Origin: Sphagnum compactum | Taxonomy: Eukaryota | Direction of reading: 5' to 3' | Assembly: GCA_965153455.1 (NCBI GenBank) | Contig: OZ234493.1 | Location: 24,170,213 to 24,234,212 of the forward strand | Length of the DNA: 64,000 nt | Part shown: one piece after another, positions 1-64,000 of the stretch | Position numbering within the stretch: position 1 is the stretch's first letter | How the letters are laid out: each line of letters begins with the position of its first letter | Notes under the pieces: model-generated | The model's input: the letters and a program-made list of their open reading frames with translations, nothing else | The model's database searches: none | What the model was told of the DNA's origin: nothing | Translations under genes and position numbers: made by a program

Positions 1-247
1 GTGAGTGAGGCCCCAGATAATAGTGCCTCTATATTTAGCCCAGGAAATTTGTAATTTACAGTCCGAGACCCTGGTTTTGTCTGTCTTAGGATGGTATATT
101 TTCTCAAGCAACCAATCCAAATGCAGGGTACCCAATCTGGTACGGTACACAGTGAGTAAATTTTTAGTTCTTGGCAAGTGTGAAAATGGCATTTTGTGCC
201 CTCAGAATGTAATGGTTGTCTCTTTTGGTCTGAGCTTCACCCCAAAT

Positions 248-535
248 ATGGAAAAGGTTGCAATTGTGCTCTTTGGGATGGTGCTCGGTTATTTATTCTT
301 ATGTAGAGTGCCAAGTTTTCCACCTTCTGAAGGAAACAGGGTTTTCCAAGCAGGTGGAAATGTTACCAGGATATACCCGGATTGATAGAGGTGTTATGGA
401 AAAGGTTGCAATTGTGCTTTGGGGATGGCTTTGGTTATCATATTCTTATTTGAGAGTGCCAAGTTTTCCACCTTCCTAAGGAAACAGGCAGGCTCTCCCA
501 AGCAGGTGGAAATGTTGCCAGGATATACCCGGATT
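248..535. repeat. ~150-bp tandem duplication
   Basis: ATGGAAAAGGTTGCAATTGTGCT...CCAGGATATACCCGGATT occurs at 248-383 and 397-535. Confidence 0.9.
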
Positions 536-2494
536 TTCATCATTGCCCAGTGCTGGGGGTGGGTACCAAGCTGCAACCCTGGGTATATAGCACTGCTCCT
601 GGTATCAAAGAAGCAACCACACTGGTATGACCTGAGGCAACAAACACCAACCGCGTGGGTACCAGTACACCTGCCTGGAAGTGACTTGAGGCAATACTAA
701 TTTAATACCAAAGGCTAGATTGACTCAGTACCCGGTAAGTATTAGTGTTGGCTGGTTATTGGTTCTTTTTCAATATCTGGTGGGCTGGTTACCACTTGTA
801 AATTTTTTTAATTTTGGCTTATGCACAGGTAATCAAATAATCAGATTTTTGAGATTCACCTAGTATCAATTTACTGCAATGGTCAATCAACCAGGTTACT
901 AATATTTTAAAAATTTGTTGGGTAAGAAGTACCTGGTATGCACAAGAAGGGCTGGCTTTCACAAGAAACTATTTGAGAACAATTGAATACAGTTAAATTT
1001 TTATTTTGATTTTCCTAAAGACTTATCCCACCCAACAACACTAGTGCACAAGTACTTTCCCTGCTACACAATGTTCAATTATGTCAACACTTGCATAATA
1101 ACCCTTGAACCCTAATCATGGGATGGAAGATTCAATTATATATATAAATGGAAATATACTTTGAACTCGTGGTCCTTCTCAAGAGAGAGATGAAGTAATT
1201 TGGTGACTATTTCCCAATCCGTTGGCATAATTCACATCAATTATGTTTATTTAATTTGGGGCTTGCTCTGGACTTATTCTTTTTAGTGTCCCCTATTTCA
1301 AACTCTGTTTAGCCTCCCCGGATCTGAATCAATAACTGCCTTGGGTGAATTTTAGTGGGCCCTGTAAGGATATAGGTAGGGTATATCATACCTGGAACTT
1401 GGACCCAGATTGATAACTGAGTTGACTCTCAAGAACTTTGAGCCAAACATTGTTTTTTTTTAAATAATCCATTGGGTGGGTTATCAAAAAAGTTGAGTAA
1501 TATCATTTGTTATGCATAAGAAATTAATAACTGTCAGTTAACCTGCTGCTTATACACCAGTTATACTAGGATTTCTATTTTATAACTTTATAATCTTATA
1601 TTATTATTATTATGATTTAAAGATTGATAACCTACTTGGATGATAATTGAATTGTATAGTAGGTTATTAGATTTTCAAATTTCAATACTAGATAGTTATC
1701 AATTTAAACAGCATAGTTCTTAATGTAAGCAATACAAGAGTACTGCTACAATTCTTTTTCCTCCAGTCTGCTCCCTTTTTTCACCTTAGCAATTACAGAC
1801 ATGTTTTGGGTCCATGTCATACACATTTGGAGTGCGAGGGCTATGTAACATGCTACAAGACTCTTGGCACATGCTACCCGGAATGTCATGAGGCCCTTGG
1901 TACTCATAACATGGGAGGTTATGGTGCAAAACATGACAAGGTGAAAAAGAACAGGGCAAAGGCGAGATTGAGGGGGGGGGGGGGGGGGGGGGAGAATTGC
2001 AACAGAATTCTCGTACTGACTGCAATAACAACTATGTGCACATGTAATATTAGGGGACCTGCCACGTACTAGCCAAAAATCAGCCATGGACTCAAATACC
2101 AGGAGGATCATGCTGGTATGAAAGTTTGAAAAAGATCCAGTACCAATCCCAGGCTGGGAGCAAATTTTCAAAAAACCTTCTATACCAGTTGGTATGTTCA
2201 AAAGCTGTTACCCACCCCACCCAGCACAGTTGTTTCCTCAACAAGTGTCAGCAGCATAAACTATAGGGGAATGGCCTCAAAGGAAGGAAGTCAGTTTGGG
2301 TTCCTGCTGCCATCTTTCATCAGGCTGTAAGCTTGGAGGCTCATAAAATCTTTCAAATATCTTGTGGTCACGGCTAAGTTGGATGGGAATTGACAACTAG
2401 GTTCATGACATATGTTGATTCCATGTGGCAAGGTTATGGTTCTTTGCAAATGGAGGTTTTGGGGTTGGATGGGAAGTCCCTTGCTCTCAACTAA

Positions 2495-2617
2495 CAGGAG
2501 GCCACATGTAAATTGCATTCCATTTGGGAAGTGTCTTGGTTATGAGTAAACCGCCAGGAGGCCACATGTAAATTGCATTCCATTTGGGAAGGGTCTTGGT
2601 TATGAGTAAACCGCCAG
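2495..2617. repeat. 60-bp near-perfect tandem duplication
   Basis: CAGGAGGCCACATGTAAATTGCATTCCATTTGGGAAG(T/G)GTCTTGGTTATGAGTAAACCGC x2, one mismatch. Confidence 0.95.
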
Positions 2618-3323
2618 TTGATTGTCATAGACATGGGACCCAACCCAACCGGCCACCATGTTGAGCGGTGCATTTGCTGATCTTTCCAAGTTCTCAACAG
2701 TGACATGTCTTATACTCCGATCTTTAGGCGGATGAGACGTTTTGAACTCTGATCTTTTGGAGAGATTACAATGCACTACGATTGCATCACACTACCCAAC
2801 AAGTGCTTCTAGTGCTTTTCTTTGTTCCTTTTCTTTTTGGGGTGGGGATGAGGATGCTGTTGTTCAACGTACCTCACCCAAAATGAACCAGACAACACCA
2901 GACAACTTGTTCTATTCTAATAAGGAATGGTGGGGTACTACTGGGGTGCAGCATCACATATGCTCAACACCCCGACCCTTCCTCCACAACAAAAAGAGAA
3001 CCCAAGGGTCCTTTATCTGTAGATCATGTGCCTTCCAATATTTATGGTTAAAAAGTCCCCTCCACCAGACTCATAGAGAAAGAATATTGTTTGTGGGGAT
3101 GGAGTGAGAACGTACATCCTTTGTCTCACCCTGCCAAAAGAACAGTTTGGACAGAACTGGGGCACCACAACCACTTGCCCCTTCACCAGAACAAACTAAA
3201 GTGGGAGAATACAGTGGTGGGGCACCATGGGGAGTTCCCATACACATTATAACCACCAAGAACAATTGCTAACTGAGAAAGAAAACAAAATCATATCCAG
3301 TCATGATAAATGACAGAAGGAAT

Positions 3324-4283
3324 TCTATATAGTATAGGACGTCGTGGTCGTGAAGCTTTGGGATGAAATGAAGCTTTCCATCCGTCCATCCGTCCTCCAT
3401 CTCGTCATCCGTCCGTCATCCATCCAAACAGAACAAATATATATTCAAAAAAGGGAATAAACTAATAATAATAATAAAAACAGAAAACACTTTAACAATT
3501 AGAAACTTTTTGTAAACACTTAAACATGAAACAAAAAAGGGAAATACAGTAAAATAATCTTAAAGGAAAATTAAAAAATAGATGACAAAAAATAAGAAAC
3601 AAAACAGAGAGCAAAAGAAAGAGAAAAAAAACCATACTTGAAAAAAAAATGAGATTTGTCTTCTTTTTCCAAACTTCAAACCTGCATCTAATCAAACAAA
3701 AATAATTTTTTTAAAAAAAATTATTTTAAAACATATTAGAAAAACTATAATTTTTTGGGAAAAGAAAATAGAAACTAAATAAAATAAATAAACGCATAAA
3801 AATAGAAAAATAAAATGAAGATAGACAAAATAAGAATAGAAAAAATTAAAACATGAAACAAACATAAACAAAAAAAAAGTAAAAACACAAAAACTATAAA
3901 AAAAGGAATGGAAACAAATGAAACAAGGAAAGGGAAATACAGTAAAATCGTTTTTAAAAAAAATTACAAAAAAGAAGAAACGAAATAAAGAGTAGAAAAT
4001 AAGAAAAAATAAAACTTATAGTAATGAAGAAAAACCCTACTTGAAAAAGAATGAGTTGTGTCTTCTTTCTCCAAACTTCAAACTTGCATCCAAGTAAACA
4101 AAAAAACAAAAGTGAAAAAGAAACACTTTATTTTTATTATACAAAATAATAATAATAATAATAATAACAGAAACACATAAAAATAAAAAATAAAAAAGAT
4201 AAAAGTTTTTTTTAAAAATTAAAACATGAACCAAACATTGTTGAAATAACACACATGTGCATTAGGCATGGGGTTCAAACTAG
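3324..4283 (+). mobile_element. probable non-autonomous Helitron-like element with A-rich ~420-bp internal repeats
   Basis: 5' TCTATATAGTATA and 3' degenerate hairpin CATGTGCATTAGGCATG ~10 nt before CTAG|T (4280-4283). Internal unit ...TTCTTTYTCCAAACTTCAAACYTGCATC occurs at ~3660 and ~4065. The 5' flank is T rather than the canonical A. Confidence 0.45.
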
Positions 4284-5229
4284 TTGTATTGTAATCTCAA
4301 TGATGATCCACTATCCATAACAACGTAATCTCAGGGGCAGATAAATTCACCCCATATATTCAATTAAAATTTGAGTTCTCCAGGTGAAAAGCTTGTCTTC
4401 CATAGTGGACTCCATCGTCAAACCTCTGGCCTCTTCAAAACAACAGGAGGGTGACACAATCCTTGGCCCACCAAGTTGGATACAGTGACAAATTTTGCAA
4501 AGCAGTTTAGGAACTTTCATAATGTTCGCATAATTAAGTTTTAATAACAAATTTTGACATAATAAATTATTGTAATGAAAACAAAGTCTATTTGGAATGA
4601 CATAAGTTGGCTGTGTTTTTTTTATTTTGGGTGAAAATCAATATAATCTCCACTACAAATGATGAGCCATTATGCTTTTTTCTTTACATTAAAAAAAGAA
4701 GCATAATAGGACATAGGAGCCAGCCCTTCATTTGCTCAAGTAGATAGCTTCATCCTTTTCACTCCTCTAGAAGAAATATCGTTAGGTTTTATGTGAGATA
4801 TGGCAGCCCTTTCCTTGTGATTAGCTTTTATTTGTTAGCCTTCACTCCTTCATGGACGCCTCTGCTTTTTGTTTTGTCAATATCATACCTGGCATTATCC
4901 TTTTACAAAAGGTAATTCTTAGATCTACATGAAAAATAAATATCAATGACAAACCTACTAGTTATTACATCAACAAAAATATTCATTATATATACCAATT
5001 GTTATAGCATTAAACATATCTATATTGATATTTGTGCATCATCAATTGTAACTATGGTTACCTACATCAGACAATTTTTCATGGCTCTCTACTACCAATT
5101 TTCATCTGGTATTCATTTTGGTAGACATATATATTCAATGACCAATCATGCAACTACCATATAACCATCTAATATGATGAAACCTTACAAACCTTTATTA
5201 CAGGAAAAAATCAATCCAAAAGGGTAAAG

Positions 5230-6108
5230 GGAGAGAAAAAATGAGTATCACCATTCAAAAGCACCTTATGTCCTAAAGCCTTCACTAGCAAATCAGACAA
5301 GGAAGTGAGCAAGGGAAAATTTAAAAGAGCACTTAGCTTGGAAAGGGCTTCCTTAGCAACAGCAACTTGTTTCAATATGGAGGCTACCTAAACTCTTTGC
5401 AAAACCGTTGACACCTTCTACCTATAAAATGTGTGTACCAAAATGAATACCAGATGAAAATGCCCTTGGCTAATCACATCATGTTAGCACATCGATGAAA
5501 AATATCATCAACGTATTGGTGTAAGCACCCAAGTACTTTTGTGGCAAGAAGGATAGACACATCCACTAGGTGCCAATCATGATAGAGCCTTTCCTTTACT
5601 CGGATTACAATTGTCACAATCATTTCCCAATGAATGGTAGCTTGTGAAACTAAATCTATTTTAGTGGCATTAACAATGATGACATTAACTAGAATGTGAA
5701 CCTATCAATGGAGAACATGATATCAACCCATTGAGGTGTGAAGATTGAAGGGAAGACAATGGGAAGATGATGAGAGGTTGTTCACATGAACCTCAATATC
5801 TTTGGCAATGAAATCAACAGCATCTCAAGCAACATCGAGGGAGGTAGTGTGTTCCCCTGCATGAGAACATCAAAGAAAAATGTATCCCCATTGGGTCTAT
5901 AGGCTGACAATGGGAAGATGATGAGAGGTTGTTCACATGAAACTCAATATCTTTGGCAATGAAATCAAAAGCATTTCAAGCAACATTGAGGGAGGTAGTG
6001 TGTTCCCCTGCAGGAAAACATCAAAGAAAATGTATCCCCATTGGGTTTATAGGCTAGCCACATATGCAACGGGTTAAACTAAAAGCTACTAAATGAGGGA
6101 GACCTAAC
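5230..6108 (-). pseudogene. 3' part of a decayed RLE-type (CRE/R2-like) non-LTR retrotransposon ORF (zinc knuckle and restriction-like endonuclease region)
   Basis: Minus-strand remnants INPMGIHFL*CFPAGEHTTSLNVA*NAFDFIAKDIEFHV, VDIMFSIDR..VNVIIVNATKIDLVSQA and LHQYVDDIFHRCANM fit the CCHC + PD..D RLE tail pattern from memory. Confidence 0.6.
5755..6055. repeat. ~150-bp tandem duplication within the non-LTR relic
   Basis: GACAATGGGAAGATGATGAGAGG...CCCCATTGGGT(C/T)TATAGGCT occurs at 5755-5905 and 5906-6055. Confidence 0.92.
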
Positions 6109-6598
6109 TAGTGTTGGGCAAATATCCAAATATCAAGCCTAGATATTAGCCCAAATATCACCCATGATATTTCAGTGGATGTCATTTTGGGTGGTATCTA
6201 ACTTGTCAAATATCCATTATGTGATATCATGTTCTTTGATATCTAAGGTCTATGTTATATACAAGGATCCTCATATCCAAGTCGAATATCAAATTCAAGT
6301 TTGGATTAGGATATCAAGTTAGTAATTAAGTTAATAATTAGGTTAGTAAATGATTAGGTTAGGAAAAAGAAAAAAGTTGTAGTTTGCAGCCACCACAACT
6401 TAACATTTTTCTTAATTTCTAATTTGTCGTGATGTGTAGGGTCGTGACGTTCGGTGTCGTAAGGGTGTAAATCCATAGTAAACTCTACTGAACAAAAAGA
6501 CTAAAACCAGTCAAAGGTAGAAACTAATCAACCAAAAATAGATGCACGCACATATATATACAATGCACAAGAGGAGGTAGAGATGAAATTCTCATGTA

Positions 6599-6610
6599 TC
6601 CCCCCCCCCT
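6599..6610 (-). promoter_or_regulatory. polypurine tract (candidate plus-strand primer)
   Basis: AGGGGGGGGGGA on the minus strand, ~40 bp after the pol stop and ~175 bp before the element's 3' end, where a Gypsy PPT normally lies. Confidence 0.6.
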
Positions 6611-6651
6611 AGACCTGAGCCAGGAAAAGCGTGGCATGGTCTGAATAGAAA

Positions 6652-6825
6652 TCAAACTATTGCAAGAGAACATGATGAACAGTACCAAATGCTGGCAGGA
6701 ACTTGAATGAGCTCCGGCTTGAGGCAAAATAGATGGTATCCACCATTACAATTATCGCAAAGCAGCATCTGATCAGCATCGTCTGTCCTCTGACATACTT
6801 GACATAGATAGTCAAGTGGAGGAAT
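6652..6825 (-). pseudogene. PHD finger (C4HC3) at the integrase C-terminus; not in the ORF track
   Basis: In frame after the TAG at 6826-6828 (probably a mutated TGG): IPPLDYLCQVCQRTDDADQMLLCDNCNGGYHLFCLKPELIQVPASIWYCSSCSLAIV*. All eight zinc ligands and the conserved W before the last CxxC are present. Confidence 0.93.
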
Positions 6826-8000
6826 CTAAGTCGGCGTGATGATGGTAGGATCTAAGTTCGGCAGGTGGCAAGGCGCACAGTTTTTGGAGTGATCTCGAAT
6901 TGTGCGTCCGTCAGCTCTTTGCAACTTCAACACACCTAAAGGCTTGATCGCCTTAATCCTCAAGATAGTGTGATCAGAAGAAACGTCTAGAGTATCATTA
7001 GGTTGCCGCTGGAGATACACAAAGTCACCAACATCAAATTGTTTCACCTTAGGTTTGTAAGTGCCATTTTGTGTGTGTGCATACCATAAGGTGTCTCGAT
7101 GTTGTGCAATGGACAAGTTCTCCATGGCCATGGGCATAACCCTCCTCTACGATGACCCTAGCCCAAATGGCTGGGGAGTCCAAGTCCACAACCTGGTCCA
7201 TTTGAGTAGCAATGGAAGAAGGTGGAATGGGATGTTTCCCAAAAAGTAGAAAGTAAGGAGAGAAATGAGACAAAAAGGCGTGTTTGGACATCCTGTAACC
7301 CATGGCGATGTAAGGTAGGGCCAGGTCCCAATCCTCTTTGTTCCTAGTGAGGCAAATCTTCCGAAATCCCTTCTTACATGTCTGAACCATCCTCTCTACG
7401 AGCCCATCAGGTTGGGGATGATCCCTTGAAGTCCGGCGATGGTCAATGAGAACATGATCAAGTAGGTCTTGGAATTCTCCTCTGAATTCTGATCCTTTAT
7501 CAGTAAGGCACTCAACATAAGCCCCAAACCTACTTAAGACTTGTTGTAAGAAAGCCTAGCTGGTGTTGTGTGATGACTTGTCTGGCAACGCAACAAGCTC
7601 GACCCACTTTGAAAAATGCTTAATCATAATCATGATGTAGACATTACCCTTGGAGGTCTGTGGTAACTTTTTAGCTAAATCAGATGACTAGAATATGCCT
7701 TAAATAGGGAATGGAAAAAGCATGAGCTGTCGAAAGGAGAAAAAAGTTCTCACTCTATCACATTGTTCACACCTAGCAATGACGTCTCGAACTTGAGCAT
7801 ACATACCTCTCCAATGGTAATGAGGAGCGAGAAGGCTATACGTACGCTTAACACGAAAGTGCCCAAGCTCCGACTGTACCTTCTGAATAAAACCAAGCCA
7901 TTCATGTGGTGGAGGAACCACTATGTCGCCTTGTGGTAAGCATCGGACGAGGTGATTGTCCCTCCATGGGTAGCTTTTGGACTGTTGTTGTATGCGATCT
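6826..8000 (-). pseudogene. DDE integrase with HHCC zinc-binding domain and SH3-like C-terminal region
   Basis: SELGHFRVKRTY...HWRGMYAQV...CEQC. Core DLAKKLPQTSKGNVYIMIMIKHFSKWVEL, VLTDKGSEF, HPQPDGLVERMVQT, WDLALP..MGYR, SPYFLLFG. Then FDVGDFVYL. Confidence 0.93.
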
Positions 8001-8248
8001 CGATGACTTGATGTAACTTGGGGAGGGTGTTCCCCATGCTGAAGAAACCTCAAAGTGTCCAAGTCCTCCCATATATCCACAATGGGATGTTCAACCAGGT
8101 TACGTTGCAATAGTGCAAGATAACTAGATGCATAAGATACATGTATAGCTGGAATCTGGTCGAAGTCTTGCCTGGCTTCTGAAAAATTTTCAGAAGTAGT
8201 GAGGGGTCTTTGTGACATGGTATCCACGTTCTGATGTGTAATACCAGA

Positions 8249-8600
8249 TTAGTGAATAACCTTGAACTCATACTCCTGAAGTATAAGTGCCCAACAAGCT
8301 AACTCACCAATAAACTTATCATTGGTCATCAACCATTTGATAAGCGGGTGGCTGATATACAAAGTGAACTTGGTGCCATAAAGATAGGGCCTGAAATGTA
8401 TGACAGCCCATACAACAGCAAGACACTCCCCCTCGTATGAAGAGTAGTTGCTTTCAGCCTTGTTGTTGCTTTGGGATGCATAGGCGATAACATATTCCTT
8501 GCCTTCTTCATCAAGTTGGCCGAGAATAACACTAATACCTAAAGCACTCCAATTAGTGTGTAGAATGAAGACCTTGCTGAAATCAGGTCTTCTCAAAATG
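8249..8600 (-). pseudogene. RNase H (Ty3/Gypsy type)
   Basis: PDFSKVFILHTNWS (TD>TN), VIAYAS, NYSSYEGECLAVVWAVIHFRPYLYG, WALILQEYEF. Confidence 0.93.
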
Positions 8601-8662
8601 GGGAACTCTGAAAGCTTTTCTTTGAGTGTGTTGAAAGCTTCCTAAGCTTCTTCACTCCATGT

Positions 8663-9420
8663 CTAAGCAACATCCTTATTTAAAAATGCATAAAGAGGAT
8701 GAACAATAGTCCTGAAGTCTTGGACATAAATCCTGTAGTAATTACATTGTTCGATGAAGCTCCTCAAAGTGTGAACATTAGTAGGATTGGGCATCTCCAA
8801 AATGGCTACTACTTTGGCCCAATGAGCCATAATACCATTTGACAAAATTCTATGGCCAAGGTAGACTACTAAGGTGATAGCAAATTCACACTTTTTAGGA
8901 TGGATCTTCATATTGACTTCATGGAGCCTCTTGAATAATTCCTCAAGATGAACCAAGTGCTACAGGAGTCCCTTGCTATGCACTAGGACGTCATCTATGT
9001 AGCACTTTAGGAAATCTGCCCCTTCGAGAACTTGGTCCATGATTCGCTGAAAGAAGACAGGTGCATTTTTCAATCCAAAAGGCATCACAAGCCATTCCCA
9101 CAACTTGTTGCTTCCATGGAATGCCGTTTTCTTGCGATCTTTTGCAACGAACACAATCTGGTTGAAGCCTTGTTTTAGATCCATAATTGTGAAGATGTTT
9201 AAGTCTCTAATGTTATCAAATAATTCTTCATCTGGCATTACTGTAGTGGCTGCGAAATCAAAACTTGATGGTTGAATGAGACTAGCCTCATGGAGCTTTT
9301 TGCATCTTTCATCTACCATTCATTCTTATTCAACCTATGCCTCCTCCGATAGATGGGTGTCTCATCTGTAAGGTCTATAGAGAACTGCATGGTCTTACAC
9401 CTACCTAAGTCTTTCATTGA
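8663..9420 (-). pseudogene. reverse transcriptase (Ty3/Gypsy type); disrupted with an internal deletion
   Basis: Motifs MDLKQGFNQI, KTAF, VMPFGLKNAPVFFQRIMD, YIDD (9001-8990), KCEF..VVYLGH and LRSFIEQCNYYRIYV. The usual K..R.C.DYR.LN...D.YP.P segment is missing between TTVMP and DEELFD. Confidence 0.95.
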
Positions 9421-9825
9421 GAATGCGAACACATTCTCATACTTAATTAGCAAGTCTGTGACCCGATCTCTTTCCTTCTTGGTGAGCTGGTTCCCCATAA
9501 CGAAAGGGTAGTCAAAAACACATGGAATGGAGTTGGAAAGTGTGTTTGAAGAACCTGGTGTATTGGGTTGTCCATTATCCAACTGCGTAGATTCGTAGAA
9601 GGTTGTAATTGTTTCTCCAGAAGCTGATGTACCTCCAAATGTATTAGAAACAACTTGAGTCAAATTACATGGTACCTCCTCCCCACCAACACTAAGAGTG
9701 AAGTGTTGAGTGTTGAAGATAGGCAAGTGTATTTGGTCGGGGTGCCATGTAGTCGCATCGCCAAAACTACAAGCTGATTGAATCAGTGCTAGTGTTGTGT
9801 ACATTTGAATGAGTACACAAGTTAC

Positions 9826-10770
9826 CAACAACCATGTAAGGGAGTTCAAATCCATGCCTCTCCCCAGTAGAACGTTATGCTCCAATCTAATCACCTTGGT
9901 GTGACTAGTAGTGCCAGTTTGGAACCCCATAGCCCTTTTTCTTTCTTCTAGGCTTGGTTCATCCCAAGTGGTTGAAGCATGATGATACACCACGCTTGGT
10001 CCATCTCCTTGAAAGGCGTGTGCTCTTGGGAAGGAGACAAAGTTGGGCCAAGCACCTCTTGGTTTTCCTATTGTGTTCGCAGGACACCAAGGAGGTTTTT
10101 CTTGCCTTGTAACTGGTTGGCAAGAGCTTTGATCATCCAATATGTGATAAACCTGCAGGTGGGGGTTTCTGATGGTGTATCTCAAAGCCAACTGCAGATT
10201 TAAGAATGGTGCAAGGTTGGTCCACCAGTTGCACAGTTGGTGCGCATAGGAACTGCATTGTGCCGCATCGAATAAGAGCGGTTCTCCAAGGTAATGCTTG
10301 ACCAGCGTGTAGTGCTCCTGGACTTTCTCCCTTTGGTCAAGTTGAAAATGGGTGTTCTCAATTACATAACCAAGTGTAGGAGAAATGGATTGAGCCTAGG
10401 TGATTAATCGTACCATGTCCGTGAAAAGATCCGATCTTGTGTCACTCAAATCTTTTCCAGATCCAACCGCTGAAAATCCTTGACATTCCCAACCTAAAAT
10501 GATGAAATCGACGAGGCCAAGTAATTCCATATGCTTCTTCTAAATTAGTTGTATGTCAGAGGGTAAGAAAGTGAAACTGGCCTTCCATGCGGTGGTTGCA
10601 AATTGTTGTGGAAATCTGGCTATGAGCTCCATCATTCTGATGCCGCCACTTGCCTTGCAATAGGATCAATGTCTACATAGAAATACTTCCGAACCACCAT
10701 CCTTGACTGTAGTAGGGCTTCGAGACCTATACCAATACCACCAAAGAGCTCTAGTAATGTAATCCCCTCT
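9826..10770 (-). pseudogene. C5 cytosine DNA methyltransferase domain (DNMT3-like) embedded in pol between protease and RT
   Basis: Manual translation gives the motifs in order. I: LLELFGGIG (10757-10731). II: YFYVDID. III: PSDI. IV: VDFIILGWECQGFS (Cys 10485-10483). V: RSDLF. VI: YVIENT (ENT 10359-10351). VII/VIII: FDAAQCSSYAHQLCNWWTNL. IX: EPSLEERKRAMGF. X: LLGRGMD. One frameshift (~10640) and two TAG stops. Confidence 0.93.
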
Positions 10771-10981
10771 TTAGGCGATGTCCAAGTGATTAGCTGACGA
10801 AGTACCAGTCTAATCGGTTCGCCATGGCTCTCCATGTTCTTAAAACTAGACAAAGTTTTGACCAAAGGCTCGTGGGCTGCTTTGAACCTCTATAAAATCT
10901 TTGGTCCGTGTTGAATGTTAGTAGGAACCACCCTCAAGCTTTTAGTAGCTTGGGCATAAGCTGTCTCCTCTTCATCTCCTT

Positions 10982-11458
10982 CTATCGACTCGTGGCTAGC
11001 TTGTTGGATGTAGGAAATGGTGTGTGCTTCCTTGAGCATACAATGGTGAACCATAGGATTATGGTTCCCATGTAAATCAAGGGTATGTATCCCAGGTGGT
11101 GGCCATTAGTCTCCCAATCCACTCGGTAGTACACATGCTCGAACCAATTGTCAATTGTGAAACTTGGTGGAAACAGGGCCTCTTGCCCAATGAGCACATT
11201 GTAACTGGTGGCATTTGTGACTAAACATTTGACCTGTAGGCAAAGCTCCTGATCTGTACTTTCATTGAAATTAAGTGCAATCAAATCTGAGCTCTCCCCA
11301 AATACCTCCTCTGCGCTCCCACTAGTAGTGCGAATTTGCCACATAGATTTTCGTAGTTTGGAGTCGAACATGCCCATCTTCTTGGCAAATTGAACTCTAA
11401 GAATCACTCGTTGGGCACCTGTATCAAGAAGTACCACTTTGGGTGTATATCCTCCCAC
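10982..11458 (-). pseudogene. retropepsin-like aspartic protease domain of pol
   Basis: PKVVLLDTGAQRVIL active-site motif and downstream YNVLIGQEAL (ILG-type motif). Confidence 0.88.
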
Positions 11459-11620
11459 CTAGATTGCTAACTCAATATTGTCAACAATGGCAACTCTGGT
11501 GGCGATGGAAGTTCTCTCACTAGGCACCACGTTCAAAAATGAATGAAAGACTTTGTGGAGAGAATGGCTATCCACAACGCCTTTGCTAAATAAGAAATCC
11601 ACAAGTGAAGTGTTCTTAGT

Positions 11621-13925
11621 TCACTTCTGATATCTGAATGTAGAATCAGAGGTAGGAGAGCCCACTAGTTTAGCCATGTTAGAACTAGTGACCAGATTAC
11701 GAACGCCATCTGCAACACATGAGTTAATCGAGTGTCTCTCCAAGGTGTTGGATGAGACCCTTGTAGCATGTGGATCAGGGATTGGTAGAAGACCAAACGT
11801 AGTGTTCAGGGTATCCTTTAGTATTGCAATTATGTCCTTAGTGCTTAACTTCAAATCTTGAAAACTAAACAACAGTGTACTCACAAGCTTTTGCGCCACT
11901 TCACACATTTGAAGTTGGCACTCCATAAGCTGATCAGTGGAAAATTGTGTGTTTTCCTGATGTACGTGTACTCCTAGGACACAAAAATTTGATGCCCTAG
12001 TAGCTTTTTGTGTAGTAGTCTCCTCCCCCCTCGCCAACAAGGTGCGTTCTTTTCCGTGTTGAGAGGACGAAAAGATTATGGCATGACTACTCGAACTCCT
12101 CTAGCCTTGGTAATAGGACTTGAACTAGATGCAAGTCCATCAGTTTGAATTACTTGCCTAATGGTAGAAACTGTAGGTGCCACATTAGCCTCTTGTGCCG
12201 CGAAGTAAGAAAGGCAAAAAGAAGTGGCAAATTTTGGTGTGAAACTTAAATTATGTGCATTAAAAAGAATATACTCCCGAACCATGGCATCGTGTGAGAC
12301 GCCATAGAACGAGCTAGGAGGTCCCTCCCGTGATCTTGAACCCTGTACAGGTTGAGAATGACTAGCTGGTTGGGAAGACTTGCTTTTTAGATTAGCAAGT
12401 TGGGCCCTTAATGATTCGAGTTCATTTTGTAGAGTTTGAATTTGAGCGGCATGGGCTTGAAGCACCTCCCTCTTGTCAGCATTGTGCTCCTTCTTTTTAG
12501 CATTCTTACTAGAATTACCCTTGGTGGGGAAAGCCTGAGTGGAAGGCTGAGGTGTTTTGGCTTTTGGTTGAGGGGCAGTGGAAGATGCTGGCAGATTTTG
12601 CCATGGTAATCGAAGTTACTTTCCGTTCCGAGAACTTGACAAAGCAAACAGCTTCCTGATGTTCTTCTTTCCCACAATAATCACAAAAGAGATCCTCGAA
12701 AGGAATGTTGCAGTCACTAGATTTATGGGCAAGATTGCCATAGTAGTTGCAAGAAGGTAGGATGGGTGTAACCGAGTGCACCGATTTAGCCCTTGAAAAA
12801 GAATGTGATGATCTGGTTGGCGTAGCTGGTGGAGGCTGAGGCCATGAACATGATGGAGGCCTCATAGTACTAGCCTCATAATGTGCATGAGCTAGTTCCA
12901 GCTTTTCAAAAATGTTGTACACATCTAGCAAAGTGTACGAATCTCCAAATTCTACAAACACCCGTTGTAAAACCTACACATGGACTGTCAGAGTACTTTC
13001 CAACGAACAAAGATACCGATGGGCAACTTATAGGTCTATGATGTTCTAAGTATCCTCTTTAAGGTTGAGAAGCCTCTTATAGAACATCTTGAAGGTTTCA
13101 TCCTTCTGCCGATAGAAGGTGGCGAGTTGCAAAAAAATTCAGAACTTTTGACCGGAAATTCTAGCTCAAGAACTCGAAAGAATTCCCTCACTGGATCAGC
13201 AAAACTTGGTGCATCGATGGTGGGAGGAATGTTTGCGGTAGTAACAATGAGTTGTTCAGGAGAAAGGTTTATTGAAGTAGGTACCGGATTTGGATTATTG
13301 GGCACAATCCAATGATGTGCAATGGCAGCTTCCAGTGCAGCTTGAGAGGCGGTGGCGATGGCTGTGGCATAAGCTGGATTGGGGATTTGGGTGACGCCCA
13401 AAATCCTCGGAGAATGTTGCTCGTGGACATCCAATGCCTCATAGTGCACATAACGAACTAGTTATTTGAATGTGAATGTCTCGATGTAATTAGCGCCATA
13501 CTTGAACTCCAATTCACAAACCATGGTTGAGAAAGTTGCCTTGAACTCCCTCAAAAAAATGGTACCTGGCCTTCCGCTAAATTTCTCAATTCTCTCAGAA
13601 GAATTCCTGACCTCCATGGTGTATATGGGTGTACAGGTAACGCCTTGTAGCGAAATATATGGTGATGGTGTGAAGTTGGTGCGGCAGCAGGCGTACCCCA
13701 CTAATTAACCCTTCCAAATGGACTCTGATGTACCGTTGATGTAGTGTAACTTAAACCTAAATTCCTTATAGGAGTTGTACTAAATGACGGTGGTGTTGTA
13801 AACGCTTCATGGTACCATCGTGAAGATCGTGAGCTTAAAGAAATCGACTCAAATGATTGTGTGTTGCTTCATAGCTAATACCTTGGTTCTGGCTGAGCAG
13901 TAGTGCTCTCATCATCCGAAGACAT
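11621..13925 (-). pseudogene. gag: gag-like polyprotein region with two CCHC zinc knuckles and a coiled-coil stretch; disrupted
   Basis: Fragment IEKFSGRPGTIFLREFKATF, knuckles SCNYYGNLAHKSSDC (degenerate) and FCDYCGKEEHQEAVC (ORF 12515-12961), and coiled coil QIQTLQNELESLRAQLANLK. Candidate ATG at 13925 (MSSDDESTTAQPEP). Several stops and frameshifts. Confidence 0.75.
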
Positions 13926-14100
13926 GGTGTTCTCCCGTGCCCCAAAATTTTGTAGCAATACAGAGCACTAGTTACAAAGTTTTAACACAACATGTGGTTT
14001 GAAGAATACGGTGCGTCGACGAGGATGAACGATGACTGACGGACGTCGGTGGACAGTAGGGGCCAGACGAACGGACGTGGACGAAACTATGACAATCGTT

Positions 14101-14198
14101 GAACGGAACAAAGACGAACGTCAAATGAAACGATCTGAACCGGAACGGACCAAAGATGAACGTCAGATGAAACGATCCGAACCGGAACGGACCAAAAT
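14101..14198. repeat. 42-bp CpG-rich tandem repeat (~2.3 copies) in the element's 5' leader
   Basis: GAACGGAACAAAGACGAACGTCAAATGAAACGATCTGAACCG / GAACGGACCAAAGATGAACGTCAGATGAAACGATCCGAACCG / GAACGGACCAAAAT. Confidence 0.9.
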
Positions 14199-14740
14199 AG
14201 ATTGAAACAAAACGGAACGGAACGGACGGCGCTACAAAGCAATCCGTGTCCGTAAACTCTACAATGATGGCCTGGATGTAAATCAGTGCGTAGATGCTTA
14301 GTGGGTACTTAGTAAGCGTGAGTGAGATCGGAAGCTTAGGCTTGTAAAAGCTTGTAGTAGTAACCACCATGGGCTTTTCCGATGTCCCTTCTCCCTCGCT
14401 TAAGTTGTTCCTAATTATTGTTGTTGTTCCAATTGTAGCTGCAGTACAAGAGTAAAAAATAAAAATAAAATAACAACAACTCTAAAACACAAGAAACCAA
14501 CAAGCAAAAAAAACCCAAGAAACTCAAAGCCAGGAAAAAGCTGTCGCTTTCAACATTAAATGACATAGAGCAATTTTTCTAAAATTAAATTGAAAAGAAA
14601 GAAAGAAAACGTAGTGTATGTAAACGGTAGTCATGTAATAGTCGTCGTGAGCATCTAGAAACCAGTCTAACTATGGAGGAAAAATTTTGCTGACAAAAAA
14701 ATTCTAGAAAACTTAACATGAAAAGGGAAGAGCTTGGCTT

Positions 14741-14855
14741 TTTATATAGCCGTCAACAAGCTGAAACCCTAAACAAGCCATAACCCTAAAAGACTTAATA
14801 GCATATTGTAACCTAAAAATGTACATTAACCTTAAGCGCGTACATTAACCCTAAA
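14741..14855 (-). promoter_or_regulatory. candidate element promoter: TATA box with upstream telo-boxes
   Basis: TATATAAA on the minus strand at 14741-14748. AAACCCTA at 14764-14771 and AACCCTAA near 14782 and 14848. All lie within ~180 bp of the element's 5' end. Confidence 0.5.
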
Positions 14856-16441
14856 AGGCATGATTGACATGCCTGTAACCGCCCATCATGTAAGAGGCCA
14901 TGTATACGGGCATGACAAATTCTCTTTCATTCTTAATTTTAATTTTTTTTTTCTTTTTTTTGTATTTTTTCTTTGCTCTATTCTCACACTGTACTTACCC
15001 TTTCCTTGGCCTCTTGCAAGTTATTGTAACATTTGAAGTAAGTTTTTGTTTTCATTCTTTTGTTTCCTCTTTTCTATTTTTATTTTTTCCATTTTTCTAT
15101 TTCTTGAAGTAAAGTGTTTCTTTTTTTTATTTTTGTATTTTTTTTGATTGGATGTAGGTTTAAAGTTTGAATAAACAAGACAAATCGCATTCTTCCTTAG
15201 GTTTTTTTTTTCAATACTATAAAAATAAAAATAAATTGTTTGCTCTCTATTTCGTTTCTTTTTTTTTTAATTTATAAAAAAATGTGTTCAACTATATTCC
15301 CCTTCGTTTATTTCATTTGTTTCCATTCCTTTTTCTTCTTCTTCTTTTGTTTATGTTTGTTTCATGTTTTCCTTTTCTTCTATTTTTATTTTATCATGTT
15401 TTCATTTTTAAAATATTTTTATGTGTGTTTTTTTTTCAATTTTCTTTTTCAAAAAAATTAATGTAAAAAATTTAGTATAAATAGAGTGTTTGTTTTTAAC
15501 TTTTGTATTTTTGTTTGTTTAGATGTTGGTTTGAAGTTTGGAGAAAGAAGACAAACCTCATTATTTTTCAAGTATGGTTTATTTTCATTACTATAAGCTT
15601 GTTTTCTCTTTTTTTTGCTTTTTGATTTGTTTTTTTTTTCTTTTAAAAATATCTTTACTGTATTTCCCCATTTTTGTTTCATGTTTGAATCTTTTTGAAT
15701 CTTTTTTTCATTTTTTTCATTTTTTCTGTTTTAAAATTTAAATTTTTTTTTGTTTCTGGTTTTCTTACTAATTTTCATTTTATTTTCTATTTCTATTCTA
15801 TTTTCTGGCTTTTTTCCTTGTTTGTATTTTGTATTTTTTTGGTTTTTTTCTTTTTTGTTACAACTTTGTTTCATTTTATTTTCTTTTTAATAACTTGTGT
15901 TCTTCTTCTTTAACTTGAAATCTATTGTGTTGTTTCTTTTTTTTTCTTCTTGTTTCTCAAAAAAATTCATATTTTTTTAGTTTTAATTTTAATTTGATTT
16001 TATTTTTTAAAATTGCAAGACTACATGAGCTTTCTAAGTTTTTCAGCCTTCACATTGTAAAGGATTATTATATTTTTTACTTTTGGCTTGTCATAGTCAT
16101 TTTTTGATATGAAGGGAGTGAAAAATGAGTGCTCATGTACTTTGGAAATGTTTTGTAAATGTTTGCATGCGCACATTTTAGATTTTAGGATTTTTTTTCA
16201 AACCTTTTGTGTAAACTTGTTTTAAATCCAAGTTGTTGATATTTGAAACCGATATCTGATTGAAAAATAACAACAAATATTAGGTAGATTGATATCCTAG
16301 TTGAATAAAAAACTTAAAAATATGATATCCGGCCTAGATATTTAAATTGGAAAATAAATTCTAATATCTAGTTTAAATAAATAATTTTGACATATCCTTA
16401 TCTAACAGATATCACAAAAAGATGATATTTGCCCAACATTG

Positions 16442-16700
16442 GACCTAACCTAATGCATAGCATTGAAGAAAAGATGTCTAAAACCATTGAAGTGACAAAA
16501 TGATTAGACAACCAAAAAGCTAGGCACTTGAGCTTGGACCTATGTAGAATCTCAAACATGCATGATGAAAATCATATATTATGTCAAAAGATATGTTGGA
16601 AAATGATTACTTGTGTCACATTTCTAAAATGCTCTCTTAATATTATACTTGATAGCAAACCAAACATCAAATAATACTTGTCATTTAGATCAAGTTTGAA
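16442..16700 (-). pseudogene. upstream continuation of the same non-LTR retrotransposon ORF
   Basis: HHACLRFYIGPSSSA*L ... DIFSSMLCIRLG|LPHLVA. The frame reads through the GACCTAAC TSD once the hAT is removed. Confidence 0.65.
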
Positions 16701-19700
16701 TAGTTGAGTTCCTATTCAAATTCCCACATCTAGGGAATAGCCTAGCAACAAAAGTAAACCAATAAAATATATATTTTTTGTGCCTTGCAAGGCATATGGT
16801 TATGATGAATTGTTCAAACTATGGTGATTAATTATTTTATATATATATATATATTGGCATTTTATTTTTATTCATTACATTAATTACCTAGAGATTTCTT
16901 TTTGCATGTGCTCTTAGATTTTCTTTATATTTTATTACCATTTTCCATTACATAAATGCTTTGAATGTGTTTTTAACCTATTGATTGACTTTATCATTTT
17001 TTTGTTTATTTGTTTTTAGGATGTTTGACATTTCATGTGTTTATGTTTGTAATGAAAATTGCAAAAATAATTGTCTTTTAAACTTTGAAATGTCCGATCC
17101 TTGTGTAATTATATTTCCCTCTATGCTCACCCATTTATATCCACATGGTATATATATGATAAATGATGAAATATTCATTAAGTACCTTCACATTATGAAC
17201 AAGGTAAATGTTCATATTTAACTTTACCCTTGTCTAGATTGATGATTTTGTAAAGCCTTTATACCCAAGTATCTTTACTTGGTTTGGAAAGTTTTTGAAG
17301 CCTATATATCATTACCTTAGTTAACTAATGTCTTTTTTGAGGAAAAAGATTCCCGATATTTAACTAATCTATTAAAATCAATACACCCACCAACATTGGT
17401 ATGAATAAGCAAGTAGTCTCATAAAGATGCAGCTTTTGGGCAACAACTATTATATGTTGAAGATGTTTAAACAAAATTATCTCTAGCAAACTTTCATTAA
17501 TTGTGTGGTTCATAGCTCATGATTGGGGAAGGCAAATTTGTAGATAAAATGCAATCACAAATTCCAATTATAACCATTTCATTCTCCCTATTAGGTAGTG
17601 GTAATATCATATAAATGTGGAAATAATTTTATGGTGTGGTTGAATTTTTTTAATTTTATCCTTGTAAGAGAGTTTTGTATAACTATTTAAAAACACTTGA
17701 AACATTGAAAATTTAATAGCAAACAACATCAAAAGAATGCCAAATGAATTTGAAAAAAAAAGGCATATTATATGTTTTTAGGCAGGAAGATGGTAATCAA
17801 AATTTGATTATAAAAGATTCACAAATTCAACTGTTTACTATTGCCACAAAAAATCCCATTTTATTAGAAGGTGTGATTGATGTAAAAACTTTTTTTTTTT
17901 ACAAAAAGAATTTTGGATAAGCATGATATAAACATTATTTCATTAACAAGAAAACAATGAAAGTTGCATTCGTATCATATAAATTGATAATAGGGCTAAT
18001 GATACCATGGCTTTATCACCATTCGAAGTTAAAAAGATGAATTAGCAAGAACAAAAGGACATCAAAATTCACTATAATCATGTTCCTAACAAAAGAAAAT
18101 ATTTTTTAAATTCTAAAAGGATGGTGGATATTATATGAAAAAAATAGACATCTCTTTATAGAATCCAACAAATGTGATTGTTAGTGGTGAACTTTTACAC
18201 CCAAATTATGACACACCTGTAAAAGGCATCACTAAAGATTTCTTGCCTTTCCTAATTATTAGGGATACAACATATCCATAACAACCAGGGCATACAAATT
18301 CAATGTGTTAAGTTCGCATATTTAGCTTCATAAAACTTCACAAACATATGCACACCACTTATATCTTGAAACAAAATATAACGTTGTGTATTCACACACA
18401 CATAAACACACCCACATACATGCACAAATGTTTCCATCATTTATTATTTTATATATCATAGTTAAAGAATGTCATATCATTTCTATTGCTTGGAGAACCA
18501 CACTGATTTTCATGGCCATGAAGGTTCTTAATGCCTAACCCCATTAATTCTCTCCACTATTTCTTTATCTCCCCCTCTTCTTTTTCCATATGGTCCATCT
18601 CCCATCATACCCCCTATATCCTCCTACAAAGCCCTTTACAATTCTTACAATCTCTCTTGCATTGGTAATACGATATTTAAGCTTGGCTGTCATGTCCAGT
18701 TTGGTTACCGTCACGTTGGTTATCCTTCAGTTGGACTATTCTCATGGGTGGATGCTGAGGAATTTCAAAAACTCACAACCTTCTCAAAAAGACTCCGAAT
18801 TGAACGTTTTAAGTATTCATTTTATAGCCCTTGAAAAGAGCTTTTCAATGTCGTTTTCAATCGCGTAAATCAGAGTTGATTTGACCTCTCAAATGTCGAA
18901 AATGTGAAGTTCGGAACTCAATTCTAATCATTTTGATAGGCAATTTCGGTAGGCACATTTCAGTAGGTAATTAAATAGGCACATATGTCGGTAAACACAT
19001 ATTTTGGTACCAATCTACAACTCTCATCATCCACTAATCTGGCTAGTTATTAATCTGGTTATTTTTGGTTAACATGTAATCCATTTCCCTAATAGTGATT
19101 ATGATTCACAACTTCTTTCACAACTTCTATTTTATCCATGGAAACCATTTTGATATGGATTGGTCAAAAACAAAGTTGAACAAATAATGCAAAAAAAACC
19201 CAATCATCCATTTGGATAATTTCAGTAAATGGACATGTCATAGAATGGAACATGTTATCAAAGAAATTTGATGATTACAACACTTAAAATAGGTCCACCC
19301 AAGCAATACTAATATGATAACATGTTTTGGATGAAGAACAATAAAAACACGTTGATTTGGTTTTTAAATGGTTTGGGACAACATATCTTCATAAGTTGCA
19401 ATGGTTGGTAAATGGCTTTGCATAGTTTAAATCCTACTATGAATAGGATAGATTAATTTATTGGCCCCACAACACAATCTCCCACTGTTGTTGATTGGTC
19501 AGATTATTTAATCTATCCACTTGTTTTGTTATTAGTGGTTTGCCACTTTCAAATGTATGGTTGGGCTTGAATTATGTAAATAAGCAGTAATGAGAAATAT
19601 TTGATGGACGCCCCCAGAAATGGGTGGAGCTACTTATAGAAGGCACTTTTCAAGTAAAAGAAAAAGTCACAAATGGAAATAATGAAAGAATTATTATCTA

Positions 19701-20127
19701 AGGTGAAAAAATGAAAAATTACAAAAAATTTGATGAAGAATAAAAACAAAGAATATGGATAGAAGACACACAAGCTCGTGAGTTACTTGCAACACATTTT
19801 TATGCCACATAATTGAAAAGTGAAGATAAAGTAGTAAGAGAAAAGAAAAAACACCTTTCAAAATGGGTAGAATATATCTATGTTAGCACAAATGCTTCAA
19901 AAAGGGGGGATTACTTAAAGGTTGAAATGCATGACATCTTACACTAAGAGTAGATATAACTCCTTCACGCAAGCAAAAAGCCCAATGGGAAGAGGAGAGA
20001 ATGAAGGAGCCATGTCTGAAGGTCTGATTTGATTGTACAGTATAGATTTGCTGACAAAAATAATATTCTGTTATTATAGCAATAATCGCCCCCAGAGTTG
20101 CAAGTTGGGAAGTTCCCAACTTGATAA

Positions 20128-20395
20128 GGCCCACTTTACACTAAGAGTCAGGGCCAAAAAATCAATCTTGGGGCCAACTTTGAGCATCCTTTTTTCAGCC
20201 TTGGGGCCAATACAAGGCCATAAAAATCAGCATTTATTAGTAACTTGGGGCAGATTGATTTTTTTTATTTTTTTTTAATGTCAGCCATGACCCCTCCTCG
20301 TGTAAAGCCTCTTGAGGCTGATTTCAACTGTTGCACCAATAGGAATGCTGGATTTGGGTTGCACATTGGCCCTGACTCCTAGTGTAAAGTGGGCA
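20128..20395. mobile_element. Tourist/PIF-Harbinger-like MITE
   Basis: ~29-bp TIRs GCCCACTTTACACTAAGAGTCAGGGCCAA / TTGGCCCTGACTCCTAGTGTAAAGTGGGC, flanked by TAA and TTA. Confidence 0.75.
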
Positions 20396-21117
20396 TTAGA
20401 GTATCCTCTTTTCACACCTTGGGGCCATGTAACTGATTTGCTTGATTTGGATAGATGATGGCCTTTGACTCTAGTGTGAAAGGGAACTCAATATATGACA
20501 GATGGGGCGGCTGATTTCATTGGGTCAATGCAATCCAGGTAGACTGAATGGATGAGTAATAATGGAGGTAGGTAATAGGACAAAGCATAGCCTAGCCTAG
20601 CCGAATCCAAAAGTAGAAAGGATAATACCAGCAACCAAGCTACGATTGGTTCACAAACAGATTCTGATGTTGATTGTGTGTGTGTAGCCTACTTACACTG
20701 TATTCAGATCCACCAGGGTTATCTTTAGCCCGGGGCATTGGGAGAAGCATCAAGATCTATGTGAAAAAGACTGTGGAGGTTTTTATGGAGGGATTTATTC
20801 CAATCAATCCATTTTGTCTGCAGCTTTGAAGCTCTGAGAGAGAGACACACACACACACACAAACCACTGGCCCATGTCCTGGTGAGGAATCATCAAGTGT
20901 CGCCTATGAGTGTAGAATCTTTCCTAACCCTTTCAAACTTACTTAGCCCAGAATATATTGGACTCGGGGAGTGTTTGTGGGGGTAGTAATATCAACTAAG
21001 GTTGTACCTACCCACCATCCTTTTGCTTATCATGCAATATATGTACCTTCCCGGGTTGCTTGATCCTAAATTGATAGGGAATAGGAAAATCAGATTTCTG
21101 CTGAAATCTTATTTCCT

Positions 21118-21178
21118 ATGTTAGTGAAGTTGGAACTCCCTGAGTCCAAATAGCCGGGAGTTCCAACTTCACTAACAT
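21118..21178. repeat. perfect inverted repeat, 23-bp arms and 15-nt loop
   Basis: ATGTTAGTGAAGTTGGAACTCCC-N15-GGGAGTTCCAACTTCACTAACAT. Confidence 0.95.
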
Positions 21179-22629
21179 TGGGGGCCAGGGGGGGCTAAAT
21201 TTTATCCTGTTGGCTAGAAAAGTGGTTTTTTTGGGGGTTTTCTAGTTGCCAAATCTCGAAAGTAAGTATTTTTTGAATTTTTTTCAGATTCCTCTATTGG
21301 GATCTTGCATTTAGCCAAAAATGTGAAGGTGAGCTTAAACTTATTTGCTTTCATATCATGTTTATTGCCAAATTTGGCAAAACTGTCTGATGAATTTAGC
21401 TACAGCACAAAAATGAAAATAAGACCATTGGTCCTGACCAACTACCTTTCTCATCTATTTATGGTCATTTCATGTGTAGGGTAAATACCCATTTGATGGC
21501 ATTCACAAAATAAGGGGCCTAGATGAGGTGGTGTCCAAGTCTCACAGGGCATTTTGGGAATGTCCCCATCCATGGGCCTTACTTATGCAAAAAGCAAAAG
21601 GCAAACATTATCACAAGTGTAAACATTTGTAGATCATGAGGCACATGGGGCACTTTATGCCTACAATAGGCTTACTTACACCTACCAAGTAGGTGTACAG
21701 GTTCATTCACACCTAAAGATAAAGCAATGGGAAACGAATGTTAGATCCACATGCAGTGTTATTGATACCACTAAAATTGAGGTGTCATCTAACATTAGAA
21801 TCAATGTTGAAACAATATTTTTAAAAGGGTAAAATAATAACAAATGTGAATTGTCATGGAAAAAATTAAATTGCACTAGAAAAATGGATTTTAATTTGCC
21901 ACACTCAAAAATCAACAAAATAACTTTGTGTCAAGTTATGATTGCAAATAATTAATTGCACTTATTTTCATGCATGTGATCATATGAAATTATGTGGCAT
22001 GACAACTATAAAATTTCACGACTTTTACAAAACATTCTACAAAGCTTCACAATTCGAACAAAGTTCTTGTTGTAATCACTTCACAACTTTTTTACAAAAC
22101 TTCAAGACTTTGCCTTTGCAAAGTTTCATGAATTCACAGGACACCACTTTCACAATTCAAGCATTGCAAAGCTTCATAATAGTGTGCATTCAAGATGTTT
22201 TCATAGGAAGGTGCTAATGACTTCATCATGGAATTCAACAATGCAAAGAGTGAGAACCGAAGTACTTGCACATGATATTCATCGAACTTCAAACGAGACA
22301 CAAGTCTAGAAATGAGTTCAACTTATTAACATGGAATTTACTTGGAAATATATGGAGATTTAGATATTTGAAATTGTTATAGAAAGAATTCTTAGATCAA
22401 AAAATTCAAGAAGAGGTCATGGATCACATATGGGAATGAGAGGGGGCATAATACAAAACAAATGAAAGTTGTTGAATTGATATTGGACTCCAATTGCAAG
22501 ATGACATGTGAAAAGCACACAAAGAAGCCCCATTAACCAAAATGGGAGTATTAAAAAATCTTGTTAATTACAAAAAGAAAAGAAAAAAGGAGCACATAAT
22601 GAGATTGTACTTGGCTGATTTAAAGGACT

Positions 22630-22820
22630 AATGTTAGACCGCAACCTCCAAATGGCACAAGATTGCAATTGTGAATGCAAGTGAGCACTCACCTCTACTA
22701 TGTATGAAATGGTGTAACATGTAAAGAGCAATTTATGGAGATTTCAAGCATATCTTCAATTACATATCCTTGACATGAAATAACACATCATATTATAATC
22801 TCACCCAAAAAAAGAAAAAA
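22630..22820 (+). pseudogene. decayed Myb/SANT-like (trihelix) DNA-binding domain, of the kind found in PIF/Harbinger ORF1
   Basis: Frameshifted reading TATSKWHKIAIVNAS...NGVTCKE..AIYGDFKHIFNYI..NNTSYYNL resembles the W..I....C..KW....DFK trihelix pattern. Confidence 0.45.
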
Positions 22821-25171
22821 TGTGTTTTGATGCTACAACAAAGTCATCTACAATATGATCAATGCATTCATGGTGGGTCATTTGCTGTTGTGCCCCCCAC
22901 ATGTGTCTGATTTCATAGCTTCAAACAACATTATGTTGCTTCAACTATTGTTTGACAAAACATTTGTGCTACTAAATTCTTCTTTTGTCTAAATTCTTCT
23001 TCTTATTGGACACCACTAGCACTTGCAAAACCAATTTTAAACACACAAAAAATGCACACTCTAGTACACATTCTTGCAATATACATTCTTCTAACATTAG
23101 GTACCCAAGAAGACCTAATACACCTTTAGGAGAATTTCAAGATTCTTTGAATGATGTCATGCATGAAGAAAATTCACCAAACAAGGACTTTGATGCATTA
23201 CTAAAAATCTCAAACATTGGCCTCCTCCCAAGAAACATTCGAAAACACGTGTTTAAAGAAAAACTTTTATGGAAAAAAATGGCATGATGGAAAAAACCAA
23301 AAGAACACCAAAATGGTGGTGGTGTTAATTCAAAAGTCAATTGATAAGAATGACCATCATACCAATTTGGAAGTTGAAAAGCAATGTCAAAAAGGACAAG
23401 AAAAGCTTCAAAATGAACAAACTAAATACTTCCAATTAAAAGCCATTAAAACAACTCATTTTCAACTATTATGTAACTCCATTATAACTACACCCATGAT
23501 GTCATATTTTGATGTCATTAATTTTCATTCATCTATTGAATTTTAACACATGGCACTATGAAAAATTTTGGACATAAAAATAATTTTCTTTTCAAAATAT
23601 TGATCTGAATTGTCCATTATGATTATTAATGATGGTCTAAGATTGTGACATGTGACACAATAAAAAAAATTCACATGGCATAATAATTGTATTTTGGAAA
23701 ATAAATAAAAATTTAGTAGCTAGGTAGGTCATACATAACCATAGGTAGGTAGGTTGGTAGGTCTTAAGACCTACATACCTATATATTTACTCAGACCTAC
23801 CTACCTATTTACATAAGTAGGTAGAAAATAAGACATTTATTTACCTAAGTAAATAAGTAAAAAAACACAAAATTAAGTGAATTAAAAAATGGGTTTAACT
23901 GTTTAAAGGCAAAACATAAAACTTGAAAAACAAATAAACCCATGAATTCGTTTTTTAAATTTTATGTTCTACCTTTAAATTAAGCTTTTTTGAACTCATC
24001 CCAAAATGACACATGTATTTTAATGTGTGAATATAAGAAAACAAGTCTTCTTTATATAGTTTGTAACATGGGATTTGAAGACAAAGCACATGGGTTAAAT
24101 CTTTTAGTTGTTCCTTAGTTGCAAATTATTCAGTTACAACTATAACACTCAAACGCTCACGACAGGCCCAATCCAAGGAAAAGGTTCTATTGTTTATGGT
24201 GTCTAGATAAAACTTTAACCCTTCCTATTGGTGCATTTAGGGCATTAAAAATTGTCAAAAACAAAATAGAAATGAAAAAGTTATGGCCCCCCAAAGTAGA
24301 GGAGGTTAAGAATTCAAAAAAACAAACCAACAAATGCTATATATGCTGGATTTCAAACACCCAAAAAATTCCTTATATGTTATTATGTTGTTATTAAAGT
24401 TCAAAGATGATTTGTAGAACTTCAAATGGTGTTCCTCTAACACTTTAAATCGTTTTAAATGAATAAGAAATGAGAAGCACATATGATGAAGATATAAATA
24501 ACTGATGAATATGTATCCTTATTAAGTTATATATAATCATAACATAGTTAAATAGTAGTATTTTAATAGTGGCACACTAGTGGCCATACTAATTGTATCA
24601 ATGGGAATCATAATTGAAATTTAATTACAAAAGTATCCCATAATGAGTGGTGGAAATGTGGACACATTGCATGAGTGCATGTATGTACATTGTACATTAG
24701 TTGCAACATAATTGTTGCTTTAATGGCACATTCACAACAATTCTAAAATAATTGTCATATTTAACTACACTGCAATTCTTGAAAAGTCAAACATGGTTGA
24801 CTATATATGTATGTACAATGTGTATAAATTACCATATAGAAGACCCATTTTCAACTCACTTGCAATTATAATATAAGTAACAATTTTTTTTCAGTGGCAA
24901 TTTATTTATTATTAATACACCACATTTCTAGGGGGATAGTTGCACAATAGTTGTATATGAGTTATTTTTTGAGGTTTAGTAATAGGGTAATGTGGTTTCA
25001 ATAGACGTGATTTCTCATAATGTTTGGATTGTGCAAATTCACAACTTTAAAACACAAATGTTGTAAACTGAACGTCAACAAAGGAAACAAGAATGAGATA
25101 AATGATAAGAGGATACAAAAAAATTCAATATCAAAATTGCCCAAAGGAGGAGTCGTTATCCTCCATTCCAT

Positions 25172-25402
25172 TCATGGTCTCGCTTTTTCAATAATGCCCG
25201 TATTTTTTATTCCTTTTTGCACCCACCACAAGGGATGCATCTCTCGCCCATAACCTTCAAACAAACATTTAATAAATGTAAAAAAATGATTTAACGCACA
25301 CCATGAGTGATATGCATGTTTGCAAGACATAATTTTAACATCCCAAATAGGTTCAAACCACCTAGATGATAAATTGGGCATGGAAAAACCCATAAAAGGC
25401 AA
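25172..25402 (-). pseudogene. RING-H2-like zinc finger relic
   Basis: With one frameshift: FPCPIY(C)HLG-FEPIWDVKIMSCKHAYHSWCALNHFFTFIKCLFEGY(C)GREMHPLWW. The C-x-H-x2-H-x2-C core is intact. Confidence 0.55.
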
Positions 25403-28400
25403 AGGTAACCAATATCATCTTCACCTTCCAAACCTTAAAAAAACAATGATGATGGGGCGAAAGTTGGGCGTTGCACAACAACACATTATGGGTTTTTTAA
25501 CTTGTCAAAAAAACGACTATTATCTTTTTCAACTACAATCATAACTACTTAGTCACAAAAATCATTATGTAGTTACAAAGGCCATTGAAATGTCATGTGA
25601 TGTCATGGTTTTGTGACTATAGTTAGTATGACAACTAGTGAGTTTGTTTGGATAAATAAATTATTATTTTTAAAAATGTAATCACATGCATTAAATAAAA
25701 TTTAATTAATTAATTAAAATTATCTTGACTTTTGTGTTTAGAATAATGACTTATAATTTCACAACATGATGATGTGGCATTCTAACAACACCAAAACATG
25801 TCTTTTACAACTTGTCCTGTTTTATTACAATGGGAAAAATGACTACAAAATGGCATAAACAACTTTTTAAATGATTAGAAAAATGATTATAGTTGAATAG
25901 GATTAGTCATAAAAGACATGTTTTGGCATTGTAACTTGGTAATGAAATACTTGACTATTAATCAACATGATGATTCATACATTACTTTGGATAAAATCAG
26001 GCATTTATTGGTTAGTCACTATGTTAAAAAGGATGTCCAATCTTTCAATGTAATTTTTTGCAGTAAGATGTAAGTCCTAAAACTTTACCTTCACTACAAA
26101 AAATCTTGTCTTAATTTGAACTAAACACAAAATTATTTTTTCATCTACATTTATAACTACTTAGTCATAACAATCACTAAGTAATATCATAAGACATCAA
26201 CATAGCATCATGGTTTTGTAACTATAGTCAATATGACAACTTGAACTGGTTTTTTTAGTAAATTATCATATTATTTCTCAATTTTTGTTCATTAGTTAAT
26301 TGCAAGAACCATCCACCTTTGTGACTAATAACGACTCAATCTCCCACGATAATGGCATGGCATGTTATATGCCAACAAAAGATGTGGTCCTATTTGTCAA
26401 CATTATGATTCATGTCATTGATTTGATGAATTAATCTCATTTATTAGCTAGTTGAAAATAGTTTTGTCCTTTACAATTAATAACGACTTGGTCTTCAATG
26501 TGATGATCACATGCCATGCCATTTGGCAATAAGGTGTCACAAATCTTCATGGCAATCCATGATTTTCTGTGACACCATAATTTTTCGTGTTTTTTGAATT
26601 TATGGCACCAATATTTGTCATGGCATGCCATAATTTTTTGTGTGCCATGAGGTTTTTGAAGTCATGAATTCACATGCATGTATGTGTTTTAAACAATTTA
26701 TTGTTAACTTGTAATTATGATTACAATATTAATAGTCATTTTGAAAAAGGTGACACATAACTCCTTGAATTTTTAACTACTTAACACACTGGCTTAGGTT
26801 AACATACCTATGAAATTAACCTATGTATGTAGGCTACCCAGTAAAAACCTACTTTGTAATATAGGCGACTTTGTAAGTTACTTAACTAGACATAAAAAAT
26901 TTAATACATGTAGTATGTTTAAATATATTTATAATAGGTTATCCTACTAATACGTTAACTTAGGTAAGTTTGCCTAGGTTCCTAGCTTTAGGTTTTTTAC
27001 CAAGTCAACCTAAGTAGCCTCATTACAAGATATTTTATCAAGTTTATAACCACTTCAAGTTTGTGCAACTAGATGCAACATGATTACCCTGGGTTAATTT
27101 TTTTTTAGCTTAAAAATGCGTAAGTTAACCTAGGCTAGGTTATTAAATAGTATAGGTTGACAAATTAGTTCATCTTCAATCAACCTAAGGAGGTATAGGT
27201 CTAGGCTAGGTTGGTAGGTAGTAGGTAGGTTGACCTATGTCAACCTAAGGTGGCCAAGGTTAATTCAAGGCTAAAAATTTTGAGCTTTATAACTTTGTGT
27301 TAAATATAACTTAAAAATAAATGTGGTAATGCAATGGATGAGGACTTGAACCCAAAGTGACGTTGAGGGGTTCAAATCCTCACTCTTGCAACCTATGATA
27401 CCTAGTTACTTAGTCTAGGTTTCTTGAGTTTGGAGTTTGATGTTTATTTTTAATCTAGGCCACCTAGCCCAGGTTGCCTAACATTGGTAGCTAGCCTAAC
27501 TATGTTAAGTTAGATTGACTTTTGGTTAAGTGAATTAGGCTACGTTGCCTAGCCTAGTTAGGTTAGGCTAGGTTAACCTTTGGTTATGCTAGTTACATGG
27601 GCTAAACTAGGTTGACTTTTGATCATGTGCAATGACTCATAATGTGTTTATAGATTTTTGACACATGTCATCCATCCATCAAGGTTTTTTTTTGTAACTT
27701 TTAGTTGAATAAAATAACTAAGTTGAGATGGCATGCACTTTACATGTCATATTAAGGTTACGATAACATGGAATTTCATTATTTTAAGAAAATTTAAAAA
27801 TCTTAATCTTTAAAATGACTAGATTTTAAAATTATATGTCCCTTGCGACTAAATGGATAAAACGACATGAGTTTAACAATTCATTTAATCATTAATCACA
27901 TGTCTTTCCTAATCAATATGTAGTTCTAAAGGTTAATCATAAAACCCAAAATGTGTTATTGTGTTGATTCCCACTTAGTGTCGATTAAACTTGAACATTA
28001 AGTGTAAACCCAAGTTGTTTCATACCATCAAGCTTCAAGAGTGCAGAATGCCATGCCTCTTCAAGTGAAACATGTTTCTCACGCAACCTCATGTGTTCTT
28101 TATCTCCTATTTGGGATAGATCTCTAAAACTATCAACCAAACACAATTGGATATCAACTTTTCTTTGCAAAAGCTCTTCCTCGATCAACAAAAGTTGCCT
28201 ATATTGCTTCATTTGCACTATTCTGATAACACAAATCCTCAACCTTCTTAACCAACGCACTAAGTTCTTCAAACAACTAAATCAACTTTGCCTCTCCAAA
28301 TGAAATAAGCATGCGGCGATACTTAGTTTGACCTTCGACCTTCTTGAATTCCTTTTAGGCCTCTTCTTGCACCTTTTGCAATGAGAAAACAACTTTGTTT

Positions 28401-31400
28401 AAAGCTGGATAGTCCTTCTACAAATTAGAAATGAATTCTTTCCAATGTTTAATGTTTTAGACCACGAACTCTTTAAGAACAGGCGCTTGTTGTTTGTTCG
28501 ATGTTTTAGGCATGTTAAAGGAATATGGCATAAGACCCTCCTCCTCTTCCTCCCTATGTAAACCCACAAAACTATCTAAATCTAGCCCAAACCCAAGTTT
28601 GTTGAATAAAGCCATTTCCAAAGATTATAGCCTATGAAGCTAGTTGCATATGGTCCATTCAACCAACACACACTAGTTCACCTTCTTGCCTATCTTGATT
28701 TCGTAGGCAATCACGTAGGCTTCAGCCTTGTTAGTCATTCGAATGTTCGGTACCTAGGTTCTTCGGTGCATGATCATCCATAAGGTCTCTACCTTGGAGA
28801 TCAAAGCTTCTCTTCATAGTGACAATACCTATAGCCATTATGACTACAAGGTCCAAATAGGGTTACCACCTCCTCTTCTTCTGTTATTTCCCTATCTTTA
28901 ATCTTTTCGATGTTATCCCTTCATTGTAAATGCCATGTTTTTCCCAAAAACTTCTTTGAGATAGCTCAATCTTCTTGTCAAAAATAATGTCAAGCTTTGT
29001 TCCATGCAGAGGGTCAACATATCATGTTGGGCCGGCTCTTTTTATTTTCACCTTTGTTGTGGTTTTTTCGCCTATGCCTACACTAGTATCTACTATTAAC
29101 GACATAGGAGATCTTGAATATAGTATTCAAGTTTTAGAAAAGTGTTAAAACATTGACTTGATATAATCAAGTGATTTTTGCCCTAGTGAAAGCTCTACCA
29201 CAACACATGTGCATCAATTAAGCAATGTAGTACATGATGAGCAGGAAGGCACCAAGGATCTTCTCTAGGTGCATCTAACCCAAAGTTGGTGGACGAGTAC
29301 AATCAAATAAGCCAAAAGACCTCACACCAAAGTTTTAAAATGTTCCCCGCACAAAACATGTACATCCTTCTCCCTACATAGACCATGTACCTGCTCCTAC
29401 ATAGACGCCATACCCCCTACCTAGGAACCCATGACATCACATTAACCAATTAAAGTAATTTATTTGACCATTTAATCATTGTTGAAAACCAAAGTTTTGA
29501 CCTATATGGACTTCCTAAATTGTCCAAAAATGAGTTGTTTGATTGTGCATTCACCATGGGGTGTGATTTTAAGGTGTAGAAAAATAGCCACACATTGTGT
29601 CACTTAGGATGCACTTAACTACAAGAATAACATGAGGCAACAAGCTAGTTACATGGCCCCACAAGGGATACACCTAACCTTTAGGCTCAGTACCATTCAT
29701 ACCAACCATATACACCAAATGATCAGTATGAACCATACCCATCCAATTCAAACCGAAATATATGTATTGGCAATGACAAACGAGTTGAGCCCTTTATCCT
29801 TCGCCAAGGGGCAAAAGGTATGACGAACAATACTATCCAACAAGCTAGAGGGGATACAATTCTTTTCACTCAAGGAGACAACATTCTCCTCCTTGCTCAA
29901 GGGTGTATTCCCCTCCTCAATAAAGGGAATTCCTTCCAAGGCCAGCAGTTATGGAAGATAAAGATGCCCTATGAATAGGGCTCAAGTTAGAGAAAGGGAT
30001 TGCCAGATTATTAATTGTTGAATTGAAAACGTTGCACAACAATGTAGTACGTAGGCAAAACAAAGCCCTTGCAAAATAAAAAGAAAAAAATCAAGGCAAT
30101 GTTTTGTCTAGGCAAATTGTACCTAAACCGACAATTATGGTAGATTCCAAAGGGATTCCAATAGTCCCAAGTTGGATCTAATGGATTTTGGCATTAAAAA
30201 CCTACTTCTTTTGTTTGTTAGATGTGTGACTAAACCTATAGATTGTTAGTTGCTAGAAAAGTTGACTAATGTGAAAGAAAAGTTGGAAAACAATTTGATT
30301 ATAATTAACCAAGTATGAACTTTGAGCACATGTCAAATGACAGCTGGTAGAATCTTGAAAACAACGGGTAGAGTGGCTTAAGATTTATAATGCAGGTATG
30401 AAGGTTCATGATGAACATTTGCCAAGTTTTTACAAATTTAGACACCCTACTAGTTGATCCAATTATTGTGTGTTGATATATTAGTAATGAGAATTAACCT
30501 TCTAACGTACAATCGTCATTAAGGTGAATTGGGCTTAACTTGTGGGTAGGTGGTCCAAGGCCTAACAAGTGCACAAAGGAAAAATGGGAGGTACTAATTA
30601 AGTATTAGATTGAACTAGGCTTTGCTACAAAGCAAGGGCATTTGTTTAATGCCCATGCACAAGTGCAAAATGTAAGCAAATCTAGTTGTGGTGGACTAAT
30701 GCAGCAAACTACACACTATGTTAATGCCCTTTGAACTTGACTTAATCTTTGTAAATATTGGCATGTTTTGTTGGCATATAAGAGGGCATCATGGTTTACT
30801 AATGCATTTATAAGTTTCAAATTATTTTAAACTTGTATGGGCTTTTGAAGATCAGATGCAAATCCTTGGATGACAACCAACATTATATGAAATTCATAGT
30901 GCATGCACTGCAAATCTTCACCTTGCAAAGAACAACATTTCAGTGGTAAGAGCTTTAATGATTATATGTTGAAGTCATTTTTTCAAACTTGGCATTGTCA
31001 AGTTGTTGGCACACGTCTTCAATTAGTCCATTAAGGCATAAAGGACTAATAAGAGTATATCCTACACACACCATTGTAGGTCATTTGATGGTGTTAATAT
31101 AAGATTGATATTTTTTAGGTCAATATAATATGAAGATGATTGGGTTTGTCCCATCTCTATTTAGGTTATTTGGTTTAATCAATTTACTTTTATAAATAAG
31201 GGGAGATTGAATTAGTAGTTACATTAATACCAAATGGTCTAAGCATGGAAATTTTATTGACGTTACAAAAGATTTTGGGGTTATATCACCATGGTACCAA
31301 ATATGTATTCCAATTCCCCCAAAGGCAATAAATAATCTTACACAATTTTACTATTGTAAGTTTAACATTGGATTTCCTATTGAATGCAGGATACTAAAAA

Positions 31401-33139
31401 GGCATGTTGGTAGAACTTGCTAGTAAGGTGGAAGCATTAGTTACCCGGGAAGCAAGGATAGATCAAAAGGTAGATGAAGCTACAACATCCACTGTGAAGA
31501 TGAAGGCATGCTTGAACATGATGCTATTAATGTAGAAGGCACTAGCTAAATAGTTCAGTGTGTTGTTACCTATAGAAGGGAATTTGTTCTCCAATGAATC
31601 AATGCACAAGAGTGAAATGCAATAAGGCAACAATTGACAGCCAAACTTGGAGGTGTATGCCAAAATACAAGTTGTGGTGGTGATCTAGACGATGTGGTCT
31701 AAAATTGTGATATTATGGTAACATCCACAACATGCATTAGATAAGATTATATATGATAACATCCACAACAACATTAATGCACTTGGCTCATTGGACAATG
31801 CATGATGCTTTCATTGTTAGGAGACACACCTCAAAATTTGAAGGTAGAGGTCTTAATTATAGTCCTTCTAGACCATTATACAAGTGGCCATTGAGGTTGT
31901 GCTTTGTCAATTTGACATGTTTTGAACTTTCAGTTAGTAGGTGCATGTATAGAGCTAAAAAACCAACCTACAAGAATCAAAGGCGACAATTGTTACACCA
32001 ATCTTTTGGAAGTAGTTTGAAATTTAGTTATGTTCAATTTATATGATGTCTATTGTGTGATTGTTGCAGTACCTAGATTCAACGTCAATAATTTTGTGTA
32101 GCTTAATGGTACGTTTTTAGGCTTACACACTTAATAGAATTGCAAACGTGACTGCTAGTTTTGGTGAATGAATGTAAAAATATTTTTCCAAAAACTAGGT
32201 GATGATGTATTTTGGAAGTAAGGGTGGACATTCAAGCAATAACACTATACAAGTGTCATTGGCACCTTGGATCATCAAATTGATACTAATGCTAGTGCCG
32301 ACCATAAGAGTAAATGCTTATTTCAACTATGTCAAACCAACCCATCTTAGGTCACATACTTTCATCTTTTCTATAATATAGATGTAGTTTGAATTTGGTT
32401 ATACTTGGTCAATATTCCATGATACAAATATTATAATCCTTTAAGCCTTAATATGGTATTCCTTAAGCAACTTTAAACTAACATGTTTGACATTGATCCA
32501 CGTGTAGCTTTGCTTGGGCATGCAAGTTACACTTGTAGACCCCATAAACAAGTGTAAAGCTACAACAAGCCAAATCATCAGGCTTCCGGGTTCCACAATT
32601 GACAAGAATACCAGACCTATAAAATATGCGGTATGATAATAAAAGAGATCTTTACACCTTAAGCCATTTAACCTTTTGTCCATTAGATGACAGATCGTAG
32701 TGCATCACAACTAAAAGCAAAACCTGGGACTATTGTCTTTTGGTTTTATATGTTCATCATATTTGTATGCATCATGCATAAGGTACTAATTAGGTACTTT
32801 AAAGCTTGGAATGTTGGGTTGAGCATGATTAAACATAATAAGTCTTGGGTCTATAATCTATTATTTAGATGTAAAAGAGGAGAAAAGATCCGAATGCTTC
32901 TAGCTCTCAAACAATATGTGAAAGTTTCCCATGCACAAGGTAAGTATGATGCAACCTTTTAAACCATGCAATGGCAATTGTACAAGTTTTTCATGCATTA
33001 ATCTAGGAATTTTGGAAAGATTATGACATTCTTATTTGGCAAGTTTCATACTTTTCAGTCATGTTGAATTTAATAGGTTTAAATCAAGAGTTCTTGTCTA
33101 CCATTCAATGGGTGAGACTACCAAAAATGTAATATTTTA

Positions 33140-33490
33140 TCTCAACCCAAATCTTAAAACCTAGGCAAAAGTCCTAAACCACAAACCCTAACCTTAGTTT
33201 TTAAACCTTAATTTTAAAATTTTAATTCTAAACCCTAATTCAAAAACCCTAAACTTAAACCCTAACTTGAAACCTTAAATCTAAAACCTTAGTTTTCAAA
33301 CCCTAATTTCAAAACCTTAATTTTTGAAACCCTAAATCTAAACCCTAATGTCAAAACCCCAATTTCAAAACTTTAATTTTGAAAATCTAATGTCTAAACC
33401 TTAAATTTAACCCTATTTTTCTAAACCCTAAATTCTAATTAATTGATTGACACGTGTTAATCTAGGTCACCTAAACCCTAATCCTTAATC
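33140..33490. repeat. degenerate telomere-like (AAACCCT) array
   Basis: Many AAACCCTAA / AAACCTTAA variants separated by short AT spacers. Confidence 0.75.
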
Positions 33491-33719
33491 CACATTGAAT
33501 ATTTTCCAAATTACACATGTGAGATTGATTGATTCACATGTTTTGTATATTCAAATATCTATGTTGATGTATTAAATTTAATTTATCACCAAATTTGATT
33601 TAAACATGTGGCATTTGTTTATTGGCAAGTTGATGCCACTTGTTCTCACTTAATTGGCCAATATAGTTTCCATCCATTGGAAAACCCATGCGGGATATTA
33701 TGAATATCTAAGCCTTACA

Positions 33720-36100
33720 AGAAACCTTTTAGCTATCCTAAATATAAGAAAGACTCTGATCTAGATGCTCATGTACGAGTATTCAAAGCCACTATCAAAG
33801 CTAATTATGAAATGATAGATGAGGAAATAACAAATCTATTCAATTTTACATTGAAAGACAATGGATCAAATTGGTGCAATAACTATATGCGAAATCATCC
33901 AAATTGTAAATTTGTAGATTTAGAATAGGTTTCTTGTAGACAATATTGGATTTTGGGAATAGAAGATAATCCACAATCAATTAACGTGAATGCCCAATTG
34001 GTTGAGGAAAACATGAGTTCTTTGATAAAGTTGTTGATTGAGTACAAGGACATCTTTGCATGGACATATAACGACCTAAAGGTCATACTTCCAAAATTTG
34101 CACAACGCCATATTGAGTTCGGCACATCAATTCCACCAACACATTAGGCCATGTACAAAATGAATCAAAATTATGTTGCGGCTATTAAATTAGACATAGA
34201 TAAACTATTGGAAGCTAAATTAATATAACATGTAGAAAAAGCTATTTGGCTGTCACCAATAGTGGTGACTCCTTAAAATAATGGAAAACTTAGATCCTAT
34301 GTAAATTTCAAAAAACTAAATGTAGCCACAAAGAAAGATCCATACCCATTCCCTTTTTCTAAAAGATGTTCTAAACGTTGTTGCAAGGCATGATGTTATT
34401 CCTTTTTAAATGGATACTTTAGATATCACCAAATATTTATAACACCAGAGGACATATACAAGATAACCTTTGTAATAGAGATACTCTCGATATCACCAAA
34501 TATTTATAGCACTAGAGGACATATACAAGATAACCTTTGTAATAAGGAGCTTTTACTTGGGTAGTGATGCCATTTGGAGTGAAAAATGGACCTCCTACTT
34601 ACCAAAGGGTAGTAAGTAAAGCCTCCAAAGATTATTTGGACAAATTCATGAAGATTTTTCTAGATGATTTCATTATTTATAATGACATGGATACTCATCT
34701 AGATAAGCTTAAACTATGCTTCCAAAATTGCAAAGAATTTGAGATTAATTTGAACCTAGTAAATGTGCCTTGAAAACTTTATAGTATTTTCAAGGATGAT
34801 ACTAGGGTTTATAGTATCCAAGGTAAACTAGTAGTTTGTAAGAAAATCTAAGCCATAGTTTAGATGTTTGTACCCACAAATCCATAGCAAATTTAGGTAT
34901 TCAACTGAGTGGCTTGGTTCTATAAATGTTTCATCAAGAATTCTACATTCATAATGGCCTCAATTACTAAACTCATGAAAAAGATAGAATAATTTCTATG
35001 GACCCCCAAGTGTTAGGTAATTTAGGAGTTGATAAAGCAAAAATATATAAAAACACCTATTCTCATATCTCCAAATGGGGATATAGAGTTTCATGTTCAT
35101 ACAGATGCATCATTATTAGTTGTTAGTAACATAGAATCTAACAGGGAAGCATGATAAGCCTATTGTTTACGCTTTTAGACTTTTAAATAGAGTATAGAGA
35201 AATTACAATACCATAGTACAAGAAGCTTTAACAATGGTATTCACATTTCATACGTTCACACATTACTTACTAAATAATAAGTTTGTGTCCTATGTTGATC
35301 ATATGGCTTTGGTATATTTAGTGAACAAACCACATGTTTTAGGTTGTATTACTAGATGGTTACTTTTATTTTTGGAGTATGAATTCACAACTAGGACATA
35401 TACATGTAGTGGCAAATGCGTTATCTAGGTTACCATACATAATAAAATTGATAGGAATACCTAATCAAACCATAGATGTAACTTTGTTCAATTATAGTTG
35501 ATTTGGTTGGAAGAGGCCAAGGATTATTTATAGACATGACAAATGCCTAAAATCCTAACCAACACTTTAAAATAAAGGCTAGCAAAAAAATTAGAAACTT
35601 TTACGATACAAGATGAAATTATATACCCAAATGGATTAGGACAATAGATTTCAACGCTACATGTATAAAAGATCTTGCGGCAATTCCATGAGGGTTTTGT
35701 AAGTGGCCATTTGCAACAAACATCGTTGCAAAGATCTTAGATGTAGGATATTAGTGGCCCACACTATTTAATCACACTACAAAATATTGTAGATCTTGTG
35801 ACAGCTACCAATGAGTTGGAGGTTCAACAACACAAAATTTGGCTAAGTTAGTCACTACTTTCCTAGGATAACCATTTATGAAATGAGGATTGGATTTCAT
35901 TGGACCAATCAAACTAACGTGATGGTTCACATGTAATAAATATATTATTGTAATCATAGATTATGCTACCAAATGGGTGGAGGCCAGGGTGCTTTAAATG
36001 AATACTATGGCTCGACCACAACAAAAAAATTTGTGAATATATTTTGACTCACCTTAGTGACAAATCAAGGAGTTCATTTTATTAATGATGTTCTTAAGTA
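33720..36100 (+). mobile_element. heavily decayed Ty3/Gypsy (non-chromovirus, Athila/Tat-like) gag-pol remnant
   Basis: gag YPKYKKDSDLDAHVRVFKATIKAN...FNFTLKD; DIFAWTYNDLK; MPFGVKNGPPTYQR...IFLDDF; FHVHTDAS; YVDHMALVYL...RWLLLFLEY; PFMK*GLDFIGPI; IDYATKWVEA; TNQGVHF. The protease region is deleted (~33950) and there are many stops. Confidence 0.88.
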
Positions 36101-36104
36101 TTTG

Positions 36105-37150
36105 CACTAAAAGAAAATTGGAAAAAAATAATTACCATTTGCAACTATATTCTAGTTGCAAAAGACATTTGTTTTAAAAAATTGCCTAGATGCATTAAAC
36201 AAGTTGCATAAGACACTCATTGCAAGTGTGGATGAAGTCAACAATCACCAAAATACTTCACCATCCGTGTACTATTGTAGGCATCATTATATTACCATAA
36301 AAATCAACAACTTACATAATGACATGTGACAAATGAAAAAGGTTTGTATTTTCTTTGTTTTACAAATAGATGGTGGATTTTCATCGTCTATTTTTAATGG
36401 TTTTAGATTATGACACATGGCATAATACCAATATTTTGGTAAAAATAAATTGAAATCAATATTTAGGTGGGTAGGTAGGACTAGGTGGTAGGTAAGTAGG
36501 TAGGTAGGTAAATATTTCAAAAAAAATTTAGGTTTAATCTTTAAGGTTAAATTCTTTGAAGGGTTAAGCTCCTTTGATTAGCTCATCTCAATTGACAAGT
36601 TTTTTTAATGTGAAAGTGCAAGACAAAACCTTTTCATTATACAGTTTTCAAAATGGAAATGGACGATAAAACATATGGGATAAAAATTGTAACTAAAAAA
36701 TTTATTTTGTATCTTTTGTTTTCCTTTTTAATTTTGTAAATTATATAACTAAGTAGATAGTTACTAATTAACGATTTAATAAGCTAAATAATTATTAATT
36801 AATGATATATAATAATAAATTAACTAATTCATTTAATTATAAATTATTAATTCATAATTCATGTGTAGAAAAATAAATGACTGAAATAATAATAAATTAA
36901 CCAAAATTATTATTTATAATGTTTTAATTAATGTTTTTTAAACTAAAAAAAGAATATTAACCAATTAATAATTGGTATTTAAATAATAAATAACAAACTA
37001 ACTTATTAGCTATAAATTATTAAATAATATTTCATAATTTAGATATATAATATAAACTAAATATGGGATAAATATCAATTAATGAACTTATTAATTATAA
37101 TTTTTTCATTAATAATTTAAATAATCGAATAAATATATAATAATAATTAA
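36105..37150. mobile_element. CACTA-like non-autonomous element (left end), same family as 58014-59830
   Basis: Starts CACTAAAAGAAAATT exactly where the Gypsy integrase stops. Shares GTTGCATAAGACA, (GGTA)n, ATATGGGATAAAAA and an extreme AT tract with the 58-59 kb element. Right end not found. Confidence 0.5.
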
Positions 37151-38339
37151 TATTTAATATTTAAATAATAACCAACTAACCAGTTTTTTTTTCGCAAAAT
37201 TTCGCAACCTGGTGACATAAAAAAGGCCTTTGAGAATTGGCCTAAGGGAATTCGATTGTTAGATTGGAGGCAGTTGCCAAGATGCAGTAGGCTATAATCG
37301 GGTGCCAATAGAATATTACTAGTGGCGCCACCTGGGTTGACCACCCTACATCATTGGATGCCACAACCCTCCCCACTATGGGCCCCTTCTCACATCTCAC
37401 TTCATTTAGAATTCACAACATTCACAAATAGTTGTGTGCACATTGAAATTAAGATCATCGCCAATAATAAATGCTGATCTTTCTTGGTAACACGTTTAGT
37501 AGGATGGGTTTTGTTAAATTTTGGAGGCTAGAAGCATAGAATGGTGAAGGAGTGAATGGAAAATTGGCGTTGTACTTTTGGGTGAGTGCATTCAAAGAAG
37601 ATCAAAGTACAAAATTGATATGCTTCTAATGGTGAAAGAAGATGAAACCAAAAGACATTGTATTTTTGTGTGAAGTTCATTTCAATAAAATCATGATATA
37701 AATGTTCCTTTTGAATCATTTGATTTGGTTTAAGTGTTCTTTGGTTAGGATTGGATGTCAGGCTAGTTGTAAATGCAAATCTTTTGAAGGAGGAGCTTAG
37801 GAACGATGCAAACACATGGCACCTTGCTCAAGGGATTTAGGATGACCAGATCGAATGCGAAAAAGGTACACAAGTTCTCAACTAAAAAACACGTTGAACA
37901 TTCAAATGTTTTTTTGTTTTTTGTAATTGTGCAAGGTTTGAAGGCCATCAAAATCTTGAAAGCTATAGGGTAAATAGGGTTCAAACTTAGCTTGCTAAAA
38001 ATGTTTCGTTGAGTTCGTGTTTTTTGCTCAAATGTCGAATAGCCTCTCTTTTTGTTTCTTGCTTAAAGGTTCATTGTGAAAGTTTTACAACACATCCAAG
38101 GTCATTAATTTTTTTACCTTTGTCAAATTTGCAATCACTGTTGTGGTATGTGTCTCTTTGGTCATGAGAGGTTCACAATGCATTTGACCGTATTTTCTCA
38201 TCAAAATTTCCATTACATTTGTGGTCTGCAAACATCGATTTTGATCATGAAAGGTCTATAATGCATCCAAAGTCACTATTGTGTTTCCCTATCAAATTTG
38301 GCATCATGTAAAATGTCTTTGATTGTGAGCAAGTGCAGA

Positions 38340-38705
38340 AACGGTCAAACCTACAAAATCGATCAACCTTCTAATTAATCTTCTCAAAGATCTTAGTTTG
38401 TCATTAAACATCCTTGATCATCAGTAAGTGCAAAGTTGGTCAAACTTGTAAAATCGATTGATCTTCTAGTTCGTTTTTTTGAATCCTAGTTTGTCGTCGA
38501 ACGTTTTTAATTATGAGTTAGTGTAGAGTTAGTCAAATTTGTAGAATTGGTTGATCTTCCAATTGTTTTTTTCTAAATCCGAATTTATCGTCAAGCATCC
38601 TTGATCTTGAACAACTACAAAGTTGATCAAACTTGTAAAATTGGTTGATCTTCCAATTAGTCTTTTCAAATCCCAGTCTATCATTGAAAGCCTCATCAAA
38701 CATTT
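38340..38705. repeat. degenerate ~90-100-bp tandem repeat (~4 copies)
   Basis: Recurrent GTCAAACTTGTAAAATCGATTGATCTTC(C/T)AATT...ATCCTAGTTT motif at ~38345, 38440, 38532 and 38626. Confidence 0.75.
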
Positions 38706-38984
38706 TCCCAATTCTTGTATTATTGTTTATTGTGGCAATGGTGCCCTTGAAACCTCCATTGAACTTCAAGTTTTGTCTTTTTTTTCAACCTCTGTAGTAC
38801 CTAATTATGCAACAAACCACACACCGAATGAATCACCTAACATTTATATTGGTTTAGCTCCTAACTCACTATCACCTACATCTCTTGCTGTAATCAAGGG
38901 TAAGAGTTTGTTGGTTTCCGAATCTACACTTGCATTTGAATCTATAGATCATATGTCAAACCTTTGAAGTAATGAACCAAAGAA

Positions 38985-39075
38985 TAAAAAGCCAAAAAAA
39001 TTTGAATGGGAAATAAATATAGTTTTTCAAGATTGATGGGCAATTAGGTTCCCCAGGTTTGAGCTAATATGTGGA
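38985..39075 (+). pseudogene. short relic resembling the N-terminal (TTF-type zinc finger) region of a hAT transposase
   Basis: KKPKKFEWEINIVFQD*WAIRFPRFELIC resembles the R.FQ..W...(L/F)PW motif. Confidence 0.35.
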
Positions 39076-39224
39076 GTTTTGTTGTGCTCATATATTAATT
39101 TTTCACTTCTATACGTTTCCACTTTCTGTGGTAGTCTCTAAAATAAGAAATACCTTTTGCCATAAGATGGTAGCTACCATTGGTAGACATGAGATTTGAG
39201 GTCTATAAGGAAGGCAACGTTGTT

Positions 39225-39600
39225 TTAAATGGTAGGCAATAACCACAAAGGGTTTGAAGGCAATATAGATAGTAGGCAACAACCACAAAGGATTTGAAAT
39301 TGTTGTAGATGGTAGGCAATAACCACAAAGGATTAGAAGGCATTATAGATAGTAGGCAACAGCCACAAAGGATTTGAAATTGTTGTAGATGGTAGGCAAT
39401 AACCACAAAGGGTTTGAAGGCATTATAGATAGTAGGCAACAGCCACAAAGGATTTGAAATTGTTGTAGATGGTAGGCAATAACCACAAAGGATCTCCAAG
39501 CATTACAAACAGTAGGCAACATTCACAAAGGGTTTGTAGGCATTGTAGATGATAGGAAGTAGCCACAAAGGATTTGTAGGCACTATAGATGGTAGGCAAC
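39225..39600. repeat. 40-bp minisatellite (~10 units) with alternating A/B monomers
   Basis: (G/A)GTAGGCAA recurs at 39231, 39271, 39311, 39351, 39391, 39431, 39471, 39511, 39551 (degenerate) and 39591. Confidence 0.95.
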
Positions 39601-40079
39601 AATTGTACGAGGTCTAAAAGTGGTTATGGGTCTTTTTCAAGTCTATAAAGGACAGTAGTTTGCTATAGGACGGTAGTTATAACATGATCTTAAGCAAAGA
39701 AAAAGTAGTCCTTACCTTCAAGTCTTTCCATTTTTCTTATTATTTTTTTCTAATCCAACAACCATTTGCATGTTAGTAATTAAGTTGCCACATCCCGCAA
39801 TTTTACACATACAACAATAAAGAAAAATGGGGAAAAAATTAGGGATTATTTTTGGTGTGACATCATGAACTTCATAATAAAAAAGCTATCCATGATGTTT
39901 AAAATAAACTAAGCAGAAAAAATACATTTACATAAATGTATAATAGTTTAGTATATGAAAAATTTATAATTTATAATTTTACATACATCTTGGAGTTTGC
40001 ATGCATGAACATTTTGACCTAATCACTAACCCATACAAATATAAATGTGAAACTTACCAAGATTATATACATGCATTTC

Positions 40080-40820
40080 AAGAAATTATGATGAGTGCAT
40101 AATGCGACTCATGAATAATGGATGTAACACATTCAAAATGAATGATTCAACTCCAATGCAATTATTGTTAATAGTTCAAGAAATGTGAAAAAACTCACTA
40201 GTATGTTGTTGTGTGTGTTTCAATATATACTAATAAATGTAATATGCAACATTTGAGTAATGGTTTCAATTAGTCCAAAGTGAATGATTCAACTCATGTA
40301 CACATGTTGACAATTGAAAAGATGTGAAAAAAAACATTAATTCATTCCAATATAATTGCAAAACATTAAATTGCATGTGTTTTAATATATTTTGATAAGT
40401 TCAAGATGCAACCTTTGAATAATAGTTTTAACATATTAAAAGTGAATAGTTCAACTCATGTACACATGTTGACAATTGAAAAGATGTGAAAAAAATCACT
40501 AATTCATTCCAATATAATTGCAAATCACTTAATTGCTTGTGTTTTAATATATTTTAATAAGTGCAAGATGAAAAATTTGAGTAATAATTATAGTATATTG
40601 AAAGTGAATAATTCAACTCATGTACACATGTTGACAATTCAAAAAATGTGAAAAAATCATTAACTCATTCTAGTATAAATGTGAGGTCTTAAATTGTTAC
40701 ATTTCTTTTAATAAATAATGATAAGTGTAAAATGCAACCCATGAACCATGGTTTCGAAATATTAAAAGTGAATGTCTCAAATCATGTACCACATTGACAA
40801 TTGAAAAGATGCCAAAAAAA
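40080..40820. repeat. ~161-163-bp AT-rich satellite-like tandem array (~4-5 units)
   Basis: AAAGTGAAT..TTCAACTCATGTACACATGTTGACAATT starts at ~40278, 40439, 40601 and 40765, with a degenerate copy at ~40135. Confidence 0.9.
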
Positions 40821-41149
40821 CACTGACCATGCATTATAGTGCATTGTGTAGATAAAGTTAAAGGCTACCTCAATTTCCATTTCAAAAATAGGGTTCAAAT
40901 GATACTCATAATTGAACATAATGAATTTTACAACTATAAACAATATTGACCATTAATTAATGCAATAAGAGATTTGCAAACTTAAGAAGACCATATGTGG
41001 TTAAAATGTAATCAAATCGAATAGTACAGTTGCAATGTGTGGGGGTGGAAAAAGGACAAGATTTCTTCTCATGATAGAATGAAATGTTTATCCCCTTTTG
41101 CTACTAAAAAATGCAACAAAAATTAACTCCATGGCCTTTGACAAATCAT

Positions 41150-43000
41150 ATCTTCTTTGAACATATTAAAGTTTTAATAAACTCATTTTCTAAAACAACC
41201 CCATCTTCATTGGTGAAGTAATCATCAATGGATTTGCATTCATTTGAACAAATAGCCTAGGATAATCTTGCTAACTCTTCATATTAAAACCAGCTTGTTG
41301 AAATTTTCAATACCAAGTTGACAACAACACAAATGTATGATGACCCCAATCATATTGAAAATTCTTTTAATTTTAATTTATGAACCCATAATGCCAACAC
41401 TTGTCATGTAAAAGAATTGATCTTTGGGAATTGATGTTCATGATCTACCAACCAACTCAAGGAACTAAAAACTTTACTTGGCACTACAATTTGTCTACAT
41501 AAAATGACAATTAAAAGCCCCATGGTGTCTTCCTCCATTGAAATTAGAAATCCAAAAACCTCAATTCAAACAAACCAAAATCCAAAGGTTCAACAATGAA
41601 CGGGGGTTGTTGTTAATTAATGTAGATACTTTTCAATATTCATATCAAAATTTTGTGGTCATCTTTTGTCATAATTTGCATTGCCACTTCAAGTCCCACA
41701 TAATTTTGAAATAGTTGTAAAATTAAAAATTAAAGGCCAACATGTTAAGTGCATTGCAAAGCTAAAATGAAGAATATGAAAAAACCATAAATGATTTTTT
41801 AACACATTCATAACCTCATACCTCATGTAATGGCCCAAATTTAGCAACTTATAATCAAAGTTCGCAACTTACAAGCAACAAAATCCATAAATTAAACCAA
41901 ATCAATTATAGAAATTCAATTAACAAAATCATTATCACAAAATTCACCAAACATATATGAAACCACATACCAACACTAAATCATTCATTCTAAAACTTTT
42001 TTTTCCCATCAGACAACACATGGCTATGGTGGTAGCAACTACATAAGATAATAACCAATACCTTTGAGATTGAGTCAACACACATTGTGTGACCATCAAG
42101 GTAAGAACATCATTGATTTTCTTTACCACAACTCCACATCTACAAACTAGGAATTGTGTTTTGCAAGGCAAATGGTTGCCTTGAATAATACAAATTGATG
42201 GCATTTTAAAACTCCAAGGTCTCTTTGAAAATAATAACTTTGGACACAAAGTTAAAAACCTAGACTCTTTGCTCTTTTTATCTAAAGACCCATATTTTTT
42301 CATAATCATTCTTTAGTTTCTTAGAGGACAAAAAGATGCATTTTAGCAAATTCTTTATTGGACACCCTTCCCTTTTCTCTTTCTTTTGTCCATGTAATAA
42401 TTTTTTACAGATATTATTGTCCATCTTTGATTGAAACCACCTTCATGAAAAAAACAAACTTTCATATTATTAGTAGCATATTAACAACACTTGGACATAA
42501 CACGCAACAATTGTGAGCATGTATAGTTGTGATAATATTTGCAAAACGTATGACAAAATTAATGCTTGTCAGGCATTTGCAAGACTGTTCAAGTAAGTCC
42601 TTTCATCCTTCACATTAACTATGAACTTGTCACATAAGTGAAAGTGGATTTGAAAATCCTTCAATTTCAAAGTCATGGCAACTCCTAGTGTTTCATGAAC
42701 CTCAAATATCCCCATAGTAATGTGACAAGGAACTCACTTTTTGTTGATGTAATTGACCACCAAAACAAATGTGTCAAATCCTCCTTATGAAATCTAAATA
42801 GCAAATGTGATAGTAGTTGTGATGGCTTTAGCAAAAGCATAAAGAACATGCCATTCCATGGTCTTGTTGACCATGTTAATTATTACTTCATTATAGAGTT
42901 GCCACTTATTTGGAAATATGATCCTTCTATTTTGTTGAAGGATAATTAGTCTCTTAAGCTAAATGTTTTTGATGGAACTCAATGGCCCTTTTGGTGATAT
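41150..43000 (-). pseudogene. decayed hAT-family transposase (with C-terminal dimerisation domain)
   Basis: FDTFVLVVNYINKK*VPCHIT; VTQCVLTQSQRYWLLS; SWLVDHEHQFPKINSFT*QV-GIMGS*IKIKRIFNMIGV (a degenerate WW...FP.L...A...L.IP.S....ER.FS motif); then CCQLGIENF. Confidence 0.7.
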
Positions 43001-45149
43001 ACATACATAAATCCTTCAAGACTCGATCTTATGAAATGTCGATTCTTTTGTATGGGACTTTAGAATTAAAAAATTTAACAATGGAATGGGTTCTTGAATT
43101 TTTTTCACTTCTTGAAAGACTCTTGGGGAAGTCACTTCCATTTTTTTTTCCAAACAACATGCAAACAAATATAAAATCCAACTAGTTTATTAAAAAGTAA
43201 AAAATAATAATTTTCTTAAATGTTAATAAGATGCCTATCTATGATTCATTATGAAAATATACATAGAATACATTTAAATTTTCTCCATTTAATTTATTTT
43301 TTCAATATTCCATTATTTCATAACATACCAAAAAAAAACCTTTTATTTTAGGTGTTTCTAACCCCCTCTCTCCCCCAGGAAGATTGTTAAACATTAGGTG
43401 AAACATTAGTAATAGCAAGTTGTCTCTGGGTCTTGTATAGGTTCAAAAGGGCAACGTCCTTCGTAGAGACATACATGCATTCATGGCTATTATTCCATGC
43501 TCTTTATTATATATGATGACGCCTTTGGGATGGTAGGTATTACTTTGTTTAACCTCTTCTTGGTGGACATTATGGTAAACAACACATTGCATCTATTGAG
43601 ACTTTAATGAATCCACAAAGGTAGAAAGAAAAATTGATTGAAAAAAATGCATGTCTACTTGTCATTATGTGCCATATTAGAAACTAGAACTATGAGCTAA
43701 AGGAGAGGTTTGTATTGCACATGCTTCAACTTACAAAATCTCTTCCTTGTAGACCTTTCCTTCAACATTTAGTTCACCAAAGGATTTAAAATGAAAATTT
43801 TAACTTCACCAACATGAGCATTGATTAACACATGTGAGGCTTTGCAATTATGTTCCCTTCAAACCACAAACCCATTCACCTGCCATCATAACAATAAAAA
43901 ACAAAAACACTTGACCTAAACACCTTAAACCAATAGTGAAACTCGAGAATGCTAACCAAGTTTAAGAAACTCAAGAATGTTGACAAAGTTCAGGAAATTG
44001 ATGCAGCAAAATGAACATATGAATAAAGCACATAACTTGAAGATGAGAGAAAAACAAAGTAAAGCAAAAAACGAAGAAGAAGAATGCAAAATTTACTTGA
44101 ACTTGTAAAACTCCTCCATGCTTGTGAATCACTTGGAAACATCATTGCAAAGCAAAGAAATTTGACTATTTGGTCAAATTCACAATTACATTGCATGCCA
44201 TTGATGCTTTAAGTGTTTCTTGATTGCACCATTAATTCCAAGATATATTTTCTATCATTTTTCTACATGTTCACAACTCCTCTATCCTATATATAGAGGG
44301 TAAACACACCCATGACTAAGCACAAGTCAATAACCAAACACATCCATATAATCCTCATTTCTTGTTTTGGTTTATAATGCACCGCACAAGGGTCTAAAAT
44401 ACAACTTTGAATTCTAGAAGCAATTGAGCAACAAATAAAAAGTAGGAAGAGAATGAACATGCCTCAAGAATAAAATGTTTGAAAAAATATGCAATTGAAA
44501 CTCCCAACTTTCAAACCCCCTATCTTTTTCATTTCTTGTCCTTTTTTAGAGATTTAAAATGGTGTGGGCGCATCAACTTGATCTTTACAATCCCTTTTTG
44601 AATTATAGAAGCAACAAAGTTATGTCCAAAAATCTTAAGCTCCAAATGCTTACAGTGCTAAACCGAACATTTATTGCTCCAAATTAAACATCACTTCCAA
44701 ACCCCATATTTTCCTCATATTTTTGCCAAGTTTGAATGATTTTCATGGCGATGGGTGTGCCAAATGGTGGTCCACAATATCTCGTTGAACTCCATAGGTG
44801 ACCAAACTATGTCCAAGGAGTTTAAGCTCTCAAGAACTAAAGTGTTTGAACATTAGCCTATCTATCCTAACCTTTAAAACCTAAACACCCTAATCTACAT
44901 GCCCTAACCATGTAAAAATCCAAGAATGAATCCAAACATATGTAAATCATGAGGCATAGGAGGGGGAAGGTTCTTAGGCCTATTTGAATTCCCAAGAGTG
45001 TGAGGCGCCGTACAATCTCTTGCATTCTTGAGGTGTAGGCATAATAAGAATCGTCCTCTTTCTATGGGGGATATTCACAAATATAGGTGCCCTTCAAATA
45101 GGCTAAGAAATTTCTCCGAGTGCTTTAAAATTATGTTAGACATCTAGAG

Positions 45150-48100
45150 AGACAAATAATGATCTATATCGAGCATGACCTTTTGAGTAGAATAAACACC
45201 TTCAGAGATGGAGGATGACACGTAGACCCCAACTTTCCTTCCATTAGTAGCTCCCATAGACCTATAAACATGATGTCGGCAACTCCTTCTTTCACAGTGC
45301 ACACATCCTTGCATCTCCATACAGGCAAAACTGGAGGAAATATATAACACAATCCAAATTGTCCCATAAAACCTGGCCCACCTATATGGGAAGTTGGGTT
45401 GTGTTACCTCAAGTGCTCTTTCTTCAAAGAAACAAATATTCGTCCTGTTTGACATGTCATGGTGGTAAGCAGTTGTGGCACTTTGAATGAACAAGACCTC
45501 CGCACAAGAAGGTTGGTCCACAAGATGTAGCATGAATGAAAAGATCTTGACCACAACAGTTTGTAGTTTGCAAATAGTCAGTACAGTCCAGCATTCTGGT
45601 TACATGATCTTCTTCTTCCTTTCAGGTTGCAGCACTGGCACCCGCAAAGTTCAAGACTGGCGGTTTTTTTAACCTCTTGGGAGTGTCTGCATGCAGAATG
45701 AGTTTTGCTGTCACTGTGGAAGCATGGAGCTGTTGGGGAGCTGATAAGATAGCACAATTGATCAAAGATCTCTCAACCCATTTGTTTGGGGGAAGCTGAA
45801 TAACTGTACTGAACTATCAAAATCCAGGAAAAACCCCTTGCACACACTACGACTTAGAAGGTAGGCTGTCAACAAAAACCCCAAACAGCCAAAAACTAAT
45901 GTCTTGTTGCTCATGTTTTGAGCATATAGAATTAAATTGATTTCAGAAGTGCCACCTTGACTCCAAACTGTAGTACCTTGGCAGCTTCAAGCCTAATTAA
46001 ATTATATGTAGAGATGTTGAAATTTTCACAAAATAGTTTTTTCCGAAGAAATCTTTGTGTAAGGAAAAACAGCGAATCTATGAGAATATTCAGGTATATC
46101 CAGTTTTGGACATGGAATCTTCAATTTTAATTAATTATTGGACATACATGTGTTGAAGCTGCCCTTTGAGGCTTGTACTATGGTATAGGACTGAAAACGG
46201 GAGTTATCAGCTGAGAGTTTTTCTTTGAAGGGCAGGCCATGATTTTTTCTGAACAAAAAAGGGGCCTGTAAAACCGACGGGGAGTCGACGGGCCTACAAA
46301 GACAGATGACTTTATGCCATGAGTTGGGGTTTACTTCACATGCACTACACATGAAAAAAGGTTGCAAGTTCAGATTTTCAGTTATCAGTGTAAAAAGTCA
46401 AGTTTTTCTTTGTCTAACACTGTGTTCTACTTTCACAGACTCCATTTCAGGGATTTGCATATCCTTCAAATGAGATCGGACGTGAAAGGACTTTAAGAAT
46501 CAGGATTAGTTGACAACTTGGCAAGTTGCTGCTGCTGCAAGTTCCTGGATGCATTTTCTAGCAGGATCTAGGCAGAAGAACATGTTCTTTTTGCCATGAT
46601 TTCCAAAGGAACAATTGGGAAATCTGACTTTCCTGGAGCCAAGAAGTTTATCCAAGAAGAGTAGGGGGAACAATATGTTTGTTTATGTCTGTCTGGGAAA
46701 AATTCTCAGAAACTATTATAGAACTTTTTCTAACGGGTGGCCAGTGTGGTTTGGTTCTCTCTTGTTCACAAAAAAAAAAGAATAGACAGGTCACAGTATG
46801 GTATATGGACCCTTGACCAGTGGTTCCAAAGAACTGGTTTTGATACAGACTCGCACATGTCGCAAAAAATGGAAGAACCCATATAAGAACCTACCCTGAA
46901 CTGTCATTTCTTTGCCACTTATTGCAGGAAACCCACTGGTTATTTGAGATTTTTCAAAAACCCTGGACTGAAGAAGGTTATCTTTTTCTAATTCTTTGAA
47001 AAAAAGCCCCCAGAAACCAAGGATTTGTTTCATGGTTCCTAGCTTTTGTTTTTTGGAAAATTTTGGAAAACTGTAACCACTAGAGGTTGCAACAAAATCA
47101 AAGAACCACCCAACACCGTTTGGTGACTCCCAGGTCTTTGAGTTCAAATTTAACAGTTCCAATTTACCCATAGCCTAAGAGGCCTTACTCCAGAAGGTGA
47201 AGGCACCAGTGTGCAGCCTGGCCAGTTGCCAGGTGCATGTGTGGTTTCCCATCTCCTCCTATGGGTCCAAAGATAGAAACAGCCCAGAGGAACTACGTTA
47301 CCTGGCTGGAAAACTCCAGTCAATTATATGAGTTTACATCTGTGCCAGGGAGAGAAGCAACTGGGTAAATGTTTATGTCTGTCTGCCATTGTAAAGCCTA
47401 CATTTGAGGTTGGCAGAATCAGTGGGTAGCTAAGAAAAACTTTCTGTTATGTTTTTGCCTGAAAGAAATAGGAAAAGCACAGCAATTGTTTAAATCCACT
47501 TGCAAGATTGCATGGACCAAAATCCCATCTAGGTGCACAGAATGACTGCATATTGAGAAAAATCAAATCACCAACATAAGCAATGCTTTGAGTCCACTTG
47601 CAAAGCTGCAATTGGAAGGAAACAACCATGGATGGGCCCATGCCATTTTATTGGCTTGAAGCTTGAGGCCCATGTTAGGCAAAGGCAATTTTCTGTAAGT
47701 GGGTTCAGTCACTGGACAAATACAACAAGACAAATCCCACTAGCACACCAGCCATGAGAATTCCTACATGCAATTTTTTATGAACGTCCAGCTATCCATT
47801 GCACACTACCCAACTCTCCACTTGGAAGTGGGACTCCGCATTTCCCGGACTTCCAAGCTTGACTCCCCCCAATTTAGAAAGGTGAATATAATCTGATATT
47901 AGAGTTATCCATAAAGTCATGCCCTGTTGGGCCCGAGTTGCACCCTCATTTGATGCTTCATCCCCTCCTGGCTGTTGTTCGCAAAGTCATGAAATCTTAT
48001 GAAATAAGGGTATGAAATACTGAGACTTAGGAGGATTAAATGCACCAAGCTCGAGAACATTTATAACTACAGTACACATAGCAGCAGCAGTGATTGGTTG

Positions 48101-51100
48101 AAGGTGTTCACAGTTTGCCCTGAGTTTGGACAGGGCAAACTCAGTTTAGCACAAAATTTGCTGCTAAACTGAGTTTCATACCCGTTGGAACTCAGTGTAC
48201 TTTTTTTCCCTGTTTTTTGAAATCTCATCCCCTATGTGACCAAACAGGGGGTTCCGGTGCTGTCCTTTCCTGACTTTACGGATAACTTTAATAACTAAGT
48301 ACTTTTTTCACTATTCAGATACAAGTCCATCTATCCTTAGAATCTTCATACTTCGCATGTCAGAGAATTTCCAGACGATGACACAATTAGGGGAGAAGGT
48401 TGGGGGCAAACATCTTGGGTGAACCAGTCCGTATCCACACTCGTACAGCCCATCCATCCACACCCCCAATTTGGGCCTCTACAAGTTCAATGTTGAGTCT
48501 TAATTCTTAAAGGGAACATAGTGGGAACACATAGGGAACATGAGAAAAATGCAAAAAAATCCGCCCACTGCAGACTTCTAAAGTGGTACAAGGTCTTGTC
48601 ATTCAAAATTATCATTTTTTGTCTCTTGATTTATTTAACTGTAGATTTGTGTTTAGTTCAAGGACTTAATGCATTGAAAACATCTCCTTGGCCCTTCTTT
48701 CTCAAACCCTCACTCGTTGTGGTTTATGAGTGTTGTCAAACTGAGAGTTGAACTCAGCCCAACACTTAAACTCACAACCCAAGCTGTCGTGGGAGCTGCC
48801 ACGCAATGGCTCAAACTTGGGCCCCAACTATGTGACTCCTCTCACTTGAAGGTCCACCTAGAAGGGCATGTCAGTTACCCTGTGGTTTGGTTGGTGCTTC
48901 CCATAATGGATCAAAGTCTATCTTAAAGCAATAACTTGCAAATTGTAGGGTGATGGGGGTGAGACTATTTTAGTGCTTTTCCTTTTAAAAGGAAGATCTC
49001 ACTTGTGGAAATTTGTGATTCTTTCCCCCAACTGAGTTTCCAATGACAAAAAACTAAGCAAGATTCTATATCTCTTGCAACTTAGATGTAGAAATTGCCA
49101 AATCACTTTCATTAAATCCTACTCATTAACAGCTTTCCAACAATACTAAAAGGCACCATGGTTTGGGAGATCTCAACCTGAGAAACAAAACAAACAAACT
49201 ACCTTCCTTATTAAGATAGATGAAGGGTGTTCTCAAGTTCTTGGTTTTTTTGGTTGCAACCATCACAAAAGAAAAAACTGGAACTTTGGAGGCTCCCCAA
49301 AATAAAAGTTTGTTGTTGGAGGATAGAGTGCCTCCCCATTGGCCTAGCCTATATAGGTGAGAAAAGGGAGAACTATTGGGCAAAGCATAGGGCATAAAAG
49401 CGTGGTGCTATTAGAAACATATTGGGGAACCCCTTGGGAACTTGGAGAACCCCTTGGGAACTTCATGGAAACACCCCCCCAAAAAAAAAAAAAAAAAAAA
49501 GCTTGCATGGAAAGTCAACAAGTGAAAAGTAAACAGTGGACAGTCCACTCTTCACATCAAACACAACTTGAAAAACAAAACCTCTCCCCCTCCCCCCACC
49601 AAAGAAAAAAATGGGAGACACCTTCGCTTCATGACACAACTTCTCATTTGGTTGCATGGAAATTCTATTCATAAAATTGGCTGCGACCTAACTGACATGA
49701 CTCCTAAGTGAGTCAGTTAAATGGAGCAGGGTATAATGCAAGATATGATCAAAACAAGCTGCGACTGAAGAGGCAGTTAGTCAGCTGACACGCAACAAGA
49801 AAAACAAGTCATGCCAGGTGGGAGTACTAATATCCAATACTTTCTAGGAATAGATATTTGTGTTTCAAAACCAACATTTCTGGTGTGATGGGTGCACTGC
49901 AAACATGGCAAAATACTTCCTGCTGTAAGCTCCTTCAAAGCAGTTTGGCAGATCATGTCAAATCTGTCTGTCCGCACCCCCACCCCCAAGGAAGACAATC
50001 GGCACTATGGAAAGTCTCACCCTTGAGGTGATGCTTCAGTGGTATAGCTGCTGCTGGGACCCTGGGACCTCAAGGAAGGTTCTGGTGTAGCCTAAAAAGG
50101 AGAACTAGAAACAGACAGGAGTTTATGAAATTCACAATTTCAACACAGGACAGTATGCATGATTTTATTGAGTAACAGTTCCTGTTGCCAACAGAGGAGA
50201 TGGCAGCAGAGGAGTAGATTTGAAGAAAAGAGTCTCATAAACATAACATTTCCTATTGGTTCATACTTAGATCAGGTCACTCTGAATCCACTCTTTGGAT
50301 CTTTCATGATTTTCTTTGTGGCATCTCCTGTTATTCCGTAGGATTATCTGGAAGTCGTGTGAGCGGGATGAGATCTACATGGGATTGCTGGAGTTGGAAA
50401 GCTCTGCGTAGGATCATTTAGCGCGTGAACTGCTTTATTCGATAAGAATTGAGTTGAAAATAGATGAGTCAAAAATTAATTATCAAAGTTTAGGAGAACG
50501 AACTTTGATGATGGTCGCCCCACTCTAAGAGGGAAGACACCTAGGATTACACCTGCATGAATTTGGGATATGTGACGTCTACAACATGAGTACTTCTATT
50601 ACACAAGAAGGAAAAGGGAAAACCTGCATCTGAAAAAACACAAACTCCACGGCAACGAACAGGTCAACCAAGGCCCTACAAATCATTAAATACTTAGAAA
50701 GAACTTTTAATGAAAATCGCAACCTGTCTATGAGAAAGGGTTACAATTTATACAGTCCTAGTAGAACCATCACAAGAACTTACGAAGGAAACTTCGTTGG
50801 TTTGACGATGGATAGAACTGAAAATCTCATTCCCAAACCTTCTAACCGCAAGTCCCACCATGAATCATATGGACAAAACCATAAATTCCCCGATGTGTTA
50901 TCCACATCTTAAAAGCTTGGACAAATGAAACAATCTTGTTGAAAAACCTGAATTTGAAATATGCACCCTATCAGCCCACCAAGATACCCAAGACGACAAA
51001 ATTCACCCAAAGTGCAGGTTAGACTGGGTTCAAACCCACTTGTGTACAGGTGAAAGCCCTGCTGGCCCTCGGCTTGACTTAGGGGTGCTAACAGTTTATT

Positions 51101-54100
51101 TGTTGCGTCTGCTTCCCAAAAAAAAATCTGGCCAAAAAAAAAGTGTTTTTGAGGAATTATTTTTTTTGTTTTTTGTTTTTGCTGCGGAAACTTAGAGCAG
51201 GGGTTTAGTAGAAAAATGTCAAATCTGTCTATTTTCTGCCCAACACAGCAGAGTCCTCACTATCGAAACCAACTTCTGGCCAAAAATCATGTGTTTTGTT
51301 CTTGAAGGGATTCTTTTACTGCCGTAGAACCTCAGAGCAGGGTACAGCATGAATCCCCATGTTTAAAAACAAAATCATACCATGTGTACACAACTGATAA
51401 GCATGATAATCCGTTTGATGATGCCTTTTTTTTACTGGAAAATTTTGCCAAAAAAGAGAAATAAAAAATTCAGTGTGTAACCATAAATATAGAAGGTTGA
51501 TAAAAAAATCTCTACTTCATATCTGGTTTATAGCCAGATTTGGGTAAATCTTCAAAAAGGGATGGTCACCATCTTCTCTACATCTTGCCATGGATGATGG
51601 TCACTAGTACAATGCAATATATACCAATTACAGGAAGTCCAAAACTATAAACACCCTATCTGCTATTCCCCAGATGTCCAAAAGAACAAGTGTCACATGC
51701 ACATACAACCCCCAAATATTTTGTCGTATTGTTGCAAATTGTCCAAAATCGATCCATTGCCTAACATCTAATTTCCTCTTTCTGCTTCTATTTATGGCTG
51801 GCTTGCAACACACAAAATAAGCAAAGAAATGGAAACTAGATGAATTACATTAAGCCACCTTGCCTTCACCAAGACTCTTTACAAACACATATTTTGGACA
51901 CACACAATCATATATTCGTCATGTAGATCAGCACCTTGGCCTCTCCGAGGTGGTGATTTGCAACTTCAGATAATTGTACTTCCAAAGCAAGTGATTACTA
52001 GTGTTGTGTGGTTACTAGAATTTTCAAAGAACCACCAATTCCAGGTTTTATTTCAGAATCAGAGAACCACTGACCAGTTCTGGATCCCTGCACTGGAAGT
52101 TATTAGAAACCAAATCTGCAACACCATATTCTAGTGTGGTAGATTATATGGTCTTCTTACCTCATGTCTAGCTCACTATTCACAATAGGAATTCTTCTAG
52201 CATGGAAGATACTAGTCTTCTTGATGCAGACGTCTACCTCACTATTCACAATAGGATTGGCAGCTTGCCTATAGACAGACATAATCAAAACGTTGGCGAT
52301 GAATCCTTACAACTAGAAAGTTTGGCACAGTCAAGCATCCTCCATAAACAACTAGCAGAATATACTGTCCATGGCACAGCTAACTATTCAAACTCCACTT
52401 AAGTCTTGCCTATCAATTTCCTCACGGCAGAAGACGAACAGACCAGGAGTTGAAAGTACCTCGTGCTTATGACCTCTCTTCCTACAAGGCACTTACACTA
52501 TACACTCCATTCCGAACATTGATGATCCAGAATTTGGAAAACAGAATTCAGCTCCTTGATAAACTGGAACAATGGGATCTTCCAGAGCAGATGTTCTGGT
52601 GATACAACCACTTGTCTGTACACCATCGCACCCACACTGTGAGAAATGTAAGAACCCCATGTAAAATGTTCAAAACTTTGACATATTTGCTTGCATAATT
52701 CTACCTTCAAAACTCTTCAACGAAACATGAATATTTTGTAGCCATTCAGTACAGAATCAGTACATATTCTGAGTCCTCCGGTCTGGTTGAGGCAGAGATG
52801 ACCTGGAGAAACCTGCATGGAAACTGGAAACCATGCATTGCACTGGCAGCCAGCAAACCACATGTCTAGCTGCTAGTACATTCCAGATATAAGGAGCACC
52901 TCTCTGTAACACAAATGTGTGACTAATGTGTCACTGTAACCCTTAGAAACAGAAGATGTCCACTGGGCCTCTTTTTAGTTTTTTGCATTGGAACTTTTGA
53001 CTCTCATGAACACTTTCTATCAAAAAGAGCAACTTCACTCCTCGAGTTTGTTGCTGAAGCCAAGTCCCACAGCAGAACACATCTCCAAACCAAAACCTGT
53101 GGAGACTCTATTGTGTAATCTGTAATTAAATGGATTCAAAATCTTCATTGTACACCAAAAATCCAAAGTATGTGCACATACTGAGCTCATAGTAACAAAA
53201 CAATCTTTCTATAATAATCACATGATAGCATCTAGTTGGTATTAGAAAACTAGAACAAAAGTACAGGAAGCAGACGGAATACAATAAGGAACACCAGCTA
53301 AGGGTGTGACCAGGTATATGATTTAAGGGAAAAGGATAGGTCACGGGCACTAATGACTCTACCCAGTTATAGACACTTCTGTAAAAGTCAGGAAGGAGAC
53401 ATCAAGAGAGAACACAATGAAGAGCAAGTTCCCAAGTCAAAGGAGGAGAAATGTCATGGGTGAAGTGATAGAAGGTGGAAATCAGCTTATATGATACTGG
53501 GTCATGGCAAACTTGGCCCTTTCTGTGATCTCTATTCATTGAGGCTGAAACTGGAGGATGCAAACTTCTCATTCAGAACATGGCAGCCCCATGTGGCCAT
53601 ACCCTGGCATATACACTTCCCTGCAGCTTCACCCAAAAATGCCTGACTGTTCAGCTTGGGCCTATGTGACCCCAGTTCACAAAGGCCTTTGAGATCCCCT
53701 CTAATTCCCCATTTCTGCCAAGAATTCCTCACAGGATTTAAACATCAACAACCACAAAGAAAGAAACTTCCTGGGCTTGACCAGATGTGAACATGTTTAC
53801 TCTCCAATTGCTTCATAGATTGCATGGCTCTGAAAGATTTTGCACTGTATTACCACCTGCAGGAGTACTGCCATGATTTTTCAAAAGAGAGTAGTCTTCC
53901 TCCAAGTCAATTTGTTCCCATGAATCAACCCTATTCCTGGCATTTTGAGCATATCCATACAGGTTATGCTCATTGGATCACCTAGGAATTGAGACTCTAG
54001 AATCTTATGAAGGCCTTGCCTGTTTATCATGGTCATGGAAATGACATCTATATCTGTTCCCCTGCCATGTGATGCATCATCAATCACAAGGTGTATGACA

Positions 54101-55110
54101 TCCTGAGTTAACTACCTTCCTGATCAAGGCAGATGAAACAACCTTCCAGAAGAGATCCCTCATGAGGAATTCAGTACATCCCTGCCAGAAGAACTCTGTG
54201 ACATCTCCTGAGTTGTTACTTTATAGAACTTTGCCATTGCTGATGAACCCAGAGCCTGTGAGCTGGAGCCAAACCACAAGCTAGGGTTTTCTCATGTGGT
54301 ACTGTGTCCAAATCATGAGTAGTTCCCTGGATCCGTCTATTTGATACCCATCACAAGCATGTTCAGGAGATGAAACCCAGTCCTTTGGGTTGTTATGCAG
54401 ACCGCTTGCATATCCACCGTGCCTACTAAATGAAAATTCATTACTTATATCAGAATTGAACCCTAATATCTGGAACCCAACTCACTTGTACAAAGCCAGA
54501 ATGAGTTTGAACAGTCATCTGAAAAACCTATGTGATGCCAGCAGCCAAAGTTACCCTTATGCCAGATACTGCAACATTCTTCTTCAGCAAGAGCTAAACA
54601 CATAAAGCAATCCAGTGTGAACCCCATTACAAGCAGTGAATGGTTTGTCTTGTTCCTTGGGATGGTTCAGAACATTCAATGACAGAGAAAGAGAGGGCAA
54701 GATTGACCTGACAATCAAACAAGACATGTATTGAAACATATTCACATATCATGCCAACAACCACCCAGAGAAGCATACTGAATGCCATGGAGGAAACTCC
54801 TGAGAAACTCCAATGCTTCAGAAATTAACCATGGCAGCCAAAAGTTCAATCAAGACCAAGAAATTATCAACAAAATTCTAAGTCTAGTGTTCTGTTGAAG
54901 TGTTCATACGTTTATAGTCCATTAGTGTCGTCAGGAGATGTGGTGAAGACAAATCCAACACTCCTGCATATGTGCGACAGGCTGCATTTTGGAAGGAGAT
55001 ATCTCCACCATATCTATTGCGAACCTCTTCAGTGTTTTCAACATCACACCAGCTTGCTCCATTGGACCCACCCCAGATATATGTTCAGTAGTGTTAAATT
55101 TGACAGACAG
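45150..55110 (-). other. possible spliced transcription unit (decayed gene or lncRNA); product not identifiable
   Basis: Lower TE density and higher GC. Exon-like blocks are bounded by AG/GT on the minus strand (~52500-52635, ~50267-50406, ~50022-50091, acceptor ~45741). No recognisable domain, and some blocks have stops in all frames. Confidence 0.25.
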
Positions 55111-57762
55111 AAATACTCTTGACGTTAGTAGAATTTGTTTCTCTTAACGTTTTCTCTTCCCTCTCCCTCGAACTGTGAAGTTCCTCATCATCAATGGCAA
55201 AACCTCTATGTCTCTCCCTCTCTCACCATAACCAAACATCCCGGGTGAACAGACACATATATTCTGTGGGCCACAATAAATAAACCCTATCCAAGACCTT
55301 ATTCTCGGCCTTTCAAAAGCCATCACCACCATCACTAACATTGTGTCAAGCGATCTGCTCTCCCCTTTTCTTAAAAGCCGCAGAAACGATTTGTGGTGTA
55401 TTTGGAGGAATGCTTATTGAGCATAAGAACCTGCAGAGCATTTCAATAAATGAAACCGCCACTGTGTTAGGGTAAACAGGCCAGTGACTGAACATTAGTG
55501 TGTCAGTCAGCTCTAGATCTTTCGATCTGCCTCCTTTGTTCCTGGTGTCTGAAGATAGATTGTACAGGAGTAGAGGGCGCACCAACGCCCTTTAAACGCC
55601 CTTTCAATCACCTAAATCGAGTCAAACTTGAGCAAGTTATGTGCCTCTAAAGATCTGATGATAAAAGATGAGAGGAAAAAAAAAAGCTTCAGACACATGA
55701 AAGCCCATGAATCTTTACTTGCTCACTTCAAAACTAAACAATGATATCCTCCTTTATGGACATCTTCTGTCCTAACGTCATCAGAACAGATGAAAGTGTC
55801 AACAATCACTATTTTCAAAATGATCGTTCAATTTTAAACATGTGATCACAATCTTCACAAAAACTAGGGCTAGAAATCGATGATGGTTGTGGGTTTAAAA
55901 GCAATCTTCACAAAAACTAGGGCTAGAAATCGACGACGGTTATGGGTTTAAAAGCCTCTGTTCATCTCATCTTGAACATTCGTCACCAGGATGAGGCATA
56001 ACAATGGGTGTCGGTTTTCTTAGACGTTGGTCACCAAGAAGCAAGGGTTTTCTTGAACATTTGTCACAAGGGAGAAGCATGGTAATGGGTGTCAGTTTTT
56101 TTGAATGTTCGTCACCGAGAAATTAATAATCACGTGATCAAGCTTCAAGCATGTTCGTCACCAGGCAGAGGTGGGTTTGTCACCAACAAGTGCGTGTCAC
56201 CAAGAAAAGTTGCATCACTAGTAAGCAACATGTCACCAAGGAAAAGATAACATCATGAAGAAAAGTTGAATCATTAGGAATAATGTGTCATCATGAAGAG
56301 GCAAGCTCGCATCACCATGAAAAAGATGCACTTGAGCTTGCTTGCCCATTGTTGTAGACTATTTTAATTGTATGGACATGTTTTTGAAACTTTCACCTTC
56401 AAACTCCATCGTTGTTATAACATGCACTAGTCTTTTGGGCATGTTCTTGAAACTTTGAGCTCAAAGTTTTAGTGTTGCTATAGCATATTTTTGTTTTTTA
56501 AACATGTTTTTTAAACTATAAGTTCAAAGTTTCATTGTTGATGTAGTCTATTCTAGTCTTTTAGGTGTTCTTGAAGTGTTGTCTCAACATTTTGGTTGTG
56601 TTTTTCATGCTCTTGAAGTTCATGTTGGCCTTCACGACTTCTTTTCCATGTTCTTGAAATGTTTAGTGATCCAAGATCATGTTTTCCTCTTGTGTTGGTC
56701 CTAGTGGTGAGCATATGTATCTTTCATATTTAGTCATCAAAAGGCAACAACCTTGCTATTCAACACCCTCTTGTTTGCTACTTAGTTCGTAGTTGCTAAT
56801 AACCTTTCATTGAACCCAAATTGTACATCCAAGATTCGCACCCATGTACATACGCAAATCTACCCACAAACCTACCTGAAATATAGTGAAATCTATCACC
56901 TCCTTGACAACTATTATAATCCAAGCTACAATAAATTGTGTTCTAGCACACTTTTTAGCAATTTTGATAGTTGTTTTATCTACTACAATCCCCAAATCTA
57001 TTGTTCTTTTAGTTCATTCCTCATCTTTTTTTTCTTTTTTTTTTTCCTTCTTTGGTTTCCTCTATAGATGCCTTATCCATGGTTTTTTTCCTTAGAATAT
57101 TCGACAAAAGTCACAACATGTGATTAACAATAATCAACTAATGGCTCCTAGGGATTGCTATTTGGTGAACGTGAGCATGAGTAGTGAGCATGATCGAATT
57201 TTTTGGGAATATTTTTCTAACACATAACACATAATATTGCATGATGTGAAGGAATATTCTATCACGTGTACATGGATGAAAAGTAAAAATGGATGAAAAA
57301 ATGGATGAAAAATAAAAACATATGAACAAAAAAAAAGGATGAACACAACATGTTCACAACTAAGAGTTATGTGTTAATCCAAATTCTATCGATTCACAAC
57401 CAAGAGGTATGTGTCAACTGAAACACCACATGTTCATCTCTAAAGGTATGTTCCCATTAGGAATTGAAACAATATGAGACTACACATTCTCTATAGCATT
57501 TCAACCTATTTTTTTTTTAAATTCATATTTTCAAGCCTCTTATGTCTAAGAGCATTCTTACTACTTGAAAAGTCAAATTGCATTCTTTCCCCTCTCACAA
57601 AAACTGCCTAGCTCCATCTTCTCTATAGTTACAACTCGTTTGTAAATTTTAAACATATATTTTACAATGGTTAAAATTCATAGCAATGGTCACACCAAAC
57701 ACCTTGGAAACTATGATTAAATAACACTTTAATTTCAAGCATACTAAGATAGAATATGTGAA

Positions 57763-60127
57763 ATGATAAAAACACTTTTGGAATATCCAAGAAATCCCAC
57801 CCTACTAGACCCCCTCAAGCAATTGCTAGAAATCAAAACATGGGGAAAAAAATGGAAAAGGCAAATTGACAAAACAAATGAATGGGCAGCATGGCGATGG
57901 GCGAAAACGAAGATAGATAAAAAAAAGTCTTACATTGCTCAAACAAATTGTAAACATTCCAAAGGAGGATATGGAAGAATACCACCAAATGATGTTTACA
58001 CATGCCATGGATTCACACGAAGAAATTTGCATATTTTCAACTATAATTTACAATTAATTTTTAGTTGTAAATGACATTTGCAATTAAAATGACTTGTAGT
58101 TGTGTTGGATAAGTTACATAAGACATTAATTGCAAATGATGGTGTCATCACATAAACAATGGATAAAATATGTATTTGAATTGACTGTATTTTTCATTTG
58201 TTGATCATATAACACATGCAACTATCATGCGACTATCATGCAAGTAGTGATTAATTTATAATGACCAATGTCATGTTGCCATGAAACATACTCAAATAAT
58301 ATTAAATAAATCAAATTTATTACTAAATTTTTTATCTCAACATTTTTTTTGAAGGTTTTTGATTCCCACGTGTGGACAAATAGTTTGTGCCAAGTGGTAA
58401 CGTTTATGATTTTTGAAATATTTAAAATAAAAATAGGTGGGTAGGTAAAAAAGTTTTAAATAGGTAGGTAAATAGGTAGGTAGGTAAGTAAGTAGGCCTA
58501 GATGGGTAAGCAAGTAAGTAGGCCTAAGTAGGGAAGTAGGTAGGTAAATAGGCCAAGGTAGGTAAGTAGGTTGATGTAGGTAGGTAGGTAAGTCTTAGAA
58601 CATTTTTGAATTTGTTTTGTTTTATTTTGGATTTAACCAAATTAGGGTTAAGTTTCTTTAATTGGTTCATCCCATATGGCAAATCTTGTGTATTTTAATG
58701 TTTACAATGCATCTACTTATACAGTTGACACAATTGAAAGGGAAACCAAACAATATGGGATAAAAAATATAGTCACAACCTAGTTGCAACTACATTTGCA
58801 AATACCTAATAATAATGATAGGTCCTAATGGCATCAAATATTAATTAAAAATCATTATTCATTAGTAATAATCATTTATTTAACATTTAATATCAATTGA
58901 TTAATAACTAATTTTAGTTTATTAATCACAATTATTTGAATATTAAATTTCAACTAGTTATTATTTAATTTATATTAAACGGATAATTTGTTAATATTAA
59001 TACGTTTAATTTTTAATAATATTGAATTCTAAATTAGTTAATAAAATAATTGTTTAATTAATATTCAATTAATGAATAATTATAATTCACTTAATATGTA
59101 ATATCAATCGATTAGAAATTAGTTTTAGATTATTAAATAATATTAATACTTATAATTTATTTAGTATGTAACATCAATCAGTTAATAACTAATTTCAGTT
59201 TATTAAGTAGTTATTTAATGTCAATGACTAAATAAATAATTATTAATTATAAATAATTTGTAATTATTTATTAATTTATTAAAATTTCTTAATATTTAAT
59301 ATTAAAAATATTAACTATTAATTATTAATAACTAGTTTTAATTAATTAATTATTCAATAATAATTAAGTATGTGAAAACTACTTGATAAAATTATTATTT
59401 TTAAAAAATTTACACCTTTAATATACCCTTTATGTATTTTTCACAAAAGCATTACATTAAACCTTACAAATATGCTAATAACATTCATAATAAATATTTA
59501 TTATATTATAAATAGATTTTTTAATTGTACAACTCCAAATATGTATGCTTATCATGCCCATAATATACATTGTACATCAATTTGCAACTAAATTTTTGTT
59601 ACACATGTATCTAATGGGCCATTGGAGCTTATTCATGGATGAATATAATCCTAAAAGCATTCACATAGGAGGATGAAGAAGATAGTACTTTCATATTAAT
59701 CGTAGTATAGTCGCAAATCCTCCCCAAATTTGATGAAGTTAGTAGGTAGTTGCAAAAGTAGTTGCAAATGACACATAGTCGCATGTAGTCACAAATAAGA
59801 TGGTTGCATATCCCCACATTTCTTCTCCTGATTTTTTTCCAAGAATAGGCAAGTTTGAAAAAATTGATTCCAAAACATTTCTTCACAAGCTTATTGAAGG
59901 ATTTGTCAACAAAGGATTTGGTAACCCTTGGGAACCTCCTATTAACCAAATTTATGGAACCTAATAGACTATTCTATGCAACTCCAACCAAGCGAAACTG
60001 GGTGCCACAAGATTTAAAGAACAAAAAGTTAAAACAACCTGTGAATCATCAAATGATAGGCTCGGCCCTAAAACCACGAGATGTTTATGGTAGTAAAAAA
60101 AAAGACATGCAAACAATTGAAAGATAA
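57763..60127 (+). pseudogene. decayed ORF of unknown family, copy 1 (split by the CACTA insertion)
   Basis: LDPLKQLLEIKTWG..IDKTNEWAAWRWAK..DVYTCHG | LIPKHFFTSLLKDLSTKDLVTLGNLLLT..YATPTKRNWVPQ aligns with copy 2. Confidence 0.55.
58014..59830. mobile_element. CACTA-like non-autonomous element with 3-bp TSD
   Basis: Degenerate TIRs CACACGAAGAAAT / ATTTTCTTCTCCTG and TSD ATT (58011-58013, 59831-59833). Contains GTTGCA subterminal repeats and a (GGTA)n tract. Removing it rejoins a coding-like sequence that is collinear with its paralog at 60.7-61.2 kb. Confidence 0.7.
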
Positions 60128-60689
60128 ACCAAAATACCATTCTTTGCAATAATTTGTGGTTCAATAAACTTTTTGATATGAATTAGGGTTGAAGTTGAAC
60201 ATAAGAGTTGTTTGTTGAAAAATCCTTTAAAAAGTTTGATTCTTAGAACTCCAAAGGACACATATACAATACCCATTTAGTCCCTGGAACTCCAAAGGAC
60301 GCATATATAATACCCAAGTAGTCCTTGGAACTCAACCAAAAACCTATAAAACACCCATATATTGATTAGATTGTCATTACATTTCCAATAAATTTTTAAT
60401 TGTATTTTCTCGCTCTCTATTGTATGTTTGCATTTTCAAGATCATCACTATCCACTTGCATTCATTATACCTTTAATATAATATTGCATTCCTATTACCT
60501 CAACAAAATATTTGTATCCTCCCACCTAATATTATTAATTCACATACTTAATTGCCTTACTCAGTATTAACTTCTCACTTGGATTTCTTCCAAACAATGA
60601 CAAATAAATTACTACTTTTTTATGAGCTACTACTAACAATTCAATGCATGATTGAAAACACATTGTTGCATTCAATTTTGGAAATAATT

Positions 60690-61190
60690 TTCGAGCAAAT
60701 AAAACGACCATGGCGAGTTCCTCAAAATGACAATCGATTCAACCCTTTATAAAGACTGTTAGAAATCAGGAAATGGGGCAGCCTACAAAAAGACAAAGTG
60801 GATAACACAAATGAGTGGGCCGCCTTATGGTGGGCAAACGAAAAGATGAAATAATAAGGTCCATTTATTGCCATGAATAAGCTAAGGCAAAACCTTCGAT
60901 CAATAAAACAATATATTAAAAAATATCATTAGGTGATGTTTAAACACACAATGGAATTTTTGAAACAATGCACAACCCTTAAAAACCACTTCCAAAACAT
61001 TACATTACTTACTTTCTCACAGATTTATCAAATGAAAACTTGGTCGTCTTATGTGGGTTATTAATAACATAAATTGGAAAACCCAAAAGAAGATTATATG
61101 CAACTCCAAGGAGGTAGGCATGGGTCCCACAACATGATAAAAACAAAATCCTCAAACTACCTATGAATTAACGGATGATTGGACCGCCAC
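60690..61190 (+). pseudogene. decayed ORF of unknown family, copy 2 (tandem paralog)
   Basis: FNPL*RLLEIRKWG..VDNTNEWAALWWAN..DV*THNGIF..PLPKHYITYFLTDLSNENLVVLCGLLIT..YATPRR*AWVPQ. Confidence 0.55.
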
Positions 61191-64000
61191 CAAAACCAAA
61201 AAAAGTGTGGGATAGTCGAAAAAGATGACACCCAAACCCCTAATGATAAAATAACGTTTATTCAATTGCATTATGTAATACAAACAACATATGCAATGTC
61301 TATATGTAGAAATCAAATGTAATCAAGGGAAATTTGATTGATATAAAATGGACTCAGTTGTAATTATGGATAAAAATATATTTTGTTAGCAAAATATCTA
61401 TGAAAACTAGAAGAACATATGTGATAATCGAAGCATGAAAAAATAAAACTATGAATGTGTATTGTAATTGAAAAGCAAAATTGAGGCAATAATGAATGAA
61501 AAGTTTTGTGTATGCATATGCAATTGGTACTTCTCACATAAAGGAGAAAGTTAATGTGTTGAATGTAAAAGATCTAACAAAATCTAGCAAGATCAATTTG
61601 TGATTTAAACAATGGCATTGAATCTTGAGATGAATTGGCACTAAGTGGCACCTTCTAAAACATTGTGCATTAAAGATCAACAAGGAAATATTTACTATGA
61701 TTGTTGAGATAAACAAACAATGATCGAATAATAAAATGTCAATAATTGAACGCCATAAATGTTTCCATCCCGCACACTAATAGGGATGTTAAAAAATGAT
61801 AAATACAAAATAGACACAACCATTTTCAACGATTGTATATAATGAAAAAGAGGCATGGTGGAAACAAAAAATTTCCATTGCAATGTAGGTTTGGAACTAT
61901 GAGAATGGCTATTAAAACTATTGGAGACTTACATCCATGTCTAAAAGTGGATCAGAAACAAATGAAAGCAATAGATGCAGAATATAGTGTTAGGGTGGGA
62001 TATTGGGCATCAAAAAATAATGTGAAGGAATACAAAGTCTATGCCACAATGATATGGATGTTTGACCCGGATTTTGTGAACAACTTGCGACAAGCTCCTA
62101 AGGACAATTCGTGGCCAGCTAAACTGACAACCACAATTATAGGACCTGTTTAGTATGCCAAGCAAAATATTCATTAATAGAAGTTGCATGCAAGAAATGG
62201 TCAGAAAATGAAAGTGATCTAAATAATGACAAATATGAATTGCTAAGTGATTAAAATACGATGCAAACTAGGAAGCACTACTCGAACAAAAAAGGAGCCC
62301 CAATGGAAGAGGAAAAAGGAACCCCAATGGAGGAGGAGGGGGACTCAAAAACATTATCGCAATCAACATTTAAAGAGGAGAAGATTGAAAAAACATGGAT
62401 AAAGAATGTTGTGGGTCAAACAACTGAATCACTATCGAATTGCGGCATCAAGAAGAATGTGGGTCACCATCATATGTTCAAGATCACATGTATAAGTGAG
62501 GACCATTAGAAAAATTGTAAGTACCCCATTTTTTGTAAGAATTTGGAATGCCCTATAAACAACACATGCCATTGTTAAGAATAAGAAACTAGAATCGATA
62601 GAACTTATTTCATAATATTGACTCATTATACGTAGTGGAAATAATCAACAAGGAACATAGTGAAAAAACAAAATTGGGAAAGATGTCAGAAGAGACCAAC
62701 ACTGAATTTATTTTTATTCTGCCAAAGAACCCTAAAAAAAGTGATGTGAATAGGCACATTAGAGATAGTGAAGATAACATCACAACTTTGTCAGGATGTA
62801 GGCATTCAAGTGCAATTGAAGAATTGACGGAACAATTTGTAGACAATTTCAATCTTCTTGGCTTCAAAGAGAAAAAAGCTTAAAAATGCAAAGTACCCCA
62901 AAAGGAAAAGATCTTGGAAAATAACATTTTAAAAATTATTTTAAGCAATAAAAAAACAAAGGATGCAACATCTTTTAGTGAAAAAGACACTTAAATAAGA
63001 TGCTAGTCATCATAGAAAAGGACATCCAAGAGTTTAAATACACATAAACAATGTACTAAATATGTCCATATTCAAGTTTATCAAGCATTGACATCTAAGA
63101 ATTCTAATCCAAAACAACAATGAATTAACACTGCAATCATACAAGTTTTAGATAATATCATGGTAGATTTATATATTCCATGGTGCACTTTCCATTTGTA
63201 GGACAATTCATATTTTTTTCTGATGTTTGTGCTCACCTTATTGGAGAAAGTGGAAGGGATATAAGAATTTGTGATTTCCTTCCACCTACATATGTTCAAC
63301 TCATTTTGATTGTCATATATATGAAAATTGTCATCTTTTTCCACCCAAACAAATTTGAAGTCATATGCAATGTCATATATATGAAATTTGTGATTTTCCT
63401 ACAAAAGAACGATTATGAACTCTTATGCAATATCATATATATGTTAAATTTGGGATATGTTGTAAGATAGTTAAAAATTTGAAGTTATAATAGATAAATC
63501 AATATTTGAATATGAAATTTGAAATCCGTTATAAGATATTCAAATATTTGAAGCCATTATTGATCAAATAAAATTTTATTATGGAATTTGTGATATGCTG
63601 GCACCATAACAATTTTGAATTTTACTCCAGTGTTAGATATATACAAAAGTTGTGAATTACATTGTGGGAAATAATGCAATAAGTATATTCAACAAATGCA
63701 TCCATACCAAGGGCTAGCAACTACCTATATAATGCTGACAAATGAAACATGGTTACATAAGTTAACAATGTTCAAAGCAAATTTACACACTACACATCAT
63801 GGATTTATTGCATAAGCATGAAGGGATTTGGTACACATGATAATGGCAATTTTTTTGAAAAGTCAATAGTAGTTTTCAAATTTGTAAACATTATTACATT
63901 GTTATATTCAATTTAGAGCCTAGTTAGTAAATCGCTTTTGTAGGAACAATATTTCACATGGGTTTATGATATGTGCATAATTAATTAGTATTTGTTAAGA

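Follow-up and report, generated by a model that had tools for sequence, protein, structure and literature searches.

A Ty3/Gypsy family with split direct repeats in a moss-like genome and its possible integration from end-joined cDNA

The window analyzed here, a 64,000-nt stretch of Sphagnum compactum DNA, contains a retroelement at 6425–14917 on the minus strand (5′ end at 14917, 3′ end at 6425) that starts with TGTCATG and ends with CACGACA. On the plus strand, these termini read TGTCGTG at the left end and CATGACA at the right end, forming a 7-bp inverted repeat that matches at six of seven positions (the mismatch being CG versus CA). A copy of the tetranucleotide AATT directly adjoins the element on each side (6421–6424 and 14918–14921). 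The TGT…ACA integrase-type ends and the 4-bp target-site duplication proposed in the first-pass annotation of this DNA are thus genuine by direct reading, and both junctions of the insertion are spanned by contigs of run X1 (5912–6470 and 14762–15557). The flank had previously been called the interior of a hAT transposon; none of its 12 ORFs of at least 110 aa matched any Pfam family.

All features described below lie on the minus strand. Block A, the opening 334 nt of the element (14584–14917), is joined directly to block B in related loci and contains a TATA box (14748–14739) and a 19-nt unit present one to three times depending on the copy. About 32 nt downstream of this TATA box lies a stretch that, in better-preserved copies, is complementary to the priming site. 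Region X adjoins A; it opens with the leader and extends over gag-pol as far as a G-run. The leader (13926–14583) differs in length between copies and includes 42-nt tandem units at 14101–14227, and its first bases (about 14586–14571, overlapping the last nucleotides of A) form a candidate self-priming site. Read depth was lowest over the leader and highest over block B.

The gag region (12076–13925), consisting of several broken frames, was assigned by position and by motifs in the translation, with an ATG at 13925–13923 and CCHC-like knuckles in the ORF at 12515–12973; it had no match in Pfam. It is followed by an aspartic protease (10982–11458; PF13975, E 1.8e-5, 25.7 bits, under the curated cut-off of 28.2). 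Between the protease and the reverse transcriptase (RT) lies a DNMT3-like cytosine-5 DNA methyltransferase (9313–10889; PF00145, E 1.9e-8), which is interrupted by one frameshift and two stops, scored 34.6 bits against a cut-off of 22 in a read-through translation with X at stops, and has DNMT3A/3B as its best solved relatives. The RT is in two pieces (8663–9319; PF00078, E 9e-17) and lacks about 105 nt that other family copies have (break at E5686/5690), and RNase H follows at 8249–8641 (PF17917, E 5.5e-32; PF17919, E 6e-31). The integrase (6826–8248), with frame breaks, comprises an H2C2 zinc domain (7700–8248; PF17921, E 8e-12), a catalytic-core remnant (7049–7555) matching Ty3 Gag-Pol residues 1244–1328 (E 5e-4) and a C-terminal part, and the C-terminal end of the integrase region carries a PHD finger (6655–6825; PF00628, E 3e-13, 50 bits). 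Pfam, structure and Ty3 matches show protease, RT, RNase H and a Ty3-like DDE integrase, and none of the 16 element ORFs matched a tyrosine recombinase family of Pfam. The gag-pol had been described as complete, an overstatement given the missing RT segment and the splitting of the frame into more than 12 pieces.

A G10 run resembling a polypurine tract (PPT) was read at 6600–6609, directly upstream of block B. Block B (6425–6599) makes up the final 175 nt; it starts with ATACATGAG right after the G-run and ends in CACGACA. Near its terminus are three TCACGAC/TTACGAC-type units with 15-nt spacing (6426–6462); on the plus strand they read GTCGTGA, GTCGTGA and GTCGTAA at 6426, 6441 and 6456, as had been stated for the short GTCGTRA motifs.

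Consistent with the earlier reading, no direct repeat between the two ends was detected by a repeat search of 5000–17000 or by blastn (word size 7) of 6001–7400 and 13601–15400 against the whole window. The absence of a tRNA primer site was likewise borne out: the sole 12-mer match in the window to a tRNA-iMet type primer binding site (PBS) with at most two mismatches is at 600, outside the element.

Using the element as the blastn query, we compared 70 related metagenome loci, whose form classes were corrected by direct reading. Full family members are arranged as A–X–B–2 nt–A–B, with one B following X and a second closing the element. Three forms were found at distinct loci, namely X–B–nn–A(–B) (n = 16), X–B–flank (n = 12) and solo A–B (n = 10), and the TGT…ACA ends are common to A–X–B–nn–A–B, A–X–B and A–B. 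Orientation and block order are identical in all 16 X–B–nn–A(–B) loci, and among the 70 loci there is none in which B is followed by X, A–B by X, the G-run by A, or X directly by A. The A-to-B joint was recovered in contigs of all four sequencing runs (6597/6599 to 14584/14585/14594, with four to six contigs per run), and the read joints listed for the window include neither an empty site nor a joint from the end of B to the start of A. The window copy is the A–X–B form without the terminal nn–A–B block, and it appears repeat-less because this final repeat block is absent.

Other family copies share the same two termini and have differing duplications (ATAA, TCAT, ATAT, GGTT, ATTT and AAAT), which takes the ends of the element beyond chance. 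Counting the window, the 4-bp duplication is perfect in 7 of 12 evaluable elements, matches at three of four bases in two and is absent from three (L060/62, L018 and L012-/L024+). In L006 (ATAA) and L020 (TCAT), one duplication encloses the entire composite, as for a single integration event; the A–X–B copy L050/56 is flanked by ATAT, and the solo A–B units at L003, L007 and L014 have perfect duplications. Within composites, …ACA and TGT… are separated by a 2-nt spacer at all 16 loci (GT in nine, AC in three, AT in two, and TT and GC in one each). Within one element, A1 and A2 are 84–87% alike at non-gap positions and B1 and B2 about 88%, no higher than between elements, and these values therefore do not demonstrate that paired blocks arose together; the A1 and A2 length differences in L006 and L060 are due to differing numbers of the 19-nt tandem unit. 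Every family copy seen is decayed, no related locus contains an ORF of at least 350 aa, and no sign of current activity was found. The family is an old, very abundant Ty3/Gypsy group of a moss-like genome, with split direct repeats.

In every row of the alignment, window and loci alike, the G-run adjoins ATACATG, the start of B, and the terminal B begins at the same ATACATG as the B after X. Block A ends where the self-priming-like site starts. Because B starts right after the G-run and A ends at the priming-like site, the unit defined by reverse transcription is B–nn–A, with the integrase ends lying inside it. In three of the six copies with a 5′ A (L006, L020 and L050), the site at the A/X border finds its longest exact complement (10–11 nt) 32 nt downstream of TATAAAA, and the length of this complement was reached by only 1, 3 and 8 of 500 shuffles, respectively; in the other three, including the window copy, the complement was no better than chance (91, 469 and 449 of 500 shuffles), as was the duplex energy of the window copy (60 of 300 shuffles). 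In L020, matching C>T and G>A changes occur on the two sides of the priming complement. No tRNA genes were found in 920 kb of related loci. The family probably uses a self-priming site, with the 5′ end of the RNA folding back as in Tf1. In a 300-nt alignment of 23 loci, no internal window varies more in length than the A-to-B joint, which differs by 0–4 nt among the loci, as expected of joined cDNA ends; the AT-rich sequence there may instead be prone to slippage.

This layout suggests that the DNA copy of the element joins its own ends before inserting, and from the arrangement of the blocks we infer integration from an end-joined, circular cDNA. The linear cDNA made by reverse transcription would carry ordinary LTRs of about 511 bp, each being B–nn–A, which would start after the PPT and stop at the primer site. 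The integrase recognition ends would then lie away from the cDNA tips, abutted inside each LTR as …ACA-NN-TGT…. Joining of the cDNA ends would produce a two-LTR circle, and the DDE integrase would make a nick in each strand at a single internal ACA-NN-TGT site and insert the opened circle, giving A–X–B–nn–A–B and a 4-bp duplication. Such a product would be self-regenerating, the 5′ A providing promoter and R and the internal B–nn–A providing U3 and R. The window copy could descend from a full copy in which a deletion ran from one B block to the other, or it could have integrated as a one-LTR circle or as a linear cDNA that had been cut at its two internal sites; by either route, it would be unable to rebuild its own LTR and would be a dead end, and it has many further frame breaks. 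Overall, we consider it likely that the window holds the A–X–B form of a split-repeat Ty3/Gypsy element whose linear cDNA with B–nn–A LTRs has its ends joined and integrates from the circle. The stricter proposal, that this lineage integrates obligatorily from two-LTR circular cDNA, with the integrase cutting a built-in ACA-NN-TGT site inside the LTR, is put forward tentatively, at somewhat below even chances.

An alternative that we judge unlikely, although not negligible, is replication as in DIRS, PAT and Ngaro elements, in which a transcript would run from the 5′ A to the terminal B, the internal B–nn–A would act as a bridge that templates the A-to-B joint, and only the last step would be carried out by a DDE integrase. 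The published layout A1-[ORFs]-B1A2B2 of Ngaro, PAT-like and VIPER elements (order DIRS; PMC8547959; PMC4157794; PMC8969392), with scattered solo AB repeats ascribed to recombination (PMC8547959; PMC4157794), is identical to that of the moss family, whose 16 X–B–nn–A(–B) loci and 10 solo A–B loci show the arrangement A1-internal-B1-A2-B2, the window copy being without A2–B2. Moreover, the internal complementary region (ICR), which has the bridging role in DIRS-1, is described as experimentally essential (PMC7192593). However, the B boundary of the moss family falls exactly at the G-run in all alignment rows and its A boundary at a primer-type complement, which fits ordinary PPT/PBS priming, and a templated A-to-B joint should stay constant rather than vary in length among loci. 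As described, these elements also differ in having a tyrosine recombinase and no target-site duplications (PMC8969392), whereas the moss family has a Ty3-like DDE integrase, TGT…ACA ends and 4-bp duplications; the methylase of DIRS/PAT elements is Dam-like in the available account (PMC5890265), in contrast to the DNMT3-like domain here.

Ginger DNA transposons share with the moss family TGT termini, a 4-bp duplication and an integrase of Gypsy type, but are not known to encode gag, RT or RNase H. A cut-and-paste transposon of this kind, with A–X–B as the autonomous form, A–B as a MITE-like internal deletion and the RT idle in movement, would account for the 7-bp inverted terminal repeat, the 4-bp duplication, the 15-nt-spaced subterminal repeats and the 10 loci where A–B units have duplications of their own. 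We regard it as very improbable and already disfavoured, because a gag-like region, protease, RT and RNase H are all there, with boundaries at a PPT-like run and a candidate PBS; a single A–B deletion joint would have to coincide exactly with both the G-run and the priming site, copy after copy; the 16 composite loci, their 2-nt spacer and their one outer duplication are left unexplained; and neither excision footprints nor empty sites were observed. The same gene content and boundaries speak against the Ginger-like intermediate suggested in the first-pass annotation. Its other suggestion, an LTR-less retroelement with non-standard priming, holds insofar as the family is structurally non-standard and fails insofar as full members, being A–X–B–nn–A–B, are not LTR-less. 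The deleted or recombinant copy that it named as a mundane option comes close for the window copy, which is without nn–A–B; yet A–X–B recurs at 12 distinct loci besides the window and is no one-off accident.

More remote still is an origin of the composites by two insertions, with a solo A–B landing beside an A–X–B copy through an integrase preference for existing element ends: the blocks of one composite are indeed no more alike than those of different elements, but the invariant 2-nt spacer in place of a 4-bp duplication, outer duplications in which the 4 bp to the left of A1 match those to the right of the terminal B (L006 and L020), and the constant orientation and order all argue against it. 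The least credible reading is an ordinary Gypsy element with an LTR of A+B (509 bp, TG…CA, resembling a normal solo LTR), both LTRs of which were halved, or a two-element chimera, flanked by AATT by chance in AT-rich DNA, since every copy would need two precise deletions, A–X–B recurs elsewhere (once with the verified ATAT duplication of L050/56), and 0 of 70 loci show A–B followed by X or X directly followed by A, by which it is already contradicted.

Like Ty3/Gypsy elements, including the self-priming Tf1/Sushi-Tcn1 group, the moss family has the order protease–RT–RNase H–integrase in Pfam, Ty3-like RT and integrase, a G-run resembling a polypurine tract, and TG…CA ends (TGTCATG…CACGACA) with a duplication in the 4–6 bp range. 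Unlike canonical members, it has its integrase ends inside the putative RT-defined LTR instead of at the tips, its integrated form is a permutation with interleaved A…A and B…B rather than two identical outer LTRs, and it carries additional DNMT3-like and PHD domains. The Tf1/Sushi-Tcn1 group occurs in mosses, and self-priming has been predicted for Tcn1 elements (Neumann et al., 2019; PMC6317226), comparable to the candidate site found here; in the available text of that study, neither “methyltransferase” nor “PHD” occurs. The most similar published system is KnitGypsy-Dnmt3, from the charophyte alga Klebsormidium nitens (de Mendoza et al., 2018; PMC5890265), which, according to the figure legends, combines Gypsy domains with a DIRS-like repeat structure (A-coding region-B-A-B) and likewise has a Dnmt3-type cytosine methyltransferase inside Pol. 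The two differ in host, an alga versus a moss-like land plant, and are compared by description rather than by sequence; the accessible description gives no termini, duplication, spacer, primer sites or integration route. Retroviral integrases can cleave two-LTR circle junctions, as reported in the available accounts of foamy virus (PMC1180852) and HIV-1 (PMC1905944), and there too a DDE integrase acts on abutted LTR ends in closed DNA. In retroviruses, this takes place where two whole LTRs meet and is a side route or one under debate, whereas in the moss family the abutted-ends site would be built into each LTR with a 2-nt spacer, and its use would be recorded by integrated copies.

In retrovirology, LTR circles are regarded as by-products, and in transposable element classification, split direct repeats are tied to tyrosine recombinases. 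A highly abundant plant family with split repeats and a Ty3-like DDE integrase touches both views and informs the question of how DIRS-like architectures arose. Its TGT…ACA ends, 4-bp duplications and 2-nt abutted-ends site in the LTR allow a direct test of whether joined cDNA ends integrate productively. If circular integration is obligatory, the split-direct-repeat architecture would have arisen, or have been present first, in a Gypsy lineage with an integrase; together with the Klebsormidium element, the family would represent an old streptophyte lineage with its own DNMT3 and PHD reader; and circles, usually seen as dead ends, would be a productive intermediate. In practice, LTR finders will miscall the family by reporting A as the LTR, finding no duplication and taking A–X–B for LTR-less, which would affect moss repeat annotation and insertion dating by LTR divergence.

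The element-borne DNMT3-like and PHD domains extend the published retrotransposons with chromatin enzymes to a land-plant genome. The relatives P0002 and P0003 have the domain order PR-DNMT-RT-RH, and P0002 matches the Ty3 RT structure 4ol8 (E 4e-62).

A 22-mer from block B (the last 175 nt of the element) recovered 70 metagenome loci with one exact match each; these were compared with the element by blastn, every boundary was read, and duplicates were removed. With A denoting the first 334 nt of the element, X the leader through gag-pol to the G-run, and nn a 2-nt spacer, three recurrent forms were identified: X-B-nn-A(-B) in 16 distinct loci, X-B followed by unrelated flank in 12 (L027 being ambiguous), and solo A-B in 10. 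The raw automatic classes (13 X-B-nn-A, 11 X-B-flank, and 10 solo) were hand-corrected from the boundary reading: three loci (L026/47, L049, and L028/34/66) were moved from the flank class to X-B-nn-A, L035 was recognized as the same locus as L016, and L007/55/65 (solo) and L050/56, L019/52, and L031 (X-B-flank) were restored after automatic filtering. In the loci with the 5′ end on the contig (L006, L020, L047, L050, and L060), A runs directly into X, matching the window. Together with the three recurrent forms, these 5′ ends indicate that the full layout of the family is A-X-B-2 nt-A-B. In none of the 70 loci does B lead into X, or the G-run into A.

The element of the window, read directly (minus strand, 14917–6425), starts with TGTCATG, finishes with CACGACA, and is flanked by AATT at 6421–6424 and 14918–14921, in agreement with the TG...CA-type ends and 4-bp duplication of the first-pass annotation. 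The three GTCGTRA units claimed at 6426, 6441, and 6456 are also present. Three TCACGAC/TTACGAC-type units with 15-nt spacing adjoin the 3′ terminus (window 6426–6462, minus strand) and occupy the same place in the loci, one 15-nt unit being missing from the first B of L026/47, L049, and L028/34/66; these terminal units may be integrase-binding sites. As claimed, no direct repeat connects the 990-nt 5′ region with the 175 nt behind the G-run (repeat search; blastn, word size 7), and a 12-mer scan found no tRNA-iMet-type primer site in the element. The single match in the window, with two mismatches, lies at 600, far from the element, and is below chance expectation; the 920 kb of loci plus window yielded no tRNA genes for a PBS scan. 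The interpretation of the element as an LTR-less retroelement or an intermediate toward Ginger-like transposons, with a recombinant or deleted copy as the mundane alternative, was correct in part: the window copy belongs to a split-repeat Gypsy family, as a truncated or one-LTR derivative.

The suggestion that other copies might share these ends with varying duplications was borne out by the boundaries read in the loci. TGT...ACA ends are common to all three forms, and the 4-bp duplication is perfect in seven of 12 evaluable elements, the window counted: A-X-B-nn-A-B in L006 (ATAA) and L020 (TCAT), A-X-B in L050/56 (ATAT) and the window (AATT), and solo A-B in L003 (GGTT), L007 (AAAT), and L014 (ATTT). 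Three of four bases agree in two further elements (L040 and L046), and the duplication is absent in the remaining three (L060/62, L018, and L012−/L024+). The first B is separated from the second A by 2 nt in all 16 loci (GT in nine, AC in three, AT in two, TT and GC in one each). Two neighbouring insertions, or one nested in the other, are ruled out by this 2-nt spacer and by the single duplication that encloses the whole composite. A canonical LTR equivalent to A+B was considered and rejected, as was Ginger-like DNA transposition.

The start of B (ATACATGAG) is abutted by the G-run in every alignment row, window and loci included, and the terminal B has the same first base without the G-run; this pattern is the hallmark of plus-strand synthesis primed at a polypurine tract. 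Block A ends in ...CAATTTAAT(T), after which a conserved stretch opens X. In the A of L006, L020, and L050, a 10–11-nt exact reverse complement of this stretch occurs 32 nt downstream from TATAAAA; this length was reached by only 1, 3, and 8 of 500 shuffles, respectively, and L020 carries matching changes on both sides of the candidate duplex. This candidate priming complement fits Tf1-type self-priming, a mode that has been predicted for Tcn1 elements of mosses (PMC6317226). It has decayed in three copies (window, L047, and L060), and an RNA duplex in the window's own priming region does not rise above shuffles (60/300). A 19-nt tandem unit in block A (window ∼14830–14870, minus strand) occurs in one, two, or three copies among family members, and a single element may hold unequal numbers in its two A blocks (L006 and L060), which accounts for the length differences between these blocks. 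The A-to-B joint varies by 0–4 nt among loci and is the most length-variable internal segment of a 23-locus alignment, which could reflect slippage in AT-rich DNA. Within an element, the similarity of paired blocks does not exceed that of blocks taken from different elements; the family is old, and decay has affected all copies.

Read from sequence, the anatomy of the ends, spacer, polypurine tract, and priming site suggests that integration follows the joining of cDNA ends. Bounded by the polypurine tract on one side and the primer site on the other, the ∼511-bp B-nn-A would act as the LTR for reverse transcription. The expected cDNA is then (B-nn-A)-X-(B-nn-A), with integrase-type ends abutted within B-nn-A. 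If the A end of this cDNA were joined to its B start, a two-LTR circle would form, and opening of this circle at one ACA-NN-TGT site would yield precisely A-X-B-nn-A-B; two nicks, each behind a CA, on opposite strands and 2 nt apart, would leave ends resembling 3′-processed retroviral ends. Integrase cleavage of two-LTR junctions has a retroviral precedent (PMC1180852, PMC1905944). A-X-B could derive from a one-LTR circle or from linear cDNA cut at both sites, and A-B from a stretch spanning the circle joint; homologous deletion could give the same products, B × B yielding A-X-B and A × A yielding A-B. The A-X-B of the window would be a dead end, because only A-X-B-nn-A-B keeps a promoter-bearing 5′ A and a complete internal U3-R.

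Ngaro, PAT, and VIPER, which are tyrosine-recombinase elements without target-site duplications, have as their hallmark split direct repeats arranged A1-[ORFs]-B1A2B2, together with solo AB (PMC8547959, PMC4157794, PMC8969392). KnitGypsy-Dnmt3 of Klebsormidium has Gypsy domains with Dnmt3 in Pol, and its repeats are described as "the same as that of a DIRS retrotransposon," defined as A-coding region-B-A-B (de Mendoza et al., 2018, PMC5890265); by this description it is the same kind of element as the moss family. The name KnitGypsy was not found in the literature searched beyond that paper. In literature screened mostly by title and abstract, no other description of split direct repeats in an integrase-bearing element was found, and none of the publications located on Sphagnum Gypsy or LTR retrotransposons deals with such elements, judged by title or abstract. 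The split-repeat, DNMT3- and PHD-bearing Gypsy family is a moss example of a type of element with one earlier mention in the literature; what is new is the anatomy of its ends, spacer, polypurine tract, and priming site.

The gag-pol of the window, previously called complete, is far from intact, being broken into more than 12 frames with an RT ∼105 nt shorter than in other copies. Its domain order is gag-like with zinc knuckles, aspartic protease, DNMT3-like cytosine-5 methyltransferase (9313–10889, minus strand; PF00145, E 1.9e-8, in a read-through translation where X replaces two stops), RT, RNase H, an H2C2 zinc domain with a Ty3-like integrase core, and finally a PHD finger (6655–6825, minus strand; PF00628, E 3e-13). 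The best solved relatives of the DNMT3-like domain are DNMT3A/3B. The PHD finger may be a chromatin-targeting module; in chromoviruses, a chromodomain occupies the equivalent position. A relative, P0002 (820 aa, 86% identical), carries DNMT-RT-RNase H in a single open frame, and P0003 (1214 aa) carries PR-DNMT. No ORF of at least 350 aa was found across the loci, a plain 360-aa ORF had no usable match in Protein Atlas, and none of 17 pattern matches of the RNase H protein to viral contigs was confirmed. In tblastn searches of the loci with P0002, P0003, and a third protein query (P0004), aimed at more distant families, all matches fell inside copies of the element's own family. Elsewhere in the window, 34558–35386 (plus strand) holds the remains of another, distantly related RT/RNase H, with 32–38% identity to that of the element (tblastn).

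Contigs from four sequencing runs of four organisms were placed on window 3000–17500. The element is hugely repeated, with summed depths of ∼3,300–7,300 in run X1 and 15,000–37,000 in run X11 versus 20–60 in the flanks; depth rises at the bin starting at 6388 and falls back at the bin starting at 15100, and X1 contigs bridge both junctions of the insertion. Each of the four runs has several contigs that pass straight from 6597/6599 to 14584/14585/14594, which indicates that A is fused to B in these genomes with the 7,984-nt X absent. Among the joints listed, none runs from 6420 to 14922 (the empty site) or from B end to A start, which is uninformative either way. No other part of the family is as poorly conserved or as thinly covered as the leader, where contigs skip 249–475 nt. 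A repeat search identified 42-nt tandem units in the leader at 14101–14227.

The 12 flanking ORFs of at least 110 aa match no Pfam family, leaving the earlier "hAT" label of the flank unconfirmed. Around the insertion site, 3514–4238 (A-rich) and 15043–15796 (T-rich), ∼700 nt each, form an imperfect inverted repeat (∼71%); 3484–4451 is high-copy in all four runs (summed depth 800–16,000) and 15100–16067 is not. Tandem-repeat arrays were identified by self-blast at 39220–39601, 40021–40824, and 38312–38688, with unit offsets of ∼80 and ∼160 nt.

Follow-up and report, generated by a model that had tools for sequence, protein, structure and literature searches.

A PHD finger at the C-terminus of the integrase of a decayed bryophyte Ty3/gypsy element, probably a reader of unmethylated H3K4 in active relatives

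A 64,000-nucleotide stretch of Sphagnum compactum DNA (hereafter the window) encodes a PHD finger, which we identify as the C-terminal domain of the integrase from one dead Ty3/gypsy-type copy of a bryophyte subfamily. This copy is one member of a large green-lineage Ty3/gypsy family whose integrase is fused to a PHD finger; the wider family encodes a protease, a DNMT3-like C5-methyltransferase, a reverse transcriptase, RNase H and a DDE integrase with a beta-barrel and PHD end. We consider it probable that the PHD finger of active members reads histone H3 unmethylated at Lys4 (H3K4me0) and tethers integration away from active promoters. None of the functions proposed for the PHD finger or the methylase can still work in the window copy itself. 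The features of this copy are collected in Table 1.

The original prediction described a PHD finger in frame behind an integrase and a single TAG, and this description proved accurate. Translation of positions 7146..6580 on the minus strand includes ...NCAPCHLPNLDPTIITPT, a stop, IPPLDYLCQVCQRTDDADQMLLCDNCNGGYHLFCLKPELIQVPASIWYCSSCSLAIV and a second stop, with the predicted PHD string found exactly. The 57-amino-acid PHD piece matched the Pfam profile PF00628 at 50 bits (gathering cut-off 24) and E 3e-13, with residues 8–52 of the piece covering the full profile (positions 1–47 of 47) – a PHD match far beyond chance. Consistent with a complete C4HC3 finger, all eight zinc ligands are intact, in the spacing C-x2-C-x11-C-x2-C-x4-H-x2-C-x14-C-x2-C. 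Because just 57 amino acids lie between the TAG and the terminal TGA, the piece is absent from the stop-to-stop list of open reading frames (ORFs) of at least 80 amino acids, as had also been noted. Searching PDB sequences with the PHD piece gave 81 matches at E ≤ 1e-3. In a structural model of the integrase C-terminus and PHD finger, block-mean pLDDT was 82–88 over residues 111–160 (the PHD finger) and 76–90 over residues 61–100 of the integrase C-terminal part, where strands are predicted at residues 61–92.

The position of the finger raised the possibility that it lies outside the element's own protein – as a chance pattern, as a host exon captured by one copy, or as a domain made only through programmed read-through at a conserved TAG. 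The TAG stands in frame between integrase and PHD in the window, and it recurs in two of 80 sister loci, which we drew from metagenome contigs. However, the codon is TGG in 77 of these loci (TTG in the remaining one), as the original prediction anticipated, and the PHD finger follows the integrase in 80/80. Close protein relatives likewise have Trp at this position (14/14, P0002–P0015). The region upstream of the TAG is the integrase C-terminus, with 72–88% identity to proteins that carry both PF00665 (rve) and PF00628, and ORFs run uninterrupted across the integrase–PHD junction in P0002–P0013 and in distant algal relatives. The profile match argues against a chance pattern. We reject programmed read-through on the basis of the 77 TGG codons, and the sister loci and continuous ORFs, together with the best 150 cluster representatives (146 of which span the junction), rule out a domain foreign to the element's protein; all such explanations are extremely improbable. 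The TAG at 6828..6826 is a private decay mutation.

The fusion of integrase and PHD finger extends across the family. At E ≤ 1e-30 we found 179 cluster representatives, and matches to the family come from Sphagnum and Calypogeia, from a Marchantia relic and from chlorophytes. Haematococcus, Hariotina and Chromochloris are among the algae named in these matches. PF00628 occurred together with integrase domains in 88 of 103 matches in a first search and in 118 of 120 among the matches listed in a second. Over 88 relatives at 35–86% identity, every PHD zinc ligand is either invariant or conserved to at least 90%; all eight are kept in just 32 of 79 sister copies. Family fragments were also present in 203 contigs of a moss metatranscriptome (X15), an observation that does not by itself show transcription. 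In sequencing runs, the best of which shared just ~0.4 of the sampled words, the recoverable pieces of the family were short, with a very high summed depth, and none among the matches listed addressed the TAG site.

Table 1. Features of the window copy and its immediate flanks (positions within the window)
Feature	Position	Strand	Evidence
Target-site duplication AATT, element's 5' side	14918..14921	.	flank ...aaagagaatt, then TGTCATGCCCG (minus strand); same 4 bases past the 3' end
Terminal repeat A1; element begins TGTCATGCCCG at 14917	14584..14917	-	74–86% to sister A and A2
gag-like region, ORF fragments	11621..13704	-	motifs in translation; homologous with sister copies
Aspartic protease remnant	10982..11458	-	PF13975 E 1.8e-5, 25.7 bits, under the 28.2 cut-off
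DNMT3-like C5-methyltransferase remnant, interrupted by stop codons and a shift of frame	9814..10769	-	tblastn with PF00145-bearing relatives P0029, P0033; motifs
Reverse transcriptase, YIDD at 9001..8981	8663..9319	-	PF00078 E 9.2e-17
RNase H	8249..8641	-	PF17917 E 5.5e-32
Integrase N-terminal H2C2 zinc-binding domain	7700..8248	-	PF17921 E 8e-12
Integrase catalytic core remnant, frame differs from C-terminus	7147..7555	-	aligns with rve (PF00665) part of P0002–P0013
Integrase C-terminal beta-barrel module, conserved motif NCAPCHLP at 6882..6859	6829..7146	-	translation, relatives' alignment, model
In-frame TAG, private mutation of TGG (Trp)	6826..6828	-	sister loci and close protein relatives
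PHD finger, C4HC3, all ligands intact (Cys1 at 6804, last Cys at 6670)	6670..6804	-	translation; PF00628 E 3e-13; PDB sequence matches; predicted fold
Terminal TGA of Pol	6652..6654	-	translation; sister proteins likewise stop 4–5 residues past the last Cys
10-G run, polypurine-tract-like, directly before repeat B	6600..6609	-	same layout in sister loci
Terminal repeat B; element ends ...CATCACGACA at 6425	6425..6599	-	80–89% to sister B1 and B2
Target-site duplication AATT, 3' side	6421..6424	.	...CACGACA, then aattagaaat

The whole element copy occupies 14917..6425 on the minus strand (8.5 kb) and is flanked by a 4-bp target duplication. Its Pol order – protease, reverse transcriptase, RNase H and a DDE integrase – is that of Ty3/gypsy (Metaviridae). 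The copy is dead: eight in-frame stops and one frameshift lie between reverse transcriptase and PHD finger, and the frame changes near 7146/7139, between integrase core and C-terminus. Neither the integrase core remnant itself nor the gag-like region gave a Pfam match; within the latter we identified an intact CX2CX4HX4C knuckle (12685..12644) and a decayed one (12751..12710) with a Cys-to-Tyr change. The sister copies have fared similarly, all 80 being degenerate, with a longest element-strand ORF of 555 amino acids and none of at least 600. Four other ORFs in the window (1746–2207, 5474–5701, 13972–14481 and 45144–45599) matched no Pfam family.

The ends of the element depart from the two identical flanking LTRs expected of Ty3/gypsy: sister loci carry split direct repeats in the arrangement A1-internal-B1-A2-B2. 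The window copy holds just A1 and one B, with the A2 and B2 of the full form absent, and neither blastn nor a repeat search detected direct terminal repeats within the window. The only repeat found by the window search was an inverted pair outside the element (3522–4133 versus 15686–15107). We instead recognized the repeats through the sister loci, where A1 aligns with the 5' A and 3' A2 of L028, L034, L039, L066, L072, L068 and L051 and where homology to repeat B ceases at 6422–6441. The element ends are TGTCATG...CACGACA, that is TG...CA, with a short target duplication, and five of eight unique sister insertions have exact 4-bp duplications. All 12 flanks of six delimited insertions are AT-rich (GC 0.21–0.37 versus 0.41–0.43 for the element); this bias may come from the survival of insertions and not from targeting. 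GC over the entire window is just 35%.

We then compared the finger with PHD fingers of solved structure. Its nearest relatives by sequence are KMT2D, KDM5D/A/B PHD1, WSTF, CHD4, ATXR5, BAZ2A/B, UHRF1/2, AIRE and PHF21A – among them the KDM5 PHD1, BAZ2 and UHRF1 types that the original prediction had named – and none of the ING, BPTF or TAF3 types is among the best 60 of the 81 PDB matches. The predicted fold superposes on the PHD fingers of ATXR5, BAZ2A/B, DPF2/3 and UHRF1 at rmsd 0.8–1.5 Å, with TM values (by target) of 0.78–0.85 for BAZ2A/B and ATXR5. The best fold matches are the ATXR5 PHD with H3 (0.8 Å, 48% identity) and BAZ2A and ORC1b with unmodified H3. Both its sequence and its predicted fold group the finger with PHD domains that read an unmodified H3 tail (KDM5 PHD1, BAZ2A/B, ATXR5, UHRF1, AIRE). 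Consistent with the H3K4me0-reader subtype, in which acidic residues and an xLLCD strand pair with H3 A1–K4, it has an acidic stretch ahead of that strand (DDAD-Q-MLLCD), an Asp after the third Cys that is at least 90% conserved in the family, and no aromatic cage: Gly, not Trp, stands two places before the zinc-binding His, which we take to be the cage position. The M-L-L-C-D stretch and the Trp preceding the final Cys pair occupy the places of L324–L326, D328 and W351, through which KDM5B PHD1 holds H3K4me0 according to the accessible text of PMC4225485. The Lys4-contacting Asp of KDM5B (D308) has an approximate counterpart three residues before Cys1, and the consensus of relatives indicates that this Asp is not conserved in the wider family.

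That lack of conservation would fit a finger that binds something other than K4-unmethylated H3 – methylated H3K4, histone H4, H3R2 states or a host protein – and that targets integration elsewhere or has a structural role only. The same reading gains from the top PDB sequence match, the KMT2D PHD, which reads histone H4 and not H3K4me0, and from the UHRF1-type fingers among the fold matches, which read H3R2 rather than K4. We nevertheless judge it unlikely, as the cage residue is missing from its expected place, the acidic stretch and conserved Asp match unmodified-tail readers, and the best-matching folds come from complexes with unmodified H3. We favor a finger that, in active members, would bind the N-terminal H3 tail with Lys4 unmethylated and would tether the integration complex to chromatin distant from active promoters, as chromodomains are proposed to do in chromoviruses. 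From there, the methylase that travels in this polyprotein could go on to methylate the newly inserted copy.

In the window, the methylase is recognizable from motifs I (LLELFGGIG, 10757..10731), IV (GWECQGFS, 10494..10471), VI (GYVIENT, 10371..10351) and VIII (SYAHQLCNWWTN, 10251..10216). Its pieces gave no Pfam match and its own 360-amino-acid methylase/reverse transcriptase-leader ORF gave 0 PDB matches at E ≤ 1, so we established DNMT3 likeness on the relative P0044. The top 26 PDB matches of the P0044 methylase are all DNMT3 (best 1.1e-9), with DRM2 next and M.HhaI after it, making DNMT3C/A/B the nearest solved relatives of the family methylase. The window region aligns with this domain of the family, which upholds the likeness of the predicted DNMT3-like writer, but its standing as a writer is in doubt. 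Motif IV reads GWECQ instead of the canonical catalytic Pro-Cys in 21/21 sister copies where the pattern matched (algal relatives have GWPCQ or GFPCN), suggesting that the methylase of the moss subfamily may be inactive or altered.

The shared polyprotein allows for a PHD finger that chiefly serves the methyltransferase, reading H3K4me0 as the ADD domain of DNMT3 does and directing or licensing methylation of the element's own new copy while hardly influencing where it lands. A PHD finger and a DNMT3-like domain occur in one polyprotein in eight of 103 relatives in the first search and in 34 of 120 among the matches listed in the second, and the methylase lies directly upstream of the integrase–PHD block in five of eight relatives scanned. 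Yet the PHD finger is always on the integrase C-terminus and never beside the methylase, and PF00145 was not called in 84 of the 118 PHD-bearing proteins listed – though some of these, such as P0095, align across the methylase region. The methylase also shifts within Pol, lying before the reverse transcriptase in P0033 and the window and after RNase H in P0029, P0044, P0067, P0043 and P0071, whereas the PHD position is fixed. We find a finger devoted mainly to the methylase quite unlikely.

A broader reading, which we offer tentatively and hold to be unlikely, is that a large green-lineage Ty3/gypsy clade reaching into land plants (mosses and liverworts) rebuilds the logic of animal DNMT3 within a transposon. 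Carrying both an H3K4me0-reading integrase finger and a DNMT3-like methylase in one polyprotein, such elements would pick K4-unmethylated chromatin, mark their own copy and integrate a permuted cDNA. The ends used by the DDE integrase, TGTCATG...CACGACA, match a CA-NN-TG junction that lies within the repeat block (B1|A2), as though a circular or tandem-repeat intermediate had been cut at a site resembling a circle junction.

Transposon-borne PHD fingers have been published before, as have Gypsy-DNMT3 elements, and this kind of element is known from green algae. Our analyses extend the set of DNMT3-carrying Gypsy elements, known from Klebsormidium, by bryophyte members, all decayed among the copies examined, and identify the integrase PHD finger as a constant feature of a far larger green-lineage family. 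If the finger truly reads H3K4me0, these elements would offer a natural system for a transposon that chooses silent chromatin and methylates itself – with active algal members, not the dead window copy, the place for such questions.

Among characterized PHD fingers, the readers of unmodified H3 (KDM5A/B/D PHD1, BAZ2A/B, ATXR5, AIRE PHD1, PHF21A/BHC80 and UHRF1) share with the window finger the C4HC3 fold, the acidic stretch before xLLCD, an Asp just past the third Cys, a Trp ahead of the final Cys pair and the lack of a cage Trp, at 32–51% identity and rmsd 0.8–1.5 Å. The finger described here differs in sitting on a transposon integrase and in having the putative Lys4-contacting Asp just approximately placed.

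Chromoviruses carry a C-terminal chromodomain on a Ty3/gypsy integrase (Gao et al. 2008, as cited in the accessible text of PMC6673714), and thus resemble our family in placing a histone reader, proposed to steer integration, at the same site. The family here has a PHD finger and no chromodomain, and split repeats rather than plain LTRs. The original prediction had cast the PHD finger as standing in for a chromodomain, which would imply a chromovirus that swapped domains, an ancestry that our data do not support: PF00385 is absent from the window and from all 223 relatives listed (103 + 120), and chromodomain-bearing elements turn up solely as distant reverse transcriptase matches (24–32% identity).

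The split repeats recall DIRS/PAT/Ngaro elements, which have the same A1-internal-B1-A2-B2 arrangement and, as the accessible text of PMC8969392 describes for DIRS, no target duplications. Our family has an rve DDE integrase in place of a tyrosine recombinase, as well as TG...CA ends; on the strength of the integrase and the 4-bp target duplications we reject membership in that group.

Accessory PHD chromatin readers in retrotransposon Pol proteins appear in the accessible text of PMC6673714, PMC8557442, PMC9940879 (Fig. 6 legend) and bioRxiv 10.1101/2021.11.30.470311, with examples that include REM1 and Gypsy-7a_cRei of Chlamydomonas, CR1-like LINEs and the PHD/Chromo-transposon fusions of Grau-Bove et al. 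Within that text, none is an integrase-C-terminal PHD finger in a DNMT3-carrying element and none comes from a land plant; we likewise found no statement of a PHD finger in Gypsy-DNMT3 or bryophyte elements in the literature text searched.

The closest known system is KnitGypsy-Dnmt3 of Klebsormidium nitens, a Gypsy element with a DNMT3 methyltransferase (de Mendoza et al. 2018, PMC5890265) that is called 'Gypsy-DNMT3 of streptophytes' in bioRxiv 10.64898/2026.05.21.726589. It shares with our family the Ty3/gypsy domains, a DNMT3-related methyltransferase in Pol (established here on P0044, with which the window aligns), a streptophyte host and DIRS-like repeats, which the Fig. 4c legend of PMC5890265 describes as 'the same as that of a DIRS retrotransposon' and which we observe in the sister loci. 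A count of the term 'phd' across the main text of that paper gave 0. A search with residues 1–700 of P0033 returned generic reverse transcriptase matches only, and no Klebsormidium protein appeared in any homolog search – weak evidence of absence, as these searches depend on shared words. The moss subfamily differs from KnitGypsy-Dnmt3 in being dead and in having Glu for Pro in motif IV. The accessible text of PMC5890265 treats the methylase acquisition as restricted to the K. nitens lineage, and that of PMC6338049 states that land plants lack transposon-encoded methylases. The bryophyte members run against the latter statement as it stands in that text, and the breadth of the family – from Sphagnum, Calypogeia and the Marchantia relic to chlorophytes, well beyond Klebsormidium – widens the published picture of a lineage-specific acquisition.

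We translated the minus strand of the window over 7146..6580 and found an integrase C-terminus, a single in-frame TAG, then IPPLDYLCQVCQRTDDADQMLLCDNCNGGYHLFCLKPELIQVPASIWYCSSCSLAIV and a closing TGA. Pfam PF00628 matched the 57-aa piece across the full profile (E 3e-13, 50 bits against a cut-off of 24), and eight of eight zinc ligands are retained – positions at which 88 aligned relatives (35–86% identity) show no variation or at least 90% conservation. Translation and PF00628 score confirm that the original prediction rightly read a PHD finger here; the finger is real and is located in a dead copy.

In the integrase C-terminal barrel, an NCAPCHLP motif has residues A91, P92, C93, H94 and L95 at least 90% conserved in the 88 relatives. 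Its Cys-x2-Cys-His lies close to the PHD and might be a further metal site.

To interpret the TAG, we used the read-through product, bearing X at the stop, as query in a length-relaxed protein search; this gave 103 matches at E<=1e-5 among 183 candidates, and PF00628 and integrase domains occur together in 88. Trp replaces the stop in each of the 14 closest matches (72–88% identity), which include models labelled as Sphagnum magellanicum and Calypogeia fissa. We also scanned metagenome contigs, which yielded 600 matching stretches, 541 of them encoding relatives, and kept 80 sister loci; the codon at the TAG site is TGG in 77, TAG in two and TTG in one. Nearly all sister copies thus carry TGG in place of TAG, as had been predicted, and judged from these sequences the window's TAG has no functional meaning. 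These two counts, together with the matches across the integrase/PHD junction given below, refute the idea that the PHD is without a role in the element's protein.

Features of the window, with the kind of evidence or a description
Feature	Position	Strand	Evidence or description
Element copy	14917..6425	minus	short form A1-internal-B
AATT flanking the copy on both sides	14921-14918 and 6424-6421		
Gag-like region with CCHC knuckle	first in order, fragments start ~13700	minus	ORF fragments
Aspartic protease	after gag-like region	minus	weak match
C5-methyltransferase motif stretch: LLELFGGIG, GWECQGFS (10494..10471), GYVIENT, SYAHQLCNWWTN	after protease	minus	motifs
RT, RNase H, integrase H2C2, integrase core remnant, integrase C-terminus, PHD	in order, down to 6652	minus	ORF fragments
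NCAPCHLP motif	6882..6859	minus	
In-frame TAG	6828..6826	minus	
PHD finger	6804..6670	minus	
TGA	6654..6652	minus	
Inverted repeat	3522-4133 versus 15107-15686		about 600 bp, 74% identity, A-rich, internal period about 400 bp
Second, unrelated RT/RNase H remnant	34546-35389	plus	heavily decayed; 27-36% identity to relatives' RT, many stops
Tandem arrays	38390-40790		periods about 93, 40, 162 bp

The window copy is dead: none of its ORFs is longer than 360 aa, and against the intact relative P0007 its RT-to-PHD part has eight in-frame stops (replacing Q three times, W three times, R once and H once), a deletion of 36 aa and a change of frame near 7146/7139. In a 7-way alignment of window 6425..14017 with six sister loci, 84 of 159 window-private substitutions are C>T or G>A, and these changes make up 55–75% of private substitutions in the sister loci. 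This pattern, with stops at codons that used to read Q, W or R, is consistent with a methylated repeat family decaying through deamination of its methylated cytosines. The sister loci are also decayed: a stop-free match over integrase C-terminus and PHD is present in only 18 of 80, all eight zinc ligands are kept in 32 of 79 copies, and no ORF of at least 600 aa occurs in the 80 loci.

No direct terminal repeats are present in the window. In sister loci with long flanks, repeat A1 stands at the 5′ end and the block B1-A2-B2 at the 3′ end; L028, L034, L039, L066, L067 and L072 show both repeat pairs, and L051, L059 and L068 show only the A pair. Element ends are TGTCATG...CACGACA, a G-run lies ahead of B1, and the B1/A2 junction, CACGACA-NN-TGTCATG, resembles a circle junction. 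Among eight unique sister insertions whose 5′ end can be recognised, five are flanked by exact 4-bp target duplications. L004 (536..9666, 9130 bp) and L039 (1514..11183, 9669 bp) have common flanks and a CCAA duplication, but L004 is without the A2-B block; this difference at one shared insertion makes B1-B2 recombination or assembly collapse the likely cause.

The inverted-repeat arms lie outside the element on both sides, indicating that it is nested in another repeated structure. The whole window has 35% GC and only two ORFs of at least 140 aa outside the element.

The window's own methylase pieces gave no match in Pfam and PDB searches; they do align to the PF00145 region of the relatives P0029 and P0033. 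The corresponding 332 residues of P0044, another relative, matched 26 DNMT3C/A/B sequences first in the PDB (best E 1.1e-9), then DRM2 (about 8e-3) and M.HhaI (0.03). This ranking supports the "DNMT3-like" part of the predicted writer at family level. Motif IV leaves the other part, activity, in doubt for the moss subfamily: C5-methyltransferases have Pro before the catalytic Cys, and Glu there is unusual, yet the motif reads GWECQ in 21 of 21 pattern-matched sister copies. Algal relatives have GWPCQ or GFPCN, with Pro-Cys kept.

In a second search, with the methylase-to-PHD part of P0044 as query, 406 of 5170 candidate proteins matched at E<=1e-10. Within the 120 matches listed, PF00628 is present in 118, PF00145 in 34 and a chromodomain in none; named sources are Haematococcus lacustris, Tetrabaena socialis and Chromochloris zofingiensis, and a cluster look-up added Hariotina reticulata. 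An index-free search covered 1.84 billion cluster representatives, of which 179 reached E<=1e-30 and 955 reached E<=1e-10; the match spans the integrase/PHD junction in 146 of the best 150 listed. Pfam coordinates of intact relatives put the methylase ahead of RT in P0033, the order also seen in the window; in P0029, P0044, P0067, P0043 and P0071 it follows RNase H and precedes the integrase. The PHD is directly behind the integrase in all. Two methylase positions with a fixed PHD indicate that, in this family, the methylase was relocated or was acquired on more than one occasion.

We also observed a Marchantia polymorpha gene model (MARPO_0060s0038, P0028), annotated as a PHD-type zinc-finger protein, that consists of an integrase C-terminus and a PHD with its last Cys pair disrupted. 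It looks like a liverwort relic of the same retrotransposon family.

Among the best 60 PDB matches listed, the nearest solved fingers by sequence are KMT2D, KDM5D, KMT2C, WSTF, Lid, EHD3, CHD4, ATXR5, KDM5A, DPF2, BAZ2B, KDM5B, KAT6A, BAZ2A, UHRF1/2, ORC1b, AIRE and PHF21A, with none of ING, BPTF or TAF3 type. An AlphaFold2 model (88-row alignment, mean pLDDT 73.5) has block means of 82–88 over residues 111–160, the finger being 115–159, and 76–90 over a beta-barrel ahead of it (residues 61–100). In Foldseek the finger matched the H3 complex of ATXR5 (rmsd 0.8 A, 48% identity), BAZ2A with unmodified H3, DPF2/3, UHRF1 and KDM5D. Barrel and PHD together matched Tudor-PHD cassettes (PHF1, MTF2, UHRF1 TTD-PHD) only at a whole-model rmsd of 11–18 A; as modelled, the likeness extends to the order of the domains but not to a fixed two-domain unit.

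Passages of PMC4225485 describe KDM5B PHD1 as holding H3K4me0 via D308, the L324-L326 strand, D328 and W351, with no aromatic cage. The window has M-L-L-C-D and a Trp in corresponding positions, with acidic DDAD ahead of the strand; its D308 counterpart is approximate only, and the family does not conserve it. That the finger binds a different ligand seems fairly improbable. The PDB, Foldseek and KDM5B PHD1 likenesses support by similarity the predicted subtype, a putative reader of unmodified H3K4.

In active members, the Pol C-terminus would be integrase-barrel-PHD. By analogy with the chromodomains of chromoviruses (cited in PMC6673714), the PHD may anchor integration complexes at nucleosomes with H3 tails unmethylated at K4, and so keep them off active promoters; methylation of the new copy could then fall to the DNMT3-like domain. 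The 12 flanks of six delimited insertions are all AT-rich, which agrees with tethering, though differential survival of insertions might explain them equally well. An ADD-like role of the PHD for the methylase, not for integration, we regard as quite unlikely; tethering is the reading we favour.

In the literature text that we searched, nothing pairs a PHD with a DNMT3 domain or places the family in bryophytes. The family is of a known kind, Gypsy-DNMT3 and PHD-bearing green-lineage Gypsy. PHD fingers in retrotransposons are already published (PMC6673714, PMC8557442), Gypsy-7a_cRei has a PHD among its Pol domains (PMC9940879, Fig. 6 legend), PHD/Chromo-transposon fusions are surveyed (bioRxiv 10.1101/2021.11.30.470311), and Gypsy elements with DNMT3 are described (PMC5890265) and named as streptophyte Gypsy-DNMT3 (bioRxiv 10.64898/2026.05.21.726589). 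Text of PMC6338049 states that transposon-encoded methylases are missing from land plants, a statement that the bryophyte copies here qualify. The split-repeat layout of the sister loci is the same as that given with Gypsy domains for KnitGypsy-Dnmt3 in the Fig. 4c legend of de Mendoza et al. 2018 (PMC5890265); to these known elements the window contributes one member from a bryophyte, together with some details of its anatomy.

What the first reader, a model, noticed from the sequence alone, without database searches (positions are those of the whole stretch)
9826..10770. Retrotransposon pol carries its own C5-cytosine DNA methyltransferase between protease and RT
Seen: C5-MTase motifs I-X lie in order within the pol reading frame and continue in frame into the linker before RT. 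The motifs are LLELFGGIG, VDID, SDI, GWECQGFS, RSDLF, IENT, DAA..AH[R]L[R]NWWTNL, EERKRAMGF and LLGRGMD. Established: the AHRxRxFWxNL, ExERxxGF and LLG signatures are those of the DNMT3 family. DNMT-carrying retrotransposons have been reported in dinoflagellates and the charophyte Klebsormidium (de Mendoza et al. 2018, from memory). Ordinary land-plant Gypsy lineages lack this domain. Inference: if this is a moss, the family persisted into land plants. The MTase would be released by the protease or packaged in the particle, and could methylate new cDNA or insertions for self-silencing or disguise as host DNA.
Basis: partly seen in the sequence, partly recalled or inferred. Interest (0 to 1): 0.95.

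Follow-up and report, generated by a model that had tools for sequence, protein, structure and literature searches.

The report
Moss retrotransposon carrying a DNA methyltransferase
This is a dead copy of a very abundant peat-moss jumping gene whose polyprotein includes a DNMT3-like DNA cytosine methyltransferase, a kind of element so far described in a green alga and in dinoflagellates, here seen in a land plant and with unusual split terminal repeats.

Summary
On the minus strand, window 6425-14917 is one 8,493-bp Ty3/Gypsy-type retrotransposon: gag, protease, C5-cytosine methyltransferase, RT, RNase H, integrase, PHD finger. The methyltransferase (10778-9799) passes Pfam PF00145. A profile of the domain matches DNMT3A best (E 9e-25; plant DRM 5e-13). 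A model built on a 72-76% identical relative superposes on DNMT3A/B.

It is not a nested host gene. At least 586 metagenome stretches encode the same DNMT-RT fusion, and relatives carry gag-PR-DNMT-RT-RH-IN in one open frame. The only named close hit is Sphagnum.

This copy is dead (at least 5 frame changes and 14 stops), and so are most copies. Selection on the domain among copies is weak, but the catalytic residues are invariant across relatives of 30-45% identity.

New here:
- The family has no LTRs. It has split direct repeats (A-internal-B-A-B) flanked by 4-bp target duplications.
- The DNMT domains of these Gypsy elements fall into two clades that match two domain orders.

Enzyme activity and self-methylation of cDNA remain inference. 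Verdict: new member of a known kind (de Mendoza 2018), extended to a land plant.

The parts
6425..14917 (-). Whole retrotransposon copy, 8,493 bp, short form (A-internal-B'). It starts TGTCATG and ends CACGACA.
   Evidence: Sharp drop of blastn coverage by the 80 related loci at both ends; termini read.
14918..14921 (-). Upstream copy of the 4-bp target-site duplication AATT.
   Evidence: TSDs in other copies: 8 of 12 pairs match 4/4 and 3 match 3/4; the control 4-mers next outward match 4/4 in 0 of 12.
6421..6424 (-). Downstream copy of the 4-bp target-site duplication AATT.
14584..14917 (-). Terminal repeat A (334 nt), with a TATA-like box (GGCTATATAAAAAGCC at about 14752-14737). In other copies A is repeated after B'.
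   Evidence: Joint 6599|14584 in DNA-run contigs.
13618..14583 (-). 5' untranslated region. Includes a stretch not shared with other copies (about 14040-14500) and two tandem 42-mers (14101-14184). No tRNA-type primer site was recognised after A.
11459..13617 (-). gag region. ATG at 13617-13615. A Cys/His zinc-knuckle-like stretch lies in ORF 12973-12515. Broken by frame changes.
   Evidence: (alignment by eye to the N-terminus of P0123).
11174..11437 (-). Aspartic protease.
   Evidence: PF13975 E 1.8e-5, 25.7 bits, below the 28.2 cut-off; PF13650 E 0.002.
9799..10778 (-). DNMT3-like C5-cytosine methyltransferase domain, motifs I-X in canonical order. One frame change near 10638, with in-frame stops.
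   Evidence: family profile and fold.
9287..9798 (-). Linker between DNMT and RT. Conserved in the family; no Pfam match.
8846..9286 (-). Reverse transcriptase.
   Evidence: PF00078 E 9.2e-17 and 4e-4 on two ORF pieces.
8270..8641 (-). RNase H.
   Evidence: PF17917 E 5.5e-32, PF17919 E 6.2e-31.
7049..7888 (-). Integrase: H2C2 zinc domain (7888-7748) and a decayed catalytic core (about 7555-7049).
   Evidence: PF17921 E 8e-12. The core gives only rve_3 E 0.13 here; rve is clear in relatives.
6670..6804 (-). PHD finger at the C-terminal end of pol.
   Evidence: PF00628 E 5.7e-13, 49.1 bits.
6600..6610 (-). Polypurine run (A followed by ten G), directly before repeat B'.
   Evidence: The second B' copy in other loci starts exactly after this run.
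6425..6599 (-). Terminal repeat B' (175 nt). In 22 other loci it occurs twice (B'-NN-A-B').

Best explanation
The window holds a dead, old copy of a high-copy Ty3/Gypsy-type retrotransposon family of a moss, most likely Sphagnum.

Domain order and status. In intact relatives a single gag-pol frame reads gag, protease, DNMT3-like C5-cytosine methyltransferase, RT, RNase H, DDE integrase, PHD finger. The methyltransferase is an intron-less, integral pol domain shared by the whole family. It also occurs in a much larger set of Gypsy-like elements of green algae and streptophytes. It is therefore the moss counterpart of KnitGypsy-Dnmt3 of Klebsormidium.

How it most likely worked (inferred, about 0.4 for the last step). 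The enzyme was made as part of the polyprotein and freed by the protease. It then methylated cytosines, probably CG, on the element's own cDNA or fresh insertions.

Termini. The family has no LTRs. Full copies read A-internal-polypurine-B'-NN-A-B', where NN are two unrelated bases, and are flanked by 4-bp target duplications. The window copy is the short form A-internal-B'. My reading (inferred, about 0.35) is as follows:
- The LTR equivalent is B'-NN-A.
- The integrase cuts at the near-palindrome ...CAYGACA-NN-TGTCATG... that lies inside it.
- Integrated copies then look like opened two-'LTR' circles (full form) or opened one-'LTR' circles (short form).
- Alternatively, the short form arises from the full form by B'/B' recombination.
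For: Identity of the domain:
- PF00145 E 1.1e-8 on the window copy.
- A profile of 16 domains matches DNMT3A at 9.3e-25, DNMT3C at 9.3e-23, DNMT3B at 2.7e-21, tobacco DRM at 5e-13, M.HhaI at 3.5e-10 and DNMT2 at 4.7e-7.
- AlphaFold2 model of the relative P0169: pLDDT 91.1, pTM 0.90. Foldseek's top hits are all DNMT3B/3A/3C, E 5.6e-18, TM 0.71/0.79.

Integral to pol:
- 315 close proteins.
- 586 of 600 candidate metagenome stretches encode a relative of the DNMT-RT query.
- All 81 copies align to at least 537 of its 820 codons, median 817.
- Open frames span DNMT-RT-RH (P0122), gag-PR-DNMT-RT (P0169) and gag-PR-DNMT-RT-RH-IN (P0299, 2,188 aa).

Constraint: across 16 domains of 30-45% identity the motif IV Cys-Gln, motif VI Glu-Asn, and the His-Arg of motif VIII are invariant, and its second Arg is nearly so.

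Abundance: summed contig depth is 1e4-1e5 in the element against about 10-50 in the flanks, in two DNA runs.

Termini:
- 22 loci read B'-A-B', 2 read B'-A, and 21 end at B', of 45 with the 3' end in view. None of 37 A 5' ends is preceded by B' (read).
- 4-bp TSDs.
- A1/A2 identity within an element averages 0.878 against 0.820 between elements, and an element's own partner is the best match in 9 of 13.
- The A|B' joint is seen in contigs of two DNA runs.
- De Mendoza 2018, Fig. 4c legend: KnitGypsy-Dnmt3 has DIRS-like repeats with a Gypsy domain set.
Against: - The window copy has at least 5 frame changes and 14 stops in tblastn segments, and its motif VIII arginines are lost.
- Only 4 of 81 copies have no stop in the DNMT codons. 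Only 5 of 80 loci have any ORF of 400 aa or more.
- Selection among copies is weak. Nei-Gojobori dN/dS is 0.41 for DNMT, but out-of-frame controls give 0.45 and 0.68, with ts/tv 3.86. Split by change type, DNMT gives 0.77 (transitions) and 0.60 (transversions) against 0.78-1.11 and 1.34-1.54 in the controls.
- Motif IV reads Trp-Glu-Cys, not Pro-Cys, in this family and in many relatives.
- In the 2018 paper the Klebsormidium enzyme gave no methylation in yeast; the authors call this inconclusive (passage).
- There are no methylation data. CpG depletion is stronger in the flanks (0.27) than in the element (0.53), so it says nothing about self-methylation.
- No tRNA-type primer site was found after A.
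- The circle model rests on anatomy alone.
Confidence: 0.75

Rival explanations
1. The DNMT domain is a pseudo-enzyme. It keeps the fold as a DNA- or chromatin-binding module of pol, for example to tether the pre-integration complex, and no longer transfers methyl groups.
For: Motif IV has Glu where nearly all C5-MTases have Pro. KnitGypsy-Dnmt3 gave no methylation in yeast (paper passage).
Against: The catalytic Cys, the Glu-Asn of motif VI, the Arg pair of motif VIII and the glycine of motif I are invariant or nearly so across relatives of 30-45% identity. Some of those relatives have the canonical Pro-Cys. A mere scaffold would not need them.
Confidence: 0.15
2. The enzyme is active but its target is not the element's own cDNA. 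It methylates host chromatin in trans (for example around insertion sites, together with the PHD finger), or it methylates RNA.
For: The PHD finger co-occurs with the DNMT in both clades. De Mendoza 2018 raises RNA methylation for the LINE-borne DNMT (passage).
Against: The best matches are DNA enzymes of the DNMT3 type, not DNMT2. The PHD finger is fused to the integrase end of pol, not to the DNMT. Nothing here bears on targets.
Confidence: 0.15
3. The methyltransferase is a fragment of a host DNMT3 gene nested by chance in one retrotransposon copy.
For: None found.
Against: The same fusion occurs in at least 586 stretches. Open frames run across PR-DNMT-RT in relatives. There is no intron and no separate TSD. 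569 representative clusters match at E 1e-30 or better, mostly polyproteins.
Confidence: 0.01
4. The element is an ordinary LTR retrotransposon. The A/B' arrangement is an artefact of tandem arrays, nested insertions or assembly.
For: Metagenome contigs can be chimeric. Some loci are the same insertion sampled twice (for example L067/L068, L027/L028).
Against: - The same B'-NN-A-B' order, with the same junction positions, recurs in 22 loci from several data sets.
- B' never precedes the 5' A (0 of 37).
- 4-bp TSDs flank the A start and the last B' end.
- The window copy, from a genome assembly, has the same ends.
Confidence: 0.04

Closest known systems
KnitGypsy-Dnmt3 of Klebsormidium nitens (de Mendoza et al. 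2018, Nat Commun 9:1341; PMC5890265; abstract, section 9 and passages read)
   Same: A Gypsy-type pol with an intron-less, non-rearranged Dnmt3-type domain inside the Pol ORF. The repeats are arranged as in DIRS elements, although the domain set is that of Gypsy. The host is a streptophyte.
   Different: The host is a land plant (moss). Sequence relationship could not be tested because no Klebsormidium sequence was at hand. Ka/Ks among copies is not clearly low here, whereas the paper gives <0.2. The position of the domain in the Klebsormidium pol is shown only in a figure I could not see. A PHD finger is not mentioned in that paper (0 occurrences).
SymbioDIRS-Dnmt3 of Symbiodinium (same paper)
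   Same: A Dnmt3-type domain in pol, with an A-coding-B-A... repeat arrangement.
   Different: Those elements use a tyrosine recombinase. This family has a DDE integrase with an H2C2 zinc domain and makes 4-bp target duplications.
Animal DNMT3A/3B/3C catalytic domains
   Same: Best sequence-profile and fold matches. Motifs in the order I-X. Shared signatures around motifs VIII-X (alignment).
   Different: About 20% identity. No PWWP or ADD domains. Motif IV reads Trp-Glu-Cys. The stretch between motifs VIII and IX is longer (a 327-residue domain against about 285).
DIRS / Ngaro / PAT-like retrotransposons (split direct repeats A1-ORFs-B1-A2-B2; arrangement recalled, and named in the 2018 figure legends)
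   Same: The same order of terminal repeats.
   Different: Those families encode a tyrosine recombinase and, from recall, make no target duplication. This family has a DDE integrase, TG...CA ends and 4-bp TSDs.
Gypsy elements whose integrase carries a chromatin reader (chromoviruses; PHD fingers in Chlamydomonas TEs, per a passage in PMC8557442)
   Same: A reader domain at the C-terminal end of pol.
   Different: A PHD finger rather than a chromodomain, and combined with a DNA methyltransferase.

Membership tests
C5 cytosine DNA methyltransferase (Pfam PF00145) | Score above Pfam's gathering cut-off | tested here: met
   35.3 bits against 22 on the window read-through. Also met by relatives P0122, P0123, P0124, P0299.
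C5 cytosine DNA methyltransferase (Pfam PF00145) | Motif IV Pro-Cys with the catalytic cysteine | tested here: inconclusive
   The Cys is invariant in 16 of 16 domains. The preceding residue is Glu in this family and in 6 others, and Pro in 7.
C5 cytosine DNA methyltransferase (Pfam PF00145) | Motif VI Glu-Asn-Val and motif VIII Arg-x-Arg | tested here: met
   Glu-Asn is invariant. The first Arg is invariant and the second nearly so in the family alignment. In the window copy itself both Arg are lost (Q, C).
C5 cytosine DNA methyltransferase (Pfam PF00145) | Methyl transfer to cytosine | not testable with these tools
   No assay possible. The Klebsormidium enzyme was inconclusive in yeast (PMC5890265 passage).
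DNMT3 subfamily | Closer to DNMT3 than to DRM, DNMT1, DNMT2 or bacterial enzymes | tested here: met
   Against solved structures only: DNMT3A 9.3e-25, DRM 5e-13, HhaI 3.5e-10, DNMT2 4.7e-7; no DNMT1 chain at E 0.01 or better. Foldseek's listed top hits are all DNMT3.
DNMT3 subfamily | Placement inside the DNMT3 clade in a tree with host DNMT3 and DRM of plants | not tested
   No plant DNMT3 or DRM sequences could be brought in.
DNMT3 subfamily | Motif order not rearranged (unlike DRM) | tested here: met
   Order I-X. DRM chains align only to profile positions 4-134.
Ty3/Gypsy LTR retrotransposon | pol order PR-RT-RH-IN, with a DDE integrase | tested here: met
Ty3/Gypsy LTR retrotransposon | Identical direct long terminal repeats at both ends | tested here: not met
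   No direct repeat between the ends of the window copy. Other copies have split repeats A...B'-A-B'.
Ty3/Gypsy LTR retrotransposon | TG...CA ends and a short target-site duplication | tested here: met
   Ends TGTC...GACA. 4-bp TSD in 8 of 12 pairs exactly and in 3 with one mismatch.
Ty3/Gypsy LTR retrotransposon | tRNA primer-binding site after the 5' repeat; polypurine tract before the 3' repeat | tested here: inconclusive
   A polypurine run lies directly before B'. No TGG-type site was seen after A in 4 aligned copies and the window; this was by eye only.
KnitGypsy-Dnmt3-like elements | Dnmt3-type domain inside a Gypsy Pol ORF, no introns, many copies | tested here: met
KnitGypsy-Dnmt3-like elements | DIRS-like arrangement of terminal repeats | tested here: met
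   compared with the Fig. 4c legend.
KnitGypsy-Dnmt3-like elements | Sequence kinship with the Klebsormidium copies | not testable with these tools
   No hit named Klebsormidium appeared.
DIRS-order (tyrosine recombinase) retrotransposons | Tyrosine recombinase instead of a DDE integrase | tested here: not met
   Integrase H2C2 and rve domains are present; no phage-integrase hit.

The most novel reading that the evidence does not exclude
A DNMT-carrying Gypsy lineage runs from conjugating green algae (Closterium) to mosses and replicates with permuted 'LTRs'. Its DDE integrase does not join the ends of linear cDNA. Instead it opens circular cDNA (one- or two-'LTR' circles) at an internal palindromic site, leaving 4-bp duplications. 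Its own DNMT3-like enzyme methylates that DNA before or at integration. If so, these elements combine a DIRS-like circular route with a retroviral-type integrase and write the host's silencing mark themselves, in a land plant.
Probability: 0.25. Interest if true: 0.85.

Novelty: new member of a known kind. Interest (0 to 1): 0.6.

Why it matters
Retrotransposons that encode the enzyme hosts use to silence them are known from one charophyte alga and from dinoflagellates. A high-copy family in peat moss puts the phenomenon inside land plants, in a genus with good genomes and easy methylome work. The central question then becomes testable: do such elements methylate their own DNA, and does that hide them or tame them?

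Split repeats combined with a DDE integrase and target duplications raise a separate mechanistic question about how such elements are copied and inserted.

The two architecture clades, with hundreds of representative clusters, suggest that DNMT-bearing Gypsy elements are far more widespread in the green lineage than the literature I could search says.

Tried and rejected
- Whole genome of the window: not held, so copy number in the source genome could not be counted.
- Earlier notes of this scan near this place or with look-alike sequence: none.
- Search for LTRs within the window: none. The only long match is an AT-rich inverted one, 3522-4133 against 15686-15107 at 73.6%. It lies outside the element and I take it as low-complexity repeat.
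- tRNA genes in the window: none.
- Plain Nei-Gojobori dN/dS (0.41) as proof of selection: rejected, because out-of-frame controls gave 0.45 and 0.68.
- Maximum-likelihood tree with treekit's default search: not finished in 288 s. FastTree was used instead.
- A fuzzy-regex search for termini timed out and was replaced by blastn-short. Script errors or empty runs.
- Homodimer prediction for the DNMT domain: no verdict, score 0.00. This is not evidence either way.
- RNA-library contigs: 727 and 139 pieces cover 29 and 25 of 30 bins of the stretch, while one flank bin (6000-6313) has depth 0 in both and the other (15106-15400) has 2.08 and 0. With a family this abundant, DNA carry-over cannot be excluded, so transcription is not shown.
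- Names for relatives: of the clusters looked up, only Closterium, Scenedesmus and Hariotina carried organism names. None was Klebsormidium.
- Pfam on gag pieces and on three other long ORFs of the window: nothing meaningful.
- CpG depletion as a trace of self-methylation: rejected, because the flanks are more depleted than the element.
Full report
**What is in the window**

Stop-to-stop ORFs on the minus strand between 6.8 and 13.7 kb carry, in order:
- an aspartic protease (PF13975, E 1.8e-5);
- reverse transcriptase (PF00078, E 9.2e-17);
- RNase H (PF17917, E 5.5e-32);
- the integrase zinc domain (PF17921, E 8e-12).

They are split over two frames by a frame change near 10638 and interrupted by in-frame stops. 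Read through with X at the stops, the larger piece passes Pfam PF00145 (E 1.1e-8, 35.3 bits, cut-off 22). Its best solved relative is DNMT3A, but only weakly for this decayed copy alone (E 0.011). The unjoined pieces gave no Pfam hit.

The two pieces match consecutive residues of an open relative: P0169 689-772 at 76% and 773-1085 at 72%. One frame change therefore accounts for the split. Relatives have Arg-Leu-Arg there.

**It is a family, not an accident**

- A word-indexed protein search gave 315 hits at E 0.001 or better. The 120 listed are 66-85% identical. One carries a name, Sphagnum compactum.
- Longer relatives hold DNMT, RT and RNase H in one frame (P0122, 820 aa), or gag, protease and DNMT (P0123, 1,214 aa).
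- P0169 runs gag-PR-DNMT into RT. The more distant P0299 (2,188 aa) holds zinc knuckle, protease, DNMT, RT, RNase H and integrase in one open frame.
Of these, 586 encode a relative, and the best 80 were kept as loci.
- By tblastn, all 81 copies (80 loci plus the window) align to at least 537 of the 820 codons, median 817.
- In two DNA runs that hold part of the stretch, summed contig depth is 1e4-1e5 across the element against about 10-50 in its flanks. The tool warns that this is no copy number, but it shows a very abundant repeat.
- Runs labelled 'moss metagenome' are among the holders.

A moss host is very likely.

**State of the copies**

The window copy needs at least five frame changes and shows at least 14 stops in tblastn segments between gag and RNase H. 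Only 5 of 80 loci have any plus-strand ORF of 400 aa or more. Only 4 of 81 copies have no stop among the aligned DNMT codons. Differences among copies are strongly transition-biased (ts/tv 3.86). CpG observed/expected is 0.53 in the element and 0.27 in the rest of the window. This is old, decaying, probably methylated repeat DNA. The CpG figures say nothing about who methylated it.

**Is the domain under selection?**

Pairwise Nei-Gojobori dN/dS is 0.41 for DNMT, 0.46 for the linker, 0.38 for RT and 0.41 for RNase H. I do not take that at face value. The same codons read out of frame give 0.45 and 0.68, so most of the 'signal' is transition bias.

| Region | In frame, transitions | In frame, transversions | Out-of-frame controls, transitions | Out-of-frame controls, transversions |
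|---|---|---|---|---|
| DNMT | 0.77 | 0.60 | 0.78-1.11 | 1.34-1.54 |
| RT+RNase H | 0.68 | 0.81 | 0.90-1.15 | 1.04-1.31 |

(800 of 3,240 pairs sampled.)

There is thus a modest signal, no weaker for DNMT than for RT. Most divergence is decay after insertion.

The stronger argument is deep conservation. I aligned 16 domains of 30-45% identity to the first row (plus two close ones). The Cys-Gln of motif IV, the Glu-Asn of motif VI, the His-Arg of motif VIII and the Glu..Glu..Gly of motif IX are invariant. The second Arg of motif VIII and the first Gly of motif I are nearly so. One departure is that the residue before the catalytic Cys is Glu in this family and in six others, and Pro in seven.

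**What kind of methyltransferase**

A profile of that alignment, run against all solved chains, gives:
- DNMT3A 9.3e-25, DNMT3C 9.3e-23, DNMT3B 2.7e-21;
- tobacco DRM 5e-13, Arabidopsis DRM2 1.8e-10;
- M.HhaI 3.5e-10, DNMT2 4.7e-7;
- no DNMT1 chain at E 0.01 or better.

DRM aligns to only half of the profile, as expected for its rearranged motifs. Here the order is I-X. AlphaFold2 on the P0169 domain with this alignment gave pLDDT 91.1 and pTM 0.90. Foldseek's listed top hits are all DNMT3B/3A/3C catalytic domains (E 5.6e-18, TM 0.71/0.79, about 20% identity).

Placement in a tree with plant DNMT3 and DRM was not possible, because I could not bring those sequences in.

**Ends of the element**

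Coverage by the 80 loci drops sharply at both ends of the window copy. The copy runs from 14917 to 6425, starts TGTCATG, ends CACGACA, and sits between two AATT. Its two ends share no direct repeat.

In other loci the last about 175 nt (B') are followed, after two unrelated bases, by a second copy of the first about 300-335 nt (A), and then by a second B'. That second B' begins exactly after a polypurine run.

Read, of 45 loci with a 3' end in view:
- 22 show B'-A-B';
- 2 show B'-A only;
- 21 end at B', like the window.

None of 37 A 5' ends is preceded by B'. Some loci are the same insertion sampled twice (for example L067/L068, L027/L028), so these are counts of loci, not of insertions.

Four-base target duplications flank the A start and the last B' end. 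A script found 8 of 12 pairs identical, 3 with one mismatch, and 1 with none. In that last case (L017) the script took the inner B'. The next four bases outward matched fully in 0 of 12. Both forms have duplications (by eye).

Within an element, A1 and A2 are 0.83-0.92 identical (mean 0.878), against 0.820 between elements. The own partner is the best match in 9 of 13. The two A copies were therefore probably identical at insertion, and the insertions are old. Contigs of two DNA runs join 14584 to 6599, the A|B' junction.

This is the split-direct-repeat order that de Mendoza et al. note for their Symbiodinium DIRS elements. In the legend of Fig. [quoted passage not shown] Here it comes with a DDE integrase, TG...CA ends and target duplications. 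From recall, tyrosine-recombinase elements do not make such duplications.

**How the ends might arise (inference)**

The polypurine run directly precedes B', and A carries a TATA-like box and, in some copies, AATAAA. A transcript from A1 to A2 would then be R-U5-internal-PPT-U3-R, with the LTR equivalent being B'-NN-A. Ordinary reverse transcription would give B'A-internal-B'A, which is never seen integrated.

The integrated ends instead coincide with the near-palindrome ...CAYGACA-NN-TGTCATG... inside that unit. A two-unit circle opened at one such site gives A-internal-B'-NN-A-B'. A one-unit circle gives A-internal-B'. B'/B' recombination of the full form would also give the short form.

I could not find a tRNA-type primer site after A. 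I have no data on circles. I put about 0.35 on this model.

**Wider family**

A profile search of 1.84 billion representatives found 22,680 proteins at E 0.001 or better, 3,521 at 1e-10 and 569 at 1e-30. The best 150 all match the whole domain at 295 bits or more, and many are polyproteins of 1,000-3,456 aa.

I located protease, RT and integrase by BLASTP in the 207 fetched proteins that have a DNMT hit. The orders found were RT-DNMT-IN (65), DNMT alone (59), DNMT-IN (30), PR-DNMT (24), RT-DNMT (20), DNMT-RT (4), PR-DNMT-RT (2), DNMT-RT-IN (2) and PR-DNMT-RT-IN (1).

I then built a FastTree of the 180 with at least 270 aligned residues; 27 shorter ones were dropped. It splits at the midpoint into two sides, each with SH-like support 93:
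- 43 rows with only PR-DNMT, DNMT-RT or unassigned. The window's family sits here, and its nearest neighbours are unnamed.
- 137 rows with only RT-DNMT, DNMT-IN or unassigned.

Named members of the first side are Closterium strains. Named members of the second are Scenedesmus, Hariotina, Chromochloris and Monoraphidium. This is one quick tree without bootstrap, so the split is a lead.

**Function**

Nothing here measures activity. The domain sits after the protease in a single polyprotein, so release by the protease is the default expectation. The catalytic residues are kept over deep divergence, which argues for an enzyme rather than a scaffold.

De Mendoza et al. showed de novo CG methylation in yeast for the Symbiodinium DIRS enzymes, but not for the Klebsormidium one. 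They call that result inconclusive, and they proposed self-methylation of cDNA (abstract and passages). I adopt that as the most likely mechanism (about 0.4).

The rivals are a non-catalytic DNA-binding role (0.15) and action on host chromatin or RNA (0.15). The PHD finger at the integrase end (PF00628, E 5.7e-13) is more likely an integration-targeting reader, as chromodomains are in chromoviruses (recalled). PHD fingers are a common accessory of Chlamydomonas transposons (passage in PMC8557442).

**Novelty**

The kind is known (PMC5890265). [quoted passage not shown]

I searched the held library for the following term sets and saw listings only:
- Sphagnum + retrotransposon + methyltransferase + DNMT3: 0 papers;
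- DNMT3 + Gypsy + retrotransposon + bryophyte: 2 papers;
- Sphagnum + DNMT3: 1 unrelated paper;
- Sphagnum + Gypsy + methyltransferase: 9 papers, of which 7 were listed;
- retrotransposon + encoded + DNMT3 + Closterium: none of the 12 papers listed holds 'Closterium'.

By their titles, none of these reports such an element in a moss or in Closterium. Supplements, which I could not open, may list more taxa.

I therefore file this as a new member of a known kind. It adds a land-plant host, the integrase-plus-target-duplication reading of the split repeats, the PHD finger, and the two architecture clades.

Noticed in passing
window 6670-6804 (-): pol ends in a PHD finger (PF00628, E 5.7e-13). The same C-terminal PHD occurs in many distant DNMT-carrying relatives. 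The 2018 paper does not mention PHD.
   Followed up: partly
L001-L080 and window 6425-6610, 14584-14917: The family has split direct repeats (A-internal-B'-NN-A-B') with 4-bp target duplications and a near-palindromic B'|A junction. About half of the copies, including the window's, are the short form A-internal-B'.
   Followed up: yes
proteins P0122-P0331: DNMT domains of 180 polyproteins split into two sides of a FastTree (SH-like support 93). One side has 43 rows, all PR-DNMT(-RT) or unassigned. The other has 137 rows, all RT-DNMT-IN or unassigned. Named members are Closterium and Sphagnum on the first side and Sphaeropleales green algae on the second.
   Followed up: partly
window 33986-35410 (+): A second, decayed Gypsy-type RT/RNase H, 20-36% identical to this family's. 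No DNMT match lies near it.
   Followed up: no
window 14040-14500, with 14101-14184: The 5' untranslated region holds a stretch not shared with most other copies and two tandem 42-mers.
   Followed up: no
whole window: CpG observed/expected is 0.24-0.36 outside the element while GpC is about 0.9-1.0, and hardly any ORF of 130 aa or more lies outside the element. This looks like old, methylated repeat-rich DNA.
   Followed up: no
window 3522-4133 and 15107-15686: AT-rich stretches on either side of the element match each other in inverted orientation (73.6% over 626 nt). They are outside the element's target duplications and are unexplained.
   Followed up: no
window 39220-39601, 40214-40824, 5755-6055: Tandem repeat arrays, with periods of about 40, about 162 and 151 nt, seen in the self-comparison.
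   Followed up: no
That is the same position as in the second clade here. Not checked.
   Followed up: no
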